Assembly (NCBI GenBank): GCA_036381615.1
Contig: DASVCL010000014.1
Coordinates: 6,621-70,620 of the forward strand
Reading direction: 5' to 3'
Length of the DNA stretch: 64,000 bases
From: Alphaproteobacteria bacterium
Lineage (GTDB): Bacteria; Pseudomonadota; Alphaproteobacteria; CACIAM-22H2
This document shows positions 1 through 64,000 of this stretch, in pieces; within the stretch, counting starts at the first letter, position 1, and the number at the start of each line of letters is the position of its first letter. The position numbers and the translations under genes are program-made. Under the pieces are notes generated by a model. That model ran no database searches. It had not been told where the DNA came from and was given only the letters and a program-made list of their open reading frames with translations.

Positions 1-83
1 GGCGGGCGTTCCGGCTCGAAGGTGCCCTCTTCAATCTTCCGCCACTTTTCCAGCAGCGCGTCGCTTTTTTGGCTTTCAGCCAT
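1..83 (-). CDS. hypothetical protein, N-terminal 27 codons only (runs off the left edge)
   Basis: ATG at 83-81 (minus) opens MAESQKSDALLEKWRKIEEGTFEPERP and stays open to position 1. No family recognised and the start context is weak. Confidence 0.2.
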   Translation of the reverse strand, partial: MAESQKSDALLEKWRKIEEGTFEPERP

Positions 84-269
84 CTCCGGTAGAATAGCAC
101 GCGCAGTTCGAAGACGCATGCACGAGAAATCCCGAGGCCAATAGCCGTGATGCTCGATCGGTGGGCGTTGAGGGCCTCGCGCCATCAATGGCGCTTCGCT
201 CCGCCAGAGACGGTCGCCGGTGCCGAGTAGCGTTTTCTGAGCGCGATGATGCTGGTGCGCAGCGTACGG

Positions 270-521
270 CTACGACATCTCGGTCAGAGACGCCGGATCG
301 ATGCCGTGCTTTCTGCACAGTGCCTGAAGGCGCGCGCGACCGGCGTCGAGGTTCCTCCCGCTTTCCCAATCCACAAAATCGGAAAAATCAATCTGGTGGA
401 TCAGACCGGGATTTGTGCCATGTAATGCACGAAGCATTGCCTCCATATCAGCGGAGAATGGGTGCGCTCCATGAATGAGCATGTCAGTGAATGGGTGATC
501 CCCCGCCTTGCCGTTGGCCAT
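270..521 (-). CDS. hypothetical small protein (83 aa)
   Basis: ORF-track protein MANGKAGDHPFTDMLIHGAHPF... has protein-like rather than shadow-like composition and lower GC than the core genes. No family recognised. Confidence 0.4.
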   Translation of the reverse strand: MANGKAGDHPFTDMLIHGAHPFSADMEAMLRALHGTNPGLIHQIDFSDFVDWESGRNLDAGRARLQALCRKHGIDPASLTEMS

Positions 522-722
522 GTCATCTCCCGAGTATCCGCTCTACTGTGCCGCCTCGACCTTCGCAATTACGAGCGAGAGCGCCGGTCCGTCAAGTGAG
601 GGTGTCATCGACCGCCGGTCGGGCCCGATCTAGCAAAAAAGTCTTTGCACACTTCTTAGCACATTTCTAAACAAGGGCTTGGGAACCCCCGATTTTCCGA
701 AGCCTCTTGACAGCACAGTCTC

Positions 723-779
723 CTTAAAATCCGTCGGCCCGCAAGGGCCGTGCCGGTTCAAGTCCGGCAGCGGGCACCA
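723..779 (+). other. 3' portion of a tRNA-Leu(UAA)-like gene (anticodon loop to CCA) lacking the 5' half; probable relic att repeat
   Basis: Reads CTTAAAA loop, long variable arm GGCCC-GCAA-GGGCC (736-749), T arm GCCGG-TTCAAGT-CCGGC (752-768), then AGCGGGC-A-CCA ending at 779. No complementary 5' acceptor strand or D arm lies upstream. Confidence 0.6.
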
Positions 780-878
780 TGTGCGACAGTTCAGTCGCCG
801 GTCGTTGCCGCGACGATCCTTGCCCCTGGCAGGCCTGTTCTGACAGCGTTGGCCTTCGATCCAATCAGCGCGATCGGG

Positions 879-1076
879 AAGAGCTTCGAGGGCATCAAGA
901 TCAAGCGTGGCGACGGCGGCCTCCGAAAGGATATGGCGACCGTGGCGGCGGTGAGGTCTATGATCGGGCCGAAGATCGCGCTGATGGGCGATTGCAATCG
1001 GAGTCTCGATCCCGCCGAAGCGGGCCGGCGGCTCGCGCGCTTGGCCGAATACGATCCGCATTGGACTGAGGAGCGC
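879..1076 (+). pseudogene. fragment of an enolase-superfamily (mandelate racemase/muconate lactonizing enzyme-like) gene
   Basis: [66 protein letters not shown] matches the central MR/MLE barrel region. No N- or C-terminal parts are present in frame. Confidence 0.5.
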
Positions 1077-1278
1077 GGCGGGAGCGGAGGCCGCATCTTC
1101 TCCGGCCTCGAGTCATATCTTCGTCGAGGCGAGCGCGCATGCCCTCGCCGTCACGACAAACGATCTGGCCCCGGAATCGAACGGGAGGCGACGGCAGTCG
1201 CGCGTCGAGCATATTGAGAGCGAGCTGGCCCGCCGCGACCGGCGCTTTGTCCGGCAGCTCGCCTCCGCGGAGAGAGCG

Positions 1279-3357
1279 ATGTCTGCTGACACTGGAACTG
1301 CCGAACCTCAAGAGGAACGGCAGATGGTCGATGCGCCCGCCCTGCGGGCGATCGAGGAGGAGCCCCAGTTCCGCGAGGCTCTCGAATCCTGCCCGGCCGG
1401 CCTGATCGTCGTTGACGAAGATGGGCGACTTCTCTTCCACAACGCGCGTCTGCGCGAGCTTCTCGGCTACCGCCGGGAGGAAATGAACCTCATCGACACC
1501 AGAATGTTCTGGTGCGACCTGCAACAGAGATCGCGGATCATCGAGGCCCTGCAGGCGCGTGGTGGCCAGCTGCTGAACGAAGAGGTGATCTGGAAGACGA
1601 AGACGGGCGAACTGCGCCACCTCTTGCTGTCGTATGTTCAGGTCGCCTATCAGGGCGGCCACGTCAGCTTCGTCGGCGGCAAACGGCTGTGCTGGGTCTA
1701 CGACATCACTGTGCTCAAGCAGCGCGAGGCCCAGATCTCGGAACAGGAACGGCAATTCCGCGAGATTCTCGCCTATTGCCCCGCCGGCCTGGTGATCGTC
1801 GACGAGGAGGGCCGCCTCCTTTTCCACAACGCGCGCCTGCGCGAGCTTCTGGGCTACACCGAGCAAGAGCTGAAACTGTTCGATACGCGGCAGTTTTGGC
1901 ACGACCTCGATCATCGCGCGCGGATCATCGAGCGCCTGCGAGAACAGGGCGGGCAGCTGCTGAACGAGGAGGTGATCTGGAAGACGAAGCATGGCCAGCC
2001 GGTGCATGTGCTCATTTCCTATGTTCAGGTGGCGTATCACGGCGGGCATATCAGCTTCGCGGGCGGTCAGCGCATGTCCTGGGCCTATGACATCACGCCG
2101 CTTCGCCAGGCGGAAGAAGCACGTATACGCAGCGAGCAACGCCTGACCGAGGCGATCGAGAGCATCTCCGAAGGGTTTGCCTACTATGATGCGGAGGACC
2201 GTCTGGTCATCTGCAACTCCTGCTATCGCGAGATTCTCTATGCCGGCCTCGACGCCGACCTTCCCGCCGGAATGACGTTCGAGACCATTGTTCGCCGGGC
2301 CGCGGAGCGCGGCTACATCAAGGATGCGGAGGGATGCGTCGACGAATGGGTCGCCCAACGGCTGTTGCAGCATCGAAACCCGGGCGAGCCGCAGGTGCAG
2401 CGGCGCTCCAATGGCCGCTGGGTCATGATCAGCGAGAGACGGACCGGGGACGGCGGCACCGTGGCGGTCTATTCGGACATCACGGAGCTGAAGGAGCGGG
2501 AGGAGAGTCTTGCCGAAAAATCCGCCACACTCGAGGCGCTCTCAGGCAAGTTGGCGAAATATCTTGCGCCTCAGGTCTATCAGTCGATCTTCACGGGACA
2601 GCAGGACGTGAAGATCGCGAGCACGCGCAAAAAGCTGACGGTCTGCTTCTCCGACATCGCCGATTTCACCGAGACCACCGACAAGATGGAATCGGAGGAT
2701 CTCAACCACCTGCTTAATCACTACCTGACGGAAATGTCGAAAATCGCGCTGCAGTACGGGGCGACGATCGACAAGTACGTCGGCGACGCCATCGTCATGT
2801 TCTTCGGCGATCCGGAGACGCGCGGCGTGAAGGAGGATGCCATCGCTTGCGTCAAGATGGCACTGGCCATGCAGCAGCGGATGGGGGAGCTTGCCGACAC
2901 CTGGCGAGGTGCCGGCATCGAAACGCCCCTGCGCTGCCGGATCGGCATTCACACCGGCTACTGCACTGTCGGCAATTTCGGCAGCGAAGACCGGATGGAC
3001 TACACCATCATCGGCGGTGCGGTAAACCTCGCCTCGCGGCTGGAGCATGAGGCGCAGCCGGGTCGTATCCTCATTTCGTTCGAGACGTTTGCTCACGTGA
3101 AGGACCACATTCAGTGCGAGGAGCTGGGACATATCAGGGCCAAAGGAATCGCCTACCCGATCGCGACCTATGGTGTCGTCGCGCTGAAGGGCGATCCCGC
3201 CACGATTCAAGGCCCGGTTCGCGCCGATTTGCCGCATCTGCGGCTGGAGATTGACCCGGGATCCATGTCCGGCGACGAGCGCCGCGAAGCGGCCGCGGCG
3301 CTGCGCCGTGCGCTCGACATGGTCGAGAGGGAGCCAGGGTATAACCCGACAGCCTGA
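1279..3357 (+). CDS. PAS-repeat sensor adenylate/guanylate cyclase (class III)
   Basis: ATG with a GGAGAGAG Shine-Dalgarno (SD). Has repeated PAS-like modules and a C-terminal cyclase core ([13 protein letters not shown]...[13 protein letters not shown]...[16 protein letters not shown]...[15 protein letters not shown]). Confidence 0.9.
1366..2139 (+). repeat. in-frame tandem duplication (2 x 387 nt) of a PAS module inside the cyclase gene
   Basis: [13 protein letters not shown]... starts at 1366 and [13 protein letters not shown]... at 1753. Hand alignment gives about 84 identities in the first ~120 positions. Confidence 0.85.
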
Positions 3358-3520
3358 ATTTGCAGGCGCCGGCGCGTCTTTCCCGACAAACGCAAACGCG
3401 CAGGGGCGGGAAGGCGCAGGCCGATCCGGCGGCCCCGGAGGGCGCGGCGGCCGGACGCGCGTGCTGCGCCTGTCGCAGCGCGCGCCGTCGCCCCGGCTTC
3501 GTGACTGCCGATCGTGCCGG

Positions 3521-3569
3521 CTATGCCGGCTGCAGCGTCAGCTGTTCGAGTTCCTCGACGCGTTTGGCG
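3521..3569. repeat. left 49-bp direct repeat (orphan copy of the Rad52-family gene 3' end)
   Basis: Identical to 5687-5735 except for one T/C mismatch at repeat position 43. Encodes the same AKRVEELEQLTLQPA* on the minus strand. Confidence 0.95.
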
Positions 3570-3812
3570 ATTTTCGGAGCATGGGTCGCAGTTTCACTGG
3601 TGGAAGGTGTCCTTCTTATGCGGTTTCGGAATCTCATCACTCGAGTGATGGTCATGATGCCGCTTCTTCAAGATCACGCCCCGGTCCAAGAGCTGGCGAA
3701 GACCGGCCAGGGTGTTAGCTTCATGCCTCCAAAGTGGAATTGCGTGGGCGATCGGCCGAACGCCCCTTTTGTTTAGATGATGACGACACTGAGGGCTCGC
3801 AATTGTTGCGCC

Positions 3813-3840
3813 TTGATTTCCTCTGTTCTTCAATTATAAG
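3813..3840 (+). promoter_or_regulatory. candidate sigma70-type promoter of the cassette operon
   Basis: TTGATT (3813-3818), 16-nt spacer, TATAAG (3835-3840), about 55 nt upstream of the ATG at 3896. Pattern match only. Confidence 0.3.
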
Positions 3841-3895
3841 TTGCTTAAGGAGCGGGACAAAATTCACGAAACATGAGATTTGCAAGGGGGGCAAA

Positions 3896-4768
3896 ATGAC
3901 GATTTTTGAACTCGTCAAAGTCGCACTCGATGAACTCTACCAAGACTGTCTGAGCGTATACGGTGACGGTGCTGACCGGAAAATCATCGAGAGTATGAGC
4001 TATCTGACGAATGTCTACCGAAACTTAAATGATGAAGGTCGCGAATCTGTTAACTACAGGAATCCGGTCAATCGTTTCGCCTACGTATACAAGTATGTAG
4101 CTGCTCATGGTGACTACATTGTTCAAGTTCTTCATGAGCTGCAACGGGAGTTGGAACGTCAGGGAAGCAGATCGATCTTCACGGACAAGAAACTTCGAGT
4201 GTCATGCATCGGTGGTGGACCAGGAAGCGACATCATCGCCGTTTTGAAGTACCTGAGTGAACGCGCGGAGAAGGAACCCGTAGAAAAGGTTATTTGCTAT
4301 TTGCTTGATAGAGAGCAAGCCTGGGCAGACGTTTGGACAGAACTTGACGAACTGTTCCGCGTCAATGTGGCGCTCAACGCAAACTTCCAGCCGTTGGATG
4401 TGACAAATCCAGAATCTTGGCGGTTGCAGAGAAAGTTTCTTGAAGCTGACCTGTTTACGATGAGCTATTTTGTTTCTGAAGTTATGTCACGCAACGGCGT
4501 AAGTGACTTCTGGAAGTACCTATTCGACCATGCAAAGGTTGGCTCGCTTTTTCTGTATATTGATAACGGGAGCGATATCTTCAATTCATACTTTGATAAC
4601 CTTTGTGGAGATGCTGGGCTGACACCTATTATCAAGCAGGACAACTATCGTATTATTCCGCGGTTTTCCGAGCAGGCATCAGAACTTGCCGAATATCAAG
4701 ATAAGTTCGGCCACAATCCCAGGATTCAAGGTCATGTGAGCTATCGCGTTCTTCAGAAGAAGTTTTGA
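3896..4768 (+). CDS. class I SAM-dependent methyltransferase-like protein (290 aa), family not placed
   Basis: ATG at 3896 preceded by a GGGGGG SD. Has Rossmann motif I CIGGGPGSD (nt 4205-4231), an acidic beta2 end (YLLD), LDV and DLFTMSYF. No (D/N)PP(Y/F) motif. Low GC. Confidence 0.6.
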   Translation: MTIFELVKVALDELYQDCLSVYGDGADRKIIESMSYLTNVYRNLNDEGRESVNYRNPVNRFAYVYKYVAAHGDYIVQVLHELQRELERQGSRSIFTDKKLRVSCIGGGPGSDIIAVLKYLSERAEKEPVEKVICYLLDREQAWADVWTELDELFRVNVALNANFQPLDVTNPESWRLQRKFLEADLFTMSYFVSEVMSRNGVSDFWKYLFDHAKVGSLFLYIDNGSDIFNSYFDNLCGDAGLTPIIKQDNYRIIPRFSEQASELAEYQDKFGHNPRIQGHVSYRVLQKKF

Positions 4769-5382
4769 TGGCTGAGCTGTTCTCAGATAATGAGAAGCTA
4801 GAGCGGATTCCGATGCCGGGCGCTGAGGTTTACCTCCTGCGGCATCTTGCTCTTGATCAGGCGCCAGATCGTATTAAGGACGAACTCATCCGTGAGACAC
4901 CCTGGCGTCAGGAAGCGGTGAGTGTCTGGGGTAAACATTACCTGCAGCCACGTCTCATCGCTTGGTATGGTGATCCTGGTTGCAGGTATTCTTATTCTGG
5001 TCTCAGCCTCGACCCTCTTCCGTGGACAGAATTGTTACTTGCGCTGCGCGCCCGTGTGGAACGAGTGGTAGACGAGAGGTTCAATAGTGTGCTGCTGAAC
5101 TACTATCGCGACAACAATGACAGCATGGGATTCCACAGCGATGACGAGCGGGAGCTTGGGCCGAGACCTATCATCGCGTCTTTGAGCCTTGGAGAAGAAA
5201 GAGCCATCGTCTTCAAAGCTAAAGCAAATAAAGAATTGAAACCGATTCGGATCATGCTTGGATCAGGTAGCCTCTTGGTGATGAAGGGCGACACACAGGC
5301 TAACTGGAAGCACGCCATTCTAAAGGAGAGGCGTCCTTGCGGTCCTCGTGTGAATCTGACATTCCGGCGTATCCAAATATAA
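4768..5382 (+). CDS. alkB: alpha-ketoglutarate/Fe(II)-dependent dioxygenase AlkB (ALKBH2/3-like)
   Basis: Shows NSVLLNYYRDNNDSMGFHSDDE (H123-x-D125), WKH (H182) and RVNLTFR (R194, R200). The ATG overlaps the upstream stop as TGATG (4766-4770). Confidence 0.9.
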   Translation: MAELFSDNEKLERIPMPGAEVYLLRHLALDQAPDRIKDELIRETPWRQEAVSVWGKHYLQPRLIAWYGDPGCRYSYSGLSLDPLPWTELLLALRARVERVVDERFNSVLLNYYRDNNDSMGFHSDDERELGPRPIIASLSLGEERAIVFKAKANKELKPIRIMLGSGSLLVMKGDTQANWKHAILKERRPCGPRVNLTFRRIQI

Positions 5383-5492
5383 GTTTTCTGAACCCAGGTG
5401 GGTGATCGCGACATCCACGTCAAAGTATTTGAATAGATAAGAAGGCAGGCGTCTCTAGATTCTTGTCATTGATAATCATCCGACTTTAGGCC

Positions 5493-5547
5493 GCAACCGC
5501 CTAGACCGGGGAGATTCGAAGGCATCTCGAATCTGAGATTGCGGTTG
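5493..5547. other. nested imperfect hairpin in the cassette 3' non-coding region
   Basis: Outer arms GCAACCGC (5493-5500) and GCGGTTG (5541-5547). Inner perfect 8-bp stem AGATTCGA (5512-5519) and TCGAATCT (5527-5534), flanked by GAGATT direct repeats. Confidence 0.5.
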
Positions 5548-5686
5548 TGCGCTTGGGTACATTGAAGCGTCCGACAGTGTTGGCTGCCTGAAAGCTTTAT
5601 TGCAGCAGCTCGTCTGATTGCATGCTCAATACGTCAGAAGGTGAGAATAACCCGTCGAGGCATTTCGGCGCCGTCAGACGTATCGC

Positions 5687-5735
5687 CTATGCCGGCTGCA
5701 GCGTCAGCTGTTCGAGTTCCTCGACGCGCTTGGCG
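5687..5735. repeat. right 49-bp direct repeat (functional 3' end of the Rad52-family gene)
   Basis: See 3521-3569. It starts exactly at the TAG stop (5687-5689, minus strand). Confidence 0.95.
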
Positions 5736-6421
5736 GCCTGTGGGAACCGCTCGGCGAGGCGCCGTGCGGTGGCGGCATTGGTGGTCCACCACTCCGCGGC
5801 ATTGCCGGCCCGCATCGCGCTCTCGAGCGCCTCGAGGAAGGCGCCGCCGCGATCGTACATCACGGCATCGCCCGTATCCGGGTCGATCAGCTGGAAGCCG
5901 CGCGGGGCCGTCGGCGCGCGCTTCATGCGGCGCGTCAGCAGGTCCTGCAGTTTCGCGGTTTCGTGGGCCGCAATCCTGACCGAGCGGCCCGAGGCCTCGA
6001 TATCGACCCAAGGTGCTTCCAGATCATAGAGGTAGCGTCCGATCCCCCAGCGCACGGCGGCGCGCTTGAACGCGTCCGAGAGCGCGCCCTTTTCCGCCTC
6101 GAAATCGGTGTCGCCAGCGCCGTCGGCCTTCCAGATCCATTCGTCGCCGATGCGGATGCCCAGCTCGCACACCGTCTTGCCGTTCGCGTGGGGATACCGG
6201 CACTGCCAGTTCTCGGGGCCGCAGACCTCGTCGAGGCGGTCCATCACGTCGCGCGCGTCGATGTAGGCGAGCGCCATGCCGCGCTTTCTGTCGGCGGTGG
6301 TCGAGCCGACACGCCAGCTCACGCGGTCGGCCGGAAAGGGGGCGGTAAGGGCCTTGATGTCGATCACGTCGCTGTCTCCGTCTTCGGCTGTGTTGATGTC
6401 GTCGCTTCGTAGAGGGGGCAT
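5687..6421 (-). CDS. Rad52/22-family single-strand annealing protein (phage recombinase type)
   Basis: LTAPFPADRVSWRVG...ALAYIDARDVMDRLDEVCGPENW...KGALSDAFKRAAVRWGIGRYLY is the family signature. Start chosen at the internal ATG 6421 (MPPLRSDD...); the ORF-track start at 6574 looks like shadow extension. Confidence 0.8.
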   Translation of the reverse strand: MPPLRSDDINTAEDGDSDVIDIKALTAPFPADRVSWRVGSTTADRKRGMALAYIDARDVMDRLDEVCGPENWQCRYPHANGKTVCELGIRIGDEWIWKADGAGDTDFEAEKGALSDAFKRAAVRWGIGRYLYDLEAPWVDIEASGRSVRIAAHETAKLQDLLTRRMKRAPTAPRGFQLIDPDTGDAVMYDRGGAFLEALESAMRAGNAAEWWTTNAATARRLAERFPQAAKRVEELEQLTLQPA

Positions 6422-6603
6422 TGGCCGCCATTCACGTCGCGGCAGTAGAGATAGGGCGGGAAGTCGTCCCACGTCTTCCGGGTCACGAACCCGAAACCTT
6501 CGATCCGGCGGTGCTTGATGCACAGCCACCGCCAGGGCGGATCGTGCCGATCCACCTTGTAGACGTGCGCGCACGTCTCGCAGAACGTCGGCTCATGCCG
6601 CAT
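6364..6603 (-). CDS. small Cys-rich phage-type protein (79 aa)
   Basis: MRHEPTFCETCAHVYKVDRHDPPWRWLCIKHRR...CRDVNGGQCPLYEA has CxxC plus further Cys residues. Its ATG at 6603 overlaps the stop of the upstream ORF (6593), and it overlaps the Rad52-family start. Confidence 0.5.
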   Translation of the reverse strand: MRHEPTFCETCAHVYKVDRHDPPWRWLCIKHRRIEGFGFVTRKTWDDFPPYLYCRDVNGGQCPLYEATTSTQPKTETAT

Positions 6604-6847
6604 CGGCCTTTTCCGGGGACATGGTCGTTGCCGGCGCATCGGGGCCCTCGACGGAGTGCGGGTCCGCCGTCTCGGCGATCCGCTCGAGGTCCTTGATGAT
6701 GCGCATGAGCGCCTCGTGCGCGCCGGCCGACATCCGCTCGCCCCGCAGCAGGCGCGCGAGTTCGACCGCATCGTGCTGGATGTAGTTCATCCGACGCGTG
6801 ACTTCCGTGGCGATGAAGAGACGATCCGCCGTGCTGTAGTGCGTCAT
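6593..6847 (-). CDS. hypothetical phage-type protein (84 aa)
   Basis: MTHYSTADRLFIATEVTRRMNYIQHDAVELARLL... has protein-like composition and is coupled to the next ORF. No family recognised. Confidence 0.5.
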   Translation of the reverse strand: MTHYSTADRLFIATEVTRRMNYIQHDAVELARLLRGERMSAGAHEALMRIIKDLERIAETADPHSVEGPDAPATTMSPEKADAA

Positions 6848-7138
6848 TTCGAATAAGGATGTAGAAGGGCAGGGCTCGTTGCGGGGTGGCTTTCGCCCGA
6901 GAACGCGCGGCGGATATGGCGCCCGCCGGCCGCGGCATATGGCGCCATGCGCGCCACGGGTTCGTCGCCGGCAGGATTACCCGCCCGCCGTCACCGCACG
7001 CGCCCCGCATTTCCGGTCCGGCCGCCGGCCTCATTGGGCCGAGGATTTCCGCCATTCGCGGACGCCGTCCGTCTCCACGCGTGCCTGTGACTTCGATCTC
7101 GGTGACCGCAATGTAGGAGACATTATCCCTACGGTCAA

Positions 7139-7152
7139 TAGGAAAACTCCTA
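7139..7152. promoter_or_regulatory. operator-like palindrome TAGGA-AAAC-TCCTA
   Basis: Perfect 5+4+5 palindrome in an AT-rich patch, with the same half-sites as 8021-8034. A looser GTAGG...CCTAC repeat lies at 7113-7132. Confidence 0.45.
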
Positions 7153-7283
7153 CGGCCAAGATGAAGAACCTGAGCCGGACCCGCGGGCGCGCACGCGGCC
7201 CGTCGCGCCGATGTCGCGCACTGCCGGCGCTGCCCGCGCGACCGGCGGCGGAGGTGTCGAAAAAGCGTGTTATGGGGCCGATA

Positions 7284-7985
7284 TCAGCGCCGGTTGTACT
7301 TGCCGACGATGACGTGCGCCTGCTGCCATTCCTGCCGGCTGGCCTGGAACTCGCGCGCCGGATTCCATTGCTTGAGCCGCCAGCTTCGGTCGTTCCAGCC
7401 GACCAGATTCTTGACCATGGCGATCATGTCGCGATCGGGCTGATGCTTGACCAGGAGCACGTCATCGCCGCGCAGCGGCGGCAGCGATGGATGGACGAGC
7501 ACCATGTCGCCATGGCGGTAGGCCGGCTCCATCGAATCCCCGACGACATAGACGGCGAACGCCTGCGCGACATGCTCCAGCGGCCTGGGTCGAGGGACCC
7601 AGTCGATCGGGTCCGGGGTGACCAGCATGCCCGTCGGGCCACCCTGCGCACTGGCATAGACCGGAAGATCGCGGTCTTTTGCGGTGCTGCCGGCGAGTGC
7701 GACCGGATCTATCCGGCGGGCGGCGCCATCATGCCGTTGCGGGCCGGTGCGGCCGTCGGCGCCATCCACGCGCCGCAGCGCCCGCTCGTCGACGCCGAGG
7801 ATGGCCGCCAGCGCCGGGCGTATCTTCTCCGGGATCTCGCGCGGCGTCCCGCGCTCGAGGAACTGCTGCAGATAGGCGTGGTTCCGACCGAGCTTGAGCG
7901 AGACCTCGGCAAGGGAGAGTCGCAGATCGGCGATGCGCTGCCGCACCAGCTGGCGGACGCGATCCTGTGGTTCGGTTTCGGCCAT
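7284..7985 (-). CDS. CI/LexA-like repressor (XRE HTH + S24 peptidase)
   Basis: N-terminal HTH (LSLAEVSLKLGRNHAYLQQFLER) and C-terminal S24 domain (VVGDSMEPAYRHGDMVLV...LLVK). Start taken at ATG 7985 (MAETEPQ) behind a GGGGGAG SD; the ORF-track start at 8021 would sit inside the operator. Confidence 0.85.
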   Translation of the reverse strand: MAETEPQDRVRQLVRQRIADLRLSLAEVSLKLGRNHAYLQQFLERGTPREIPEKIRPALAAILGVDERALRRVDGADGRTGPQRHDGAARRIDPVALAGSTAKDRDLPVYASAQGGPTGMLVTPDPIDWVPRPRPLEHVAQAFAVYVVGDSMEPAYRHGDMVLVHPSLPPLRGDDVLLVKHQPDRDMIAMVKNLVGWNDRSWRLKQWNPAREFQASRQEWQQAHVIVGKYNRR

Positions 7986-8020
7986 GGCGAAGCTCCCCCG
8001 GAAGCCTGCGAATCGGGACA

Positions 8021-8034
8021 TAGGATAAATCCTA
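8021..8034. promoter_or_regulatory. operator-like palindrome TAGGA-TAAA-TCCTA upstream of the repressor gene
   Basis: Perfect palindrome, extended by ATAGGAT (8020-8026) and ATCCTAT (8038-8044). Sits about 36 nt upstream of the repressor ATG. Confidence 0.45.
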
Positions 8035-8105
8035 CATATCCTATTGCACGCCGCAGGGCCAGCGCCGCGGCAAGGCCAAGCCCGGACCCGTGCCCCCGGG
8101 CAGGG

Positions 8106-8945
8106 TCAGCGGTGGCCGTCCACCGGAGCGGGTTCGCGGCCGCGCGGCACCGGCAGATACTCGACGCCCCGCTGGGTGCGGACGGGCTGCGGGTAGAGGT
8201 TCATCAACTCCAGCACTTCGGGCGGCATGTCGGTATTGACGTTCAGCCCCAGCTCCTTCGCCTCGGCGGCGGAAATCGGATAGTCGTGCGTCCAGGCGCC
8301 CTCGGTCAGCTTGCGTGCAATCGCCTCGGCGCGTTCGGGCGGCATCTTGCCCTTGAGCAGGTTGATCGCCGCGTTGCGCATCTGGTCGATCGCCTTGCGC
8401 CCGACATCGGCGAGGATGAGCGTGTTGTCATCGATTTCGGCGACTGGCTTGCGGTCGAGAACCGTTAGGATCGATGCCGCCGGCAGTTGTCCGAGCTGAG
8501 GGTCGATCGGACCGAGCACCGAGTGCGTGCACATGACGATCTCGTCCGCGGCGAGCGCGATCAGCGTACCGCCGGACATGGCGTAGTGCGGAACGAAAAC
8601 CGTCACCTTCGACGGATGGGCATCGACCGCCCGGGCGATCTGCAGCGCCGCGACGGCAAGCCCACCCGGCGTGTGCAGGACGATGTCGAGGGGAATGTCG
8701 TCGTCGGTCATCTCGATCGCGCGCAGGACGTCTTCCGAATCGTTGATGTCGATGTACCGCATCACGGGAAAGCCGAGCAGGCGCATCGTCTCCTGCCGGT
8801 GCACGAGGACGATCACGCGCGAGCCGCGCTGCCGCTGGATCTGTGCGATCTTCCGCTGGCGCTGGATCTCCATCAGTTTCTGCCGGAACAGCGGCTGTAT
8901 CGCGGTGAAGATGATGAAGATCCAGAAGAGGTCGAGGATCGACAT
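8106..8945 (-). CDS. SDH-family Clp-fold serine protease (membrane-anchored)
   Basis: N-terminal TM segment (MSILDLFWIFIIFTAIQPLF) then LHTPGGLAVAALQIARAV...VPHYAMSGGTLIALAADEIVM...GPIDPQ. ATG at 8945 behind a GGAGAA SD. Confidence 0.8.
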   Translation of the reverse strand: MSILDLFWIFIIFTAIQPLFRQKLMEIQRQRKIAQIQRQRGSRVIVLVHRQETMRLLGFPVMRYIDINDSEDVLRAIEMTDDDIPLDIVLHTPGGLAVAALQIARAVDAHPSKVTVFVPHYAMSGGTLIALAADEIVMCTHSVLGPIDPQLGQLPAASILTVLDRKPVAEIDDNTLILADVGRKAIDQMRNAAINLLKGKMPPERAEAIARKLTEGAWTHDYPISAAEAKELGLNVNTDMPPEVLELMNLYPQPVRTQRGVEYLPVPRGREPAPVDGHR

Positions 8946-9092
8946 GGGGAGTTCTCCGTACTCTGTCGCGGCCCATGCGGACCGCTGCCGATCGGTGCCT
9001 GTGATCCTAGGCCAGGTTGGGCGGCACCGGCCAGCGCGACGGGTGCGGCAGAGAATTCGGAAGCCGTAACCAGCCGGCGGCACAAACGACGA

Positions 9093-9119
9093 AGGGGCGG
9101 CCGGTCGCCGGCCGCCCCT
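9093..9119 (-). terminator. GC-rich hairpin downstream of the TRAP operon
   Basis: AGGGGCGGCCGG-TCG-CCGGCCGCCCCT, a 12-bp perfect stem 31 nt after the stop at 9150. The following T tract on the minus strand is weak. Confidence 0.45.
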
Positions 9120-9149
9120 CCATGCGCGCGGATCGTCTTCGCCCGCGTT

Positions 9150-10172
9150 TCAGTTCGCGCCCTTGTCCTGTGCGGCGATGGCCGCGAACAGCTTGTCCAC
9201 CAGCGGCTTGCCGACTTCGCGTTCGACATACTCGCGGACCGGGCCCTGGGCCTTCTCGCGAAAGGCGCCGATCTGCTGCGGACTCAGGACGGTGACGGTC
9301 ATGCCGACCTTCTCGAGGATGTCCTTGGCGTTGAGGTCCTGGGCCGTGGTCATGCCGCGATGGATCCACTTGGCGATCTCGACGCCGTCGCGCACGACCT
9401 TCTGCTGCTCCTTGCTGAGGCTCTGCCAGAAGCGTTCGTTCATCAGATAGGCGTGAATGCTGTAGACGTGCGCGTCGAGGGATATGTGCTTCTGATGCTG
9501 ATAGAGGCTTGCGGCCAGGATGTTGGTGACGCTGTTCTCCTGGCCGTCGACGACTCCCTGCTGGAGCGCCGTCGGAAGCTCGGCCCAGGGGATGGCCGAA
9601 GGGCTGGCGCCGAGCGCTTCGACCAGGCGCTGGAAGACCGGACTCGGCTGCACGCGGATCTTGAGGCCCTTCATGTCGTCGGGCGTGCGGATCGGACGCA
9701 CGTTGTTGGTGAAATGGCGGATGCCGTTGTCGGCAAGCGCGAGCGCCCGGATGCCGACCTGCTTCGCCATCATCTCGCCGAACTCCTGGCCGAAGGGGCC
9801 GTCCATCACCGCCCAGGCCTGTGCCTGGTCGCGGAACAGGAAGGGAATGCCGAATGCGATCACCGGCTTGAACGTTCCGGCGATGGCGCCGTCATGGACA
9901 ACGGCCATTTCGAGCGTGCCGAGACGCAGGCCTTCCATGGTCGGCGCATCCCCGCCGAACTGCCCGGCTGGGAAGATCTCGACCTTCAGCGTGCCGCCGG
10001 AATTCGCCTCGACATAGGCCTTGAAGGCGGTCGCGGCTGCGTGCTTGGGCTGATCCAGCTTGGCCGGCTGGAAATGCGCGTACTTGATCGTTTTCGTCTG
10101 CTGCGCGGCGGCGGCGTGGACGGTGAGTGCCAGTGCCGCGACCGCCATGAGCGGAATCTTCAACATCGACAT
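9150..10172 (-). CDS. TRAP transporter substrate-binding protein (DctP family)
   Basis: Signal peptide MSMLKIPLMAVAALALTVHAAAA followed by a DctP-type fold sequence. ATG at 10172 behind a GGAGGAGAC SD. Confidence 0.9.
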   Translation of the reverse strand: MSMLKIPLMAVAALALTVHAAAAQQTKTIKYAHFQPAKLDQPKHAAATAFKAYVEANSGGTLKVEIFPAGQFGGDAPTMEGLRLGTLEMAVVHDGAIAGTFKPVIAFGIPFLFRDQAQAWAVMDGPFGQEFGEMMAKQVGIRALALADNGIRHFTNNVRPIRTPDDMKGLKIRVQPSPVFQRLVEALGASPSAIPWAELPTALQQGVVDGQENSVTNILAASLYQHQKHISLDAHVYSIHAYLMNERFWQSLSKEQQKVVRDGVEIAKWIHRGMTTAQDLNAKDILEKVGMTVTVLSPQQIGAFREKAQGPVREYVEREVGKPLVDKLFAAIAAQDKGAN

Positions 10173-10195
10173 CGTCTCCTCCCTTTGGCAGTGGT

Positions 10196-11485
10196 TCAGC
10201 GCGTGTAACCGAGCAGGTGGGGCAGCGCGAGGCTGACCCACGGCACATAGACCACCAGCACGAGCACGATCAGCTCGGCGCACAGGAATGGCACAATGGC
10301 CCGCGACAACGCCTCGAAGCGCAGGCGCCCGACCGCCGACATGACGAACAGAACGGCGCCGACCGGCGGTGTGATCATGCCGATCGTGAGGTTGAGCACG
10401 ATGGCCATGGCGAAATGGAGCGGGTCGATCCCGACCTGGAGTGCGATCGGCACCAGGACGGGCACGAGAATGATGACGGCGGGCAACGTGTCGATGAACA
10501 GGCCGCAGATCAGCACGAAGATGTTGACGATCGCGAGAATGAGCAGCGGCTCGCGAGTGAGCCCGCCGATGAGGCCGGCGATGGCCTGCGGGATCTGCAG
10601 GATCGTGAGCAGCCACGCGAACAGCGACGCCATCGAGACGATGAGCAGTGCGGCCGAGGTCACGAGCGCGCTCTGCACGAATACCTTCTGGATCACCCGC
10701 CAGTTGAGGTGCCGCGTGACGAACAACCCGACGAACAGTGCGTAGACCACCGCGACTGCGGACGCCTCGGTCGGCGTGAAGGCGCCCGTCAGAATTCCGC
10801 CGATGATGATCAGCGGCATGAGAAGCGCCGGCATGGCCTTGACCATTGCACGGCCGCGTTCGGACCAGCTCACCCGCGCCGTGGCGAACTGATAGCCGCG
10901 GCGCAGCGAGATGATGTGGTTGGTGACGGCGAGCGACAGTCCGAGCAGCACGCCGGGAACGACACCCGCCAGGAACAGACCCGCGACGCTGACGCTGTTG
11001 TCGGTGATGGCGTACACCACCATGATGATGCTCGGCGGGATGATCGGCCCGATCGTCGCCGTCGAAGCGCTGAGGGCTGCCGCGTAGTATTGATCGTATC
11101 CGGCCCGCTTCATCATCCGCATGAGGATCGCGCCCGGCCCGGCCGCATCGGCGAGCGCCGACCCGCTGATTCCGGCGAACAGCGTGTTCGTGAGGACGTT
11201 GACGTGGCCGAGGCCGCCGCGGATATGGCCGACCAGGCTGTTGGCGAAGCGCAGCAGGGAGCTGGTAATCCCGCTCGCCGTCATGAGGTCGGCCGCGAGA
11301 ATGAAGAACGGCACGGCCATCAGCGGAAACGAGTTTATGCCGTTGAACAGCCGCTGCGGCACGGTCAGGAGCGAGAACCGTCCGTCGATCAGAAGCGCAA
11401 GGAAGCCGGCGCCGCCCATGACGAACGCGATGGGGGCGCCGATGACCATGAGCACGAGGAAACCGGCGAACAGGATCGTGGCCAT
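10196..11485 (-). CDS. TRAP transporter large permease (DctM family)
   Basis: 429-aa polytopic membrane protein (MATILFAGFLVLMVIGAPIAFVMGG...) of typical DctM type. Confidence 0.9.
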   Translation of the reverse strand: MATILFAGFLVLMVIGAPIAFVMGGAGFLALLIDGRFSLLTVPQRLFNGINSFPLMAVPFFILAADLMTASGITSSLLRFANSLVGHIRGGLGHVNVLTNTLFAGISGSALADAAGPGAILMRMMKRAGYDQYYAAALSASTATIGPIIPPSIIMVVYAITDNSVSVAGLFLAGVVPGVLLGLSLAVTNHIISLRRGYQFATARVSWSERGRAMVKAMPALLMPLIIIGGILTGAFTPTEASAVAVVYALFVGLFVTRHLNWRVIQKVFVQSALVTSAALLIVSMASLFAWLLTILQIPQAIAGLIGGLTREPLLILAIVNIFVLICGLFIDTLPAVIILVPVLVPIALQVGIDPLHFAMAIVLNLTIGMITPPVGAVLFVMSAVGRLRFEALSRAIVPFLCAELIVLVLVVYVPWVSLALPHLLGYTR

Positions 11486-11488
11486 GGT

Positions 11489-12028
11489 TCAGACCTGCCG
11501 GATCGAGGCCTGGGCTTCGATCGTGGCGGCATCCTCCGGCTCCAGGCTTTCGGGATGCTCGAATTCGCGGGCCACGTAGTCGCGCATGACCAGCACGAAA
11601 TGCAGCGCGAACACCAGTGCGCCGCAGGGTATGGCGAGATAGGGAATGCCCAGCGGGATGTTGAGGACCGGCGTCTCCTGGATCCAGGCAAAGGCCGCAA
11701 ACTGGAATCCGAGGATCGTCAGGGCGACGACGAAGGCGAAGATGCCGACCGCGACGATCCAGCGAACGCAGCGGCGGGCCCGTTCCGGAAGCAGATCCTG
11801 CGCAAGCTCGACCGCGACGTGACGGCCCTCGCGCATGGCGAGGCCTGCGCCCAGATAGGTCAGCCAGACCATGAGGTACTGCGAAATTTCCTCGGCCCAG
11901 ATGATCGAGAAGCCGAACCCGTACCGGGCCAGGACGTTCGCAAAGACGCACGCGACCATCGCCGCCATCATGGCGACGAGCACGGCCCGATTGGCCGCCA
12001 CCAGCCAGCGCTCGAGACAGGCCAGCAT
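11489..12028 (-). CDS. TRAP transporter small permease (DctQ family)
   Basis: 179-aa protein with 4 TM segments, directly upstream of the DctM gene. Confidence 0.85.
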   Translation of the reverse strand: MLACLERWLVAANRAVLVAMMAAMVACVFANVLARYGFGFSIIWAEEISQYLMVWLTYLGAGLAMREGRHVAVELAQDLLPERARRCVRWIVAVGIFAFVVALTILGFQFAAFAWIQETPVLNIPLGIPYLAIPCGALVFALHFVLVMRDYVAREFEHPESLEPEDAATIEAQASIRQV

Positions 12029-12068
12029 TTCCTCCCCTTCGGCGCGATGTTCTTGTTTCAGGACGCGC

Positions 12069-12578
12069 CTAACGGATGAACTGGTCGATATACGCGTCGC
12101 CTAGGCCGACCTTGCGATAGTGCGCACGGCACATGTCGATCTTGGTGAACACGTCTTCGTAGGCGGTCGGCTTTCCGGTCTCGTCGACGTAGATCATCGC
12201 CCCGGAGATGTTGAAGAAGGTGATCATTTCGTCGTCGGAATCCACCGTCAGCGTGTGGACCTCGCCGGGCGGCTCGTAGACGAAGCTGCCGGGTGTCGCG
12301 ACCCAGTCGTACTCGAGGTAGCGCCAGCTACCCTTGATCACGTAGCCGACGACGATCATGGGATGGCGATGCCGACTCAAAATGCCCGCGCGCCGAACCC
12401 GCAGCAGGTTGCACCAGCCGCCGTTGACCGTATTGAGCAGCAACGGCCGGAACCAGACATTGTCGGCCTGCGGAACCCACACGCGCTCGTCGTCCGGGAT
12501 TGCCTGGGTGACGATCTCCGGCCGGATACCGACCGCCGAGAGCATCGGAATCTGGGATTTCGCAGCATTGTCCCGCAT
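12069..12578 (-). CDS. cupin-fold dioxygenase (2,4'-dihydroxyacetophenone dioxygenase-like)
   Basis: SRHRHPMIVVGYVIKGSWRYLEYDW...YEPPGEVHTL cupin motifs. ATG at 12578 behind a GAGGAGGA SD; the longer ORF-track start would overlap the SDR gene. Confidence 0.7.
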   Translation of the reverse strand: MRDNAAKSQIPMLSAVGIRPEIVTQAIPDDERVWVPQADNVWFRPLLLNTVNGGWCNLLRVRRAGILSRHRHPMIVVGYVIKGSWRYLEYDWVATPGSFVYEPPGEVHTLTVDSDDEMITFFNISGAMIYVDETGKPTAYEDVFTKIDMCRAHYRKVGLGDAYIDQFIR

Positions 12579-12600
12579 GTGTCCTCCTCGAGACGGGGTC

Positions 12601-13326
12601 TCAGGCGATTGAATAGCCGCCGTCCACCGGCAGGATGACACCGGTAACGAACCGGGCGGCGGCCGAGCATAGGAACAGCACGACGTCAGCGACCTCCTCG
12701 GGCTCGCCCCAGCGGCCGAGCGGCGTGCGGCTGAGGATCGGCGCCTCGCGCGCCGGATCGTTCCGGACGGCCTCGGTCATCGCGGTCCGGATCCAGCCGG
12801 GCGCCACGGCGTTGACGCGAATGCGATCGGGCGCCCAGGCAACGGCCAGCGACTTGGTCAGCTGCGCGACGCCGCCCTTGCTCGCCGCGTAGGCGGGGGC
12901 GTGCGGCGCGCCGAAGAAACTGTACATCGACGCCGTGTTGACGATCGCACCACCGTCCGCCGGGAACTTCGACTTGGCCGCGGCGCACACCCGCATGGTG
13001 CCCTCGAGATTGCAGTCGATGACCCGCTGAAAATCGGCGACACGGAACTCGTCGCGTCGGCGGATCATGCCCGCGCAGTTTACGACGATGTCGATCCGGT
13101 CGAGCGCCGAAACGAGGGTCGCGACCGAGCCGTCGCTGGTGACGTCGACCTCGCGGAGATCGATGCCCTGGAACCCGACTTCGCGGCGCGCCGTCTCGAC
13201 TTCCACCTTCGGTCCGCTCGCGACGGTCCTGCACCCTGCCTTCGCGAATGCCTTGGCGATCGCCGCACCGATGCCGCGCGTGCCGCCCGTGACCAGGGCG
13301 ACCTTCCCCTCAAGATCCGGATACAC
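12601..13326 (-). CDS. SDR-family oxidoreductase
   Basis: Has TGGTRGIG, NCAG and YAASKGG motifs. GTG start behind an AGGGAGAA SD. Confidence 0.9.
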   Translation of the reverse strand: MYPDLEGKVALVTGGTRGIGAAIAKAFAKAGCRTVASGPKVEVETARREVGFQGIDLREVDVTSDGSVATLVSALDRIDIVVNCAGMIRRRDEFRVADFQRVIDCNLEGTMRVCAAAKSKFPADGGAIVNTASMYSFFGAPHAPAYAASKGGVAQLTKSLAVAWAPDRIRVNAVAPGWIRTAMTEAVRNDPAREAPILSRTPLGRWGEPEEVADVVLFLCSAAARFVTGVILPVDGGYSIA

Positions 13327-13368
13327 GTTGACGTTTCTCCCTTTGCAACGAACGCTATCACCCCTAGT

Positions 13369-13391
13369 ATCTCATATGCAAGATATGAGAT
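13369..13391. promoter_or_regulatory. perfect 9-bp inverted repeat ATCTCATAT-N5-ATATGAGAT in the SDR/GntR divergent region
   Basis: Read directly from the sequence. It overlaps the ATG of the GntR-family gene. Confidence 0.45.
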
Positions 13392-14116
13392 TGCCGGAAC
13401 CGATGCGCGCACGACCTTCGGGCACCGTCGCCGAAAGCCTCGCCAAGATCGAACGGCCGAGATCCCTGACCGATCTCGTCTGCGACCATGTGCGCGCGAG
13501 TATCGTCGAGGGACGTCTGCAACTCGGCGCCGCCGTTTCGGAGAACGCGCTGGCCGCGACGCTGGGCATCTCGAAGACGCCGGTGCGCGAGGCACTGCTT
13601 CGCCTCAAGGCCGAAGGCCTGATCGAGGTATTGCCGCAGAAGGGGAGCTTCGTTTTCAAGCTGCGGCCGGAGGAGGTCGCCGAGATCTGCGAGCTGCGCG
13701 CGATCCTGGAACGGGAGGCGCTGCGTCTCGCCTGCCGGCGCGATCACGAATCGCTGGCCATGGCGCTTGCCGACATCGTCCGCGAGATGGGGGCAGCGCG
13801 CGCGGCGCGGGATTTCGACCGGTACCGCGAGCTCGATGCGGCGTTCCATCGGGCCATTTTCGAGCGCTGCGGGAACCGGCTGCTGGTCGGCGCCTACAAT
13901 GGAATCGTGTTCAAGGTTCAGGCGCTGCGCACGCGGCTTGCGCATGAGCCGGAGCACGTGCGCCGGGCCGATCGCGAGCATCACGAGATCGTGCGGCTCG
14001 TGCGCGAAGGCAAGTTCGCGCACGCCGGCCGCCTGCTGGCGGCGCACGTGCTCGGCACCAGCCGGTCATATCAGCGGGCGATCGGCAAGAGCCGGCCGGC
14101 CGACGGGGACGGATAA
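13376..14116 (+). CDS. GntR-family transcriptional regulator (FadR/FCD subfamily)
   Basis: Winged HTH (ENALAATLGISKTPVREALLRLKAEGLIE) plus an FCD-like C-terminal domain. Start at ATG 13376 or 13385. Confidence 0.85.
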   Translation: MQDMRLPEPMRARPSGTVAESLAKIERPRSLTDLVCDHVRASIVEGRLQLGAAVSENALAATLGISKTPVREALLRLKAEGLIEVLPQKGSFVFKLRPEEVAEICELRAILEREALRLACRRDHESLAMALADIVREMGAARAARDFDRYRELDAAFHRAIFERCGNRLLVGAYNGIVFKVQALRTRLAHEPEHVRRADREHHEIVRLVREGKFAHAGRLLAAHVLGTSRSYQRAIGKSRPADGDG

Positions 14117-14161
14117 GGCGGGTGTCGATACTGCCGGGGACGGGACTGCCGCCCGGCGCCC

Positions 14162-15271
14162 TCAGGCCTGAGCCCGCATGGCGGCCGCGTGCGAAGGTCG
14201 CAGTTGCGATCCCGCCTCGCGGACATAGCGCTCGAGCTCCTGCGCGCGATGCCGCGCGGTGTGACAGAGCAGGAACCGTGCGCGTGCCGCCTGTCCGATG
14301 CGGCGCCGCTCGGCCTCGCCGATGTCGAGCATGTCCATGATCTCGCGTGCCGTTTGCGCGACCAGGATCTCCTTGCCCGGCGCGAACAGCGAGTCGAGTC
14401 CTTCCCACCAGTCGCTGATGATGACGCTGCCGCAGGCCGCGGCTTCGAACAGACGGACGCTTGGTGACCAGCCCGCGCGAACCATGTTCGCCCGCGTGAT
14501 GTTGAGGGTGAAGCGCTGCGCATTGAAGAAGCGTCGATGGCGGTTCGGGGCGAGGTGAGTGATGCGGGCAACGTTGCGCGGCCATGCGATGTCGTCGGGA
14601 TATTGCGGGCCGGCGACGACGAAGCGGGCACTCGGTCGCGTGCGCGCCGGCTCGATGAGCAGCCGGGCCAGTTTCGGCTGCCGGTCGGCACTGTAGGTGC
14701 CGAGATAGCCCAGATCCCACCGGAGCGGAGCCTTCGCGGGATAGTAGAGGTCCGGGTCGACGGAGCAGTAAAGGGGGCGCGCCATGCGCGCGCCGAATTC
14801 ATGTTCCAGTCGTCGCAACAACGGCCCGCCGGTGAAGGACAGGTAGAGGTCGAAGGCGGGTACCAGATCGGCGGATAGATAGGCGCATGTTCCGCGCTCG
14901 AGCGCCGCAACGGTTTCGGGCGTGTCGATATCGTAGAAGGCGGTGACGCCGCCCGCCGTATCGAGGACCCATTCGGCGACGGCATGTCCGTCCGGAACGA
15001 AGGAGCCGACGATCACGACGTCGGCGGTGCGTACGATGCCGGTGAACCGGCGCTTGAGGTCGGCCACGCCATGATAGAGGCAGGCGCGCGCGAACGGCGG
15101 CTCGGGCATGTCTCGGTTCGCCGCGTACCAGGGGACATCCCGTTCGAGGAAGACGATCTCGTGGTCACGGCCACGGAGTTCCCGCGCGAGCGACCGGTAC
15201 GTAGTCGCGTGGCCGTTTCCCCATGACGAGGTGATCGACAGGCCGAGAATGACGAACGACAGGGCCCCCAT
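14162..15271 (-). CDS. CgeB-like/DUF3880-type glycosyltransferase, paralogue 3
   Basis: Paralogous to the next two genes and shares the N-terminal signature SSWGNGHATTY. Its ATG overlaps the upstream stop (TGATG). The family name is from memory. Confidence 0.65.
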   Translation of the reverse strand: MGALSFVILGLSITSSWGNGHATTYRSLARELRGRDHEIVFLERDVPWYAANRDMPEPPFARACLYHGVADLKRRFTGIVRTADVVIVGSFVPDGHAVAEWVLDTAGGVTAFYDIDTPETVAALERGTCAYLSADLVPAFDLYLSFTGGPLLRRLEHEFGARMARPLYCSVDPDLYYPAKAPLRWDLGYLGTYSADRQPKLARLLIEPARTRPSARFVVAGPQYPDDIAWPRNVARITHLAPNRHRRFFNAQRFTLNITRANMVRAGWSPSVRLFEAAACGSVIISDWWEGLDSLFAPGKEILVAQTAREIMDMLDIGEAERRRIGQAARARFLLCHTARHRAQELERYVREAGSQLRPSHAAAMRAQA

Positions 15272-16362
15272 CACACGGCCATGCGTTCGTGCGGCACGGT
15301 TCGACCGCGTAGGATCGCGTCGAGCTGCCGCGCCCGGTGAGCGTAGGTGTGCTCAGCCAAGACCCGCGCCCGCGCCGCCGCGCCGATGCGACGCGCCCGA
15401 GCGGGATCCAGGGCGGCGAGATGCGATGCCACCTCGTCGCCCGAGCGGGCGACCAGAATTTCCCGGCCCGGCTCGAGGAACTGCTCGATTCCCGGCCACA
15501 TGTCGGTGATCAGGCATGCGCCTGCGCCGGCGGCCTCGAAGATCCGGGTCGGCGGCGAGAAACCATAGCTTGCCATGCTTGCCCGATTGACGTTGAGCAC
15601 CGCCATCGACGAGCAGTTCAGGGCATTGTGCTGATGCGTGTAGACGTGACCGTGATAACGGACATTGGCCGGCCTCGGCTTGTCGGCCCATCCGCTGCCG
15701 CCGAGCAGAAATCGTCTGGCCGGGAGCGCTGCGGCCGCGAAGAAGAAGAACTCGTCCACGCGGGCCTCGCGGTCGGGGAGCCGGTTGCCGACGAAGCAGA
15801 GGTCCGCGACGAGGTCGGGGTCGGGGGCCACCGGATGATGCGTGGACGGATCGAGCGCGTTGTAGATCGGGATGCAGGCGCGTGCGCCGAGCGCCCGGTA
15901 GGCGGCAACCACCGGCTCGCCGCCGCCGTAGGTAAGGACCATGTCGTAGCGCGGGACGAGGTCGCGCAGCGGGTCGTGCGCGGCACGGTGCAGGCGATCG
16001 AGGGTGGCCGGCGCATCGACGTCCCAGAAGATCGCGACCGCGCCGGGCCGGCGGGCGGCGAGGACGCCGCTTTCGAGCCTGTCGTCGAAAACGCCGACAC
16101 CGCTCGCCTTCACCAGAACGTCGGCGGCGCGGGCCTGATCGAGGACGTGATCGACCGCCGACTCCGCCGCGTCATAGACCACGACCCTGGCCCATTCCGG
16201 CGCGGCGATGTCGCGATGGGATTGACGGTCGTAGGCATCGGGCTCGTAGAACGTGATCTGATGGCCGCACGCGGCAAGGGCACGCAGAAGGCCGCGATAA
16301 TAGGTCGCCGCGCCATTCCAGTAGGCGGAAAGAAGGCTCGATCCGAAGAATGCGACATGCAT
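15271..16362 (-). CDS. CgeB-like/DUF3880-type glycosyltransferase, paralogue 2
   Basis: MHVAFFGSSLLSAYWNGAATYYRGL..., with C-terminal RIFEAAGAGACLITD like GT-B enzymes. It abuts the upstream stop (TGAATG). Confidence 0.65.
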   Translation of the reverse strand: MHVAFFGSSLLSAYWNGAATYYRGLLRALAACGHQITFYEPDAYDRQSHRDIAAPEWARVVVYDAAESAVDHVLDQARAADVLVKASGVGVFDDRLESGVLAARRPGAVAIFWDVDAPATLDRLHRAAHDPLRDLVPRYDMVLTYGGGEPVVAAYRALGARACIPIYNALDPSTHHPVAPDPDLVADLCFVGNRLPDREARVDEFFFFAAAALPARRFLLGGSGWADKPRPANVRYHGHVYTHQHNALNCSSMAVLNVNRASMASYGFSPPTRIFEAAGAGACLITDMWPGIEQFLEPGREILVARSGDEVASHLAALDPARARRIGAAARARVLAEHTYAHRARQLDAILRGRTVPHERMAV

Positions 16363-17502
16363 TCAGGTGGCCTCGACGGCGAGCGGTTGGCGGTCGGGCG
16401 CCGCGTGCGCCGCGGCTGCGCCGAGATCCGCGCAGATTTCGAGGAGCGCATCGATCCTGTGGGCGCAGGTATGCCGGGCCCGAATGCGCGCGAGACCGTT
16501 CGCGGCAAGCGACGCGCGGAGATCCGCATCGGCGAAGAGCGCGCGCAGATGCCTCATCATCTCGATGCCGTTTCGCGCGACCAGGAAGTCGTGGCGTCCG
16601 AACAGGCCCTCGGTGTCGCGCCACGACGCGGCGATGAGCGGAATGCCGCACGCGAGTGCCTCGAACATCCGGATCGTCGGGATGCCGGGCAGGGCGGTCA
16701 CGTACTGGCGTCGCGGGACATGGACCGTCACATGGAACCGGGCGAAGGTTTCGGGCACGCGGTGATTGGGAAGATAGCCGCGATATTCGGCGCCGGCCGC
16801 TCTCAGCGCCCGGAGGCCGGAGGCGGGATACCGGACGCCATGGACGACGGGGCGCAGGCCAAGCGCGCGGGCGGGATCGAGCAGGAACTCGTGCAGCTCG
16901 GCCGAGCGCTCGTCGTCGCCCCAGTTACCGATCCAGACGAGGTGGCCGTCGCGCGCCGACGACGGGATGGGGCGGAAGAGCGTCGTATCGGCGGCCTCAT
17001 GCCACGTCCAGGCACGCTGGGACCAGCCGTGGCGCAGGTAGATTTCGCGGATTGCCTCGCCGAAAGCGAGAACGCCGTCGTAGCCGTCAAGGTCGAGGCG
17101 CGCGATGTCGTCGCGCGCGCTGACGGACCGGTGATGGGTGTCATGGAAGAGGAGCCGGTATCGCCCGGTCTGGCGGCGATGGCGGCCGATCCGCGCGACG
17201 AACACAGGATCCGTCCACTCGTGCACGATCACGACGTCGGCATCATCCAGAGCCTCGTCGAGGTCCAGCGCATATACCTCGTACTCGATGGAGTTGAGAC
17301 CGGGGAATGCGGCCTGGAATTCGACGGCGGGATCGCGGCCGAGCTCGCGCGATAAACGGGTACGGCTCCATCCGCCGCGCGGCTCGTACACCGTCACGGC
17401 ATGTCCGCGCCGCTTCAGCTCCCGGACGACGCCACGGAGGAAATGAGCGTTGCCATGGTTCCAGTCCGAGACCAGCGAGTGGCAGAACAGGACGAAGCGC
17501 AT
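16363..17502 (-). CDS. CgeB-like/DUF3880-type glycosyltransferase, paralogue 1
   Basis: MRFVLFCHSLVSDWNHGNAHFLRGV...RMFEALACGIPLIA. Start at ATG 17502, just after the upstream stop at 17513. Confidence 0.65.
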   Translation of the reverse strand: MRFVLFCHSLVSDWNHGNAHFLRGVVRELKRRGHAVTVYEPRGGWSRTRLSRELGRDPAVEFQAAFPGLNSIEYEVYALDLDEALDDADVVIVHEWTDPVFVARIGRHRRQTGRYRLLFHDTHHRSVSARDDIARLDLDGYDGVLAFGEAIREIYLRHGWSQRAWTWHEAADTTLFRPIPSSARDGHLVWIGNWGDDERSAELHEFLLDPARALGLRPVVHGVRYPASGLRALRAAGAEYRGYLPNHRVPETFARFHVTVHVPRRQYVTALPGIPTIRMFEALACGIPLIAASWRDTEGLFGRHDFLVARNGIEMMRHLRALFADADLRASLAANGLARIRARHTCAHRIDALLEICADLGAAAAHAAPDRQPLAVEAT

Positions 17503-17512
17503 TCCCGGCCTT

Positions 17513-18649
17513 TCACCTGGACGTTGCAGCGAGTCGAACGGAACCCCGCCGGGCCGATGGCCGGTGCGCCAGTTCCGCGTACGCCGCGGCATAGGCAGCC
17601 ACCATGCGATCGACCGAATATCGTTGCGCGCGCCGCCATGCGCGCTTGCCCTGCGCGCGGAGACGATCCCTGTTCCGACAGAGCTCGTTCACGGCAGCGA
17701 CCAGGTTTGCCGCGTCGTCAGGCGGCACGAAGATGGCGCACTCGTTCCACAATTCGCGGTGCGTGGGAATGTCGCTCAGCACGAGGGCGCATCCGGAAAG
17801 AGCCGCCTCCAGCACCGCCAGCCCGAACGGTTCGTAGCGGGCGAGCGAGACGAAGATCGAGGCGCGCCCCATGGCCTCGCCCAGCGATGTTTCGTCGAGA
17901 AACCCAAGGGGGCGCAGATGTTTCGGCGCGAATTCCCGACGCTCGGGCGCGGATAGCGGACCGGCCAGGAATACGGGCCAGCGCAGGTCCGGGGCCGCCC
18001 GGTCGAGAGTCGCAATGTTCTTGGCCTCGTCCCAGGCCCGCCCTGCGGCAAGGACGAAAGGCTGCTTGAAATCGGGGGCGAAGGACGTCGGGTCACGGCC
18101 GTTCGGGATCACGCGCACCTCGGCATCAACGCCATGGATATGCCGGAGCGTCTCGCCGAAGGCCCGGGTCGGTGCGACGACCAGATCGGCGCCTGCGATG
18201 CCCCTGTGCACGTGCAACAGGTAGTCGTTCCCTTCGTCGGGAAGGGGCGTCCGTTTCACGGCGGACCACCAGGAGGCGACGCAGGAATGCGCGACGATCA
18301 GGCAGGGCGCAGACCATTCCTGCGCACCATGGGCATATCCGTTCAGATGCACGATATCGGGCGCGTACTGCCGGTCGAGCGCCAGCAGCCAGGCGCCCGC
18401 CTGCTCGACGTCGGCCGCTGCGTCATCCATCCATTCGAGACGGTAGTCCGCTTCGAGCAGAACGAGGCCGTCGATCGCCCGCGCGGCCGCCCGCTGCGCC
18501 GGCGAGGGACGCGGTCCCATCACCGCAAGGATCGTCCCGATCCCCCGTGCGCCAAGGCCCCGGGCAAGCGCAAGCGAATAGGTCCACACGCCGCCGACCG
18601 CATCGGCCGTCATGAGGACGCGAAGTGGCGTTCGCGCGGGCGGCGTCAT
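17513..18649 (-). CDS. GT4-family (group 1) glycosyltransferase
   Basis: LRVLMTADAVGGVWTYSLALARGL...EPFGLAVLEAALSGCALVLSD is a GT-B signature. Confidence 0.8.
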   Translation of the reverse strand: MTPPARTPLRVLMTADAVGGVWTYSLALARGLGARGIGTILAVMGPRPSPAQRAAARAIDGLVLLEADYRLEWMDDAAADVEQAGAWLLALDRQYAPDIVHLNGYAHGAQEWSAPCLIVAHSCVASWWSAVKRTPLPDEGNDYLLHVHRGIAGADLVVAPTRAFGETLRHIHGVDAEVRVIPNGRDPTSFAPDFKQPFVLAAGRAWDEAKNIATLDRAAPDLRWPVFLAGPLSAPERREFAPKHLRPLGFLDETSLGEAMGRASIFVSLARYEPFGLAVLEAALSGCALVLSDIPTHRELWNECAIFVPPDDAANLVAAVNELCRNRDRLRAQGKRAWRRAQRYSVDRMVAAYAAAYAELAHRPSARRGSVRLAATSR

Positions 18650-19935
18650 TGCGGTGCCGCGCCGGTCTCAAGCTCGTGCAGCGGAAGCGGCTGGCGCTCC
18701 TGTATGTCGCTGAAGCTCGCATAACGCGTGAGGTAATGGTCGAGCGCACGCTCCCATGCCGCGTCGTCGGGCAGACCCCACAGCTTGCGGTAGTCCGGAG
18801 AACCGGGATATGGAAAGAGCGGCACCGGGTCGTTCGCCCACACGCCGTGGTCGCGGAGCATGTCGCGCCACCGCGCAATTTCGCGCGGATCGTCGGTGCC
18901 ACTCAGGATAAGGTTGGCCTGGACGAAGGGGACGTGTTGCTTGGCGAAAATCAGCCGCTCGGTAAGCTCGTCGGTCGAAATCCGGCAATCCTTGTCGAGC
19001 ACGTCGCGACCCTCGGGCGTCAGGCTTTCGACACCTGCCTCGATCGATACGCAGCCGGCAGCGCCCAGCAGCTCGATCATGTCGTGCTTCCACAGATCGA
19101 TGCGGGTTTGCACCCCGAACTTGAACGGCCGTTCGACCAGCGCCTCGAGAAGCGGACGGTTGGGAAGAAAGATCTCGTCAATGAAATACACGTAGGCGGC
19201 GCCCTGTGCGACGAGACGGTCGATCTCTTCCAGCAGGATCGGCAACCGGCGCCGACGGTATTTGTCCCGGAAGTTTTCCTTGGCACAGAACGAGCAGTGA
19301 TACGGACAGCCTCTCGAGGCTTCGACCTCGACGCCGGGGTCGACGGGGGCGATATCGAACCGGTGATGATGGTGACGATGGCACCGGATCCAGTCATCGG
19401 GCCAGGACAGCGCCGGCAGATCGACGAATGTCCCGGCATGCGGTCCGCCCTGAACCCGGACATCGCCGTCCTCCGCGTAGCAGATGGACGGGATGTCGCG
19501 CCAGCTCTCGGCCAGCAGGCGGGGGACGATCTCTTCGCATTCACCCATCACGACGACGTCGACACCGAGTTTTCTCAGGGCGGTCTGCGGGGTCGTCGAC
19601 CCGTGCGGACCCACCGCGATCCGAACTCCGGCGACATCCGCCACGCGCTGCAGGACCGCCCGCGGCACGCGCAGCTCCGGCGGCGCGCAGCGCCAAAAAA
19701 GATAGGTCGGTGCGGTCGTGACCACCGTCGCATCCGGCGCGAAATCGGCCACGGCGTTCCGCACCGCATTGAGCGGGAGGTCATGCAGATGCGCGTCGAA
19801 GATCGCCGCCTCGTGTCCGGCACGTTCCAGCAGAAGCTTCGTGTAACCGAGCTCGAGCGGCAGGTGAGGCTCGCGACAGCCGAAGTAGATGCTGCCGGCA
19901 AAGTTCCAGTTCGGATTTATCAGGGCGACTTTCAT
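18646..19935 (-). CDS. B12-binding-domain radical SAM protein
   Basis: N-terminal B12-like domain, then SRGCPYHCSFC (CxxxCxxC). ATGA overlaps at both ends (18646-18649 and 19932-19935). Confidence 0.85.
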   Translation of the reverse strand: MKVALINPNWNFAGSIYFGCREPHLPLELGYTKLLLERAGHEAAIFDAHLHDLPLNAVRNAVADFAPDATVVTTAPTYLFWRCAPPELRVPRAVLQRVADVAGVRIAVGPHGSTTPQTALRKLGVDVVVMGECEEIVPRLLAESWRDIPSICYAEDGDVRVQGGPHAGTFVDLPALSWPDDWIRCHRHHHHRFDIAPVDPGVEVEASRGCPYHCSFCAKENFRDKYRRRRLPILLEEIDRLVAQGAAYVYFIDEIFLPNRPLLEALVERPFKFGVQTRIDLWKHDMIELLGAAGCVSIEAGVESLTPEGRDVLDKDCRISTDELTERLIFAKQHVPFVQANLILSGTDDPREIARWRDMLRDHGVWANDPVPLFPYPGSPDYRKLWGLPDDAAWERALDHYLTRYASFSDIQERQPLPLHELETGAAPQ

Positions 19936-21065
19936 GCGGTGAGTCGCTCCGATTCCAGCGTCGCTGCAGGCCGGTGGCGGGTTTCGAGCCATTCGACCAG
20001 CCTTCTGACACCGGTCCGGGCATCCATGGTCGGATGCCATCCGGTCGCGGCAGCGAACTTGCGCGTATCCGAAACGTAGTATTGCTGGTCGCCGGCCCGC
20101 GCCGGCCCGTGCCGGAGTTTGGGCGGCCGGCCCGTCAATTGTCCGAGATCGTCGAGCAGCTCGAGGAGGCTGATCGCGTTCGCGGGACCGCCGCCGATGT
20201 TGAAGGCCTGACCCGAGACCCTCTCGATCCGGGATGCGGCGAGGAGATAGGCGTCCAGAACATCGTCGATGAACAGAATGTCGCGAACCTGCCGGCCGTC
20301 GCCGTAGATCGTGATCGGTCGGCCCGTCAGCATCGAAATGGCGAAATGTGCGACCCAGCCCTGGTCCTCGGTGCCGAACTGGTGCGGCCCATAGAGACAG
20401 CTCATCCGGAATACGACGGTCGGCAAGCCGAACATGCGTGCGTAATCCAGGACATACTGGTCGGCGGCGCCTTTCGAGCATCCGTACGGGCTGTAGAGCG
20501 ACAGCGGCTGCCGTTCGGACACGCCGTGGCGCGCGATCTCGGGATCGAGCGGCTCATAGCGCGTCGCCCGGGCCGTAACGACCACGTCTTCCAGCGTCCC
20601 GTAGACCTTGTTCGTCGACGCGAATACGAGCGGGATGGGTCGCTGTCGCGCCCGCAGCGCCTCGAGCAGGTTGAGGGTGCCGCGCGCATTGATCTCGAAA
20701 TCGCCGATCGGGTCGACGAGGCTCGTCGTCACGGCGACCTGCGCGGCGAAGTGGAACACGAGGTCGGCAGCCGCAACGGCGCCGCTCAACATCCGTGCAT
20801 CGCGGATGTCGGCAAGCTGGACCTGGATCCGGGAGCCGTGACGGTGCTGCAGCCAGACGATGTTCTTCTCGACCTCCGGCCGGGCGAGGCTGTCGTAGAT
20901 GATGACGGTGCAGCCTTCGCTGGCGAGCCGATCGGCGAGATTGCATCCCAGGAAGCCGGCGCCGCCCGTGATCAGGGCGATGTTGCCGCCGCCATTTGCC
21001 TGGCGCGTACGGACCGGCGTCTGCGCGCCGCCGGAGCCATTCGTGCTGCGACGGCGGGACTTCAT
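19932..21065 (-). CDS. NAD-dependent epimerase/dehydratase (SDR, CDP-paratose-epimerase-like)
   Basis: Has ITGGAGFLGCNL and YSPYGCSKGAAD (YxxxK). Start at ATG 21065 overlaps the upstream stop. Confidence 0.8.
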   Translation of the reverse strand: MKSRRRSTNGSGGAQTPVRTRQANGGGNIALITGGAGFLGCNLADRLASEGCTVIIYDSLARPEVEKNIVWLQHRHGSRIQVQLADIRDARMLSGAVAAADLVFHFAAQVAVTTSLVDPIGDFEINARGTLNLLEALRARQRPIPLVFASTNKVYGTLEDVVVTARATRYEPLDPEIARHGVSERQPLSLYSPYGCSKGAADQYVLDYARMFGLPTVVFRMSCLYGPHQFGTEDQGWVAHFAISMLTGRPITIYGDGRQVRDILFIDDVLDAYLLAASRIERVSGQAFNIGGGPANAISLLELLDDLGQLTGRPPKLRHGPARAGDQQYYVSDTRKFAAATGWHPTMDARTGVRRLVEWLETRHRPAATLESERLTA

Positions 21066-22180
21066 GCCATCAGCCTCCGGCGAACGAGCTCCTCCGCCGC
21101 GCGCTCCGTTTGGTCTTCGGCCTGCTGCGTGTTCAGCCAGTCCACGAGCTCGCTCAGGCCCTGGTCGAAACTCACCTGCGGTTCGAAGCCCAGCACCTCG
21201 CGCGCAAGCGAAATATCGGCAAAACAATGTCGAATGTCGCCCACGCGATAGCGTCGGGTTATCTCCGGGGCGAGTTCCGGCCGCCCCATGACGGCGGCCA
21301 GCCGCCGTGCGACCTCCTCGATGGTGAAGCTTTCGCCGCTGCCGACGTTCACCACACGACGGTCAGCGTGCGGCGACTCCAGGGCGAGGCGGCAGGCCCG
21401 CGCGACGTCGCGGACATGGACGAAATCGCGGCGCTGTCGGCCGTCCTCGAAGACCAGGGGGCGGCGCCCGTTGAGCAGACGCGACGCGAAGATCGCGAGG
21501 ACGCCGGTATATGGATTGGAAAGCGCCTGACGGGTGCCATAGACGTTGAAGAAGCGGAGCGCCACGGCCGGAATCCGATAGGCGCCGCCGATCAGCAGGC
21601 ACATGCGCTCCTGAACGTATTTCGACAAGGCGTAGACCGACGCCAGATCGGGCCGCTTGCTCTCGGGTGTCGGCACGGGTACGAGCTCCCGCCCGGACGA
21701 GTCGAACAGATCCCAGCGGCCTTGAGTCACCTCAGCAGTCGACCGCAAGCCGGTCTCGACCAGCGTGCCGTCGGCGCGTCGGTACAAACCTTCGCCATAG
21801 ATGCTCATGGACGAGGCGACAACCAGACGTTCGACGGGACGATCGATCAGCGCCTGCAGGAGGACGGCGGTCCCGAGGTCGTTGACGGCGACGTAGTCGG
21901 TCACCTGATACATGCTCTGTCCGACCCCGACCATCGCAGCAAGATGGAAGACGGCGTCGACGTCGGCGAGCGCGCGCTGCATCTGTGCGGGATCGCGGAC
22001 GTCGCCGTGAACGAGTTCGACGGCGCGCGGCAGATAATCGGGCCAAGCGCCGTGCCGGCCGTGCACCTGCGGAATCAGGTTATCGAAAATTCTGACGTCA
22101 TATCCGTTGGCGATGAGTTCGTCTGCGAGATGTGAGCCAATGAAGCCAGCGCCGCCGATGATCAATACGGTTCTGATCAT
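21062..22180 (-). CDS. NAD-dependent epimerase/dehydratase (SDR)
   Basis: Has IIGGAGFIGSHL and YALSKYVQE (YxxxK). Start at ATG 22180 (MIRTVLIIGG). Confidence 0.85.
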   Translation of the reverse strand: MIRTVLIIGGAGFIGSHLADELIANGYDVRIFDNLIPQVHGRHGAWPDYLPRAVELVHGDVRDPAQMQRALADVDAVFHLAAMVGVGQSMYQVTDYVAVNDLGTAVLLQALIDRPVERLVVASSMSIYGEGLYRRADGTLVETGLRSTAEVTQGRWDLFDSSGRELVPVPTPESKRPDLASVYALSKYVQERMCLLIGGAYRIPAVALRFFNVYGTRQALSNPYTGVLAIFASRLLNGRRPLVFEDGRQRRDFVHVRDVARACRLALESPHADRRVVNVGSGESFTIEEVARRLAAVMGRPELAPEITRRYRVGDIRHCFADISLAREVLGFEPQVSFDQGLSELVDWLNTQQAEDQTERAAEELVRRRLMA

Positions 22181-22193
22181 AATTGCGTCGGAT

Positions 22194-22220
22194 GTTCGGA
22201 CGGTGGGAGTTCGGACGGTG
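22194..22220. repeat. tandem direct repeat GTTCGGACGGTG-GGA-GTTCGGACGGTG just upstream of the glycan operon
   Basis: Two exact 12-mers, 15 bp apart (start to start), lying 14-40 nt upstream of the first gene's ATG (22180). Confidence 0.8.
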
Positions 22221-22548
22221 AGGACGCTGGGAAAACGCAGCCATATCCGGGTTGTTCCGTTCACGGACGGCAACGGCGCACGGCGACGATTGCGACGGAC
22301 ATGCATCGACAACTGTCAGATGCGAGTCCTTGGACATTCCCGTAATACGTTCGGCGCTGCGCGAGACCGTTGAGGTAAGTCATCGGCGCGGACCACTTCG
22401 CCCGCGTTTCAAATCGTTGCCGGCTACGCTGGTGTCGGTTCGAAAAACGATCCGAGCGGGATCGTGCGGCGGACGACGCCGTTTCGAGGAACAATTTCGA
22501 TTACGGCACGGTTCGTATCCGAGCTAAAGCTTTTGAGGAGTCGTCGTC

Positions 22549-23436
22549 ATGGTTCGGGCAACCACGTACGAGAGTTCCGGGGCCGCGACCACGGTCGTCA
22601 CACCTTCGCTGGCGACGCGCGTGCGAATGATCTCGTGGGGTGCCGTATTCGCCGGAGTCGTGATCTCTCTCATCACGCAGTTCCTGCTCAGCATGCTCGG
22701 CGTCGGGATCGGCGTCAGCACGATCGACCCGGCGACCGCAGGCACGCCGGAGGCGGGAACGTTCTCGATCGCCGGTGCGATATGGTGGACCGTGTCCGGG
22801 ATCATCTCCGCCTTCGTCGGCGGCTGGGTGGCCGCACGTCTGTCTGGTGTGCCGATTGCGACGTCGGCGTCACTCCATGGTCTGGTCACCTGGGCGACGA
22901 CGATGCTCGTCGTGTTCTATCTGCTGACGAGTGCTGCCGGCGCATTGATCGGTGGCGCATTCGGCGTAATGAGCAACGTGATGTCGGGCCTGGGGCAGAC
23001 GGCGCAGGCCGTCGTGCCGCAGCTGGCCGACGCCACGCAGGGCCCCTTGGCCGAGCTCCGGCAGGAGATCGAAGGCGTCATCCGCGGCACCGATCAGGCG
23101 CAGCAGGCCGAGTCACTGACGACAACCACGCGCGTGGTAACGGCAGACGATCTCTCGCCTGCCGAACGGGATCAGGCCGCGGGCGCGCTCGCACAGCAGG
23201 CCGGCATTTCGCAGGATGAGGCGCGCAACCGCATCGACCAGTGGCGCGAGACCTATCGCCGCAATGCCGAGCAGCTGCAGCAGCAGGCTCGCCAGACGGC
23301 AGAGATGACGGCGCGTGTCGTTTCCAGGGCGGCGATCTACGGGTTCATCGCACTGGTCCTGGGCGCCATCGCGGGCACCTTGGGCGGGCGCGCCGGACGG
23401 CCGGAGGAGCAGGAATTGGCGACTCCTGCCGACTGA
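22549..23436 (+). CDS. hypothetical membrane protein (295 aa)
   Basis: ATG behind a GAGGAG SD. Has several Gly/Ala-rich TM segments and a Q-rich coiled central region. No family recognised. Confidence 0.65.
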   Translation: MVRATTYESSGAATTVVTPSLATRVRMISWGAVFAGVVISLITQFLLSMLGVGIGVSTIDPATAGTPEAGTFSIAGAIWWTVSGIISAFVGGWVAARLSGVPIATSASLHGLVTWATTMLVVFYLLTSAAGALIGGAFGVMSNVMSGLGQTAQAVVPQLADATQGPLAELRQEIEGVIRGTDQAQQAESLTTTTRVVTADDLSPAERDQAAGALAQQAGISQDEARNRIDQWRETYRRNAEQLQQQARQTAEMTARVVSRAAIYGFIALVLGAIAGTLGGRAGRPEEQELATPAD

Positions 23437-23484
23437 CCGTATTCCGACGACGGCACGCCATCGTTCGCCAGCCTGAAAGGCGGC

Positions 23485-23511
23485 GGCCGGGCACCGGGCC
23501 GGTGCCCGGCC
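23485..23511. terminator. hairpin between convergent genes
   Basis: GGCCGGGCACCG-GGC-CGGTGCCCGGCC, a 12-bp perfect stem. No clear T tract. Confidence 0.4.
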
Positions 23512-23534
23512 GCGGCATCCATGACGGGGCAGGG

Positions 23535-24131
23535 CTACTGCGATGCCTTCGCGCGCAAGGTACGTATCAGCCCGTCCATGCCCTCGCGCTGCACGACCGA
23601 CGTAAAGTCGGAACGCTGCGTCACCAGCAGGCTGACACCCTCGATGATGATATCGACGATCCGCATTCCGTTATCAGTCTGGCGGACCCGCCATTCATAG
23701 TTCAGTGGCGCCGAGTTTCCGCGCAAGATCTCGGTTCGGGCGAGATAATCACCGTCGCCGAGATCGCGCACGTTCGTAATGTTGAAACCGCTCACCGTCT
23801 CGTCGGCGAGCCGGCGGGCGTATGACCGCGTGACGAAATCGGTGAATGCCGCCAGGAATTCCTTTCGCTGCTGCGCGCTTGCCGTGTTCCAGTAACGGCC
23901 GAGTATGAACCGGCCGATTGCCTCGAAATCGAAGCCACGCCGGAAAACCTCCTCGAGGCGCTCGGCCTTCGCCGATGCAGGCTGCTCCGACTGAAGAATG
24001 CCGATGGCCTCGTTGCCCAGCTCGTCGATGAATGCCCGCGCCGCCTGAGGCGACGCGTCGGCAGAGCCAGGAAAGAGGCCTGCGGTCGATGCGGCGGCGA
24101 GGAAGGCAAGGAAGGAGCGTCTGCTCTGCAT
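23535..24131 (-). CDS. MlaC/Ttg2D-family lipid-binding periplasmic protein
   Basis: Tat/Sec-like signal MQSRRSFLAFLAAASTAG, then the toluene-tolerance Ttg2D-like pattern (FDFEAIGRFILGRYW...FTDFVTRSYARR). Confidence 0.75.
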   Translation of the reverse strand: MQSRRSFLAFLAAASTAGLFPGSADASPQAARAFIDELGNEAIGILQSEQPASAKAERLEEVFRRGFDFEAIGRFILGRYWNTASAQQRKEFLAAFTDFVTRSYARRLADETVSGFNITNVRDLGDGDYLARTEILRGNSAPLNYEWRVRQTDNGMRIVDIIIEGVSLLVTQRSDFTSVVQREGMDGLIRTLRAKASQ

Positions 24132-24153
24132 GCGGTATTCTCTCGGTCGACAG

Positions 24154-25590
24154 CTAAGTGGCAGGCAATGGTTCGGCGGGTGCTTTCGCTTCGACATGTT
24201 CGACCGCTCCACCGTCGCGCAGCGGGATGCCGGCAAGGGCCGCGAGGAAGTCTTCGCGCCAGGTCGCGATCGTGTTCCGGCGGATTACATCCATCAACCG
24301 GCGCCAGCGGTCGAGGCGCTCGTCGAGCGGCATCACCAGGGCCGCGTGCAGCGCGTCGGCCATGCCGGAGGGATCAAACGGATTGACGATGATGGCGCTG
24401 GTGAGCTCGCGCGCCGCACCGGCAAACCGCGACAGGACGAGCACGCCCGGGTCCTGCGGATCCTGTGCGGCGACGTATTCCTTCGCGACCAGGTTCATGC
24501 CGTCGCGCAGCGGGCTGACGAAGCCGACGCGGCTGACCCGGTAGAAGCCGGCAAGGGTCTGACGTGACATCGGCTTGTTCAGGTAGCGGATCGGCACCCA
24601 GTCGAACTCGGCGAAACGCCCGTTGATCCGACCGGCCATCGCCTCGAGCTCGCGTCGAAGGCTGCGGTACTGCGCGATCTCGCCGCGGGAGTGCGGCGCA
24701 ATCTGAAGAAAGGTGACGCGCGCATGATGCTCGCGCCAGCGCGTGAGCAGATCCTGAAATGCGGCGAAACGGTTGGGCAGGCCCTTGCTGTAGTCGAGGC
24801 GGTCGACGCCGATGATGAGCTGACGGCCGGCAAGACTGTCGCGCAGGCGCTGCGTATCCGGCGCGTTCGCCGCCGCTTCGGCCAGGGCTGCGAAATCCGC
24901 GGTATCGATGCCGATCGGAAAAGCGGCGACGCGCGTGCGACGACCAAACGCCTCGATGCCGTCGCTCGTGATCCGGCCGCCGACCTCGTGACTTATGTAG
25001 TCGAGAAGCGCGCGGACATCGTTGGCCGTCTGGAAGCCGACGAGATCGTAGGCGCAAAGAGATTCGACGAGAACCTCGTGCCCGGGGAGCGCGGTCAGAA
25101 CCTCGGTGGTCGGGAAGGGCGTGTGAAGAAAGAAGCCGATGCGGTTACCGACGCCGAGACGCCGAAGCTCGGCAGCGAGCGGAATGAGGTGATAATCATG
25201 TACCCAGATCAGATCGTCGGGCCGGAGCAGCTTCGCAAGCGTCGCGGCGAGCTGCGCATTCACCTTCAGATAGACGTTGAAGTCGGCACGCTGGAAATCG
25301 AGCAGGCCGAGCCGGTAATGGAACAGCGGCCACAGCGAGCTATTGGCATAACCCAGATAGTAGGCCCGATGATCCTCGGCGCTGAGATCGACCGTCGCAA
25401 AGGTAATGCGTCCGACCGTTTGCAGATGCGGCTTCCACGTCGGTTCCTCGACGATGTCGCCGCTCCACCCGAACCAGATTCCGCCATGGTGGCGCAAGGC
25501 ATCACGAATCGCCACGGCGAGCCCGCCCGCCCGCGAGATCCGCTCGCGCGGGGAACTGACGCGGTTCGATACGACGACCAGGCGACTCAC
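24154..25590 (-). CDS. otsA: alpha,alpha-trehalose-phosphate synthase (GT20)
   Basis: [11 protein letters not shown]...[12 protein letters not shown]...[10 protein letters not shown]...[10 protein letters not shown] is the canonical OtsA pattern. GTG start. Confidence 0.92.
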
Positions 25591-25780
25591 GGACGTTGCT
25601 CCGTCAGATGCAGCAACAACCTAGCATGTTCGGATCGCGCATCGGATCACTTTATCACGCGCGAATGATGGTGCGAAAGGTAACAGAGACAAGCTTCTGA
25701 TCGGCGCGATTGCGGGCCGGTTCGTCTGCAGATCGTCGCCGGTATCGGCGACGGCCGCGCACTTCGCCTCGCGACTCCGG

Positions 25781-26575
25781 CTATCCCTTTGAGGCAGCAT
25801 CGCCGATCCGCGGCGCCATGCGTTCGGCGATCTGCCGCAGCCACGCACGGACCTGCGCCGGCGAATCGAGGTGCGCATCGGCATTGTCGGGCGGCGGCGT
25901 GCCGACGCGCACCGCATTTCCGCCCATCTGGCGGACGGCCGCGAATCCGTACTCGTCGGTGACATCGTCGCCGAGGAACACCGGCTTCCGGTTCGCGAAC
26001 GGCGGCCGAAGCATCAGCTGCGCGATGGCGCGTCCCTTGTTCACGCCGTGGGGCTTGATCTCGTACACCATCTTGCCCGGCATGACCGCGAGCTGATCGG
26101 CATAGGGAGAGACGGCCGCATCGATGGCGCGCCGCAGATCGTCGGCCACGTGCGGAACCTGCCGATAATGCATCGCGATTGTGCTGTCCTTGAACTCGGG
26201 AACGACGCCGACCATGCGGCGCGTCATTTCCATCATCGCGGGACGCAGCAGGTGGAGTATCGTCGGCGGCTGCAAACGCTCGATCGGACCGTCAGGCGTC
26301 GCACGCAGCTCGAACCCGTGTTCGCCCGACGCCGGCAGGCGCAGTGGCTTGAACAGCTGATCGATCTGCGCGATCGGGCGGCCCGATACCAGGGCGAGCG
26401 CGCCGTCGAGGGCGCCGTGAAGCGCGCGCAACGTATCGCGGAGCTCCGGCGGGACGACAACGGCCTCGGGCACCGGCGCGATGTCGAGGAGCGTACCGTC
26501 GATATCCAGGAAAAGTGCGATCCTGCTGCCCGGTCCGATGGCAACGGGCTCGACGAAGTCCTGCATTTCCCGCAT
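25781..26575 (-). CDS. otsB: trehalose-phosphatase (HAD)
   Basis: LFLDIDGTLLDIAP...VSGR...GDDVTDE HAD motifs, located upstream of otsA. Confidence 0.88.
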   Translation of the reverse strand: MREMQDFVEPVAIGPGSRIALFLDIDGTLLDIAPVPEAVVVPPELRDTLRALHGALDGALALVSGRPIAQIDQLFKPLRLPASGEHGFELRATPDGPIERLQPPTILHLLRPAMMEMTRRMVGVVPEFKDSTIAMHYRQVPHVADDLRRAIDAAVSPYADQLAVMPGKMVYEIKPHGVNKGRAIAQLMLRPPFANRKPVFLGDDVTDEYGFAAVRQMGGNAVRVGTPPPDNADAHLDSPAQVRAWLRQIAERMAPRIGDAASKG

Positions 26576-26698
26576 GGGGAGAACCTACACGGCGGTCTTG
26601 GATCGCGACAACCGTCGCGTGGCGCAGAACGCCGCGCACGGGGTACCGGATCCTGGACCGGACGGAACGGTCACGCTCGAAGGGACTTGAAATTCGTC

Positions 26699-26730
26699 GA
26701 CCGATCGGTCAATTTACTGACCGATCGGTC
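26699..26730. promoter_or_regulatory. two identical 12-bp palindromes GACCGATCGGTC spaced 20 bp (candidate TetR operators)
   Basis: Copies at 26699-26710 and 26719-26730, lying 40-70 nt upstream of the diiron gene ATG (26770). Confidence 0.6.
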
Positions 26731-26769
26731 GATTAATCGACCGGACCGTTCAATGACGAGGAGACCCCG

Positions 26770-27864
26770 ATGGCCGCGGAACTCACCGGTGCCGCCAAGC
26801 AGCTCGCCGACAAGATACAGGCGCCGCCCTCCCAACCGACCGAGGCACCCGATCCGATCAAGATCCTTTACGGCACGCGCAATCCGCCGCCCTTCACGGA
26901 AGGCAACATCTTTCCGATCGAGTGGCGCGTCGAGACGCCGAAAATGTTGCAGATCTACGACGGCGCGCGCGATCCAGGCTGGGCGCCGAACCGGCTGCCA
27001 TGGGATACGCTCGACGCGAACGCCTTCACCCTGGATCAGCGCTATGCGCTGGCGTACTGGTGGTCTCTGCTGTCCGTGTTCGACTCGTCCGGTCCGGCCG
27101 TGTTTGCCCGCGCCATGATCCATACCTACGAGGCGCACGAGGAGGACCCCGTCCGGAAGTGCTTCTTTTCGGTGACGCGCGACGAGGTGAACCACGAGGA
27201 GATCTGTCAGCGCGCGATCCAGGCGCTGACGCCGAACGGGCCGCTCGGCTACGAGCCGGAGACGCCGCTGGGCAAGCTCGCCCGCAACAATGTGCTTTGG
27301 TACTACCACAACGGCGGCCGCTATTGGGAAGGCTACAAGAAGGCCGTCGGCAAGTATCCGCTCGCCATCCTGTTCACGTCGTTCCTGATGGGCGAGGTTG
27401 CATCGGCGACGCTGTTCCACGGCATGTATCAGCGTACGACCATTCCCGTGTTCAAGGAGGCATTCAAGAACGTCGGGAAGGATGAGGCGCGGCACATGGG
27501 CATCTGTCTCGCCATTCTCGAGCGGCTTCTGCCGAAGCTGACCAGCGAGATGCGCGAGCAGATCACGAAACAGCTACGGGCCGGCTACGTGTTCCTGTCC
27601 GGCATCCTGTATGAGCCGCCCGAGCAGTTCTGGGAGCTGCCCGAGACGTGGCGCCCCGCGCATCGCCTGCTCGAGGATGTCGCCCGTGATGCCGGGCTCG
27701 GCATCCTGACGCTCGAGGAGCGCCGCGAGAACTGGCGTGCCGCGGTTCTCAAGATGAAGGGGCTGCTCGAACCCTATGGCGTTGCGTTCCCGGCGATTCC
27801 GGAGATCGGGATCGACGGGCAGACGGTCGCATTCGATCCGGCGGACATCATTCCGGTGTTTTAG
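26770..27864 (+). CDS. ferritin-like diiron-carboxylate protein (oxygenase/oxidase type), function unknown
   Basis: Two E...ExxH pairs: YEAHEE...RDEVNHEE and MGEVAS...KDEARHMG. GAGGAG SD. Confidence 0.7.
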   Translation: MAAELTGAAKQLADKIQAPPSQPTEAPDPIKILYGTRNPPPFTEGNIFPIEWRVETPKMLQIYDGARDPGWAPNRLPWDTLDANAFTLDQRYALAYWWSLLSVFDSSGPAVFARAMIHTYEAHEEDPVRKCFFSVTRDEVNHEEICQRAIQALTPNGPLGYEPETPLGKLARNNVLWYYHNGGRYWEGYKKAVGKYPLAILFTSFLMGEVASATLFHGMYQRTTIPVFKEAFKNVGKDEARHMGICLAILERLLPKLTSEMREQITKQLRAGYVFLSGILYEPPEQFWELPETWRPAHRLLEDVARDAGLGILTLEERRENWRAAVLKMKGLLEPYGVAFPAIPEIGIDGQTVAFDPADIIPVF

Positions 27865-27878
27865 CCGGCCAGAGCGGC

Positions 27879-28727
27879 ATGGCACGCCCCCAGGCCGAGG
27901 ATTACGCGGCGAAGCAGCAGATCATCCGCGATCGTGCCGCGGAGCTCTTCGCCGCGCGCGGCTTCGCGGCCACATCGATCAGCGACATCGCAGCGGCGTG
28001 CAACTGCGCGAAGTCGCTGATCTATCATTATTTCAGCTCGAAGGAGGACATTCTCTTCGACCTGCTCAAGGCGCATGTCGAGGCGCTGCACGGCGCGGCG
28101 CGCGCGGCGCTCGGCCAGGAGAAAGATCCCGAGACGCGCTTTCGTGCGTTCGTCCGCGCATTGCTCGAACTTTATGCGCATGCCCGGGCGAAGCACATCC
28201 TGCTGCTGAACGAGCTCGACAACCTGCCGCCGTCCCGCAAGGGATCGATCGTCGCGCTGGAGCGGCAGCTCATCGAGCTTGCGGCGGATCTGTTCGAAGG
28301 ACTGGCGCCGCGGCTCGGCAAGGAAAGGATGCTACGCATCCCGATCGCGATGAGCTTTTACGGGATCATCAACTGGACATACACATGGTATCGGCCCGGC
28401 GGACCGCTCTCGCCGCGTCGCTTCGCGGATCTGGCGGCGGACCTGTTCCTGCGCGGGATGCCGACGGCGATCGAACGCTTTACGGCTCAGCCTGACGGCG
28501 ACATGGCCGAGGCGGCGCGCGGCAGGAACGAATCCGTCACGATGCGATCCGAGGCCGCATTCGATGCCACGGCCGCCGCGACGCAGTCATCGACGAAAGC
28601 GGGCGAGCCGGCGACCAGCACCACGTACTCGGACAAGTCGCGAGCTTCGCGCGTGAGGAGCAAGGGAATGCGTCCGCGCAGCCAGGGCGGCGGTGCGGCG
28701 TCGTCCCGCGTCAGGGTGACGCGGTAA
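27879..28727 (+). CDS. TetR-family transcriptional regulator (with an unusually long C-terminal tail)
   Basis: HTH FAATSISDIAAACNCAKSLIYHYFSSKEDIL. The fold appears complete by about residue 205, but the first in-frame stop is at 28725-28727. Confidence 0.8.
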   Translation: MARPQAEDYAAKQQIIRDRAAELFAARGFAATSISDIAAACNCAKSLIYHYFSSKEDILFDLLKAHVEALHGAARAALGQEKDPETRFRAFVRALLELYAHARAKHILLLNELDNLPPSRKGSIVALERQLIELAADLFEGLAPRLGKERMLRIPIAMSFYGIINWTYTWYRPGGPLSPRRFADLAADLFLRGMPTAIERFTAQPDGDMAEAARGRNESVTMRSEAAFDATAAATQSSTKAGEPATSTTYSDKSRASRVRSKGMRPRSQGGGAASSRVRVTR

Positions 28728-29554
28728 CTGAAGTTGTCGTGGCGGCGGGCGAGACGCGCCAGCGCGTCCAGGGCGAAAAGTTCGCGACGGTCACGCACCG
28801 AGAACAGGAGCTCGATGCGTCGTTTGCGCCCCTCGGCCAGCTCCTTCCCGATGACGGACAGAACGGGCGACAGGCCGCTGCCGCCGGCCAATGCCAGGAC
28901 CGGCCGATCCCCCGCGTCGGGCAGGCCGAACTCGCCGTAAGGTCCCCGGATGCTCACGGTATCGCCGACGGACAGGGAATGAACCCAGGTGCTGCAGCGG
29001 CCGTGCGGGTGACGCGTGATGAAGAAAGACAGCTGGCCGTCCGGCGCAAGGCCGTCGGCGTCCGGCGCATCGGCGATCGAGTAGGGGCGCGACTCGCCCA
29101 GATCCGGCGCGAAGAACTCGAGATTCATGCCGGGACGGAACCGGAAACGCGTGCCCCGCGGCAGCGCGAGGACGAGCCGGCGAATGGAGGGCGCGACGCT
29201 CTCGGCGGCGACGATTTCGGCCTTCAGTTCCATCGGCAGGATCGCGTCTTCGCCGGCGCGTCTGGAGCGCATCGGCTCGACCGTGCGCAGGCGTAACGTC
29301 GACGAGAGCGGTTTCGACTGGCAAGTCAGGCAGTAGCCTTGCTCTTTCTCCTCGTCGGTGATGGCGAAGCTCATCACCCATCCGTGGTCGACGGCACCTT
29401 CGACGACCAGGGCCTTGCACGTGCCGCAGCCGCCGCCGCGACAATTGTGGGGCATGTGGAGCCCTGCCGCGAGGCCCGCATCAAGGATGATGGTGTCGGA
29501 CGGGCAGGCGAACGACTCCCCGGTATTCTCTACGATGACGTTGGTCGAGGACAT
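28487..29554 (-). CDS. 2Fe-2S ferredoxin fused to an FNR-type NAD(P)H/flavin reductase
   Basis: CRGGGCGTCK plant-type ferredoxin motif at the N terminus, RPYSIAD flavin motif and GGSGLSP NAD motif. Confidence 0.85.
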   Translation of the reverse strand: MSSTNVIVENTGESFACPSDTIILDAGLAAGLHMPHNCRGGGCGTCKALVVEGAVDHGWVMSFAITDEEKEQGYCLTCQSKPLSSTLRLRTVEPMRSRRAGEDAILPMELKAEIVAAESVAPSIRRLVLALPRGTRFRFRPGMNLEFFAPDLGESRPYSIADAPDADGLAPDGQLSFFITRHPHGRCSTWVHSLSVGDTVSIRGPYGEFGLPDAGDRPVLALAGGSGLSPVLSVIGKELAEGRKRRIELLFSVRDRRELFALDALARLARRHDNFSYRVTLTRDDAAPPPWLRGRIPLLLTREARDLSEYVVLVAGSPAFVDDCVAAAVASNAASDRIVTDSFLPRAASAMSPSG

Positions 29555-29622
29555 GCGCAGGTTCTTATAACGGTGTCATTGCGACGATGCACGCGCGTGA
29601 TGCGGGGGGCTGTCCGGGCCGG

Positions 29623-30630
29623 TCAGCCCTGCTGGAGCGCGGTCACGAACGTGTCGGGATCGACGTTGCCGCCGGAGCAGACGACGGCGACGGTGCGTCC
29701 CGCCAGCCGGATCCGGCCGCTGAGCGCCGCGGCGAGCGCGACGGCGCCCCCGGGCTCGACAACGAGTTTCAGGTCGGCGAACGCGACGGCCATCGCCGTC
29801 CGGACCTCGTCATCGCTTGCCACCAGGCCCCCCTTGAGAAGCCGCGAATTGACCGCGAACGTGATTTCGCCTGGCGTCGGCGCCAGCAGCGCGTCGCAGA
29901 TCGAGCGCGCTGCGGGATCGTTGCTCTCGCGCCGGCCGGTCGCCAGCGACTTGGCGTGATCGTCGAAACCCTCCGGCTCGCAGACATAGACGGCCGTCCC
30001 GGGTGCGCGCGAGGCGAGGGCAAGGGCGACGCCGGCAACGAGGCCGCCGCCGCTTGCGGGCACGAGGACCGCGTCGAGGGAGGCGCCGATCTCTGCCGCC
30101 TGCTGAGCGATCTCGAGACCGATCGTCCCCTGGCCTGCGATGATGTCCGGATCGTCGAACGGCGGCACGATGATGGCGCCGCGCGGGCCGGCGATGCGGG
30201 CGCCGACTTCCTCACGGCGCTCCTTGTAACGGTCATACAGAACTACCTCGGCGCCATAGTTTCTGGTGTTTCTGATCTTGATCGCCGGCGCATCCGAGGG
30301 CATCACGATCGTCGCGGGTATCCCCAGCATCTGGGCCGCGGCGGCGACACCCTGGGCGTGATTGCCGGACGAGTAGGCGACGACGCCGCGCCGGCGCTGC
30401 TCCGGATCGAGCTGGCTCAGCCGGTTGTATGCGCCCCGGAATTTGAACGAACCGGTACGCTGCAGCGACTCGGCCTTGATGAGCAGCCGTCCGCCAAGCC
30501 GCGCGTTGAGCAGCGGCGATTCCAGGAGGGGCGTGACCACCGCATGCCCGGCGATGCGCCGCGCAGCGGCTTCGACGTCCGCGATCGTGGGTAGACGCGC
30601 GGCAAGATCAGAAGCGGTCAAGGAACTCAT
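29623..30630 (-). CDS. PLP-dependent threonine/serine ammonia-lyase-like enzyme (no regulatory domain)
   Basis: Has KAESLQRTGSFKFRGA (PLP lysine) and SSGNHAQG. Start at ATG 30630 overlaps the upstream gene by 23 nt. Confidence 0.8.
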   Translation of the reverse strand: MSSLTASDLAARLPTIADVEAAARRIAGHAVVTPLLESPLLNARLGGRLLIKAESLQRTGSFKFRGAYNRLSQLDPEQRRRGVVAYSSGNHAQGVAAAAQMLGIPATIVMPSDAPAIKIRNTRNYGAEVVLYDRYKERREEVGARIAGPRGAIIVPPFDDPDIIAGQGTIGLEIAQQAAEIGASLDAVLVPASGGGLVAGVALALASRAPGTAVYVCEPEGFDDHAKSLATGRRESNDPAARSICDALLAPTPGEITFAVNSRLLKGGLVASDDEVRTAMAVAFADLKLVVEPGGAVALAAALSGRIRLAGRTVAVVCSGGNVDPDTFVTALQQG

Positions 30631-31477
30631 CGAGGACCTTTCGGGCGAGCGGTTCGTCGAGCGTCGGCGCATGGCCGACATTCGGCAACGTCACGTCCCA
30701 CAGGTCCGGCCGTTCGGCCTTCATCCGGGCCAGCGTTGCCGCCGACAAGATATCCGACAGTCCGCCGCGGATGACAAGCGTGGGAACGCGGCGGGTCGCC
30801 CGCCACACCCCCCACAGGTCGATCGCCTCGTCCATGTCATCTCGCAGCGGTTTGACCAGATTCGCGTCCCAATCGAAATGGAGCTGTCCGTCGTCGCCCA
30901 AGCGAAACGTCGCCTGGGCGAACGTGAGCCATTCGTCCGCCGTCGCCAGCGACAGATTCGGCAACATGCGGCGAAGATGGGCCGTGGCGCTCGCCCAGTC
31001 CGGCTGCGGGTGGTCGGCGGCGACATAGGACAGGATGCGCCCGGCGCCGCGAGGATCGACCTCGGGCCCGATATCGTTGACGACGAGACCTCGAAGCATG
31101 GTGGGCATCGCCGTTGCCATGGCCATGCCGAGGAGGCCGCCCATCGATGTCCCGATGACGATGACGCGGTCGAGCCCCAGGATCGCCAGCAGATGGCGGA
31201 TGTCGTCCAGATACGTCCGCGCCCGATAGTTTCGCCAGTCCGGATCCCGGGCCGAGCGGCCGCGGCCGCGGAGATCGGGAGCGATCACACGGCGCGGCCG
31301 CGCGCCGTCCGGATCCGCGAGCCTTTGCGCCAGACGGTCGAAGTCCTTCGAGTTGCGCGCGAGGCCCGGAAGGCACAACACGGGGGTCGCGGGCCAGAGA
31401 GGATCACCCCAATCCTTGAAGAAGAGGGACAGGTTGTTCGTTGCCGCAAAGAACCGCTCGCGGCATATCGCCGCCAT
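30608..31477 (-). CDS. alpha/beta hydrolase
   Basis: GTSMGG nucleophile elbow and overall length/pattern of the fold. Confidence 0.75.
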   Translation of the reverse strand: MAAICRERFFAATNNLSLFFKDWGDPLWPATPVLCLPGLARNSKDFDRLAQRLADPDGARPRRVIAPDLRGRGRSARDPDWRNYRARTYLDDIRHLLAILGLDRVIVIGTSMGGLLGMAMATAMPTMLRGLVVNDIGPEVDPRGAGRILSYVAADHPQPDWASATAHLRRMLPNLSLATADEWLTFAQATFRLGDDGQLHFDWDANLVKPLRDDMDEAIDLWGVWRATRRVPTLVIRGGLSDILSAATLARMKAERPDLWDVTLPNVGHAPTLDEPLARKVLDEFLDRF

Positions 31478-32163
31478 CAGTGCCCGAGCAGCGCCGGCAG
31501 GTCACGCAGCGTGGTCAGCTCGGCCGCTGCCTGTGCCGGTAGATTGTCCCTGGGCTGGCCAAAACGGTTGACCCAGACTGCCTGGAAGCCGAAGCATGCG
31601 GCCCCCACCACGTCCCAGCCGTTGGATGATACGAAACACACCTTTTCGGGCGCCACGCCCGTCTTGTCGACGACGAGCCGGTATACCGAAGGGTGCGGCT
31701 TGTAGATCTGCACGGCATCGACCGAGAACACGCCGTCGAGCATCCGGCTGATCCCCGCGCTGTTGACGGCTGCCGTCAGCATGGTCGGGGAGCCGTTGGA
31801 AAGAATGGTCAGCCGTATGCCTGCCGCGCGGAGATTCTTGAGCGTATCGACCACGTCCGGGTAGCAGGACAGGCTCAGATATTGCTGCATCAGGGTGGCC
31901 CGCAACACGGGATCATGGCGTTTTACCGCCGCGAGCGCGTAGTCCAGGCTTTCGCTCGTCACGTACCAGAAATCGACGTAGCGGCCCATCAGGCTTCTGA
32001 GCCAGGTGTACTCGAGCTGCTTGCGCCGCCACAGGTCGGAAACGGTCTGCCAATCGGGGCCAAGCGCCTCCTTGCAGCGCTCCGCGGCGGATGCATAGTC
32101 GAAGAGCGTGCCATAGGCATCGAACGCGCAGACCTCGATATTGCGTAGTTGCACCGTGGTCAT
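31477..32163 (-). CDS. haloacid dehalogenase type II
   Basis: FDAYGTLFD motif I, SNG and the type II HAD pattern. Confidence 0.8.
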   Translation of the reverse strand: MTTVQLRNIEVCAFDAYGTLFDYASAAERCKEALGPDWQTVSDLWRRKQLEYTWLRSLMGRYVDFWYVTSESLDYALAAVKRHDPVLRATLMQQYLSLSCYPDVVDTLKNLRAAGIRLTILSNGSPTMLTAAVNSAGISRMLDGVFSVDAVQIYKPHPSVYRLVVDKTGVAPEKVCFVSSNGWDVVGAACFGFQAVWVNRFGQPRDNLPAQAAAELTTLRDLPALLGH

Positions 32164-32184
32164 GCCCGCGCCTCCCTCGATCGG

Positions 32185-34227
32185 TCAGTACGTCGCACCT
32201 CGCCGCAGATCTTCGTGAATGCCCTGGGCAAGCTGTCCGCTGCCCAGGAGGCGCCGATAAACCTGGAGATTCTCCAGAACGCGCTGGACGTAGTTTCGCG
32301 TCTCGTCGAACGGGATCAGCTCGATCCAGTCGATCACGTCCACCTTGCGCTGCCGCGGATCGCCATATTCGCGCACCCACTGACGCACGCGGTTGGGACC
32401 GGCATTATAGGCGGCGAGGGCCAGCACGTAGGACCCGTCGAATTCCTCGATCATGCGGGCGAGATAGCTGCGGCCGATCTGGAGATTGTATTCCGGGTCG
32501 GTCAGCAGCCGACTGTCGCTGTGCCGGAGGCCGAGGGTCTTGGCGATGGCGCGTGCCGTCGCCGGCATCAGCTGCATCATACCGCGCGCGCCGGCGGGGC
32601 TGATGGCCCGGGCCTCGAAAGCGCTCTCCTGACGGATCATCGCATGGAGGAGCGCCCGCTCGCCGACCTCGCCGTCGACGACGGGAAGAATCGGCCAGCC
32701 GAAATCAGGCAGCAGTACGTTGGCGATCTGCGCCGACCGCTTGCTCGCCGAAACGGCAAGGTCCGGCCGGCCGATCGACATGGCGAGTTCGCCGACGAGC
32801 GCGTGCTGCCCCGGGCTCGCGGCAAGGTTTACGTGGCGGAGGATGAATGGCTTGAGGCGATCCTCCACCCCGATTTCGCTCAGGAGCCGCACGACGCGCG
32901 TCAGTTCGTGCGCCTCGAAGGCCCGGCGTTCGGCCGCAGTCGCCTCCGGCATCTTCGGCCATGACGGGCGTTGCTTGGGATCCAGCTTCGTCCGGGCGAG
33001 TTGGCCGTAATAGGTGACGGGGAAGGCGGCCGCCTTCGCGTACCAGGACTGGGCCGTGGCCTTGTCGCCGAGCGCCTCTGCCGCGCGTCCCGCCCAATAG
33101 GCGCCGCGGGCCAACGAGACCGGGTAGCGAACCGCCTCGTACAGGCGCGTGAAGTGCATCAGCGCGGCACGGGGCTCGTCGAGGTAGCGGAGCGCAATCC
33201 AGCCGGCGAGGAATTCCGCCTCGGCGAACGCGGCGCCGTCGCGCAGGTGATGATTGCGAACCAGGCGGTAGGCATCGCTCATTCGGCCGTCGGCGATAGC
33301 CTTGCGCGCCAGGATCTCGCGCTCGGACCACCAGATTTCGGGGCGGCCGAGCCGGTTCGATGCCCGCTGCATCAGCTCCATGGCGCCGTCGATCTGTCCC
33401 TTGCGGCGGCGCCAGCGCATCCGCTCGAACAGCAGGCCGGGATCGTTGACGAGACTATCCGGAACCTTCCGGAGGGCGCCGTCGACGCCCGCCGCCATGG
33501 CGGCAAGCCGGATCCGTGCTTCGGCCAGCGCGCGCTGGTTCGGGTCGACCAGGCGCATCATGCGGCGGGCCTCCGTATGCCGGCCCTCCCACAGCAGGTT
33601 GTCGAGCCGCCGCGCGTGGTCGGAACGGCTCAGGTAATGCTTGTAGCGGGCGATGAACATGCTCTCCTGCTTCTCGCCGAAGGTCCCGGAGAGCCAGGTA
33701 TTGCGCACGAGCGCGATGGCCTTCGCGCGATTGCCCGAACGGAACAGGGCTTCGGCATAGCGCATGGCGCCGTCCACCGTCGCCGGATCGCGCAAGGCGA
33801 ACCAGGCGAGGACGACCGAATCGTCGGTGCGTTCGACCAGCGCCTCCTCGGCGCGGCGCGCCAGGAGGTCCTGGCCCGGCCAATGCGGGTTGGCGTCGAT
33901 GAATGCGGCGATGTCCTCGAACGGGGCGCCGGACCGCGGTTCCTGCAGCTCGAGCCAGCGCAGGACCTTGTTGGCGAGCGGATCCTTGCCGGTGGCGATG
34001 TACTGCCGAACTTCGTCCCAGCGGCCGGCCTCGACCGCGGCAAATGCCTTGCGGTAATGATCTTTCTGCTCGTTCGTCAGGGTCGTGGGGACGGCCCGCG
34101 CCGGATTGGCGCCGGCGGTCTGGGCGACGGCGGGGGCTTGGGCGTAGCAGGCTGGGGCGAAGAAGGGCGCTGCGATTGCGGCGGCCGCGATCCCCCCAAA
34201 CACAAGTCGTCGAAAGCGGTTGTTCAT
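32185..34227 (-). CDS. soluble lytic murein transglycosylase (Slt70-like)
   Basis: Signal peptide, superhelical repeat region, and C-terminal SLT domain (MIRQESAFEARAISPAGARGMMQLMPATA). Confidence 0.88.
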   Translation of the reverse strand: MNNRFRRLVFGGIAAAAIAAPFFAPACYAQAPAVAQTAGANPARAVPTTLTNEQKDHYRKAFAAVEAGRWDEVRQYIATGKDPLANKVLRWLELQEPRSGAPFEDIAAFIDANPHWPGQDLLARRAEEALVERTDDSVVLAWFALRDPATVDGAMRYAEALFRSGNRAKAIALVRNTWLSGTFGEKQESMFIARYKHYLSRSDHARRLDNLLWEGRHTEARRMMRLVDPNQRALAEARIRLAAMAAGVDGALRKVPDSLVNDPGLLFERMRWRRRKGQIDGAMELMQRASNRLGRPEIWWSEREILARKAIADGRMSDAYRLVRNHHLRDGAAFAEAEFLAGWIALRYLDEPRAALMHFTRLYEAVRYPVSLARGAYWAGRAAEALGDKATAQSWYAKAAAFPVTYYGQLARTKLDPKQRPSWPKMPEATAAERRAFEAHELTRVVRLLSEIGVEDRLKPFILRHVNLAASPGQHALVGELAMSIGRPDLAVSASKRSAQIANVLLPDFGWPILPVVDGEVGERALLHAMIRQESAFEARAISPAGARGMMQLMPATARAIAKTLGLRHSDSRLLTDPEYNLQIGRSYLARMIEEFDGSYVLALAAYNAGPNRVRQWVREYGDPRQRKVDVIDWIELIPFDETRNYVQRVLENLQVYRRLLGSGQLAQGIHEDLRRGATY

Positions 34228-34361
34228 CCCAGTCGATATTAGGCAGCGGACATTCCCGAACGCCAGCCCCCGCGTGTTGCAGCAGGCGGGACGGCCGGGC
34301 TATGGTGCGCCAGTTAACAGGATGCGCGCTGAGCGCGAATCTAGCTGCCGGAGAATAAGGA

Positions 34362-35234
34362 ATGTTTAAGGGATCGCTGGTCGCCCTCCTGACGCCGTTC
34401 CGCAACGGCAAGGTCGACGAGAAGGCGTTTCAGGATCTTGTCGAATGGCAGGTGCAGCAAGGGACCCACGGCCTGGTGCCGTGCGGGACGACCGGGGAAT
34501 CCCCGACGCTCTCCCACGAAGAGCACATGCGTGTGGTCGAGCTGTGCATCGAGGCTGCGGCGAAGCGCGTGCCGGTCATCGCCGGTACCGGCTCCAATTC
34601 CACGGAGGAGGCGATCGCCCTGACCCGGCATGCCAAGAAGGCGGGGGCCGATGCCGCGCTGATCGTGACGCCGTACTACAACAAGCCGACCCAAGAGGGC
34701 CTCTATCAGCATTACAAGGCGATCGCCGAGGCCGTCGACCTTCCGATCATCATCTACAACATTCCGCCGCGCTGCGTGATCGACATGTCGGTCGAGACGA
34801 TGGCAAGGCTGGCCAAGCTGCCGAACATCGTCGGCGTCAAAGATGCAACCAATGATTTGACGCGGCCGCTGAAGACGCGCTTGGCGATCGGCCCTGAGTT
34901 CTGCCAGCTGTCGGGCGAGGATGCGACGGTCACGGCCTATCTGGCACAGGGCGGCCATGGCTGCATCTCCGTCACCGCCAATATCGCGCCGCGGCAATGC
35001 GCCGATCTGCACGAGGCATGGCAGCGGGGCGACATGGCCAAGGTCGCTCAGCTGCGGGACCTGCTGATGCCGCTGCACGAGGCTATGTTCGTCGAGACGA
35101 GCCCGGCACCGGTCAAATACGCGGCTTCGCTGCTCGGCAAGTCGACCCCTGACGTCAGGCTTCCACTCGCGCCGTGCTCGGCGTCGGCGCAGGAGCGCGT
35201 GCGCGCGGCGATGAAGCAGGCGGGAATCCTCTGA
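34362..35234 (+). CDS. dapA: 4-hydroxy-tetrahydrodipicolinate synthase
   Basis: [12 protein letters not shown]...[14 protein letters not shown]...YYNKP is the canonical DapA pattern. Confidence 0.95.
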
Positions 35235-35238
35235 TCGA

Positions 35239-35709
35239 ATGGCCCGGCAGGAAGCGGCGGCGAAGACTGTGGCGGTAAACCGCAAGGCCCGCCACAACTA
35301 CACGATCGAAGACACCATCGAGGCGGGAATCGTCCTAGCCGGAACCGAGGTCAAATCGCTGCGCGAAGGCGGCGTGCAGATCACTGACGCGCATGCCGGC
35401 GAGATGGGCGGCGAGCTGTGGCTGTTCAACGCGCACATTCCCGAATACAAGGCCGGCAATCGCTTCAATCATGAGCCGCGGCGGCCGCGGAAGCTCCTGG
35501 TCCATAAACGCCAGCGCGACCGGCTGATCGGGGCCGTCACACGCGAGGGGATGACGCTCGTTCCGTTGTCGCTCTATTTCAATCAGCGCGGGATCGCAAA
35601 GGTCGAGATCGGCCTCGCGAAGGGTAAGAAGAAGTGGGACAAGCGCGAGACGGAGAAGGCGCGCGACTGGCAGCGGGAAAAGGCGCGTCTGATCCGGGCA
35701 CGCGGCTGA
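35239..35709 (+). CDS. smpB: SsrA-binding protein
   Basis: [29 protein letters not shown]...LLVHKRQ is the canonical SmpB pattern. Confidence 0.95.
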
Positions 35710-35731
35710 ATCCCTTCCCGCGCGGACATCG

Positions 35732-36283
35732 TCATCGGATACGGCGTCGCACCTCGGCGAAGACGGCCTCGAACATCTCGGTCGTGAGCTTGCCGGTGTT
35801 CGTGTTGTAGCGCGAGCAGTGATAGCTGTCGGCAAGCGCGGTGCCGTTGGGAAGTTCGTGGACGGCGCCATGCGCGAACCGGAACCGCGCCGGCTTGTGC
35901 TCGAGTGCCGCGAGGACGCCGTCATGCGCGATCCGGCCAAGCGCAACGATGACGGCGAGACGGGGCATGCGGCGGATTTCCGCGGCCAGGAACGGCCTGC
36001 AGTTCACGATCTCGGCCGGCAGCGGTTTGTTTTGCGGCGGCACGCAGCGAACCGCGTTGGTGATGCGCGCGTCCACGAGGCGTAACGTGTCGCCGGCCCA
36101 GGGGCCATCCTCCCGGCCCGCGGCGTACCGCCCCGTGGCGAAGCCGAATTTCGCGAGGGTGGCATAAAGAAGATCGCCCGCGTAGTCGCCGGTGAACGGC
36201 CGTCCGGTGCGGTTGGCGCCGCGCAGACCCGGGCCGAGCCCGACGACGAGCAGGCGGGCATCGATCGGCCCGAAGCTCGGCAC
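35732..36283 (-). CDS. uracil-DNA glycosylase family 4/5 protein (true start probably further upstream, see findings)
   Basis: GLGPGLRGANRTGRPFTGD...HCSRYN motifs. The conserved N-terminal CPRCARLAAFRAENR...WHNGPV segment lies in frame upstream of the GTG at 36283. Confidence 0.75.
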   Translation of the reverse strand: MPSFGPIDARLLVVGLGPGLRGANRTGRPFTGDYAGDLLYATLAKFGFATGRYAAGREDGPWAGDTLRLVDARITNAVRCVPPQNKPLPAEIVNCRPFLAAEIRRMPRLAVIVALGRIAHDGVLAALEHKPARFRFAHGAVHELPNGTALADSYHCSRYNTNTGKLTTEMFEAVFAEVRRRIR

Positions 36284-36407
36284 CGGGCCGTTATGCCACG
36301 CCGGATATGCCTTGCGGTTCTCGGCACGGAAAGCGGCAAGACGTGCACAGCGCGGGCAGTCGCGCCCCGGGTCGCACAGCGGCGGGGCGGGAAGATGTCG
36401 GGCGGTC

Positions 36408-37007
36408 TCAGACAGGTTCGTTCTCGGTCATATAACGGTCCGGATTCGCCGGGCTGGGGATCTCGCGGCGCTCCACGGCCCGCTGAATTTGCGGCATCAG
36501 CTCGCCAAGCTCAAGGAACGTGTCCGCCTGGCGGCGAAGTTCGTCGGCGATCATCGGCGGCTGGGAGCGGACGGTCGAGACCACGGTGACGCGCACCCCC
36601 TTGCGCTGCACGGCCTCGACCAAGCGGCGAAAGTCGCCGTTGCCCGAGAACAGGATTGCGTGGTCGAGGCGTTCGGCCATCTCCATCATGTCGACGGCAA
36701 GCTCGATGTCCATGTCGCCTTTGGCCTTGCGTCGGCCGTAGGCGTCGGTGAACTCCTTGATCGGCTTCGTGACCATTGTGTAGCCGTTATAGTCGAGCCA
36801 GTCGATCAGCGGGCGGATCGGCGAATAGTCCTGGTCCTCGACGAACGCGGTGTAATAGAAGGCGCGGACCAGTCTGCCCTTGCTCTGGAACACGGACAGC
36901 AGGCGCTTGTAGTCGATGTCGAACCCGAGGGCGCGCGCGGCTGAATACAGACTTGCGCCGTCAATGAAGAGAGCCAGTCTTTCTTCCGGATAAAATGCCA
37001 TTCCCAT
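36408..37007 (-). CDS. NYN/LabA-like (DUF88) domain protein
   Basis: LALFIDGASLYSAARALGFDIDYKRL...GDMDIELAVDMME...LFSGNGDF. Start at ATG 37007 or 37001. Confidence 0.8.
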   Translation of the reverse strand: MGMAFYPEERLALFIDGASLYSAARALGFDIDYKRLLSVFQSKGRLVRAFYYTAFVEDQDYSPIRPLIDWLDYNGYTMVTKPIKEFTDAYGRRKAKGDMDIELAVDMMEMAERLDHAILFSGNGDFRRLVEAVQRKGVRVTVVSTVRSQPPMIADELRRQADTFLELGELMPQIQRAVERREIPSPANPDRYMTENEPV

Positions 37008-37109
37008 GACCCCGACAGTATTAACGGAAATAACTTGTAAGAGAAGCGCGCGCCAGGGCGTCGAATCAAGCAGAGGATTCGACAGAAAACACGCAGGAAT
37101 CCGGCCGGC

Positions 37110-37619
37110 ATGATCTTGGTGGCAATTGGGGCAAATTTGCCAGGGCCTGCCGGTTCGCCTCGGGCCCAATGCGAGGCGGCGCTCGCCCTTCTGGAGGAGG
37201 CGGGTATCGCGGTAACGCGGCGGTCGCGCTGGTTCGAATCGGCGCCGATGCCGCCGTCCGCACAGCCGTGGTTCGTCAATGGCGTCGTCGCCCTGCGGAC
37301 GACGCTCGGCCCGGTCCCGCTTCTGGCAGAGCTTCACCGCATCGAAGCCGCGCTCGGCCGGATGCGGACCGTGCCGAACGCGGCCCGGACGATCGACCTC
37401 GACCTGCTCGACTATGACGGGATCGTCCGGCCCGGACCGGAGCCGCCGATCCTGCCGCATCCCCGGATGCACGAACGGCGCTTCGTGCTGCTGCCGCTCG
37501 CCGACATCGCCGCGGACTGGCGCCATCCGGTGACGGGCCGGACCGTGGCCGAGCTGGCCGCCGAGGCGCCGCCGGAAGACATTGCGCGTCCGCTCGCGGC
37601 TTCCCAAATGGATGATTGA
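37110..37619 (+). CDS. folK: 2-amino-4-hydroxy-6-hydroxymethyldihydropteridine diphosphokinase
   Basis: RWFESAP...RTIDLDLLDYDG...PHPRMHERRFVLLPLADI is the HPPK signature. Confidence 0.9.
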   Translation: MILVAIGANLPGPAGSPRAQCEAALALLEEAGIAVTRRSRWFESAPMPPSAQPWFVNGVVALRTTLGPVPLLAELHRIEAALGRMRTVPNAARTIDLDLLDYDGIVRPGPEPPILPHPRMHERRFVLLPLADIAADWRHPVTGRTVAELAAEAPPEDIARPLAASQMDD

Positions 37620-37748
37620 GCACGTCGTTACCGTCGCGCCGTCGTCCGGACCCGCCGCGTTGTTACGCGCCCGCGGTAACGCCTTGCTATGAGCCCATAA
37701 TCTTCTTATATTAAGGGTTTAGCCCCTGACCTCGGAGAGATCGGTTTA

Positions 37749-38141
37749 ATGGCTCGCGTAACCGTCGAGGACTGCGTCCTCAAGATTCCCAATCGTTTCG
37801 ACCTCGTCATGCTTGCGGCGCAGCGCGCCCGCGAGATCAGCGCCGGTGCCCCGCTCACGGTCGAGCGTGACAATGACAAGAACCCGGTGGTCGCGTTGCG
37901 AGAGATCGCCGAGAGCTCGACCGACAACGACAATCTTCGCCAGGCGCTGATTACCGGCCTGCAGAAGCATGTCGAGACGGAAGAGCCGGAAGAAGACATG
38001 ATGGAGCTTCTCGCCGCCGAGCGCGACGTGGCCGGCGTGCCGTACGAGGCTTCGGCCGAAGGCGCCGAGGACGAGATGTCCATCGAAGAAGGGGCGGGCG
38101 AGGACGCCAGCGAAGCTTCCGAGACCGGCGAGGAGGAGTGA
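37749..38141 (+). CDS. rpoZ: DNA-directed RNA polymerase subunit omega
   Basis: [30 protein letters not shown] is the canonical N terminus. It has an acidic tail. Confidence 0.95.
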
Positions 38142-38220
38142 CGCCGGCGGCATTGCACGCCACGTCATCGCGGCGCTGCCGGCCGGCGGCGCCGCCCCCG
38201 CGGCTCTGGGACAGTGAGCC

Positions 38221-40362
38221 ATGATCCGCCAATACGAACTCGTCGAACGCGTTCGCGCCTACGATCCCAATGTGGACGAGGATGCGCTGAACCGCGCCTA
38301 CGTTTTCTCGATGAAGGTGCACGGGTCGCAGAAGCGCGCTTCTGGCGACCCGTATTTCTCCCACCCGCTGGAAGTCGCGGGCATTCTCACCCAGTTCAAG
38401 CTCGACAGCGCCTCGATCGTGACCGCGCTGCTTCACGACACGGTCGAGGACACGCTCACGACGATCGAGGAAATCGAGCGGCTGTTCGGGCCGGAGATCG
38501 CCCGGCTCGTCGATGGCGTCACCAAGCTGTCGCGGCTGGAGCTGCAGTCGGATCAGAGCCGGCAGGCGGAGAACTTCCGCAAGCTGGTCATCGCGATGTC
38601 AGAGGATATTCGTGTCCTCCTCGTGAAGCTCGCGGACCGCCTGCACAACATGCGGACGCTCCATTACATCAGCAATCCTGAGAAGCGCCTGCGGATCGCA
38701 CGCGAGACCATGGAGATCTACGTGCCGCTGGCGGAGCGCATCGGCATGCGCAACATGCAGGACGAGCTCGAGGACCTCGCGTTCGCACAGTTGAATCCCG
38801 ACGCCCGGGACTCGATCATCGCGCGGCTCAAGTTCCTGCGCGAGCGCGGCGGCGACATCGTGACGCGCATCACGGACCAGCTCAAGCGCGTGCTGGCCGA
38901 GGACGGGCTCGACGCATGGGTGTCGGGCCGCGAGAAGACGCCGTACTCGATCTGGCGGAAGATGCAGCGCAAGAACGTCGGGTTCGAGCAACTGTCCGAC
39001 ATCATGGCGTTCCGCGTGGTCGTCGAGAACGTTGCCGACTGTTACCGCGCCCTCGGCGTGATCCATTCGCGCTATCCGGTCGTTCCGGGCCGCTTCAAGG
39101 ATTATGTGTCGACGCCGAAGCCGAACGGATACCGCTCGATCCACACCGGTGTGTTCGGGCCGGAGCAGCAGCGCATCGAGGTCCAGATCCGTACGCGCGA
39201 GATGCACGAGGTCGCCGAGTACGGAGTCGCGGCCCACTGGAAATACAAGTCGGGCGAGGCGAAGACCGACGGCAAGCAATATCGGTGGATGCGCGAGCTG
39301 CTCGATATTCTCGAGCACGCCTCGTCGCCGGAGGAATTCCTCGAGCATACCAAGCTCGAGATGTTCCAGGACCAGGTGTTCTGCTTCACGCCGAAAGGCG
39401 ATCTGATTGCGCTGCCGCGCGGCGCGACATTGGTCGACTTCGCCTACGCCGTGCACTCGGAGGTCGGCGATCATTGCGTCGGCGGCAAGATCAACGGCCG
39501 CATGATGCCGCTCAAGACGGCGCTGTCGAACGGCGATCAGGTCGAGATCATCACGTCCAAGGCGCAGACCCCGTCGCCGACATGGGAGCGTTTCGTCGTC
39601 ACGGGCAAGGCGCGCGCGCGGATCCGGCGTTTCATCCGCACGCAGCAGCGTGCCCAGTTCGTCGCTCTCGGCCGCTCGATGGTCCAGAAGGCGTTCCGCC
39701 AGGAAGGCTACGAGTTCACCGAAAAGGCGATCGAGGGGGTGCTGAAGGTCTTCAAATGCGAGGAGCCTGACGATCTCTACGCCGCGGTCGGCGAGGGCAA
39801 GATCTCGGAGCGCGAGGTCATCGGCGCCATCTTTCCGGGCATCAAGACGCCGGCCAAGCCGTCGAAGGTGGTGCCGCTGTCGCGCGGCCGCGCCAAGGAC
39901 AAGAACCGGACCGGCGCAATCCCGATCCGGGGCCTCATTCCGGGCATGGCGGTACACTATGCCGGGTGCTGCCATCCGCTGCCGGGCGATCGCATTGTCG
40001 GCATCGTCACGACGGGCAAGGGCGTCACGATCCATACGATCGACTGCGACACGCTTGCGAGCTTCGCCGACATGCCGGAACGCTGGATCGACGTGGCATG
40101 GGAGGCGCCGGACGAGGGCGAAACGCGCGTCGGCCGCATTGCCATTGTCGTCGCCAACGAACCGGGCAGCCTCGGTGCGCTCTCGACCGTCATCGCGCGC
40201 AACAGCGGCAACATCACGAACCTGAAGATCACGAACCGAAGTCAGCAGTTCTGGGAGATGCTGATCGACATCGAGGTGCGCGACCTGAAACATCTCACTA
40301 ACATCATCGCGGCGCTGCGGGCGACACCGGCGATCAGCTCGGTCGACCGGGCGCGCGGCTGA
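38221..40362 (+). CDS. spoT: bifunctional (p)ppGpp synthetase/hydrolase (RelA/SpoT homologue)
   Basis: HD domain (HPLEVAGIL...LLHDTVEDT), synthetase domain (YRSIHT), and TGS and ACT regions. Confidence 0.95.
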
Positions 40363-40375
40363 CGGGAGCACGGCC

Positions 40376-41146
40376 ATGAAGAGATATCTTCGCTTGGGCG
40401 TCAACATCGACCATGTCGCCACGATCCGGAATGCCCGGGGCGGCCGTCATCCCGACCCGGTCCGGGCCGCACGGTTGGCCGCGCAGGCCGGAGCCGACGG
40501 CATTACGGCGCATCTACGGGAGGACCGGCGCCACATCTCGGACGACGATATCCGCCGCCTGTCTTCCGAGATCGATCTGCCGCTGAACCTCGAGATGGCC
40601 GCGACCGACGAGATGCTCGAGATCGCCTTGCGTCACCGCCCTCATGCCGCCTGCATCGTGCCGGAGCGACGCGAGGAACGTACGACCGAGGGGGGGCTCG
40701 ACGTCGTCCGCGGATACGACCACCTGGCGCGTTTCGTGCGCGAACTGTCCGCCGCCGGGATCCGCGTGTCCTTGTTCATCGAGCCGGACCGTGCTGCGCT
40801 GGATGCGGCGAAGGCGCTTGGGGCGCCCGTGGTCGAGCTGCATACCGGTGCGTATTGCGACGCTTGGTCCGAGGAACCAGGCGGCAGCCGCGCGCGGCGC
40901 GAACTCGACCGCATCGTCGCCGCCGCGGCGCACGCCGAGGCGCTCGGGCTGGAGTGCCATGCGGGCCATGGCCTCAGCTTCGACACGGTCGTTCCGGTTG
41001 CAATGATTCCGACCATCGTCGAACTCAATATCGGCCATTTTCTCGTCGGCGAAGCGATCTTCAGCGGGTTGGACAGCGCCATCAAGCGCATGCGCAGCCT
41101 TATGGACAAGGCGCGCGCCGAAGCCGGCGGCGAACGGTCGGCCTGA
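40376..41146 (+). CDS. pdxJ: pyridoxine 5'-phosphate synthase
   Basis: [16 protein letters not shown]...[12 protein letters not shown] is the canonical PdxJ pattern. Confidence 0.95.
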
Positions 41147-41194
41147 GCGGACAAGGTCGGCCGGCCCCGTGCCGGTCGGATCGGGCATGAGGCA

Positions 41195-41629
41195 ATGATT
41201 CTGGGCATCGGCAGCGACCTCGTCGACATCGGACGGATCGAGCGGACGCTTGCACGGTTCGGCGAGCGCTTCATCACCCGGATCTTCACGGAAATGGAGC
41301 GGCGCCGAAGCGAAGGGCGGGCCGACCGCGTCGCCAGCTATGCGCGCCGCTTTGCCGCCAAGGAGGCCTGTGCCAAGGCCCTCGGTACGGGGTTCCGCCA
41401 CGGGGTCTATTGGCGCGACATGGGCGTGGTCAACCGGCCGGGCGGTCAACCGACGCTGGCGCTTACCGGCGGCGCGCTCGTCCGCCTCAATCAGCTGGTG
41501 CCGCCGGGCATGGTGGCGCGAATCGACCTGTCCATGACCGACGATCCGCCGGTCGCGCAGGCGATCGTGATCATTTCGGCCGAGCCGGCCGCCGCGCGCG
41601 GTGAGGCGATACAGGGCGGCCGCGCTTGA
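41195..41629 (+). CDS. acpS: holo-[acyl-carrier-protein] synthase
   Basis: [16 protein letters not shown]...[14 protein letters not shown]. Confidence 0.92.
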
Positions 41630-41699
41630 CAGGGGCGGTCCCGCAAGGCTCTATCCGCCTTGTAATTCACGAGAGTGTTCCGACGACTTGTTCTTCCGC

Positions 41700-42479
41700 A
41701 TGAAAAGCAACGAAACGGCTCCGACCCGCAAGTCGTCGGGCGGATTTGTCGAATTCCTCAAGACCGTCGTGTGGGCCGGCGTGATCGCGCTCGGCATCCG
41801 CACGGTCGCGGTCGAGCCCTTCAACATACCGTCGGAGTCGATGGTGCCGAACCTGCTGGTCGGCGACTATCTCTTCGTCTCGAAATTCTCTTACGGCTAC
41901 AGCCGCTTTTCGCTGCCGGGCTGGCTCACCGGCATCGACGTTCTCGATGGCGGTCGGCTGTTCTTCACGGCGCCGGAGCGCGGCGACGTGGCCGTTTTCA
42001 AGCTTCCGCGCGACACGGGCGTCGACTACATCAAGCGCATCATCGGCCTTCCCGGCGATCGGATTCAGGTTCAGCAAGGCGTGCTTTACATCAACGGCGA
42101 ACCGGTCCGGCGCCAGCGCATCGAGGACTTCGTCAAGCGCGAGGGCGGCATCGTGACCCGGGTGCCGCAATACATCGAGACGCTGCCGAACGGAAAGCGG
42201 TACCGGGTCATCGAATATTCCGATCACGGTACGCTCGACGACACGCCGGCCTATTTCGTTCCGGAAGGCCATTACTTCGCCATGGGCGACAACCGCGACA
42301 ACTCTCTCGACAGCCGTGTGCCGGCAGCGAACATGGGGGTCGGATTCATTCCGGCGGAGAATCTCGTGGGTCGCGCCGAATTCCTGTTCTTCTCGACCGA
42401 TGGCAGCGCGCGTCTGTGGGAATTCTGGAACTGGCCGGCCGCGATCCGCTACAGCCGCATCTTCAAGACCATTGAGTAA
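41700..42479 (+). CDS. lepB: signal peptidase I
   Basis: Has PSESMVPNLLVGDYLFV (catalytic Ser), IKRIIGLPGD and GDNRDNSLDSR. Start at ATG 41700 (MKSNETA). Confidence 0.92.
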   Translation: MKSNETAPTRKSSGGFVEFLKTVVWAGVIALGIRTVAVEPFNIPSESMVPNLLVGDYLFVSKFSYGYSRFSLPGWLTGIDVLDGGRLFFTAPERGDVAVFKLPRDTGVDYIKRIIGLPGDRIQVQQGVLYINGEPVRRQRIEDFVKREGGIVTRVPQYIETLPNGKRYRVIEYSDHGTLDDTPAYFVPEGHYFAMGDNRDNSLDSRVPAANMGVGFIPAENLVGRAEFLFFSTDGSARLWEFWNWPAAIRYSRIFKTIE

Positions 42480-43185
42480 GAAACTTCAGGACCGGCCGGA
42501 GGACCTCAAGACACTCGAGGCGGCCATCGGCTATCGCTTCGCCGATCCGCAACTGCTGCACGGGGCCTTGCGCCACTCCAGCATTCCGGCGGGGCGGGGG
42601 CGGGTGCGCGGCACCGACTTCGAACGTCTGGAGTTCCTCGGCGATCGCGTTCTTGGCCTCGTCGTCGCCGATCTCCTGATGTCCAAGTTTCCGAACGAAT
42701 CGGAAGGAGACCTGGCCCGGCGTCATGCCGCACTCGTCAGCCGCCGCACGCTGGCGGACGTGGCCGGTGAGATCGAGCTCGGCCGCTATCTGCGCCTGAC
42801 GCGGGGAGAGGACGAATCGGGCGGCCGGCGGAAGCCCAGCGTGCTCGCCGACGCCTTCGAAGCGGTGATCGGCGCGATATATCTGGACGGCGGCCTGGCG
42901 GCGGCGGCGCAGCTCATCACGACGTTGTATGCGACGCGCGTGTCCGGCGGCACCAAGCCGCCGCGCGACCCGAAGACGGCGCTGCAGGAATGGGCGCAGG
43001 GCCGGGGCCTGCCGTTGCCGAGCTATCAGACGGTAAAGGTCGAGGGACCGGCGCATCAGCCGCGCTTCGAGGTCGAGGTGCGCGTGAGCGGGTTCGACCC
43101 GGCGCGCGCCGAGGGGCCGTCGAAACGCAATGCCGAACGGGCCGCGGCGGCTGCCCTGCTCGAGCGGCTCGCGGCGGACGAATGA
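42472..43185 (+). CDS. rnc: ribonuclease III
   Basis: Has ERLEFLGDRVLGL, DAFEAVIGAIYLDGG and a dsRBD. Start placed at TTG 42472, overlapping the lepB stop; the ORF-track start at 42316 would overlap lepB by 164 nt. Confidence 0.9.
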   Translation: MSKKLQDRPEDLKTLEAAIGYRFADPQLLHGALRHSSIPAGRGRVRGTDFERLEFLGDRVLGLVVADLLMSKFPNESEGDLARRHAALVSRRTLADVAGEIELGRYLRLTRGEDESGGRRKPSVLADAFEAVIGAIYLDGGLAAAAQLITTLYATRVSGGTKPPRDPKTALQEWAQGRGLPLPSYQTVKVEGPAHQPRFEVEVRVSGFDPARAEGPSKRNAERAAAAALLERLAADE

Positions 43186-44096
43186 GCGCGACCATGGGAG
43201 AGCGCCAAACGCATTGCGGTTTCGTCGCCGTGCTCGGTGCGCCGAACGCGGGAAAGTCGACGCTCGTCAACCGGCTGGTCGGGGCCAAGGTGTCGATCGT
43301 GTCGCCGAAGGTCCAGACGACGCGCACGCGGATCACTGGCATTGCGATCCAGGAAAACACGCAGATCGTGTTCCTCGACCTGCCGGGAATCTTCGTCCCG
43401 CGCCGGCGCCTCGACCGTGCCATGGTCGATGCGGCATGGCGCGGCGTCGAGGATGCCGACACCGCACTGGTCCTCGTCGATGCTGCGCGCGGCATCGACG
43501 AGGACACCGAGACCATCCTCGCCGGACTGAAGACGCGCGAGATCAAAGCGGTTCTCGTCCTCAACAAGATCGACCTGGTGAAACCGCCGGTGCTGCTGCA
43601 GCTGTCGGCCGATCTCAACGCGCGGACGAGTTTCGAGGCGACTTTCATGGTGTCGGCCGCGACGGGCGATGGCGTGGACGACCTCATGCGCTTTCTGGTC
43701 GCGCACATGCCCGAAGGCCCCTGGCTCTACCCCGAGGATCAGCTGACCGACCTGTCCGAGCGTCTGCTCGCCGCCGAAATCACGCGCGAGCAGATCTTCC
43801 TTCAGCTTCACCAGGAGCTCCCCTACAGCGCGGCGGTCGAAACGGAAAAGTGGGAGAATTTCGCCGACGGGTCCGTTCGCATCGACCAGACGATCTTCGT
43901 CCAGCGCGAGGGCCAGAAGAAGATCGTCATCGGCGAGAAGGGGAACCGCATCAAGTCGATCGGCGCGGCCGCACGGGCGGAACTCGCACGCGTGCTCGGT
44001 CGCAAGGTGCACCTGTTCCTCTACGTCAAGGTCGCGGAGGACTGGGCGGAGCGGCGTGAGTTCTTTCGGGCCTGGGGCCTCGAATACGACGTCTGA
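43182..44096 (+). CDS. era: GTPase Era
   Basis: GAPNAGKSTLVN, DLPG, NKID and a KH domain. ATGA overlap with the rnc stop. Confidence 0.95.
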   Translation: MSATMGERQTHCGFVAVLGAPNAGKSTLVNRLVGAKVSIVSPKVQTTRTRITGIAIQENTQIVFLDLPGIFVPRRRLDRAMVDAAWRGVEDADTALVLVDAARGIDEDTETILAGLKTREIKAVLVLNKIDLVKPPVLLQLSADLNARTSFEATFMVSAATGDGVDDLMRFLVAHMPEGPWLYPEDQLTDLSERLLAAEITREQIFLQLHQELPYSAAVETEKWENFADGSVRIDQTIFVQREGQKKIVIGEKGNRIKSIGAAARAELARVLGRKVHLFLYVKVAEDWAERREFFRAWGLEYDV

Positions 44097-44138
44097 TCGG
44101 ATGCACTGGCGCGGATCGCTTCGTTAGAGTCGCCGGCG

Positions 44139-44885
44139 ATGGAATGGCATGACCAGGGAATTGTCCTCGCACGCCGGCGTCATGGCGAATCGTCGGCGAT
44201 CGTGTCGCTGTTCACGCGGGATCATGGTCGCCATCTCGGTCTCGTGCGCGGCGGCAGCGGTCGCCGCGGCGCCGGCGTGTATCAGCCGGGGAATATCGTA
44301 AGCGCCGGCTGGCGCGGGCGCCTGCCGGAGCACCTCGGCGCCTTTTCGTGCGAGCTGGTCGAGAGCATTGCGGCGCGTCTTCTCGACGATCCGCTGCGTC
44401 TGGGGGCGCTGACCTCCGCCTGTGCGATCGTCGAGGCGACCCTGCCCGAACGCGAGCCGCATCGCGGCCTCTATGAGGCGACGCTCGATCTGGTTCGCCG
44501 CCTCGATCAGCCGGACTGGGCCGCCCGTTACGTGCGCTGGGAATGCCAGGCCTTGGCCGATCTCGGGTTCGGGCTCGAGCTTGGCCGTTGCGCGGTCACG
44601 GGCCAGACCCACGACCTCGCCTTCGTATCGCCGCGGTCGGGCCGGGCCGTCAGCCGCGAGGCGGGGCGCGCCTATGCCGACCGCTTGTTCGCGCTGCCGT
44701 CGTTCCTCGGCGACCCGGCCGGCGAAGCTCCCGACCCGGCGAGCGTGCTCGAAGGCCTGCGCATTACCGGGCACTTCCTCGAGCGCAACGTGCTGACCGC
44801 GAACGACCGGCCGATGCCGGCCGCGCGTACTCAATTCGTAGAGAGATGGAGACGCGCGGCCACAAATTCTGGTAAAAAGGTTTAG
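44139..44885 (+). CDS. recO: DNA repair protein RecO
   Basis: [32 protein letters not shown]... RecO pattern, in its conserved position after era. Confidence 0.9.
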
Positions 44886-44908
44886 AACGAACTGAGAACT
44901 CGAAATCG

Positions 44909-47131
44909 ATGGCAACAAAGACGCTACCTGCTGCCGAAATCCGCCCCATCCCGCTCGCCGATGCGCTTGGGGAGCGCTACCTGTCCTACGCGCTGTCGAC
45001 GATCATGTCGCGCTCGCTGCCGGACGTGCGCGACGGCCTCAAGCCGGTGCACCGGCGGCTGCTCTATGCGATGCGTCAGCTTGGCCTCGACCCGGAGGCG
45101 GGCTTCAAGAAATGCGCGCGCGTGGTCGGTGACGTCATCGGCAAATACCATCCGCACGGCGACACGGCCGTTTACGACGCGCTCGTCCGGCTCGCCCAGG
45201 ATTTCGCGCAGCGCTACCCGCTGGTGGACGGGCAGGGCAATTTCGGCAACATCGACGGCGACAATGCCGCGGCCATGCGGTACACCGAAGCGCGCCTGAC
45301 GGAGGTCGCGCAGGCGCTGCTCGAGGGCATCGACGAGGACGCGGTCGACTTCCGTTCGACATACGACGGCGAGGGCGAGGAGCCCGTCGTCCTGCCCGCG
45401 AGCTTTCCCAATCTGCTTGCCAACGGTGCCGCCGGCATCGCCGTGGGCATGGCGACGAGCATTCCGCCGCATAATGTCGGCGAGGTCTGCGCCGCTCTTC
45501 TGCACCTGATCAAGTTTCCGAAGGCGACCGTCGCCAAGCTGGTCGAGCTCATGCCGGGGCCCGATTTCCCGACCGGCGGCGTGCTGGTCGAATCGCGGGA
45601 GTCGGTGGTGCAGGCCTATGCCACGGGCCGGGGCAGCTTCCGCGTGCGTGCCAAGTGGGAGGTCGAGAAGCTTCCGCACGGCCAGTACCAGATCGTCGTC
45701 ACCGAGATCCCGTACCAGGTTCAAAAGTCGCGGCTGATTGAGAAGATTGCCGAACTGCTGGCCGAGAAGAAGCTCGCGCTGCTCGCGGACGTGCGGGACG
45801 AATCAGCCGAGGACGTACGGCTGGTGCTTGAGCCGAAGAGCCGCAACGTCGATCCGGCCGTACTGATGGAGTCGCTCTTCCGCCAGACCGATCTCGAGAT
45901 CCGCTTCCCGCTCAATATGAACGTGCTGGACGCGAACAACGTCCCGCGCGTCATGAACCTGCGCGAGGTGCTGCAGGCCTTCCTCGATCACCGCCATGAG
46001 GTGCTGATCCGCCGGTCGCGCTTCCGGCTCGGCAACATCGAGCGGCGGCTGGAGATTCTCGACGGATATCTGATCGCCTACCTCAATATCGACGCGGTGA
46101 TCCGCATCATCCGCAACGAGGACGATCCCAAGACGGTCATGATGCGCAAGTGGCAGCTGACCGAATTGCAGGCCGATTCGATCCTGAACATGCGGCTGCG
46201 AGCGTTGCGCAAGCTCGAGGAGATCGAGATCCGCAACGAGCACAAGAAGCTGAGCCAGGAGAAGAGGGAACTGTCCGATCTTCTCAAGGACGAGAAGAAG
46301 CGCTGGCAGCGCATCAGCGAAGAGATCGGCGAGATCCGCAAGCGCTTCGGCGAGAAGACCGCCCTCGGCAAGCGGCGTTGTGAGATTGCCGACGCGCCGG
46401 CCCCGGTGATCGTTCCGGTCGAGGCGCTGATCGAGCGCGAGCCGATCACGATCGTCTGCTCGGAGAAGGGCTGGGTGCGCGCCTTCAAGGGGCACCTCGA
46501 TGACCTGTCCGATATCCGCTACAAGGAAGGCGATCGGGAGCGGTTCAGCCTTCGGGCCGAAAGCACCGACAAGCTTCTGGTGTTCGCCACCAACGGACGA
46601 TTCTACACCATCGCTTGCGATCGGCTGCCGGGCGGCCGTGGCGACGGCGAGCCGCTCAAGCTGATGCTGGATCTCGGCAGCGCCGATGTGGTCCAGCTTC
46701 TCCTGTTCAAGGGCGGGCGCAAGCTGGTCGTGGCCTCCAGCGACGGCCGCGGCTTCATCGTTCCCGAGGACGAGGTGTTCGCGCAGACGCGCGCCGGCAA
46801 ACAGGTCCTCAACCTGCCCGAGGGCGTGGAGGCGCGGGCCTGCGCGGTGGTGGAAGGCGATACGGTTGCCGTGATCGGCGAGAACCGCAAGCTGCTGCTG
46901 TTCCCGGTTGCGGAACTTCCGGAAATGACGCGTGGGCGCGGCGTTATCCTGCAGCGCTATCACAGCGGCGGATTGTCGGATCTCAAGGTATTCAACCGGG
47001 CCGACGGGTTGTCCTGGCGCGCCGGCAACGGGGTTCGCACCGAAACCAGTCTGCGCGACTGGCTCGGCGAGCGCGGACAGGCCGGGCGCCTGCCGCCCAA
47101 CGGGTTCCCGCGTGCGAACCGGTTTACTTGA
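44909..47131 (+). CDS. parC: DNA topoisomerase IV subunit A
   Basis: [25 protein letters not shown]...[10 protein letters not shown] is a GyrA/ParC signature. At 740 aa with no GyrA box, it is consistent with ParC. Confidence 0.9.
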
Positions 47132-47226
47132 GCCACGGCCGCGTCTATAAGGCATCCCGATTCCTGAGACCGCACGGCTACCGGCTGCCGAGGGTGCCGG
47201 CAGACCATCAACTTTTTGAGGGAGAC

Positions 47227-47820
47227 ATGAAGCAGGCGGCCGTTCGCCCGACCTTGATCGAGCGATTGTGGCCCAGCGAGGGCGCTGCGGCGATGCGTAC
47301 GATCGTGCTTGTAGTGCTGGGGACCGCGCTGCTGACCGCGTCGGCAAAGGTCCAGGTCCCGATGTGGCCAGTCCCGATGACCATGCAGTCGTTCGTCGTC
47401 CTGGTCATCGGCATGGCCTATGGGGCACGCCTCGCCGCGGCAACGGTGGCACTCTACCTGATCGAAGGCGCGTTCGGGCTGCCGGTGTTCGCCGGAACGC
47501 CCGAGAAGGGCGTCGGCTTGGCATACATGGTCGGACCGACCGGCGGATATCTCCTCGGGTTCCTGGTCGCCGCTGCCGCGATGGGCTGGCTTGCCGAGCG
47601 GGGTTGGGATCGCTCGCTGCCGCGTGCCATGTTCGCCATGGCGATCGGGACGGTGCTGCTGTTCGCGCCGGGCGTCGCGTGGCTTGTCGTTCTGTTCGGT
47701 GCCGAGAAGGCGGTGGCGGTCGGTGTCGTTCCGTTCATCTTGGGCTCGGTCGTCAAGCTTGGGCTTGCAGCCGCCGTACTGCCTCTGGCATGGAAGGCGG
47801 TCGAGACGCGGCGGATCTGA
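47227..47820 (+). CDS. bioY: biotin transporter BioY
   Basis: VQVPMWPVPMTMQSFVVLVIGMAYG...GPTGGYLLGF is the BioY signature. ATG behind a GAGGGAGA SD. Confidence 0.88.
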   Translation: MKQAAVRPTLIERLWPSEGAAAMRTIVLVVLGTALLTASAKVQVPMWPVPMTMQSFVVLVIGMAYGARLAAATVALYLIEGAFGLPVFAGTPEKGVGLAYMVGPTGGYLLGFLVAAAAMGWLAERGWDRSLPRAMFAMAIGTVLLFAPGVAWLVVLFGAEKAVAVGVVPFILGSVVKLGLAAAVLPLAWKAVETRRI

Positions 47821-48084
47821 GGCCGCGTCGTCCGGCGCAGGAAGGCGGAAAATTAACGAATAAGGACCCGCGGCTGAAATGAAGAAGCCGCGTGGCGGCG
47901 ACGGGAAGGCGTAACGTAGACGAACCGGCGGCATCCGGATGCCGCCGCAACTGGGGGACGTGATCCATGCGAGCTGCTGCGGCTCGCGCCGTGCGACTAT
48001 TCGATTCTGGCGGCTGTCATGGCCGCATCTCGGTTTCGGGTCCGGGTCGGATCACCCGTTTCTCGCAACAGAGAGGGTAGGGGC

Positions 48085-48654
48085 GTGTGGAACGTCTTGC
48101 TGCGAATTAGCCGCCTCATCGACGCGATCAACGAGCGCGTCGGTCGCATCGTCTACTGGCTCGTACTGGTCGCCGTCGTCGTCAGTTCGGGCAACGCAAC
48201 GATGCGGTATCTCTTCAGCATAAGCTCGAACGCGTGGCTGGAGCTGCAGTGGTATCTGTTCTCGGCCGTCTTTCTGCTCTGCGCCGGCTATACGCTTCTG
48301 CGAAACGAGCATATTCGGATCGACATTGTCGCGGGCCGCTTCACGCGACGGACCCAGACGTGGATCGACGTCATCGGCACGATCTTCTTTCTGCTGCCCA
48401 TGTCTATCCTGATCATGTGGCTTTCGTGGCCGATGGTCGTCGACTCCTACGTGCGGCACGAAATGTCCGGTGATGCCGGCGGTCTGCTGCGCTGGCCGGT
48501 CAAGGTGCTCATCCCGATCGGCTTCTTCCTGCTGTCAGCTCAAGGCGTGTCGGAGCTCATCAAGCGGCTCGCCTATCTCAAGGGGCTCATCTCCGACCCG
48601 GCGGAGAAGCAGCATACCCACGGCGCGGCCGAAGCGACCGGAGAGCACGTATGA
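48085..48654 (+). CDS. TRAP transporter small permease
   Basis: WNVLLRISRLIDAINERVGR... with 4 TM segments. GTG at 48085 behind GAGAGGGTAGGGG; the ORF-track start is 48019. Confidence 0.8.
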   Translation: MWNVLLRISRLIDAINERVGRIVYWLVLVAVVVSSGNATMRYLFSISSNAWLELQWYLFSAVFLLCAGYTLLRNEHIRIDIVAGRFTRRTQTWIDVIGTIFFLLPMSILIMWLSWPMVVDSYVRHEMSGDAGGLLRWPVKVLIPIGFFLLSAQGVSELIKRLAYLKGLISDPAEKQHTHGAAEATGEHV

Positions 48655-50099
48655 TCGAGTTTATCGCCCATAACATGGCGCCGCTGATGTTCGCGGCGCT
48701 GGTCGTCTTCCTGTTGTGCGGCTATCCGGTTGCTTTCGCGCTCGCTGCCAACGGCATGTTGTTCGGCTTCGTCGGTATCGAATTGGGGCTGTTCCCGCCG
48801 GAGCTCTTCCAGGCCCTGCCGGAGCGCGTGTTCGGAATCATGCGCAACGACACGTTGCTCGCCATTCCGTTCTTCACGTTCATGGGATTGATCCTTGAGC
48901 GGAGCGGCATGGCCGAGGATCTGCTCGACACCATCGGGCAGCTGTTCGGACCGCTTCGCGGCGGGCTGGCGTATGCCGTCATCTTCGTGGGCGCGCTGCT
49001 TGCCGCGACGACCGGCGTCGTCGCCGCATCCGTCATTTCGATGGGCCTGATTTCGCTGCCGATCATGCTGCGCTACGGTTATGACCGTCGGCTGGCTTCG
49101 GGGGCAATCACGGCCTCGGGGACATTGGCCCAGATCATTCCGCCGAGCCTGGTGCTCATCGTCATGGCCGACCAGCTCGGACGTTCCGTCGGCGACATGT
49201 ATGCCGGCGCATTCGTCCCCGGGCTCGTGCTGACGGCTCTCTACGCGCTCTACGTGCTCGGCCTCACGATCATTCGTCCCGAAGCTGCGCCGGCGCTGCC
49301 ACCCGAAGCCAGGACGCTGCGGGGATTCGAGCTGGCGAAGCGCGTCGTCCTGTCGCTCATCCCGCCGCTCGTCCTGATCTTCCTGGTGCTCGGTACGATC
49401 TTCATCGGCGTCGCGACGCCAACCGAAGGCGGCGCGATGGGGGCGTCCGGCGCGTTGATCCTGGCGCTGATCAATCGCCGCCTCGACTGGTCGTTGCTGC
49501 GGCAGGCGATGGACACGACGGCGAAACTGTCGTCGTTCGTGATCTTCATCCTGATCGGTTCGACCGTGTTCGGACTCGTTTTCCGCGGCGTCGACGGCGA
49601 CCTCTGGGTCGAGCATCTCCTCATCAGTCTGCCGGGCGGCCAGCTGGGTTTCCTGGTCTTCGTCAATTTCATGGTCTTCCTGCTGGCGTTCTTCCTCGAT
49701 TTCTTCGAGCTGGCGTTCATCGTCGTGCCGCTGCTCGGGCCCGTCGCGGAGAAGCTGGGGATCGACCTGATCTGGTTCGGCGTCCTGCTGGGCGTCAACA
49801 TGCAGACGTCGTTCATGCACCCGCCGTTCGGGTTCGCGCTTTTCTACCTGCGCAGCGTGGCGCCGAAGAGCGATTACATCGATAAGATCACGGGCAAGCT
49901 GGTCGAACGGGTCACGACCGCGCAGATCTACTGGGGCGCGGTGCCATTCGTCTGCATCCAGATCATCATGGTGGCCCTTGTCATCGCCTTCCCGCAGATG
50001 GTCTCCTGGGGGCTCGACAGCGGCCCCAAGGTCGATCCCAGCACGATCCAGATCGACATTCCGGCCTTCGATGCGGCGCCGCCGCCCGTCTTCAAATAG
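48651..50099 (+). CDS. TRAP transporter large permease
   Basis: 482-aa polytopic DctM-type protein. ATGA overlap with the small permease. Confidence 0.9.
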   Translation: MIEFIAHNMAPLMFAALVVFLLCGYPVAFALAANGMLFGFVGIELGLFPPELFQALPERVFGIMRNDTLLAIPFFTFMGLILERSGMAEDLLDTIGQLFGPLRGGLAYAVIFVGALLAATTGVVAASVISMGLISLPIMLRYGYDRRLASGAITASGTLAQIIPPSLVLIVMADQLGRSVGDMYAGAFVPGLVLTALYALYVLGLTIIRPEAAPALPPEARTLRGFELAKRVVLSLIPPLVLIFLVLGTIFIGVATPTEGGAMGASGALILALINRRLDWSLLRQAMDTTAKLSSFVIFILIGSTVFGLVFRGVDGDLWVEHLLISLPGGQLGFLVFVNFMVFLLAFFLDFFELAFIVVPLLGPVAEKLGIDLIWFGVLLGVNMQTSFMHPPFGFALFYLRSVAPKSDYIDKITGKLVERVTTAQIYWGAVPFVCIQIIMVALVIAFPQMVSWGLDSGPKVDPSTIQIDIPAFDAAPPPVFK

Positions 50100-50140
50100 A
50101 CGGGCGCGGCCGCTGCGTCGGGAAAATCCCCCGAAATGAA

Positions 50141-50166
50141 AAGAGCCCCGCGAAGGCGGGGCTCTT
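50141..50166. terminator. hairpin shared by convergent TRAP permease and binding-protein genes
   Basis: AAGAGCCCCGC-GAAG-GCGGGGCTCTT, an 11-bp stem. It is followed by T-rich sequence when read on the minus strand. Confidence 0.6.
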
Positions 50167-50193
50167 TCCGGCCTGGAGCCGGAGGCGGCGGCG

Positions 50194-52603
<2,410 letters not shown>

Positions 52604-52773
52604 CTCGACATTCTCTTGCTGTAGGCCTGTTGACGGAGCGGCAGCCCACGAGCGGCCCACCTCGCTGGCTACCGGCGGTAACTCATTCACCGCACGAAGG
52701 CGGCGGATTATAGGTGAACCTCCGGGGTATTGCGCAACAATATTACGCCGAAATGGTTATTTGACCCCGTTCG

Positions 52774-53490
52774 TCAGGGCTCGAGCAGGCGCCACCCGTC
52801 CCGGGTAAGGGCCTCGAGAGGCCGAAAACGGGCCTTGTAAGCCATCTTGCGGCTGTCGGCGATCCAGTACCCGAGATAGACGTGATCCAGCCCCTCCCGC
52901 CGCGCCATGTCGATCAAGGTGAGGATCAGGAAGCTGCCGGTGCTCCGCCAGGGCTGGTCCGGGTCGTAAAAGCTGTAAACCGCCGAGAATCCGTTGGCCA
53001 TGCGGTCGCTCAGGCAGGCCCCGACCAGGGTGCCGTCGCCGTTCCGCAGTTCGAGCACGAGGCTGCGGATCGCACCGACCTCGACCATGGCCTGATAGTC
53101 CGCCGATCCCATTCGCGCCATCTCGCCGTCGCCGTGCCGCGCCGCCTGGTAGCGTCGAAACAGCGCAAATTGCTCGCTGGTGGCGCGTGCCGGCCGCTCG
53201 CTTGGCACGAGATCGGCATTGGCTGCCCTGACCCGGCGCCAGCTCCGCGTGTCGCGGAACGTCGCCACCGGAATGCGTACCGGGACGCAGGCGTTGCAGC
53301 CCGGGCACGCGGGTCGGTAGGCGAAGCCGAGGCTGCGGCGGAATCCGGCCTCGGACAGAATCTCGTAGTTGCTTGCGGCCTGCGGACCGCAGAGGTCGGC
53401 AAAGATGCGCCGCTCGATCCGGCCCGGCACATAAGGACACGGGGCAGGGGCCGAATAGTAAAACCTTGCGGTTGAAGTCGGCAGAGTCAT
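52774..53490 (-). CDS. bpt: arginyl-tRNA--protein transferase family (bacterial Bpt-type leucyltransferase)
   Basis: FYYSAPAPCPYVPGR...YRPACPGCNACVPVRI...GFSAVYSFYDPD...YLGYWI is the ATE_N/ATE_C pattern. Confidence 0.85.
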   Translation of the reverse strand: MTLPTSTARFYYSAPAPCPYVPGRIERRIFADLCGPQAASNYEILSEAGFRRSLGFAYRPACPGCNACVPVRIPVATFRDTRSWRRVRAANADLVPSERPARATSEQFALFRRYQAARHGDGEMARMGSADYQAMVEVGAIRSLVLELRNGDGTLVGACLSDRMANGFSAVYSFYDPDQPWRSTGSFLILTLIDMARREGLDHVYLGYWIADSRKMAYKARFRPLEALTRDGWRLLEP

Positions 53491-54005
53491 GTCGGCGTAA
53501 ACGGGCTTTGGTGAACGCCTTGGCCGGTCGGGGTCCGGCGGACGACGAGAGTGCCGGACAGCCAGTCGTGCAGCGTGCGGCGATGGCTGTTGAAGAAGAC
53601 GAAAGCCAGGATGAGGAAACTCGTCAGAAAGACGGTCACATAGAACAGCGCGCTCTGCACGAAAGCCTGGGCATAGCTCGGCCGGCCGCCGGTCAAATCG
53701 ATCACGCGCAGATCGAACAGCCATTGCCCGATCGTGGCCGAACCCGGGCCGCCGATCAGCAGCGTGTGATAGCTGATCGGTATGATCGCAAAGAGGAGCG
53801 AGAAGGGCGATGCCAGCAGCCCGAACGAGAGGACGATGAACGGTAAGGACACGATCACGGCGATGACGCCGAGGACGGCAATCACCGCCACGTCTACCGC
53901 GTAGGCGGCTGCGCGCCGCCATAGGACCCCGCGAAGCTCGGCCGGTCCGATGACGACACGAACGTCCGAGGTTGGAATCAGTGCGCCAGGAACAGCTTTC
54001 TCCAT
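53487..54005 (-). CDS. RDD-family membrane protein
   Basis: WRRAAAYAVDVAVIAVLG...RRTLHDWLSGTLVV. ATGA overlap with bpt. Confidence 0.75.
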   Translation of the reverse strand: MEKAVPGALIPTSDVRVVIGPAELRGVLWRRAAAYAVDVAVIAVLGVIAVIVSLPFIVLSFGLLASPFSLLFAIIPISYHTLLIGGPGSATIGQWLFDLRVIDLTGGRPSYAQAFVQSALFYVTVFLTSFLILAFVFFNSHRRTLHDWLSGTLVVRRTPTGQGVHQSPFTPT

Positions 54006-54090
54006 CGTCCCGAAGCCTGTTGCATCGACCCGCCCTCATAGAGCGTAGGACAGGCGGATGGCCGCCGCAAGAAACGCGCGTCGGGCCGGT

Positions 54091-55056
54091 TCAGTTCGAG
54101 GCCGGCGCCTCGCGGAGCAGGACGATGCTGATACGCCGGTTGCGCGGATCCAACGGATTGTCGGCGAAAAGCGGTTCCTGGTCCGCCTTGCCGACCACGC
54201 GGCTGATACGTCCCTCGGGGACGCCCGCCTCGATCAGGGTCCGGCGGCTGGAATTGGCACGGTCGGTCGACAGTTCCCAGTTTCCGTAGTTGCCGTTGGC
54301 CTTCGCGAACGGCGCGGCGTCGGTATGGCCGGTGACGGCGATCTTGTTCGGCAGCCGTTGCACGACCTGGGCCACGAGTTGCATCAGTTTTCGCGTATGA
54401 TCGTAAGGCGTGGCGGAGCCGAGCGGAAACATCGCGAAACGGTCCTGATCGACGATCTGGATGCGCATGCCTTCGGGCGTACGATCGATGATCAGGCTTT
54501 GCGCGAGCTGGCGCAGTTCCGGCACGTCCTGGATCGCCTGGCGCAGCGCATGCTCGGCCTTTGCGAATTCCTCTTCCTCGCGCTCGGCGAGCGCCTTCCG
54601 GATGTCGGTTTCGCTGATCTCCTGCCGGGTTTCGGACTGATCCTTGCCGGCCTGCGTGTCCTTGGCGCGTTCGTCGTTATCGACCTCGGACGGCGCCGGT
54701 GAATCGGCGACGTCGCTGGGCTCTTCGGCCTCGTCCGCTTCCGGGGCCTGGGGAATGCCCAGCACGACGCCGCCCGTCGTACGCGCCATCTGTCCGGCCG
54801 CGAGCACCGTGCCGCCCAGGATGTTGCCGTTGCCCGACGCCGATTTCGAGACGCTCTCCGGCGTGAAGTATTGCGCGATGCCTTCTTTCTGTTCTTCGGT
54901 CGTGACGTTGAGGAGCCAAAGCAGCAGAAAGAACGCCATCATCGCCGTCACGAAATCGGCGTAAGCTACCTTCCAGGCGCCGCCGCGATGGGCGTGATCG
55001 CCGTGCTTCTTCTTTTTGACGACGATGACGGGATGATTGCTTTGCTCTTCGGCCAT
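54091..55056 (-). CDS. motB: flagellar motor stator protein MotB (OmpA-like C-terminal domain)
   Basis: WKVAYADFVTAMMAFFLLLWLL plug/TM region, and C-terminal GHTDAAPF...NWELSTDRANSSRR. Confidence 0.88.
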   Translation of the reverse strand: MAEEQSNHPVIVVKKKKHGDHAHRGGAWKVAYADFVTAMMAFFLLLWLLNVTTEEQKEGIAQYFTPESVSKSASGNGNILGGTVLAAGQMARTTGGVVLGIPQAPEADEAEEPSDVADSPAPSEVDNDERAKDTQAGKDQSETRQEISETDIRKALAEREEEEFAKAEHALRQAIQDVPELRQLAQSLIIDRTPEGMRIQIVDQDRFAMFPLGSATPYDHTRKLMQLVAQVVQRLPNKIAVTGHTDAAPFAKANGNYGNWELSTDRANSSRRTLIEAGVPEGRISRVVGKADQEPLFADNPLDPRNRRISIVLLREAPASN

Positions 55057-55081
55057 GGGGCGGCGTGCCGATCCCGGTCAG

Positions 55082-55942
55082 CTAGATTGGAGGCAGCGCC
55101 GCGACGGCTTCTTCGACCTCGTAGAACGTCGGCCGCACGTTGGAGAGCAACGCCTTGCGCGCGAACTCGACCGCGACCGCCGGCGCGTAGCCCTGCATGT
55201 AGGCGAGCAGGCCGGCCTTGATGCAGAGAAGGTACTTGACCTCGGCGTCGTAGCGCGCCTTGAGCGCACTCGCCATCGGGCCGATGAATCCGTAGGAGAG
55301 GAGCACGCCGAGGAACGTGCCGACGAGTGCCGCGCCGATCAGCTTGCCGAGAACTTCCGGCGGCTCGGTGATCGCGCCCATCGTCTTGATGACGCCCAGC
55401 ACTGCTGCGACGATGCCGAGCGCAGGCATGCCGTCCGCCATCGTCTGCAGGGCCGAGGCGATCTGGTTCTTCTCCGCGTGATGCGTCTCGATCTCCTCGT
55501 CGATCAGTGCTTCCATCTCGTGCGGATTGTCGCTGCCGAGCGTCAGCAGCCGCAGATAGTCGCACAGGAACGTCATCGCATAGGTATCCGCGGCGAACAG
55601 CGGAAATTTGGACCAGAGACTGCTTTCGGCCGGCTTCTCCACATGCTGCTCGAGCGCCAGCATGCCCTTGGTCTTCGCCAGCTTGAACACGGTGTAGAGC
55701 AGGGACAGAAGCTCGAGATACGATTCCTTGGAATAGCGCGACCCCTTGAGCAGCTCGCCGAGCGCGCTCAAGGTCCGTTTGATGACCGGCATCGGGTTCG
55801 CGATGATGAACGCGCCGACCGCCGCGCCGCCGATGATGACCAGCTCGAACGGCTGAACCAGCACCGCGAGCTTGCCGCCCATGGCCACATAGCCGCCGAT
55901 GACGCAGACGATCACCGTCACCGAGCCGATCAAGAATAGCAT
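55082..55942 (-). CDS. motA: flagellar motor stator protein MotA
   Basis: 286-aa MotA/TolQ/ExbB-type channel protein directly upstream of motB. Confidence 0.88.
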   Translation of the reverse strand: MLFLIGSVTVIVCVIGGYVAMGGKLAVLVQPFELVIIGGAAVGAFIIANPMPVIKRTLSALGELLKGSRYSKESYLELLSLLYTVFKLAKTKGMLALEQHVEKPAESSLWSKFPLFAADTYAMTFLCDYLRLLTLGSDNPHEMEALIDEEIETHHAEKNQIASALQTMADGMPALGIVAAVLGVIKTMGAITEPPEVLGKLIGAALVGTFLGVLLSYGFIGPMASALKARYDAEVKYLLCIKAGLLAYMQGYAPAVAVEFARKALLSNVRPTFYEVEEAVAALPPI

Positions 55943-56041
55943 GCAGAATCCCTTGGCCGCACGATGTGCTCGCGCCGGGACCTTATCCGGCTAGGGTTAA
56001 GATCCGGTTTATCGGCGCGAAACCGCCGGTTGCGGAGGGCT

Positions 56042-57271
56042 TTACGCGGTGCCGGCGGCCGTGTCGGCGAGACGCTGCACCCTGAGACCCGTGGCCTCGA
56101 TACGCGCGACGATCTCGTTGAAATGGTCGCCGTTTCGCGTCTCCACGACGATTTCCAGGTCGGTGCGGGTGACGGGGACGTCCTGGAACAGCCTCTGGTG
56201 GTAGATCTCGACGATGTTGCCGCCGGCTTCTGCGATTACCGCCGCAACCCGCGCGAGCGTGCCCGGTGCATCCGGAATCTCGACGCGCAAGCGGCCGATA
56301 CGGCCATCGCGGGCGAGGCCGCGCATCAGGATGGAAGCGAGAATCCGTGCGTCGATGTTGCCGCCCGAAACGATCAGGCCGATCCGGCGCCCCTGGAAGC
56401 GCGCCGGTTCCGAGAGCACGGCCGCGAGCGAGGCCGCCCCGGCGCCTTCGGCGACGATCTTGGCCTCTGTCGCGAGGAGGTTGACGGCACGTTCCAGCAT
56501 CGGTTCGGTCACGAGCAGGATATCGTCGACGCACGACCCGATGATCCGGCCGGTCAGCTCGCCCGGCTGCTTGACCGCGATGCCTTCGGCAAGCGTGGAG
56601 CCGCCGGCGGGCGCAGTCCTGTGCCCCTGCATGCGGTTGGCCATGGACGGATACGATGCCGCCTGCACGCCGATGATCCGGATCCGCGGATTGAGCGCCC
56701 GCGCGGCCGTCGCGACGCCGGCGATCAGCCCGCCGCCGCCGATGGGGACGACGATCGTCTCCAGATCGGGGGCCGCGGCGAGCATTTCCAGGGCGACGGT
56801 CCCCTGGCCGGCGATGATGGACGGATCGTCGTACGGGTGAATGAAGGTGTAGCCTTCAGCCGCCGCAAGCCGATGCGCATGATCGGCGGCACCGTCGAGA
56901 TCCTCGCCCTCCAGGACGACCTTCGCCCCGAGCGCCGCGGTGCGGTCGACCTTGGTAAAGGGCGTCGCGCGGGGCATGACGATCGTCGCCGGAATGCCCA
57001 GGCGGCGGGCGTGATAGGCCACGCCCTGCGCATGGTTTCCTGCCGAAACGGCGATGACGCCCCGGCGGCAGGCCGCCGGATCGAGACTCAGCAGTTTGAC
57101 GAGGGCGCCGCGGACCTTGAACGAGCCCGTATGTTGCAGATTCTCGAGCTTCAACACGAGGTCGGTGCCGGTAATGGCCGACAGACGCGGCGCTCCCACG
57201 GTCGGCGTCGCGATCACCGCGTCGGCGATCTGCGCGGCGGCCGCGCGGATGTGCTCAATGCCGACAGCCAT
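56042..57271 (-). CDS. ilvA: threonine ammonia-lyase (with C-terminal ACT-like domain)
   Basis: Has KLENLQHTGSFKVRGA and SAGNHAQG. ATG at 57271; an alternative TTG at 57289 overlaps the acylase stop. Confidence 0.88.
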   Translation of the reverse strand: MAVGIEHIRAAAAQIADAVIATPTVGAPRLSAITGTDLVLKLENLQHTGSFKVRGALVKLLSLDPAACRRGVIAVSAGNHAQGVAYHARRLGIPATIVMPRATPFTKVDRTAALGAKVVLEGEDLDGAADHAHRLAAAEGYTFIHPYDDPSIIAGQGTVALEMLAAAPDLETIVVPIGGGGLIAGVATAARALNPRIRIIGVQAASYPSMANRMQGHRTAPAGGSTLAEGIAVKQPGELTGRIIGSCVDDILLVTEPMLERAVNLLATEAKIVAEGAGAASLAAVLSEPARFQGRRIGLIVSGGNIDARILASILMRGLARDGRIGRLRVEIPDAPGTLARVAAVIAEAGGNIVEIYHQRLFQDVPVTRTDLEIVVETRNGDHFNEIVARIEATGLRVQRLADTAAGTA

Positions 57272-57285
57272 GTTGGACGTTGCGC

Positions 57286-59655
57286 TCAAGGTGGCGCAAG
57301 AATGAGGACGTCGCCCGTCGCGCGCAAGCTTTCGCGTGTGCCGCTCAGGCGGATATGGCCGCCATCGGCCCAGATCGGGGCCAGATCGCCCCGGTGCGGC
57401 GAGAGCGGGTGCCCGGACTGTCCGGGAACGGCGATGAACAGGGACTGGTCCAGATCGGACAGATCATAGATCGCGCGATAGCCCGCCCCATGCACGTGCG
57501 CGAACGGCGTGACCGGATCGTTGATGCGGGTCGCCCCGCGATTGACGGTGAAATAATCGCCGTCGGTCGGCACATGAAAGCCGACGATGTCGCGAACGAC
57601 GGGGAGCCGGCTGAGGAGCGCGTGTCGGAACGGTGCGACGTGGACATCGCCCCAGCGCCAGGCATCGATGTCCTGGCCGTGCCTCTCGGCCAGCCACGCG
57701 ACCGCGCGATGCAGCGCCTGGGCGACCTGTGTCGTGCAATCCTCGCGCGCCGGCGTCCGGGTGTCGTCGCAGAAGCTGGACGTCCCGTCGACCGCGCGAT
57801 GCAGCAATACCGGCTGCGCACGGAATATTTCGTCGGCGAGCGGGCCGAGCTCGTCGGCGATGAGCGCTTTCGTAAGCTCGCGCATCCAGGCGCTGAAGAT
57901 CAACGGTTCGGGACGATCACGCCGCATGTCGCCGTTCCACGCGCCAAGTCGCGCCAGCGCGGCGCGGCTCAGATCGTCGCGCGGCGCCGTGCGCAGAAGC
58001 CCGGGCAGGAGTTCCCGCGCGAAGAGCGAGACGGCGTCGGTCAGGATGTCCGCCATTCCGGCGGCGTCGTGGACCGGCCGCGCGTCGAGCAGCTCCGCGA
58101 TGCGCCGCGCCCGGTACGGGGCATCCCAGTCGCGGCTGATGAAGACCGGAAAATCCTCGGGGACGATGCGGTTGTTCGCGTTGATGATCCGCCCGGACGG
58201 CGGATTGAACGCATGGGGTAGCTGGTCGAAGGGCGCAAAACCGATCCAGTCGTACGCGCCGGTCCATCCCGGCTGCGGCATCCAGCCGGTGCCCGACTTC
58301 CGCACCGGGACAAGACCTGGGCTGTAGAACCCGATATTCCCGTCGCGATCGGCATAGACGATGTTCTGCATCGGCGCGTACCAATCGGACAATGCGGCCG
58401 AGAACTCCGTCCAGTTGCGCGCGCGATTGAGGCCGAACAACGCCGCGGGCGTGCGATCGGCCACGCGGAAGCCGGGCATCGCAAGCGATACGACATGGCC
58501 GCTTCCGGCGACCTCGCGGGCCGATCGGTTGAGGTCCGAGATGACGACGCCGTGGCGGGTGGTCCGAACCGTCATGACGACGTCGGCCTCGCCCTTCACC
58601 TTGATCGTTTCGCTTCGCAATCCGAAGGGACGGGAGCCGTCCGGCGTCAGATAGCGGGTCGGATCCGCCGGATCGACGCGTTCGATGAACAGGTCGTGCG
58701 TGTCGGCGGTTGTGGTCGTGAAGCCCCAGGCCACATGTCCGTTGTGACCGAGCACGACCGCGGGCACGCCGGGGGCCGAGGCGCCGACGAGCCGGAAGTC
58801 CGGCGTCTCGATCCTTACCAGATACCATTGGCCCGGCGCGTTCAGCGACAGATGCGGATCGTTGACCAGGATCGGTTTGCCCGAGCGGGTCAGGGCACCG
58901 GACAGCACCCACTCGTTCGATGCGAGGCGTGGGCCCAACGGCGCCGGCAGCGCGTCCGCCAGACCGTCAAGATCGAGATCACGATAAAGATCGCCGCGCG
59001 CAGCCAGCGTCGTGGCATCGTCGGATGGCCATTCGGGCCAGAGCTCCCGCAGCATTTCGGGCGACAGGCGGTTCGCAAGCCGCGCGCGCGTCAGCTCATC
59101 GCGCCAGTTCCCGGAGAGCTGGAGCGCCATCAGCTTGCCCCACAGGATGGAGTCGCGCGGTTGCCACGGTTCGGGCGTGCGGCCCGCGATCATGAACTCG
59201 GGCGGCAGCGTGCCCGACCGCGTTTCCAGGAATGCGTTGACGCCCGCCGCATATATCGAGAGCAGGTCGCGCCATTTCGGCGCGAGCGCGGCGAAGGTCG
59301 CATCGGCCTGCCCGGCAATATCGAGCGTGCGCATGAGGCGGTCGAGATCGAGGGTGGACGGTCCGAACATCTCGGACAGGCGGCCCTGACCGGCCATCCG
59401 CATCATATCCATCTGGAACAGCCGGTCCTGCGCATGCACGAAACCCAGGGCATAGATCGCGTCCGCTTCGCTCGATGCGAAAATGTGCGGAACGCCGTGC
59501 GCGTCGCGGATGATCTCGACCTCGGCTGTGGGGCTTGCCACCGGAATCTGTCCCGCCGTCTGGGGCAGGGACGAGGCGAGCCACGCAAAGGCGGCGGCCG
59601 CTGCCAGCACGACCAACGCCAGCACCGCGCCGAATGCGCGCAGGACCCATTTCAT
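57286..59655 (-). CDS. penicillin acylase-family Ntn hydrolase (possibly acyl-homoserine-lactone acylase type)
   Basis: Signal/TM at the N terminus. The 789-aa length and the internal LGPRLASNEWVLSG, a typical Ser-Asn autoprocessing site, fit the family. Confidence 0.85.
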   Translation of the reverse strand: MKWVLRAFGAVLALVVLAAAAAFAWLASSLPQTAGQIPVASPTAEVEIIRDAHGVPHIFASSEADAIYALGFVHAQDRLFQMDMMRMAGQGRLSEMFGPSTLDLDRLMRTLDIAGQADATFAALAPKWRDLLSIYAAGVNAFLETRSGTLPPEFMIAGRTPEPWQPRDSILWGKLMALQLSGNWRDELTRARLANRLSPEMLRELWPEWPSDDATTLAARGDLYRDLDLDGLADALPAPLGPRLASNEWVLSGALTRSGKPILVNDPHLSLNAPGQWYLVRIETPDFRLVGASAPGVPAVVLGHNGHVAWGFTTTTADTHDLFIERVDPADPTRYLTPDGSRPFGLRSETIKVKGEADVVMTVRTTRHGVVISDLNRSAREVAGSGHVVSLAMPGFRVADRTPAALFGLNRARNWTEFSAALSDWYAPMQNIVYADRDGNIGFYSPGLVPVRKSGTGWMPQPGWTGAYDWIGFAPFDQLPHAFNPPSGRIINANNRIVPEDFPVFISRDWDAPYRARRIAELLDARPVHDAAGMADILTDAVSLFARELLPGLLRTAPRDDLSRAALARLGAWNGDMRRDRPEPLIFSAWMRELTKALIADELGPLADEIFRAQPVLLHRAVDGTSSFCDDTRTPAREDCTTQVAQALHRAVAWLAERHGQDIDAWRWGDVHVAPFRHALLSRLPVVRDIVGFHVPTDGDYFTVNRGATRINDPVTPFAHVHGAGYRAIYDLSDLDQSLFIAVPGQSGHPLSPHRGDLAPIWADGGHIRLSGTRESLRATGDVLILAPP

Positions 59656-59787
59656 CCGGTCATGTTGCTCCGATCGCCGACGGCTCGATTGAACGTAGTC
59701 ACGCCGCCGGCGATTTCAAACGAAAAGGGCGGGCGGCCGGCGCATGCGGTGCTGCCCGGTGCCATGGCGGCGCCGGCCGTTCGTCCG

Positions 59788-61296
59788 TCAGGTCATGTTG
59801 ATGATGATCGTCTTCTTGTGGGTGAAGTGATCGAGCATCGCCTCGAGCGAGGCCTCCTTGCCGAGGCCCGACTGCTTCACGCCGCCGTACGACAATCCCG
59901 GCTGCACGACCAGGTTCTGGTTCACCTGAACGAAGCCGGCCTCGAGCCGCTTGGTTGCGTCCAACGCCGTTTTCAGGTCGCGCGTCCACACGGTCGCCGC
60001 GAGGCCATAGGCGGAGTCGTTGGCCGCCGCAATGGCCTCCTCGTAGTCGTTAAACTTCATGACACAGGTCACGGGCCCGAAGATTTCTTCGCGCGCGACG
60101 CGGCTGTCGTTCGAGATGCCGGTCAGAATCACCGGGCGGATGAACAGGCCGTCCTTGAACTTCGGGTCGCTTGGCAGCGCCGAGCACTCGATCGCCTCGG
60201 CGCCCGGCGTCTCGCGGCCGATCTTGATGTACGAGCGTACCTTCTCGAATTGTGGCCGGGAGATGATCGCGCCGATGTCGGTCGCCTCGTCGAGCGGGTC
60301 GCCCATCTTCATGGCGTCGACCTTCTGCTTGAGCTTGGCGACGAACTCGTCATGCACCTTTTCGTGGACGAAGATGCGGCTCGCGGCGGTGCAGCTCTGA
60401 CCCTGACGGGTAAAGCGCATGCCGACGATCGCACCGGCCACGGCGCGGTCGATGTCGGCGTCGGCCATGACGATCATCGGGCTCTTGCCGCCCAGCTCGA
60501 GGGTCACCGGAATCAGCTTCTCGGCCGCGGTCTTGTACACGATCTTGCCGGTCTCCACCGAGCCGGTGAACGTCACCTTGCCGACCTTCGGATGGGCGAC
60601 CAGGGGCCCGCCGCATTCCGGCCCATAGCCGGACAGGATGTTGAACACGCCCGGCGGGAGCACCTGGTTCATGATCTGGCAGGTGCGGAGGACGGCGAGC
60701 GGCGCCTCTTCGGCGGATTTCACCACCACGCTGTTGCCGGCGACGAGCGCAGGCGCGATCTTGAGCGCCATCAGCATCATCGGCACGTTCCACGGAATGA
60801 TCGCACCGACCACACCGATCGGCTCGCGCACCGTCACCGTCAGCATGTCCGGATTGAACGGGACGGTCTCGCCCTTCAGCTCGGCGCCGAGCCCGCCATA
60901 ATACACGAATGCGTCGGCAAGCACCGAGGCCTCGACGCGGCTCTCGGTCCTGAGCGCCTTGCCCGTCTCGAGGGCGACGAGGCGTCCAAGCTCCTCGACG
61001 TGCTCGTTGAGGATGCGGCCGCATTCGGCGACGAGCTTGCCGCGCTGGCGCGCCGGCATCTTGGCCCAGTCGATCTGTGCCTTGACGGCGGCGGCGACCG
61101 CCGCATCGACGTCCGCCGCCTCGCTCATCGCCGCCTTGGCGATCTCCTGTCCCGTTGCCGGGTTCACCACCGGAAAGGTCTTGCCGGAGACGGCCGGGAC
61201 GAGGGCGCCGTCGACGAGGTTGTATCCGGAAAGGGTCCTGGCGAGTGCGAATGGATCGGTATTGGGGACGATGGCGTTTGTCGTGGGCATCGGCAT
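59788..61296 (-). CDS. NAD(P)-dependent aldehyde dehydrogenase
   Basis: Has VTLELGGKSP, FTRQGQSCTAASR (catalytic Cys) and EEIFGPV. ATG at 61296 behind a GGAGAA SD. Confidence 0.9.
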   Translation of the reverse strand: MPMPTTNAIVPNTDPFALARTLSGYNLVDGALVPAVSGKTFPVVNPATGQEIAKAAMSEAADVDAAVAAAVKAQIDWAKMPARQRGKLVAECGRILNEHVEELGRLVALETGKALRTESRVEASVLADAFVYYGGLGAELKGETVPFNPDMLTVTVREPIGVVGAIIPWNVPMMLMALKIAPALVAGNSVVVKSAEEAPLAVLRTCQIMNQVLPPGVFNILSGYGPECGGPLVAHPKVGKVTFTGSVETGKIVYKTAAEKLIPVTLELGGKSPMIVMADADIDRAVAGAIVGMRFTRQGQSCTAASRIFVHEKVHDEFVAKLKQKVDAMKMGDPLDEATDIGAIISRPQFEKVRSYIKIGRETPGAEAIECSALPSDPKFKDGLFIRPVILTGISNDSRVAREEIFGPVTCVMKFNDYEEAIAAANDSAYGLAATVWTRDLKTALDATKRLEAGFVQVNQNLVVQPGLSYGGVKQSGLGKEASLEAMLDHFTHKKTIIINMT

Positions 61297-61313
61297 TTCT
61301 CCGGCGTTGGGGC

Positions 61314-62837
61314 TTAACTGGATGTGAAGGAGTCCTTGTAGCGGTCGCGCAAGACGTTCTTCTGGACCTTGCCCATCGCGTTGCGGGGCAGTTCGTCGAC
61401 GAAATAGACGCGTTTCGGGACCTTGTAATTCGCAAGCCGATCCTTGAGCCGCCGGATGATCGCTTCGCCGGTGGGTTCTTGCCGGCCCGGGCGGTGCTTC
61501 ACCACGGCGACGACGCCTTCCCCGAAATCGGGGTGGGGGACGCCGATGACGGCCGATTCGGCAACGCCGTCCATCTGATCGATCTCGTCCTCGATTTCCT
61601 TCGGGTAGACGTTGAAGCCGCCCGAAATGATCAGATCCTTGGCCCGGCCCGAGATGTAGACGTAGCCGCGCGCATCGATCCGTCCGACGTCGCCGGTGAT
61701 GAAGAATCCGTCGGGCCGGAACTCGGCCTTCGTCTTCTCCGGCATCCGCCAATAGCCCTTGAAGACGTTGGGGCCACGGACCTCGATGACGCCGATCTCG
61801 TCGGTGCCGCGGATGTTTCCCTGGTCGTCCGCGATCCGGACTTCGACTCCGGGCAGCGGCTGGCCGCAGCTGCCGGCGATGCGCTCGCCGTTGAGCGGAT
61901 TCGACGTGAGCATGCCGGTCTCGGTCATGCCGTAGCGTTCCAGGATCGTGTGGCCGGTACGTTCGCGGAAGGCGTTGAACGTGTCGGTAAGCAGCGGCGC
62001 CGACCCGGCGATGAACAGCCGCATGTGTCTGACCAGGTCGCGGGTGAACCGTTGGTCGGCCAGAAGACGAACATAGAACGTCGGCACGCCCATGAATACG
62101 GATGCGCGCGGCAGCAGCCGGATGATCGCGTCGACGTCGAACCTGGGCAGGAACAGCATGCCGGTGCCGTTCAGAAGCACGCAATTCGTCGCGACGAACA
62201 GGCCGTGGGTATGGAAGATGGGCAGCGCGTGCAGCAGCACGTCGGTGGGCTGAAAGCCCCACGCCTGGTGCAGCGTGAGTGCGTTCGAGGCAAGGTTCCA
62301 GTGCGTCATCATGGCGCCCTTGGACCGGCCGGTGGTGCCTGACGTGTACAGGATCGCCGCAAGGTCGTCGCGCGTCGCCGCGACGGTCGAATAGTCGCTG
62401 TCCAGATCGCGGCTGCGTTCGACCAGCGTGCCGCCGCCCGCCTGATCCAGCGTAAGGACGTGCGAGACCTTGGCCCGGGCGGCGATTTCACCGACCCAGC
62501 CTTCTGCCTCCGGACGGCACACGACCACCCGCGGCTCGGCGTCGTGCAGGAAATAATCGATTTCCGCCTTCTGGTATGCCGTATTGAGCGGGAGATACAC
62601 CGCGCCCGCCCGCAGGCAGGCCAGGTAGAGAAAAATGGCTTCCGGGGATTTTTCGACCTGGACCGCGACGCGGTCGCCTTTCTCAACGCCGAGCTGGGTG
62701 AGCAGGCGCGCATAGCGACCCGAAATCTGCTCCAGGTCGGCGTAGGTGTAGGTCTTTCCGGTCTCGGTCTCGATGAAGGGGCGACTGCGGTCGCTGGGAA
62801 AGCGGCTTTCGAACAGGCTGTAAAGGTTATCGTTCAT
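61314..62837 (-). CDS. matB: malonyl-CoA synthetase (AMP-dependent ligase)
   Basis: GDRVAVQVEKSPEAIFLYLACLRAGAVYLPLNTAY...YTSGTTGRSKG closely follows rhizobial MatB as I remember it. Confidence 0.8.
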   Translation of the reverse strand: MNDNLYSLFESRFPSDRSRPFIETETGKTYTYADLEQISGRYARLLTQLGVEKGDRVAVQVEKSPEAIFLYLACLRAGAVYLPLNTAYQKAEIDYFLHDAEPRVVVCRPEAEGWVGEIAARAKVSHVLTLDQAGGGTLVERSRDLDSDYSTVAATRDDLAAILYTSGTTGRSKGAMMTHWNLASNALTLHQAWGFQPTDVLLHALPIFHTHGLFVATNCVLLNGTGMLFLPRFDVDAIIRLLPRASVFMGVPTFYVRLLADQRFTRDLVRHMRLFIAGSAPLLTDTFNAFRERTGHTILERYGMTETGMLTSNPLNGERIAGSCGQPLPGVEVRIADDQGNIRGTDEIGVIEVRGPNVFKGYWRMPEKTKAEFRPDGFFITGDVGRIDARGYVYISGRAKDLIISGGFNVYPKEIEDEIDQMDGVAESAVIGVPHPDFGEGVVAVVKHRPGRQEPTGEAIIRRLKDRLANYKVPKRVYFVDELPRNAMGKVQKNVLRDRYKDSFTSS

Positions 62838-62923
62838 ATCGGCTCGCGCGTCCACGGAATGTCGCGTTGTCATAACGTGGCCGCCGGGGGCGCGCAACGC
62901 AGTCGCGAGGGGCGGGAACGGGA

Positions 62924-63817
62924 CTATTCCGCCGGGGCGCGACGCTTTTCCTGGGCGAGGCCGAGCAGCGCGTTAATGGCCAGGGAGCCGATCACGATCA
63001 GCCCACCCATGAGGGCGAGGTCGGTCGGGCGCTCGCCGATGCCGAGCCACACCCAGATCGGGCCGAGCGTGGTCTCGAGCAGCGCGAGCAGGCCGATTTC
63101 CGCGGCTGACAGATGCCGCGTGGCCAGGGTCATCAGCATGCAGCCCAGCCCGAGCTGAACCGTCCCCATCAGGGCCAGAACCGCGATGTCCTGGACCGTC
63201 GCCGTGAACGGCGGTGCGAAGGGCAGCGCGAGCGGCAGGGAAATGATGCCCGCGATCACGACGGTCGGAACCATGTCGATGTCGGCCGCATGTCGGCGAA
63301 GGGCGACGAGGTTCGCGGTGAAGGCCAGCGGAACCCCCAGGGCCAGCAGATTGCCCAGGAGGCCGCCGTGCTCCAGCGAGTCCGCGAACATCAGCACCAT
63401 ACCGGCGATGCCGACGGCCATGGTCATCCAGGTGCGCGCCGGCACGGGCTCGCGCAACAGCAGCCAGCCGAACAGGGCGGCCACGAAGGGCGACAGGCTC
63501 ATGATCACGAGCGTATTGGCGACCGTCGTACGGGTGACCGACAGGATGAAGAAGAAAAACGTCAGGGACAGGAAGAACCCTGTGACGATGCCCCAGCGCC
63601 CAACCGCGGCGAACTTCGCGAACGTGCGGCGACCGTGCCAGACGAAAAGGATCGCGGTCAGCGACAGAACCATGAAAAGCGACCGCCAGAACACGATTTC
63701 CCAGCCGTTCGTCACGCTGACGTTGCGCACCAGAATACCGCCGGTGCTCCAGCACAGGCCGGCGGCGACCATGAGCAACAGACCGCGGGCGCGGTTGGGA
63801 CGGAGCCGATCGGTCAT
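62924..63817 (-). CDS. EamA/DMT-family transporter
   Basis: Ten-TM pattern of two EamA repeats. Start at ATG 63817 (MTDRLRPN), overlapping the upstream stop. Confidence 0.85.
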   Translation of the reverse strand: MTDRLRPNRARGLLLMVAAGLCWSTGGILVRNVSVTNGWEIVFWRSLFMVLSLTAILFVWHGRRTFAKFAAVGRWGIVTGFFLSLTFFFFILSVTRTTVANTLVIMSLSPFVAALFGWLLLREPVPARTWMTMAVGIAGMVLMFADSLEHGGLLGNLLALGVPLAFTANLVALRRHAADIDMVPTVVIAGIISLPLALPFAPPFTATVQDIAVLALMGTVQLGLGCMLMTLATRHLSAAEIGLLALLETTLGPIWVWLGIGERPTDLALMGGLIVIGSLAINALLGLAQEKRRAPAE

Positions 63818-64000
63818 GCGGCAAGTGCCGCCGGCCGGCGCTGTGTGCGAAGGCCGAGCATCGTGTTGACGGCCAGGGCCGCGATCACCACGCCTCCGCC
63901 GGCAACGGTCAGGGGCGAGGGTTCCTCGCCGACGAAGAGCCATACCCACAGCGGTCCGAGCACGGGCTCGAGCAGCGCGAGAAGGGCGACCTGCGCTGCC
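63814..64000 (-). CDS. EamA/DMT-family transporter, C-terminal part only (runs off the right edge)
   Basis: Hand translation gives ...LLALLEPVLGPLWVWLFVGEEPSPLTVAGGGVVIAALAVNTMLGL..., paralogous to the C terminus of the neighbouring gene. Confidence 0.7.
   Translation of the reverse strand, partial: AAQVALLALLEPVLGPLWVWLFVGEEPSPLTVAGGGVVIAALAVNTMLGLRTQRRPAALAA

Follow-up and report, generated by a model that had tools for sequence, protein, structure and literature searches.

A low-G+C methyltransferase/AlkB-type gene pair between direct repeats of a Rad52-type gene end, best explained as the scar of a single horizontal insertion

The 64-kb stretch of alphaproteobacterial DNA analysed here (the window) contains a 2117-bp interval (3570-5686) that is bounded by direct repeats at positions 3521-3569 and 5687-5735. 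An earlier note made from the sequence described a sharp drop in G+C across this interval and two genes within its 2117 bp, and both features were recovered here: the insert has a G+C content of 49.2%, as compared to 63.2% and 67.1% in its left and right flanks, respectively, and the reported counts of 26/60 (3901-3960) and 51/60 (3421-3480) were reproduced. The insert separates a host gene that encodes a PAS / adenylate-guanylate cyclase (1279-3357, plus strand) from a gene for a Rad52/Erf-type single-strand annealing protein (5687-6367, minus strand), whose 3’ end forms the right repeat.

The two repeats match at 48 of 49 positions, and, as the note had reported, the only mismatch is a T/C difference (T at 3563, C at 5729). 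Their 42-nt stretch of full identity is found at these two places only in the window, with no occurrence expected from 100 shuffles, and in a repeat search the match reaches 57 nt per copy (3513-3569 and 5679-5735), with 93% identity. On the minus strand, either copy translates to AKRVEELEQLTLQPA followed by a stop codon, as the mismatch is a synonymous change in a lysine codon (left copy, AAA; right copy, AAG). ORF and domain assignments bear out the note’s view that a Rad52-family gene terminates in the right copy alone. Specifically, the right repeat (5687-5735, minus strand) is the functional 3’ end of this gene, whereas the left repeat (3521-3569, minus strand) is a detached version of its last 15 codons and TAG stop, closing just a mechanical 44-codon ORF (3521-3655, minus strand). 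The repeat reaches inward from the stop codon of the gene, with the encoded peptide fully preserved. Its boundary is sharp on the gene-internal side, where 6 of the 24 positions beyond it match, and fuzzy on the stop-codon side (12/24 matches), as is expected of an att-like site copied from a Rad52 locus. Similarity between the copies ends at the repeat limits and no larger segmental duplication surrounds them, which removes one of the objections that the note had raised against its own reading. A third copy is absent from the other edge of the Rad52 module, and a repeat search of the window found no terminal inverted repeats joining the two ends of the insert.

The insert encodes two proteins on the plus strand. 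The first gene (3896-4768) specifies a 290-residue class-I SAM-dependent methyltransferase-like protein (Pfam Methyltransf_34, 3.9e-8) with 520 homologues in a protein search; it contains the sequence CIGGGPGSD, which includes the invariant motif C-x-GGGPGS. Its AlphaFold model (pLDDT 89) adopts a generic Rossmann methyltransferase fold with 446 PDB matches at E <= 1e-3, and this fold, together with the glycine-rich SAM-binding motif I, marks the protein as a predicted class-I SAM-dependent methyltransferase. The ATG of the second gene (4768-5382) overlaps the methyltransferase stop codon (ATGA), making the two a translationally coupled pair. This gene encodes a 204-residue protein with a strong match to Pfam 2OG-FeII_Oxy_2 (3e-34), and its nearest solved structures are human ALKBH3 and ALKBH2 (E ~3e-35). 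The residues of the HxD...H iron triad (H123-S-D125 and H182) and of the RxxxxxR 2OG-binding motif (R194-x5-R200) are present, and on the basis of these motifs and the 2OG-FeII_Oxy_2 fold we assign it as a predicted AlkB-family Fe(II)/2-oxoglutarate dioxygenase. It is not an equivalog of AlkB by the NCBIfam model, scoring 27 bits against a cut-off of 231.

The pair most likely serves as an accessory repair or conflict module that acts on methylated nucleic-acid bases. In ALKBH8-type proteins an AlkB domain is joined with a methyltransferase domain, and the insert similarly couples a class-I SAM methyltransferase with an AlkB-family dioxygenase whose catalytic triad is intact, as in bacterial AlkB and human ALKBH2/3. 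However, the insert encodes two separate proteins, and its methyltransferase shows a generic fold only, with no specific match to Trm9 or to the ALKBH8 methyltransferase domain. The pair fits no described anti-phage defence system in PADLOC: the methyltransferase has no match, and only the 2OG domain is recognized, by the C-terminal half of the CARF_2OG model (8.7e-45). A literature search returned no description of such a methyltransferase/AlkB gene pair.

The gene pair is enclosed by two non-coding arms of 326 nt (3570-3895) and 304 nt (5383-5686), each with 51% G+C, neither of which has a blastn or tblastx match at any other locus compared. ORFs in the left arm have no Pfam, PHROG or PADLOC match, and a 79-codon ORF at 3594-3833 (minus strand) has 0 homologues among 1.8 billion representative proteins (phmmer). 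The right arm has no stop-free ORF, matches no Rfam family and folds no better than shuffled sequences (z = -0.73). A k-mer analysis of the arms identified a perfect 16-nt palindrome (CATCACTCGAGTGATG, 3637-3652) in the left one, at 68 nt from the repeat, and no arm-type repeats in either. The note’s statement that the insert lacks int, xis and transposase genes held in domain, profile and homology searches: no integrase, excisionase, recombinase or remnant of one was found in 3570-5686 using six-frame translations, Pfam, PHROGs, PADLOC, tblastx, plasmid tblastn and phmmer against the 1.8 billion representatives. Across the 64-kb window, recombinase motifs and tblastn with a P4-type integrase from another locus of the pair gave nothing convincing, although this is a low-sensitivity test. 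No convincing plus-strand promoter or terminator for the insert genes was seen.

The gene at which the insert lies encodes a protein of 226 residues as publicly annotated, identical over its full length to P0121 (100% over 226 aa), with a possible alternative upstream ATG at 6421. Its ORF is intact, carries an N-terminal Rad52_Rad22 domain (Pfam, 3.6e-19), matches PHROG 1097 (Erf-like ssDNA annealing protein, 1.3e-53) and retains the conserved C-terminal tail, features by which it is classed as a putative Rad52/Erf-type annealing protein. The note had called this a phage gene; it is phage-type by its PHROG match, but it sits in a compact four-gene module amid host genes and not in a prophage. 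The module comprises an S24/cI-like repressor gene (7284-8021), two small ORFs (6364-6603 and 6593-6847) and the Rad52 gene, all on the minus strand (the first three spanning 6364-8021), and the insert lies at its outer edge. This four-gene module is also present at five other loci (L008, L012, L104, L105 and L110). The module is common in related alphaproteobacteria, where it recurs at different chromosomal sites with varying content downstream. Ten other Rad52 loci and the empty-site locus L008 have no second copy of the gene’s own 3’ end.

Alleles with and without the insert were compared. Three contigs of a sister lineage (L008, L009 and L010), which is ~88-90% identical to the window, carry a single copy of the 49-bp block and join the position equivalent to window 3569 directly to that of 5736, the junction that the note had predicted for an empty site. 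This lineage lacks most of the cyclase gene (1240-3001). As the flanks of the empty sites are 10-21% divergent, these contigs are not recent excision products. The left repeat together with 8 nt leftward is identical at 57/57 positions to the single copy in L008, and the empty site has the lysine codon AAA, matching the detached left copy and not the gene-attached copy (AAG). We considered whether the 57/57 identity reflects constraint on an attB site at the DNA level and dropped this idea as unsupported; more distant homologues conserve the tail as peptide only.

The same insert structure occurs in three further assemblies of other samples: L004, L011 and L024, the last a 466-kb contig at 25x coverage. 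The junctions and the phasing of the T/C mismatch are identical in these and in the window, which come from different samples and assemblers, so the structure is not the artefact of one assembly. L004 was nonetheless dropped as a second independent context, because its 2.65x coverage and mosaic Rad52 gene make it unreliable. The window shares with L011 and L024 a 5.2-kb tract (1126-6298) that holds the cyclase gene, the insert and most of the Rad52 gene at 99.85-99.9% identity, whereas outside it the two are only ~89-90% identical to the window; the tract borders, 1126 and 6298, are the same in both. The four Rad52 haplotypes show mosaic patches. Because the filled alleles share junctions and the 5.2-kb tract, one insertion followed by spread through homologous recombination accounts for them. 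As judged from these identities, the filled allele has evidently moved between lineages ~10% apart via a 5.2-kb homologous-recombination tract, and we consider it very probable that the insertion at this locus is real, happened once and has a genuine empty-site counterpart.

Searches at other loci show that the methyltransferase/AlkB pair is a widespread low-GC accessory module, present at no fewer than (at least) 157 metagenome loci and forming a low-GC islet in many high-GC (proteobacterial) genomes. At one locus (L048) it lies directly after a tmRNA and a P4-type tyrosine integrase, and at another (L041) directly after a tRNA-Arg. Flanking repeats and a Rad52 neighbour are restricted to the window’s lineage: direct repeats were absent from ~30 other cassette loci, save L024 of the same lineage, and the pair lies downstream of a Rad52 gene in 0 of ~80 loci outside it. 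The note had proposed looking for the same cassette at other Rad52-type genes, and none was found among these loci. No sequence up- or downstream of the pair is conserved across the compared cassettes. The closest relative beyond the window’s lineage has only 67% protein identity, and neither a close cassette copy nor a second site was found in a 5.8 billion-protein database or in viral, plasmid and phage collections. In BLASTN against phage and plasmid collections, window 3300-8100 yielded a conserved 250-nt Rad52 stretch as its sole match, leaving the cassette unmatched, an exact 24-mer from the repeat had 0 matches in viral contigs, and a methyltransferase-profile scan of viral contigs yielded two loci, both lacking Rad52 and flanking repeats.

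The insert is best explained as the fossil scar of one horizontal insertion, and nothing shows present mobility. The foremost candidate mechanism, which we stop short of calling probable, is an integrase-type insertion in which the element brought a replacement gene end and afterwards lost its integrase, leaving a CIME-like element. In such an event the incoming DNA would have brought its own copy of the target gene’s last 49 bp. Recombination at the gene-internal edge of this block would have left the Rad52 gene ending in the imported copy (AAG) and pushed the resident end (AAA) to the far side of the insert; the right repeat is probably this imported replacement end, and the left repeat is probably the displaced original one. 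The most likely agent would have been a tyrosine-type integrase, either one encoded by a larger parent element and subsequently lost or one supplied in trans by another element, and the insert would then work as a cis-mobilizable element or represent a decayed integrative islet. The lysine-codon polymorphism fits an element-supplied gene end, since the detached AAA copy is that of the empty site and the attached copy is AAG. The occurrence of the same gene pair on integrative islands elsewhere (L048 and L041) counts, by analogy, for this mechanism. Counting against it, the closest outside relative of the cassette is distant (67%) and other copies of the pair have no repeats; moreover, an accessory phage-type gene would be an unusual integrase target. 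A related integrase-bearing element with the same att sequence was not found in phage, plasmid, viral, genome and metagenome searches. The note had called the insert the scar expected from a site-specific insertion that supplied a replacement gene end. The insertion itself is real and the lysine polymorphism agrees with a supplied gene end, but the site-specific recombination is putative: we found no integrase or remnant, no arm-type repeats, no second insertion and no other duplicated Rad52 end.

A homology-driven origin is plausible, given how highly active homologous recombination demonstrably is at the locus. In the close rival that ranks next behind integrase-type insertion, homology-anchored capture (‘3’-end displacement’), a donor Rad52 module that already carried the pair downstream would have recombined with the resident gene through a homologous crossover in Rad52, and the donor’s other end would have been attached by an illegitimate joint 49 bp short of the stop codon of the resident gene, whose end was thereby orphaned. 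A variant is a Campbell-type single crossover of a circular fragment via 49-57 bp of homology, possibly aided by the Rad52-type annealing protein of the locus itself. Such a capture needs no recombinase, agreeing with the absence of one, and plausible donors exist, since the module is common in related alphaproteobacteria with varying downstream content. The 5.2-kb tract shared across lineages and the four mosaic haplotypes attest to rampant homologous recombination; the identity of the detached copy to the empty site is accounted for, the 12/24 matches past the stop codon could be the donor’s diverged downstream sequence, and the sharp inner boundary could be the illegitimate joint. Orphaned 3’ ends of this kind have been described for T6SS effector-immunity and Rhs arrays (PMC5361080). 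Nevertheless, a donor arrangement with the pair downstream of Rad52 was seen in 0 of ~80 loci outside the lineage, and a near-perfect duplication that begins precisely at the stop codon is a classic integrase signature. Homology-facilitated illegitimate recombination is also rare, and it usually deletes recipient DNA rather than duplicating it. Capture is possible, though on balance less likely than integrase-type insertion.

The remaining readings are less probable. The insert might still be active, as a mini-element moved by a resident integrase, which corresponds to the note’s option of a cassette mobilised in trans. Both repeats are intact (48/49), and Logan unitigs of the cassette stop inside the repeats, which fits a circle or an integrated form alike; however, any 49-bp repeat yields such breaks at k = 31. 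A single insertion event with flanks common to all filled alleles, spread by homologous recombination, and the lack of a second site or close copy in the protein, viral, plasmid and phage collections leave the proposal without support, and we consider it quite unlikely. A shade less probable is end-joining at a staggered double-strand break, in which nicks 49 nt apart and filled-in overhangs would have duplicated the target, with the T/C difference arising as a later mutation. This would require neither prior homology nor a recombinase, and the mismatch, being common to all filled alleles, could be an early mutation, but mechanisms that duplicate a target over 49 bp are not known to us in bacteria, the duplicated segment has its limit precisely at the stop codon, and the 12/24 similarity past it is not expected of a target duplication. 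More speculative again, and improbable, is that the pair is a recombinase-free mobile cassette that enters by short-homology annealing, here through 49 nt of a Rad52-type gene, with the annealing protein as de facto integrase and the cargo as a new ‘writer/eraser’ conflict or repair system. An assembly artefact or larger segmental duplication is hardly credible: all sequences are metagenome-derived, and L004, with its low coverage and mosaic Rad52 gene, may be chimeric, yet the junctions and T/C phasing recur in independent assemblies, including one at 25x, which effectively refutes the artefact that the note had named as an objection, and the similarity stops at the repeat limits.

With its filled and empty alleles, the insert provides a clean natural case of a tiny accessory operon grafted onto a gene end without damage, and it shows how ordinary homologous recombination, as opposed to any mobility of its own, has carried such an insert between lineages ~10% apart. 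It also highlights two uncharacterised modules: a widespread, persistently low-GC methyltransferase-like and ALKBH2/3-like pair that is also found on integrase-bearing islands, and the compact module of S24 repressor, two small ORFs and Rad52, four genes that recur together in alphaproteobacteria. If its origin was homology-driven, the locus would be a documented instance of foreign genes captured through short homology at the gene for an annealing protein.

Compared with known types of inserted DNA, the insert is neither a transposon, IS or MITE, as its ends are not linked by an inverted repeat, its duplication is 49 bp (versus 2-15 bp) and it has no transposase, nor an integron gene cassette, as the right arm folds no better than shuffled sequences (z = -0.73) and has no Rfam match, and the flanking repeats duplicate a gene end in direct orientation. 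It resembles phage morons in being small, compositionally deviant and the size of a transcription unit, and in lying beside a phage-type gene with functions unrelated to the neighbouring module; however, morons are normally without 49-bp duplications of the adjacent gene end, and the host element here is a four-gene module and no phage genome, with no clear promoter or terminator for the insert. In Rhs, CDI and T6SS effector-immunity arrays, an incoming segment likewise takes the place of a conserved gene’s 3’ end, leaving the resident end orphaned downstream, for which homology-anchored recombination has been proposed as the cause (PMC5361080). The displaced ends of these arrays vary in sequence and specify variants of toxin or immunity proteins, whereas the two ends at the insert share 98% identity and one and the same peptide, and its cargo is unrelated to the target gene. 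The nearest likeness under integrase-type insertion is to CIMEs, a described class of elements that lack an integrase but retain attL and attR at the 3’ end of a gene (PMC5704250) and that includes the fda-associated CIMEs of Streptococcus thermophilus, and to decayed integrative islets. Like these, the insert has direct-repeat borders (48/49), the right one being the 3’ end of its target, the Rad52 gene, and the repeats are putative att sites; it has a foreign base composition, leaves the target gene intact and contains no recombinase or transfer domain in 3570-5686. Att sites shared with an integrase-bearing ICE, IME or phage were not found in the collections searched, where absence is no proof, so the insert differs from CIMEs in having no known parent of the same att sequence, and its integrase specificity is putative. 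The insert further differs in being only 2.1 kb long, in targeting an accessory Rad52-type gene as opposed to a conserved housekeeping or tRNA gene, and in that its one detectable spread was by homologous recombination.

An insertion of foreign composition that lacks a recombinase has occurred at the end of a Rad52-type gene, its empty site is present in a sister lineage, and it later spread by homologous recombination. The insert (3570-5686) is bounded by direct repeats at 3521-3569 and 5687-5735 that agree in 48 of their 49 bases, the sole mismatch being a T at 3563 and a C at 5729, and their 42-nt identical core occurs twice in the window and in none of 100 shuffles. On the minus strand both copies translate to AKRVEELEQLTLQPA*, the difference being a synonymous lysine codon (AAA on the left, AAG on the right). 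The earlier note had described the repeats in the same terms, from the mismatch and the core to the shared peptide, and its G+C counts of 26/60 and 51/60 were exact. The right repeat is the end of an intact Rad52-type gene (5687-6367, minus strand), whose 226-residue product is 100% identical to a protein in public records (P0121) and matches Pfam Rad52_Rad22 (3.6e-19) and PHROG 1097 (Erf-like ssDNA annealing protein, 1.3e-53). The left repeat is the end of nothing but a mechanical 44-codon ORF, and every other Rad52 locus examined lacked a second copy of its own 3' end. Past the inner, gene-internal boundary of the repeats only 6 of 24 positions match, which makes a sharp edge; past the stop codon, by contrast, 12 of 24 positions agree between the two sides, a weak signal with a P of roughly 0.03-0.04 at a chance match rate of ~0.3 (a rough estimate, not computed with a tool). 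Members of this Rad52 subfamily (homologues P0121-P0145) share a conserved C-terminal tail (window 5687-5750), roughly FPQAAKRVE-x-L-x-QLA-x-x-PA, which may be a partner-binding peptide; a binding role would account for the need to keep it intact on insertion.

The 2117 bp between the repeats have a G+C content of 49.2%, and lie between a left flank of 63.2% and a right flank of 67.1%. Since they hold two genes and non-coding arms without matches (3570-3895 on the left; 5383-5686 on the right, with no open frame), the insert contains neither a recombinase nor a recognisable remnant of one; the earlier note had already read the lack of a recombinase from the sequence. Pfam, PHROG and PADLOC searches of both arms gave no matches, a 79-codon ORF in the left arm (3594-3833) had no homologues among 1.8 billion representatives, no Rfam family was present in the arms, and their RNA fold was not better than that of shuffles. 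Neither arm-type repeats in the arms nor an inverted repeat joining both insert ends was found. The only notable arm feature is a perfect 16-nt palindrome in the left arm, CATCACTCGAGTGATG (3637-3652), which could be a protein-binding site.

The empty-site junction that had been proposed for a search, in which 3569 is joined to 5736, was found in L008, an 80-kb contig (ENA ERZ858510). Two contigs from different samples, L009 (Logan SRR4028141) and L010 (JGI 3300005281), also carry the empty site; all three are from a sister lineage whose identity to the window backbone is 88-90%, and they share with the window the protease, S24 repressor, small ORFs and Rad52 (93% amino acid identity), with the repeat block in single copy. 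The reverse complement of L008 aligns to window 3002-3569 at 9496-10049 and to window 5684-9187 at 9998-13438, the 52 bases common to both alignments match both window repeats, and the junction reads ...CGTGCCGG, the 49-bp block, then GCCTGCGGG... Because its flanks diverge from the window by 21% on the left and about 10-16% on the right, L008 is an old allele and not a recent excision product. Its block has a T at the polymorphic site and matches the left copy of the window plus the 8 nt to the left of that copy at 57 of 57 positions; the lysine codon AAA of the empty site is also found in two other contigs that carry a related Rad52 gene (L104 and L110). The three empty-site contigs are also missing window 1240-3001, most of the host PAS / adenylate-guanylate cyclase gene that forms the left flank of the insert (1279-3357). 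As the remnants kept there (window 971-1239 and 3002-3569) are only about 79% identical, the cyclase gene is probably a pseudogene in that lineage.

Four filled alleles were found: that of the window, L004 (ERZ4232226; 2.65x coverage, possibly chimeric), L011 (a GTDB representative MAG, "uncultured Rhodospirillales", from SRR5251193) and L024 (a 466-kb contig of ERZ795043, 25x coverage). Their junctions and T/C phasing are identical, with no sign of independent re-insertion among the four. L011 and L024 have a sister-lineage backbone, identical to L008 outside a tract at 1126-6298 whose borders are the same in both; within it they differ from the window at only 5-8 positions (99.85-99.9% identity), and the remainder is about 89-90% identical. 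Because near-identity is confined to this tract, a 5.2-kb segment that takes in the insert, the larger part of Rad52 and an intact cyclase gene has been exchanged between lineages otherwise ~10% apart, and the alignment indicates that this exchange was recent and homologous. Rad52 itself (window 5741-6400 compared with L004, L008 and L011) is a patchwork of short blocks that four haplotypes share in varied combinations, exemplified by three window-specific changes at 5810-5831; the cause is either intense recombination or the assembly of mixed strains into chimeras. Further lineage-specific indels are seen at window 9188-11995 and 13722-20562, which are missing from L008, L011 and L024.

The earlier note spoke of a phage Rad52 gene, which is correct as to family, but the surrounding element is a four-gene module with the Rad52 stop codon as its outer edge. 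Rad52 is followed on its right by two small ORFs and an S24/cI-like repressor gene (7284-8021), which are co-directional with it; beyond these come an SDH-family Clp-fold protease gene (NCBIfam, 7.9e-124) and more host-like ORFs. The window contains no tRNA genes. The setting is a mini-module and not a prophage. The same compact unit (S24 repressor, one or two small ORFs and Rad52; window 5687-8021) is found again in other contigs of alphaproteobacteria, with unrelated host genes on either side (L008 8421-10681; L012 8371-10747, between cox-type genes; L104 6140-7998; L110 6870-8717; L105; and the contig encoding the Rad52 homologue P0130). It is about 2.4-3.5 kb long, co-directional, devoid of integrase and structural genes, and its chromosomal site differs among the several alphaproteobacterial lineages that carry it; its appearance is that of a portable or domesticated unit rather than of a randomly decayed prophage.

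Both cargo genes are on the plus strand and overlap at their stop and start codons (ATGA). The first (3896-4768) encodes a 290-residue methyltransferase-like protein with a weak match to Pfam Methyltransf_34 (3.9e-8), an invariant C-x-GGGPGS motif and no sequence relative in the PDB; its AlphaFold model is confident (pLDDT 89), and the structural matches are hundreds of class-I SAM methyltransferases, none of them close (TM 0.4-0.5). The second (4768-5382) encodes a 204-residue AlkB-family dioxygenase (Pfam, 3e-34), whose nearest solved structures are human ALKBH3 and ALKBH2 (about 3e-35) and whose residues H123-x-D125, H182 and R194-x5-R200 are intact. It scores far under the NCBIfam AlkB equivalog cut-offs, and its 2OG domain is similar to that in the PADLOC CARF_2OG model (8.7e-45); the methyltransferase matched no PADLOC defence model. 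The dioxygenase is of the ALKBH2/3 type, a group of enzymes that clear DNA and RNA of 1-methyladenine and 3-methylcytosine lesions. The obligate coupling of such a dioxygenase to a methyltransferase suggests a putative nucleic-acid methylation/demethylation module, possibly a repair or protection accessory, then, in descending rank, an epigenetic writer/eraser or a toxin/antidote-like conflict system. No description of the pair was found in a literature search.

Homologues of the methyltransferase number 520 at E <= 1e-3, the best outside this lineage (itself 99%) being 67% identical. A metagenome scan confirmed 157 loci, 80 of which were fetched, and in these every methyltransferase of 48% identity or more with space downstream is followed by an AlkB-like gene. 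The pair forms a low-GC islet in Lysobacter capsici (49% vs 66-67%), alphaproteobacterium SO-S41 (48% vs 69%) and many metagenome loci; across many unrelated loci its G+C content is about 42-55% in hosts of 60-72% (L005 7500-9600; L006 7750-9500; many of L022-L103), with no recombinase or repeats consistently attached. REP-like palindromic elements of 54-70 nt flank genes adjoining the Lysobacter capsici and SO-S41 cassettes (L005 6056-7233 and 9536-10387; L006 6426-7735), and the cassette itself is not bracketed. The pair does travel as island cargo, because in L048 (6136-9481) it opens the cargo of an island at a tmRNA gene, directly after that gene and a P4-type tyrosine integrase, and in L041 (7699-10773) it stands directly after tRNA-Arg, beside a Hypoth_Ymh gene. 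Among about 30 pair loci with both flanks, only L024, of this lineage, has flanking direct repeats; pair loci outside this lineage have no Rad52 neighbour, and no non-coding flanks are conserved among pair loci. Since repeats, a Rad52 neighbour and a duplicated Rad52 end are all absent from the other loci compared, the repeat-flanked arrangement is peculiar to this one insertion.

The duplication has the stop codon as its starting point and leaves the peptide unchanged. As the detached copy has the empty-site codon AAA and the attached copy AAG, the gene-attached end would have come in with the insert, leaving the detached copy as the resident end, which suggests that the exchange took place at the inner boundary or in the final 6 nt. 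The residual match past the stop codon, with the sharp inner boundary, hints that the right end of the insert may derive from a Rad52 locus elsewhere. We tentatively favour integrase-type insertion, at somewhat less than an even chance, because near-perfect duplication of a gene end from the stop codon is its hallmark and the same cargo occurs on integrase-bearing islands; an attP mimicking the 3' end of the target gene would have recombined at the inner edge, and the integrase would have been lost afterwards. Capture from a donor Rad52 module, anchored by homology and closed by illegitimate joining 49 bp short of the stop codon of the resident gene, fits the stop-codon start, the lysine codons and the boundary pattern, as does the integrase route, and is favoured by the complete absence of recombinase traces and by homologous recombination, which is demonstrably intense here; we nevertheless rate it the less probable of the two routes, though a close rival.

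An element still active and mobilised in trans, an idea of the earlier note that overlaps the integrase route, is improbable and found no support, the filled alleles having the same junctions. End-joining at a staggered break would be slightly more improbable still, and an assembly artefact is scarcely credible. Of the site-specific insertion with a replacement gene end that had been proposed, the insertion is real, its empty site was found and the replacement end is plausible, whereas site-specific mobilisation is unproven.

Homology-anchored capture would find an analogy in Rhs and T6SS arrays, with their orphaned 3' ends (PMC5361080). The favoured integrase scenario, with att-like ends and later loss of the integrase, corresponds to the definition of a cis-mobilizable element (CIME; PMC5704250). 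The insert is an islet that lacks an integrase and has an att-like scar at the 3' end of a gene, an element of a known kind whose target and cargo are unusual.

Follow-up and report, generated by a model that had tools for sequence, protein, structure and literature searches.

A recurrent mobile gene pair encoding a Bmt6-like methyltransferase and an AlkB dioxygenase: a candidate methyl writer/eraser cassette of bacteria

We analysed a 64,000-nucleotide stretch of alphaproteobacterial DNA (the window), in which two neighbouring genes lie on the plus strand. As read from the sequence, gene 1 (3896-4768, 290 aa) runs from an ATG at 3896 to a TGA at 4766-4768, and gene 2 (4768-5382, 204 aa) from an ATG at 4768 to a TAA at 5380-5382. 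The one-base overlap described in a first-pass annotation of this DNA was confirmed: the stop codon of gene 1 and the start codon of gene 2 share one base in the junction TGATG (4766-4770, plus strand), indicating probable translational coupling of gene 2 to gene 1. The G-rich, Shine-Dalgarno-like run GGGGGG was also found as described, on the plus strand at 3886-3891, four bases upstream of the gene 1 ATG. The sigma-70-like promoter proposed in the same annotation did not hold up as well. Its hexamers are present on the plus strand (TTGATT at 3813-3818 and TATAAG at 3835-3840), making TTGATT-N16-TATAAG (3813-3840) a weak candidate, yet it was passed over by a consensus promoter scan on account of the final G of its -10 hexamer, and the promoter-like sites in 3300-5800 were not enriched over the chance level (2 found vs 1.7 +/- 1.3 expected from shuffles). 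In the intergenic regions, neither an Rfam scan, with SorY at E 0.25 and well under the threshold of that family, nor folding (z-score -1.7) gave a significant result.

The cassette is contained in an inserted low-GC island (3570-5678) with a GC content of ~0.47-0.52 (0.47-0.50 across 4001-5500) vs 0.59-0.70 on either side, and the gene pair itself lies 16 points under its flanks. The island is edged by a 57-nt direct repeat, whose left copy (3513-3569) repeats the 3' end of a minus-strand Erf/Rad52-like gene and whose right copy (5679-5735) spans the true 3' end of that gene; the two copies are 93% identical, with a spacing of 2166 nt and an exact core of 42 nt. In the other 40+ loci, described below, we found no repeats of at least 16 nt beside the pair; the 57-nt repeat is peculiar to the studied locus and no general mobility signature. 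On the right, the minus strand carries the Erf/Rad52-like gene for ssDNA annealing (5687-6574), which matched PHROG with an E of 2.9e-53, and a gene for a CI-like S24 repressor (7284-8021), but the left flank and the region beyond the repressor contain ordinary host genes (PAS-cyclase, SDH protease and TRAP transporter). The earlier placement of the pair in phage-derived DNA was therefore correct for these two neighbours and too broad beyond them, the phage-related DNA at the locus being at most a prophage remnant of roughly 4.5 kb.

The annotation of gene 2 as an AlkB dioxygenase was borne out. Its product matched PF13532 over profile positions 3-194 of 194 (E 3e-34; 119.4 bits vs a cut-off of 31.2) and the PDB chains of human ALKBH3 and ALKBH2 with an E of about 3e-35, with the HSDDE segment in common, and the motifs H123-x-D125, H182 and R194VNLTFR200 are intact. 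H123, D125 and H182 were kept in all of the 37 paired and 14 other AlkBs that we aligned, and R194 and R200 in 50 of these 51, the remaining one having a gap. Judged from its sequence, gene 2 is an Fe(II)/2-oxoglutarate dioxygenase of the AlkB family, of the ALKBH2/3 type, with an intact catalytic core. With bacterial AlkB and human ALKBH2 and ALKBH3 it has in common the fold, the HSDDE segment and both motifs (HxD...H and RxxxxxR), and it is up to 69% identical to solo bacterial AlkBs. However, it is not an orthologue of E. coli AlkB, since it scored well below the E. coli-type equivalog cut-offs (TIGR00568, 27.4 bits vs 231; NF011930, 23.4 vs 267), and it differs also in forming an operon with a methyltransferase. 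The HSDDE segment, which we take to read the exocyclic amine of 1-meA and 3-meC, is common to ALKBH3 and supports the prediction that gene 2 carries out oxidative demethylation of these bases in ssDNA or RNA. In PADLOC-DB v2, the match of gene 2 was to CARF_2OG, confined to positions 191-350 (the 2OG half), and gene 2 is without the CARF domain; moreover, no anti-phage system in that database was matched by both proteins. The paired AlkBs are basic (median pI 8.9). Stand-alone AlkBs at 52-69% identity were found in housekeeping chromosomal contexts, the loci with a solo AlkB being L050, L057, L059, L060 and L062-L065. Two close solo relatives nest inside the paired clade, and the idea that the paired AlkBs form a specialised divergent clade was thus ruled out.

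Gene 1 contains the methyltransferase motifs quoted in the first-pass annotation (SCIGGGPGSD, 103-112; YLLD, 135-138; LDV, 167-169; DLFTMSYF, 185-192). Among 43 homologues, G106, G108-G110, D138, V169, S194 and E195 are invariant, and G107 (41/43) and D168 (42/43) nearly so. The AF2 model (pLDDT 88.6) adopts a Rossmann fold of alternating strands and helices with an N-terminal helical hairpin. By its motifs, conservation and predicted fold, gene 1 is a class-I (Rossmann-fold) SAM-dependent methyltransferase, as had been proposed. The accompanying statement that it fits no named family needs revision, as it can be placed, by a partial match of 33.3 bits (cut-off 26; E 3.9e-8), among the PF11312 (Methyltransf_34, Bmt6-like) proteins; this is the family of yeast Bmt6, the 25S rRNA m3U2843 methyltransferase. 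Residues 62-190 of gene 1 align with profile positions 43-181 of 304; PF11312 was the sole Pfam family above threshold, and most gene 1 homologues have the same match in precomputed assignments. The family has been tied to EC 2.1.1.312 (PMC5307852). The structure prediction and Foldseek search that the annotation had suggested for the 290-aa protein returned the class-I fold, with METTL17/Rsm22 as the best superposition (TMq 0.53-0.56). The likeness to Bmt6 and METTL17/Rsm22 has limits: the sequence match is confined to part of the protein, the TM does not exceed 0.56, and the gene 1 family differs in being mobile and accompanied by an eraser-type partner. Against the PDB, Foldseek gave 342 methyltransferase matches at E <= 1e-3; in the PDB and BFVD together, the matches were generic class-I methyltransferases only, with TM <= 0.61 on the query, and the substrate class is therefore not readable from the fold. 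PDB sequence searches with the single sequence and with a family profile gave no meaningful match, gene 1 matched neither PADLOC nor PHROG, and a Pfam profile search detected no nucleic-acid-binding domain in it. The family comprises 1081 clusters at 50% identity (E <= 1e-3), its bacterial members forming a distinct clade of 275-290 aa on mobile DNA. Most members are acidic, with a median pI of 5.35 and a net charge of about -6, which is atypical of nucleic-acid binders.

These properties leave some room for a methyltransferase that acts on a small molecule or a protein, in which case the partner would repair the damage caused by a reactive product or act on a methyl group outside nucleic acids. 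The acidic pI of the family and the undetected nucleic-acid-binding domain are compatible with such an activity, and BioC, FPP methyltransferase, NNMT and histamine N-methyltransferase are among the top Foldseek matches by E-value. On the other hand, in sequence gene 1 matches one family only, that of an rRNA methylase, and the best superposition is with METTL17/Rsm22, the basic AlkB partner is of the nucleic-acid type, and we found no biosynthetic or transport genes conserved near the pair. We thus consider this explanation improbable.

As for the type of product, the (D/N/S)PP(Y/F/W) motif IV of DNA amino-methyltransferases is absent from the 290-aa protein and from the invariant columns of the family, in agreement with the first-pass annotation, which had noted the absence of the narrower (D/N)PP(Y/F) form. 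The catalytic cysteine of C5-methyltransferases (PC or TC in motif IV or VI) was likewise not found, gene 1 having no PC motif; its conserved cysteines are C104 (41/43), directly before motif I, and C134, near-invariant in a 22-sequence alignment. Since the C5 catalytic cysteines are lacking, an N-methyl product is more likely, and hydroxylation of an N-methyl group amounts to demethylation. N3-methylpyrimidines are known as substrates of AlkB/FTO-type enzymes.

We then compared the pair with its homologues in a set of 44 genome loci, drawn from at least seven phyla. Gene 1 was found beside AlkB in 33 and beside DUF1848 in nine of them, the remaining two without a partner being one remnant and one cut contig. 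The partner was thus retained in 42 of the 44 loci amid otherwise unrelated neighbours, with adjacency kept in Proteobacteria, Myxococcota, Acidobacteriota, Chloroflexota and Planctomycetota, and the pairing was also seen in Sorangium, Nostoc and Phycisphaerae genomes. Two Nostocales (cyanobacterial) MOBP plasmids carry the pairing as well, at just 23% gene 1 identity. Of 41 loci, 39 have at most 13 nt between the methyltransferase stop and the partner start, and in 20 the two codons overlap by 4 or 1 nt. Furthermore, the pairwise identities of methyltransferases and AlkBs correlate with r = 0.82 (34 pairs), which shows co-evolution of the two. The GC content of the pair is below that of its flanks in 46 of 46 loci, which agrees with the horizontal acquisition claimed earlier. 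The gene pair is therefore a horizontally acquired, true conserved module, and the annotation's provision that it might not be conserved elsewhere does not apply. Chance adjacency of a repair gene and an unrelated methyltransferase, which the annotation had also offered, is compatible with the common solo AlkBs of the same clade; set against the retained pairing in genomes and on plasmids, the stop/start overlaps and the correlated identities, it is exceedingly improbable, and we reject it because the pair is conserved elsewhere.

Across the loci, we found no conserved third gene, no conserved upstream small ORF beyond antisense shadow ORFs, and no cognate endonuclease conserved with gene 1 of the kind that a restriction-modification system would have. 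In about 55 loci, a modest sample, the intact and separately encoded gene 1 was always beside AlkB or DUF1848, the exceptions being L042 (a cut contig) and the single fusion contig P0389. By contrast, both partner families also occur alone, DUF1848 at L070 and L071. Gene 1 was frameshifted, disrupted by an IS or reduced to a remnant in six loci; among these, L023 and L041 still have a full-length AlkB and L039 an almost full-length one, and L043 retains a DUF1848 ORF instead. Sequencing errors may account for some of the frameshifts, where the genome was assembled from metagenomes.

DUF1848 sits in the AlkB slot at nine loci, and the AlkB- and DUF1848-linked methyltransferases are interleaved in the methyltransferase tree, which shows swapping of the two partners. 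The family has more than 6000 homologues. A C-terminal CX3CX2C motif is invariant, and on this basis DUF1848 is a putative Fe-S/radical-SAM-like enzyme; the NCBIfam radical-SAM models match it over the 19-residue Cys motif only. Its AF2 model (pLDDT 74) is disordered in the region of the Cys motif, and a structure search with the model gave only weak TIM-barrel matches, the best being Elp3 with a TMq of 0.42. DUF1848 also partners UG25, a methylase-reverse-transcriptase fusion (PMC9226505). UG25 is a second, independently reported methylase-DUF1848 association, in the defence-associated UG/Abi reverse-transcriptase family, and differs from the present pair in containing a reverse transcriptase, fused to the N-terminal methylase; its defence prediction was rated inconclusive by its authors (PMC9226505).

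The annotation had also raised a two-step hypermodification, in which a methyl group is installed by gene 1 and then oxidised by AlkB or elaborated by DUF1848 to a stable hydroxymethyl, formyl or other derivative, as in the ALKBH8 or TET type. The tight conserved operon and the co-evolution of its genes would suit such a pathway; stable products arise from the oxidation of C-methyl or side-chain groups by some AlkB-family enzymes, such as ALKBH8 and ALKBH1, and methyl elaboration is common among radical-SAM enzymes. ALKBH8 is a eukaryotic fusion of AlkB, a Trm9-like methyltransferase and an RRM, acting on the tRNA wobble mcm5U/mchm5U, and its AlkB domain hydroxylates the side chain to a stable product. 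The two systems are alike in the physical linkage of a methyltransferase to an AlkB-family oxygenase, both of which act on the same nucleoside in ALKBH8. However, the present pair consists of two separate genes, with a PF11312-like methyltransferase and an AlkB of the ALKBH2/3 rather than the ALKBH8/ALKBH1 type, and near-identical AlkBs work alone elsewhere. A two-step pathway would moreover need equivalent products from unrelated mechanisms, an O2-dependent dioxygenase and an Fe-S/radical-SAM-like enzyme, and it fits poorly with the N-methyl product that is likelier for gene 1. Hypermodification thus seems to us an unlikely function.

We next considered the surroundings of the pair, as the annotation had proposed to look for homologues in prophages and defence islands. 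Several loci of the DUF1848 branch (L034, L046, L073 and L079) contain a serine recombinase together with type I restriction-modification, GmrSD, SNF2 or PRTase-CE genes, and in another (L031) HsdR and HsdM lie directly 3' of the pair. The plasmid L048 bears type I restriction-modification genes, and integrases, BstA and DruA are among the flanking genes. A link to mobile elements or defence genes is clear in the DUF1848 branch and is also seen on plasmids, but most AlkB-branch loci have ordinary metabolic or housekeeping neighbours (the 149 flanking ORFs belong to 137 Pfam families), and the phage collections were nearly empty: with no hit in 50,697 phage genomes and two in 2.9 million viral contigs, a phage-borne module was ruled out. 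The two viral contigs show the same gene pairing. P0389, a single 5-kb metagenomic contig, encodes a gene 1 homologue fused to TIR, kinase and ATPase domains; the 120 closest relatives of its methyltransferase among the matches listed are all stand-alone, most of them 275-302 aa long. We therefore gave this TIR-kinase-ATPase-methyltransferase fusion little weight as evidence of an effector, since it is one contig without relatives of the same architecture.

The explanation that we tentatively favour, with slightly less than even confidence, is that the cassette is a toxin/antidote-like writer/eraser pair on mobile elements, close to the first of the possibilities raised in the annotation. We infer its substrate, methylation chemistry, toxicity and biological role as follows. 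Gene 1 would descend from rRNA methylases (Bmt6/Rsm22-like) and be active as a SAM-dependent N-methyltransferase, putting AlkB-reversible methyl groups of the 1-meA, 3-meC or 3-meU/T type on single-stranded RNA or ssDNA. Gene 2, coupled to it in translation, would act as the ALKBH2/3-type oxidative demethylase that strips these methyl groups, and DUF1848 would fill the eraser role in other lineages. A writer combined with an AlkB or DUF1848 eraser would therefore behave as an enzyme/enzyme toxin-antidote system analogous to DarT/DarG. The cassette would travel on integrative elements, plasmids and prophage remnants, and eraser activity lagging behind writer activity could result in addiction or abortive-infection defence.

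DarT/DarG, in which an ssDNA ADP-ribosyltransferase is paired with a macrodomain eraser in a toxin-first operon on mobile or defence loci, has demonstrated toxicity and defence. It is the closest functional analogue of the proposed cassette, in whose two-gene operon a modifier, encoded first, would likewise be joined to an enzyme that reverses its modification; the two differ in chemistry (ADP-ribosylation and hydrolysis vs proposed methylation and oxidative demethylation), and the protein families are unrelated. As in the DarTG type, we found a compact operon of modifier and reverser type, with an intact, separately encoded gene 1 not seen without a partner in our sample and partner families that also stand alone. 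This asymmetry is expected of a toxin/antidote pair. An eraser role for the paired AlkB is favoured by its identity of up to 69% to solo chromosomal AlkBs and by its ALKBH2/3 active-site signature, and the same role is favoured by the exchange of AlkB for the unrelated DUF1848 and by the several loci in recombinase, restriction-modification or defence islands. Against a nucleic-acid toxin stand the acidic gene 1 family, the generic fold matches, the lack of PADLOC or PHROG matches, the ordinary neighbours and the rarity in phage and viral DNA.

The main rival, which was not on the annotation's list, is that gene 1 performs a useful on-target methylation, for example of RNA or DNA at specific sites, to the benefit of the mobile element or its host, and that AlkB or DUF1848 is inherited along with it solely for the repair of its unavoidable off-target lesions of the 1-meA/3-meC type. 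Eukaryotic DNMT1/3 and ALKB2 co-evolve, because DNMTs make off-target 3mC that ALKB2 can repair (PMC9246332), and the annotation's view of ALKBH8 as the only known methyltransferase-AlkB partnership is accordingly superseded. In both cases a SAM methyltransferase is co-inherited with an ALKBH2-type dioxygenase, but the DNMT case is one of phyletic co-occurrence rather than an operon or mobile cassette, and the catalytic Cys of DNMTs, which are C5-cytosine enzymes, is lacking in the Bmt6/Rsm22-like gene 1. The paired AlkBs are near kin of stand-alone repair-type AlkBs, both partner families are also housekeeping singletons, and translational coupling would secure repair capacity each time the methyltransferase is made. 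In L031, L046, L073 and L079, the pair lies just upstream of type I restriction-modification genes, and a role in DNA modification is therefore conceivable. Indeed, all of the genomic evidence fits collateral repair equally well. It is at odds, however, with the missing motif IV and C5 catalytic Cys of gene 1 and with the lack of a conserved beneficiary, such as a nuclease or a reader, beside it; the six degraded gene 1 copies suggest a costly rather than a beneficial enzyme, and to our knowledge ordinary orphan and restriction-modification methyltransferases are widespread without a dedicated AlkB. On balance, we regard repair of collateral damage as possible rather than probable.

A bolder form of the toxin/antidote explanation, which we hold to be rather doubtful, is that the cassette represents an unrecognised methylation-based toxin/antidote or abortive-infection system, in which the Bmt6/Rsm22-like methyltransferase would poison replication or translation by giving ssDNA or RNA marks of the m1A, m3C or m3U type and would be neutralised by a dedicated eraser, and that DUF1848 is an O2-independent, Fe-S/radical-SAM-type nucleic-acid demethylase. 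Because DUF1848 substitutes for AlkB in the same slot, it could be the missing anaerobic counterpart of AlkB.

No description of a methyltransferase-AlkB pair was found in the full-text literature that we searched, and its recurrence across many bacterial phyla suggests a methyl writer that is checked by its own eraser. If collateral repair is the true function, the pair would be the first operon in prokaryotes to correspond to the DNMT-ALKB2 relationship. If the toxin/antidote explanation is true, enzymatic base methylation would be added to the few reversible modifications of nucleic acids that serve as toxins or immune effectors, of which DarT ADP-ribosylation is the known example, and bacteria would naturally possess a linked pair of genes for writing and erasing marks of the m1A, m3C or m3U type. 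This would also provide a first function for DUF1848 and for the PF11312-like methyltransferases of bacteria, which form about 1000 clusters at 50% identity, and the swap between AlkB and DUF1848 makes it testable how organisms without the O2-dependent AlkB reverse 1-meA and 3-meC lesions.

The two genes lay exactly where the first-pass annotation had placed them on the plus strand, gene 1 (the proposed methyl writer, 290 aa) running from the ATG at 3896 to the TGA at 4766–4768 and gene 2 (the proposed eraser, 204 aa) from the ATG at 4768 to the TAA at 5380–5382, as ORFs read from the sequence with a one-base overlap in TGATG. The protein motifs quoted for both products were all recovered, as were the low GC content (0.47–0.50 over the pair vs 0.59–0.70 on either side) and the claimed Shine–Dalgarno run GGGGGG, 4 bases 5' of the gene 1 ATG. 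The proposed promoter TTGATT-N16-TATAAG exists in the sequence but was not called in a consensus scan, and promoter-like sites in this region occur at chance level. The pair resides in a low-GC island (~3570–5678) flanked by a 57-nt direct repeat, whose left (3513–3569) and right (5679–5735) copies share 93% identity and a 42-nt exact core. The right copy corresponds to the 3' end of an Erf/Rad52-like ssDNA-annealing gene on the minus strand (5687–6574; Rad52_Rad22 in Pfam, Erf-like PHROG with E 2.9e-53), indicating that the insertion duplicated, and kept, that gene end. No integrase was found inside the 2.1-kb island, nor flanking repeats of ≥16 nt at the other loci, the 57-nt repeat being seen only here. 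The Erf-like gene and the CI-like S24 repressor that comes after it (7284–8021) agree with the view of this DNA as phage-derived; however, the presence of host genes beyond the repressor reduces it to a prophage remnant of ~4.5 kb at most. Indeed, the outer neighbours are ordinary host DNA, encoding a PAS-adenylate cyclase, an SDH protease and a TRAP transporter. A 79-aa minus-strand ORF (3594–3833) that separates the left repeat from gene 1 is probably no gene, because it has no PHROG match, no conserved counterpart at the other loci and no Pfam-independent support. A sigma-70-like site (10/12, TTGTCC-N16-TATAAT, 3860 to 3833) was noted on the same strand.

Gene 2 indeed encodes an AlkB-family dioxygenase, as it matches PF13532 (2OG-FeII_Oxy_2, E 3e-34) and has human ALKBH3 and ALKBH2 as its nearest solved relatives (E ~3e-35), in an alignment that takes in HSDDE, a segment surrounding the iron ligands. 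All the AlkBs aligned, 37 paired and 14 others, retain H123, D125 and H182, and 50 of these 51 retain R194 and R200, the remaining one having a gap. Orthology to the E. coli-type AlkB was rejected (27 bits vs a 231-bit cut-off). In PADLOC, gene 2 matched the dioxygenase half alone of the CRISPR-associated CARF_2OG model (PDLC01964, E 8.7e-45), a better fit than to the Pfam AlkB model, which means that at least one other architecture with a link to defence has also taken up an AlkB-type domain.

Gene 1 is a class-I methyltransferase, in line with the SAM-methyltransferase layout first recognized. The first-pass annotation could not place it in a named family; however, its score against Pfam PF11312 (Methyltransf_34) exceeds the gathering threshold (33.3 bits vs 26), and it formally falls inside that family, by a partial match over residues 62–190. 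PF11312 is tied to EC 2.1.1.312, the yeast 25S rRNA m3U2843 methyltransferase Bmt6 (PMC5307852). No match was obtained in NCBIfam, PADLOC or PHROG, and no PDB relative by sequence. A confident AlphaFold model, built from 22 homologues (pLDDT 88.6, pTM 0.89), predicts a long helical hairpin at the N-terminus, followed by a Rossmann methyltransferase core; Foldseek returned hundreds of class-I methyltransferases, none of them close, with the best superpositions on the mitoribosome factor METTL17/Rsm22 (TMq 0.53–0.56). Since G106, G108–G110, D138, V169, S194 and E195 are invariant in 43 homologues, and G107 and D168 nearly so, gene 1 looks catalytically competent. As claimed, the (D/N/S)PP(Y/F/W) amino-methyltransferase motif is missing, and there is no C5-methyltransferase catalytic cysteine. 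The family comprises 1081 clusters at 50% identity (E ≤ 1e-3), nearly all stand-alone proteins of 275–290 aa.

When one genome per species was scanned, 44 loci with a gene-1 relative emerged, including a near-identical locus in a Rhodospirillales metagenome-assembled genome (L001). A partner adjoins the gene-1 homologue in 42 of them: an AlkB in 33, directly downstream except in Enhygromyxa (L032), where it is divergent and upstream, and a DUF1848 protein (PF08902, E 2e-93) at the same downstream position in nine. In the other two loci no partner is visible: L044 retains a 66-aa remnant, and the L042 contig begins inside the gene. The pairing was also found on two viral contigs, in Sorangium, Nostoc (chromosomal AlkB again divergent and upstream; L077, L078) and Phycisphaerae genomes, and on two mobilizable Nostocales MOBP plasmids (gene-1 identity 23%), near relaxase/MobC genes on Calothrix plasmid6 (L047) and near relaxase/MobC, ParA and type I restriction-modification genes on Nostoc pNLP4 (L048). 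Host bacteria belong to the Alpha-, Beta- and Gammaproteobacteria, Myxococcota, Acidobacteriota, Chloroflexota, Planctomycetota and Cyanobacteria. In 20 of 41 loci the methyltransferase stop codon overlaps the start of the partner gene by 4 or 1 nt, and in 39 the two lie ≤13 nt apart; methyltransferase and AlkB pairwise identities are correlated (r = 0.82). The recurrence in 42 of 44 loci, the tight junctions and the co-varying identities exclude a chance adjacency of the two genes. No third gene is conserved across loci, 149 flanking ORFs representing 137 different Pfam families, and the GC content of the pair was below that of its flanks in 46/46 loci measured (mean difference −12 points for the AlkB type).

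DUF1848 lies directly downstream at L025–L027, L031, L033–L035, L040, L043, L046, L073, L075 and L079. As AlkB-linked and DUF1848-linked members interleave in the methyltransferase tree, two unrelated enzymes have been exchanged in one role more than once. The DUF1848 family (>6000 homologues) carries an invariant C-terminal CX3CX2C, the canonical radical-SAM cluster motif, from which we infer a radical-SAM enzyme; its predicted beta/alpha fold resembles TIM barrels only weakly. DUF1848 is also the reported partner of UG25, a methylase–reverse-transcriptase fusion of the UG/Abi family (PMC9226505). A two-step hypermodification pathway, in which AlkB would act on the methylated product, is improbable: it needs equivalent products from two mechanistically unrelated partners, and the AlkB, a repair-type enzyme, has close solo relatives.

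These solo AlkBs, 52–69% identical to gene 2, occupy ordinary chromosomal contexts and mostly form a sister clade, two (L050, L059) nesting within the paired clade. DUF1848 likewise occurs alone (e.g. L070 and L071), its neighbour at L071 being a Spo0A-type response-regulator gene. Among the loci sampled, none had an intact, separately encoded gene 1 that lacked a partner. The gene-1 homologue is broken in six loci, by frameshift (L023, L028, L039, L043), by an IS transposase insertion (L041, 6262–8604) or as the L044 remnant, and L023 and L041 still have a full-length AlkB. Sequencing or assembly error may account for some of these breaks, as nanopore or Illumina metagenome-assembled genomes are among the sources.

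In the DUF1848 branch the pair repeatedly comes first among the cargo of serine-recombinase elements (DUF2924, recombinase, HTH-like protein). L034, L046, L073 and L079 share an integrative-element layout: a large serine recombinase (with DUF2924 ahead of it in L073 and L079), a ~136-aa protein (53% identity between the L073 and L079 copies), the methyltransferase and DUF1848, with type I restriction-modification, GmrSD, SNF2-NOV_C or PRTase-CE genes directly after the pair. At L031, HsdR and HsdM lie immediately 3' of the pair, with no recombinase seen, and single neighbours match BstA, DruA, PD-T4-6 and PD-Lambda-2_B. Most AlkB-branch loci have metabolic neighbours. A single 5-kb metagenomic contig (L074) encodes a 1123-aa fusion protein (P0389, 614–3985) in which a gene-1-like domain forms the C-terminal part, joined to an SMC/AAA_23-like ATPase, TIR_2 and a Ser/Thr kinase, with no AlkB or DUF1848 nearby; we give it little weight because no relatives with this architecture were found. 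Across loci most of the methyltransferases are acidic (median pI 5.35), and the AlkB partners are basic (median pI 8.86). The acidity weakens the case for the methyltransferase alone binding nucleic acid directly, and the opposite charges may hint at a physical complex of the two proteins. The same acidity, together with the uninformative gene-1 fold, is what speaks for a small-molecule or protein target of gene 1, which we consider quite unlikely.

A writer/eraser cassette is the best-supported reading. The identity of the genes, their intact motifs, and the conservation, coupling and context of the pair are observed, while its substrate, toxicity and biological role are what we infer. The Bmt6/Rsm22-like gene 1 would place N-methyl groups that AlkB can reverse (1-meA, 3-meC or 3-meU/T class) on single-stranded nucleic acid; its translationally coupled partner, the ALKBH2/3-type dioxygenase, would take them off, and DUF1848 would do so in other lineages. 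Such a cassette could plausibly be, as we tentatively propose, a DarT/DarG-type enzyme/enzyme toxin–antidote module for addiction or abortive infection, because it is compositionally foreign everywhere, travels on recombinase elements, on plasmids and on a prophage remnant, is never left with an intact stand-alone writer lacking its eraser, and tolerates loss of the writer and swapping of erasers. The main rival, a methyltransferase with a useful on-target activity whose partner only repairs off-target lesions, is the explanation accepted for DNMT1/3–ALKB2 co-evolution in eukaryotes (PMC9246332); the genomic data fit it equally, and we hold it to be somewhat less likely. DarTG is functionally the closest system, and DNMT–ALKB2 the closest evolutionary precedent for a methyltransferase–AlkB link, whereas ALKBH8 is a fusion of other subfamilies with other chemistry. 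No defence system catalogued in PADLOC contains gene 1 or gene 2, and no description of the pair was found in the full-text literature searched. The cassette would be a module that modifies nucleic acid reversibly, of the toxin/antidote or writer/eraser type, and, as a by-product hypothesis, DUF1848 becomes a candidate O2-independent functional analogue of AlkB.
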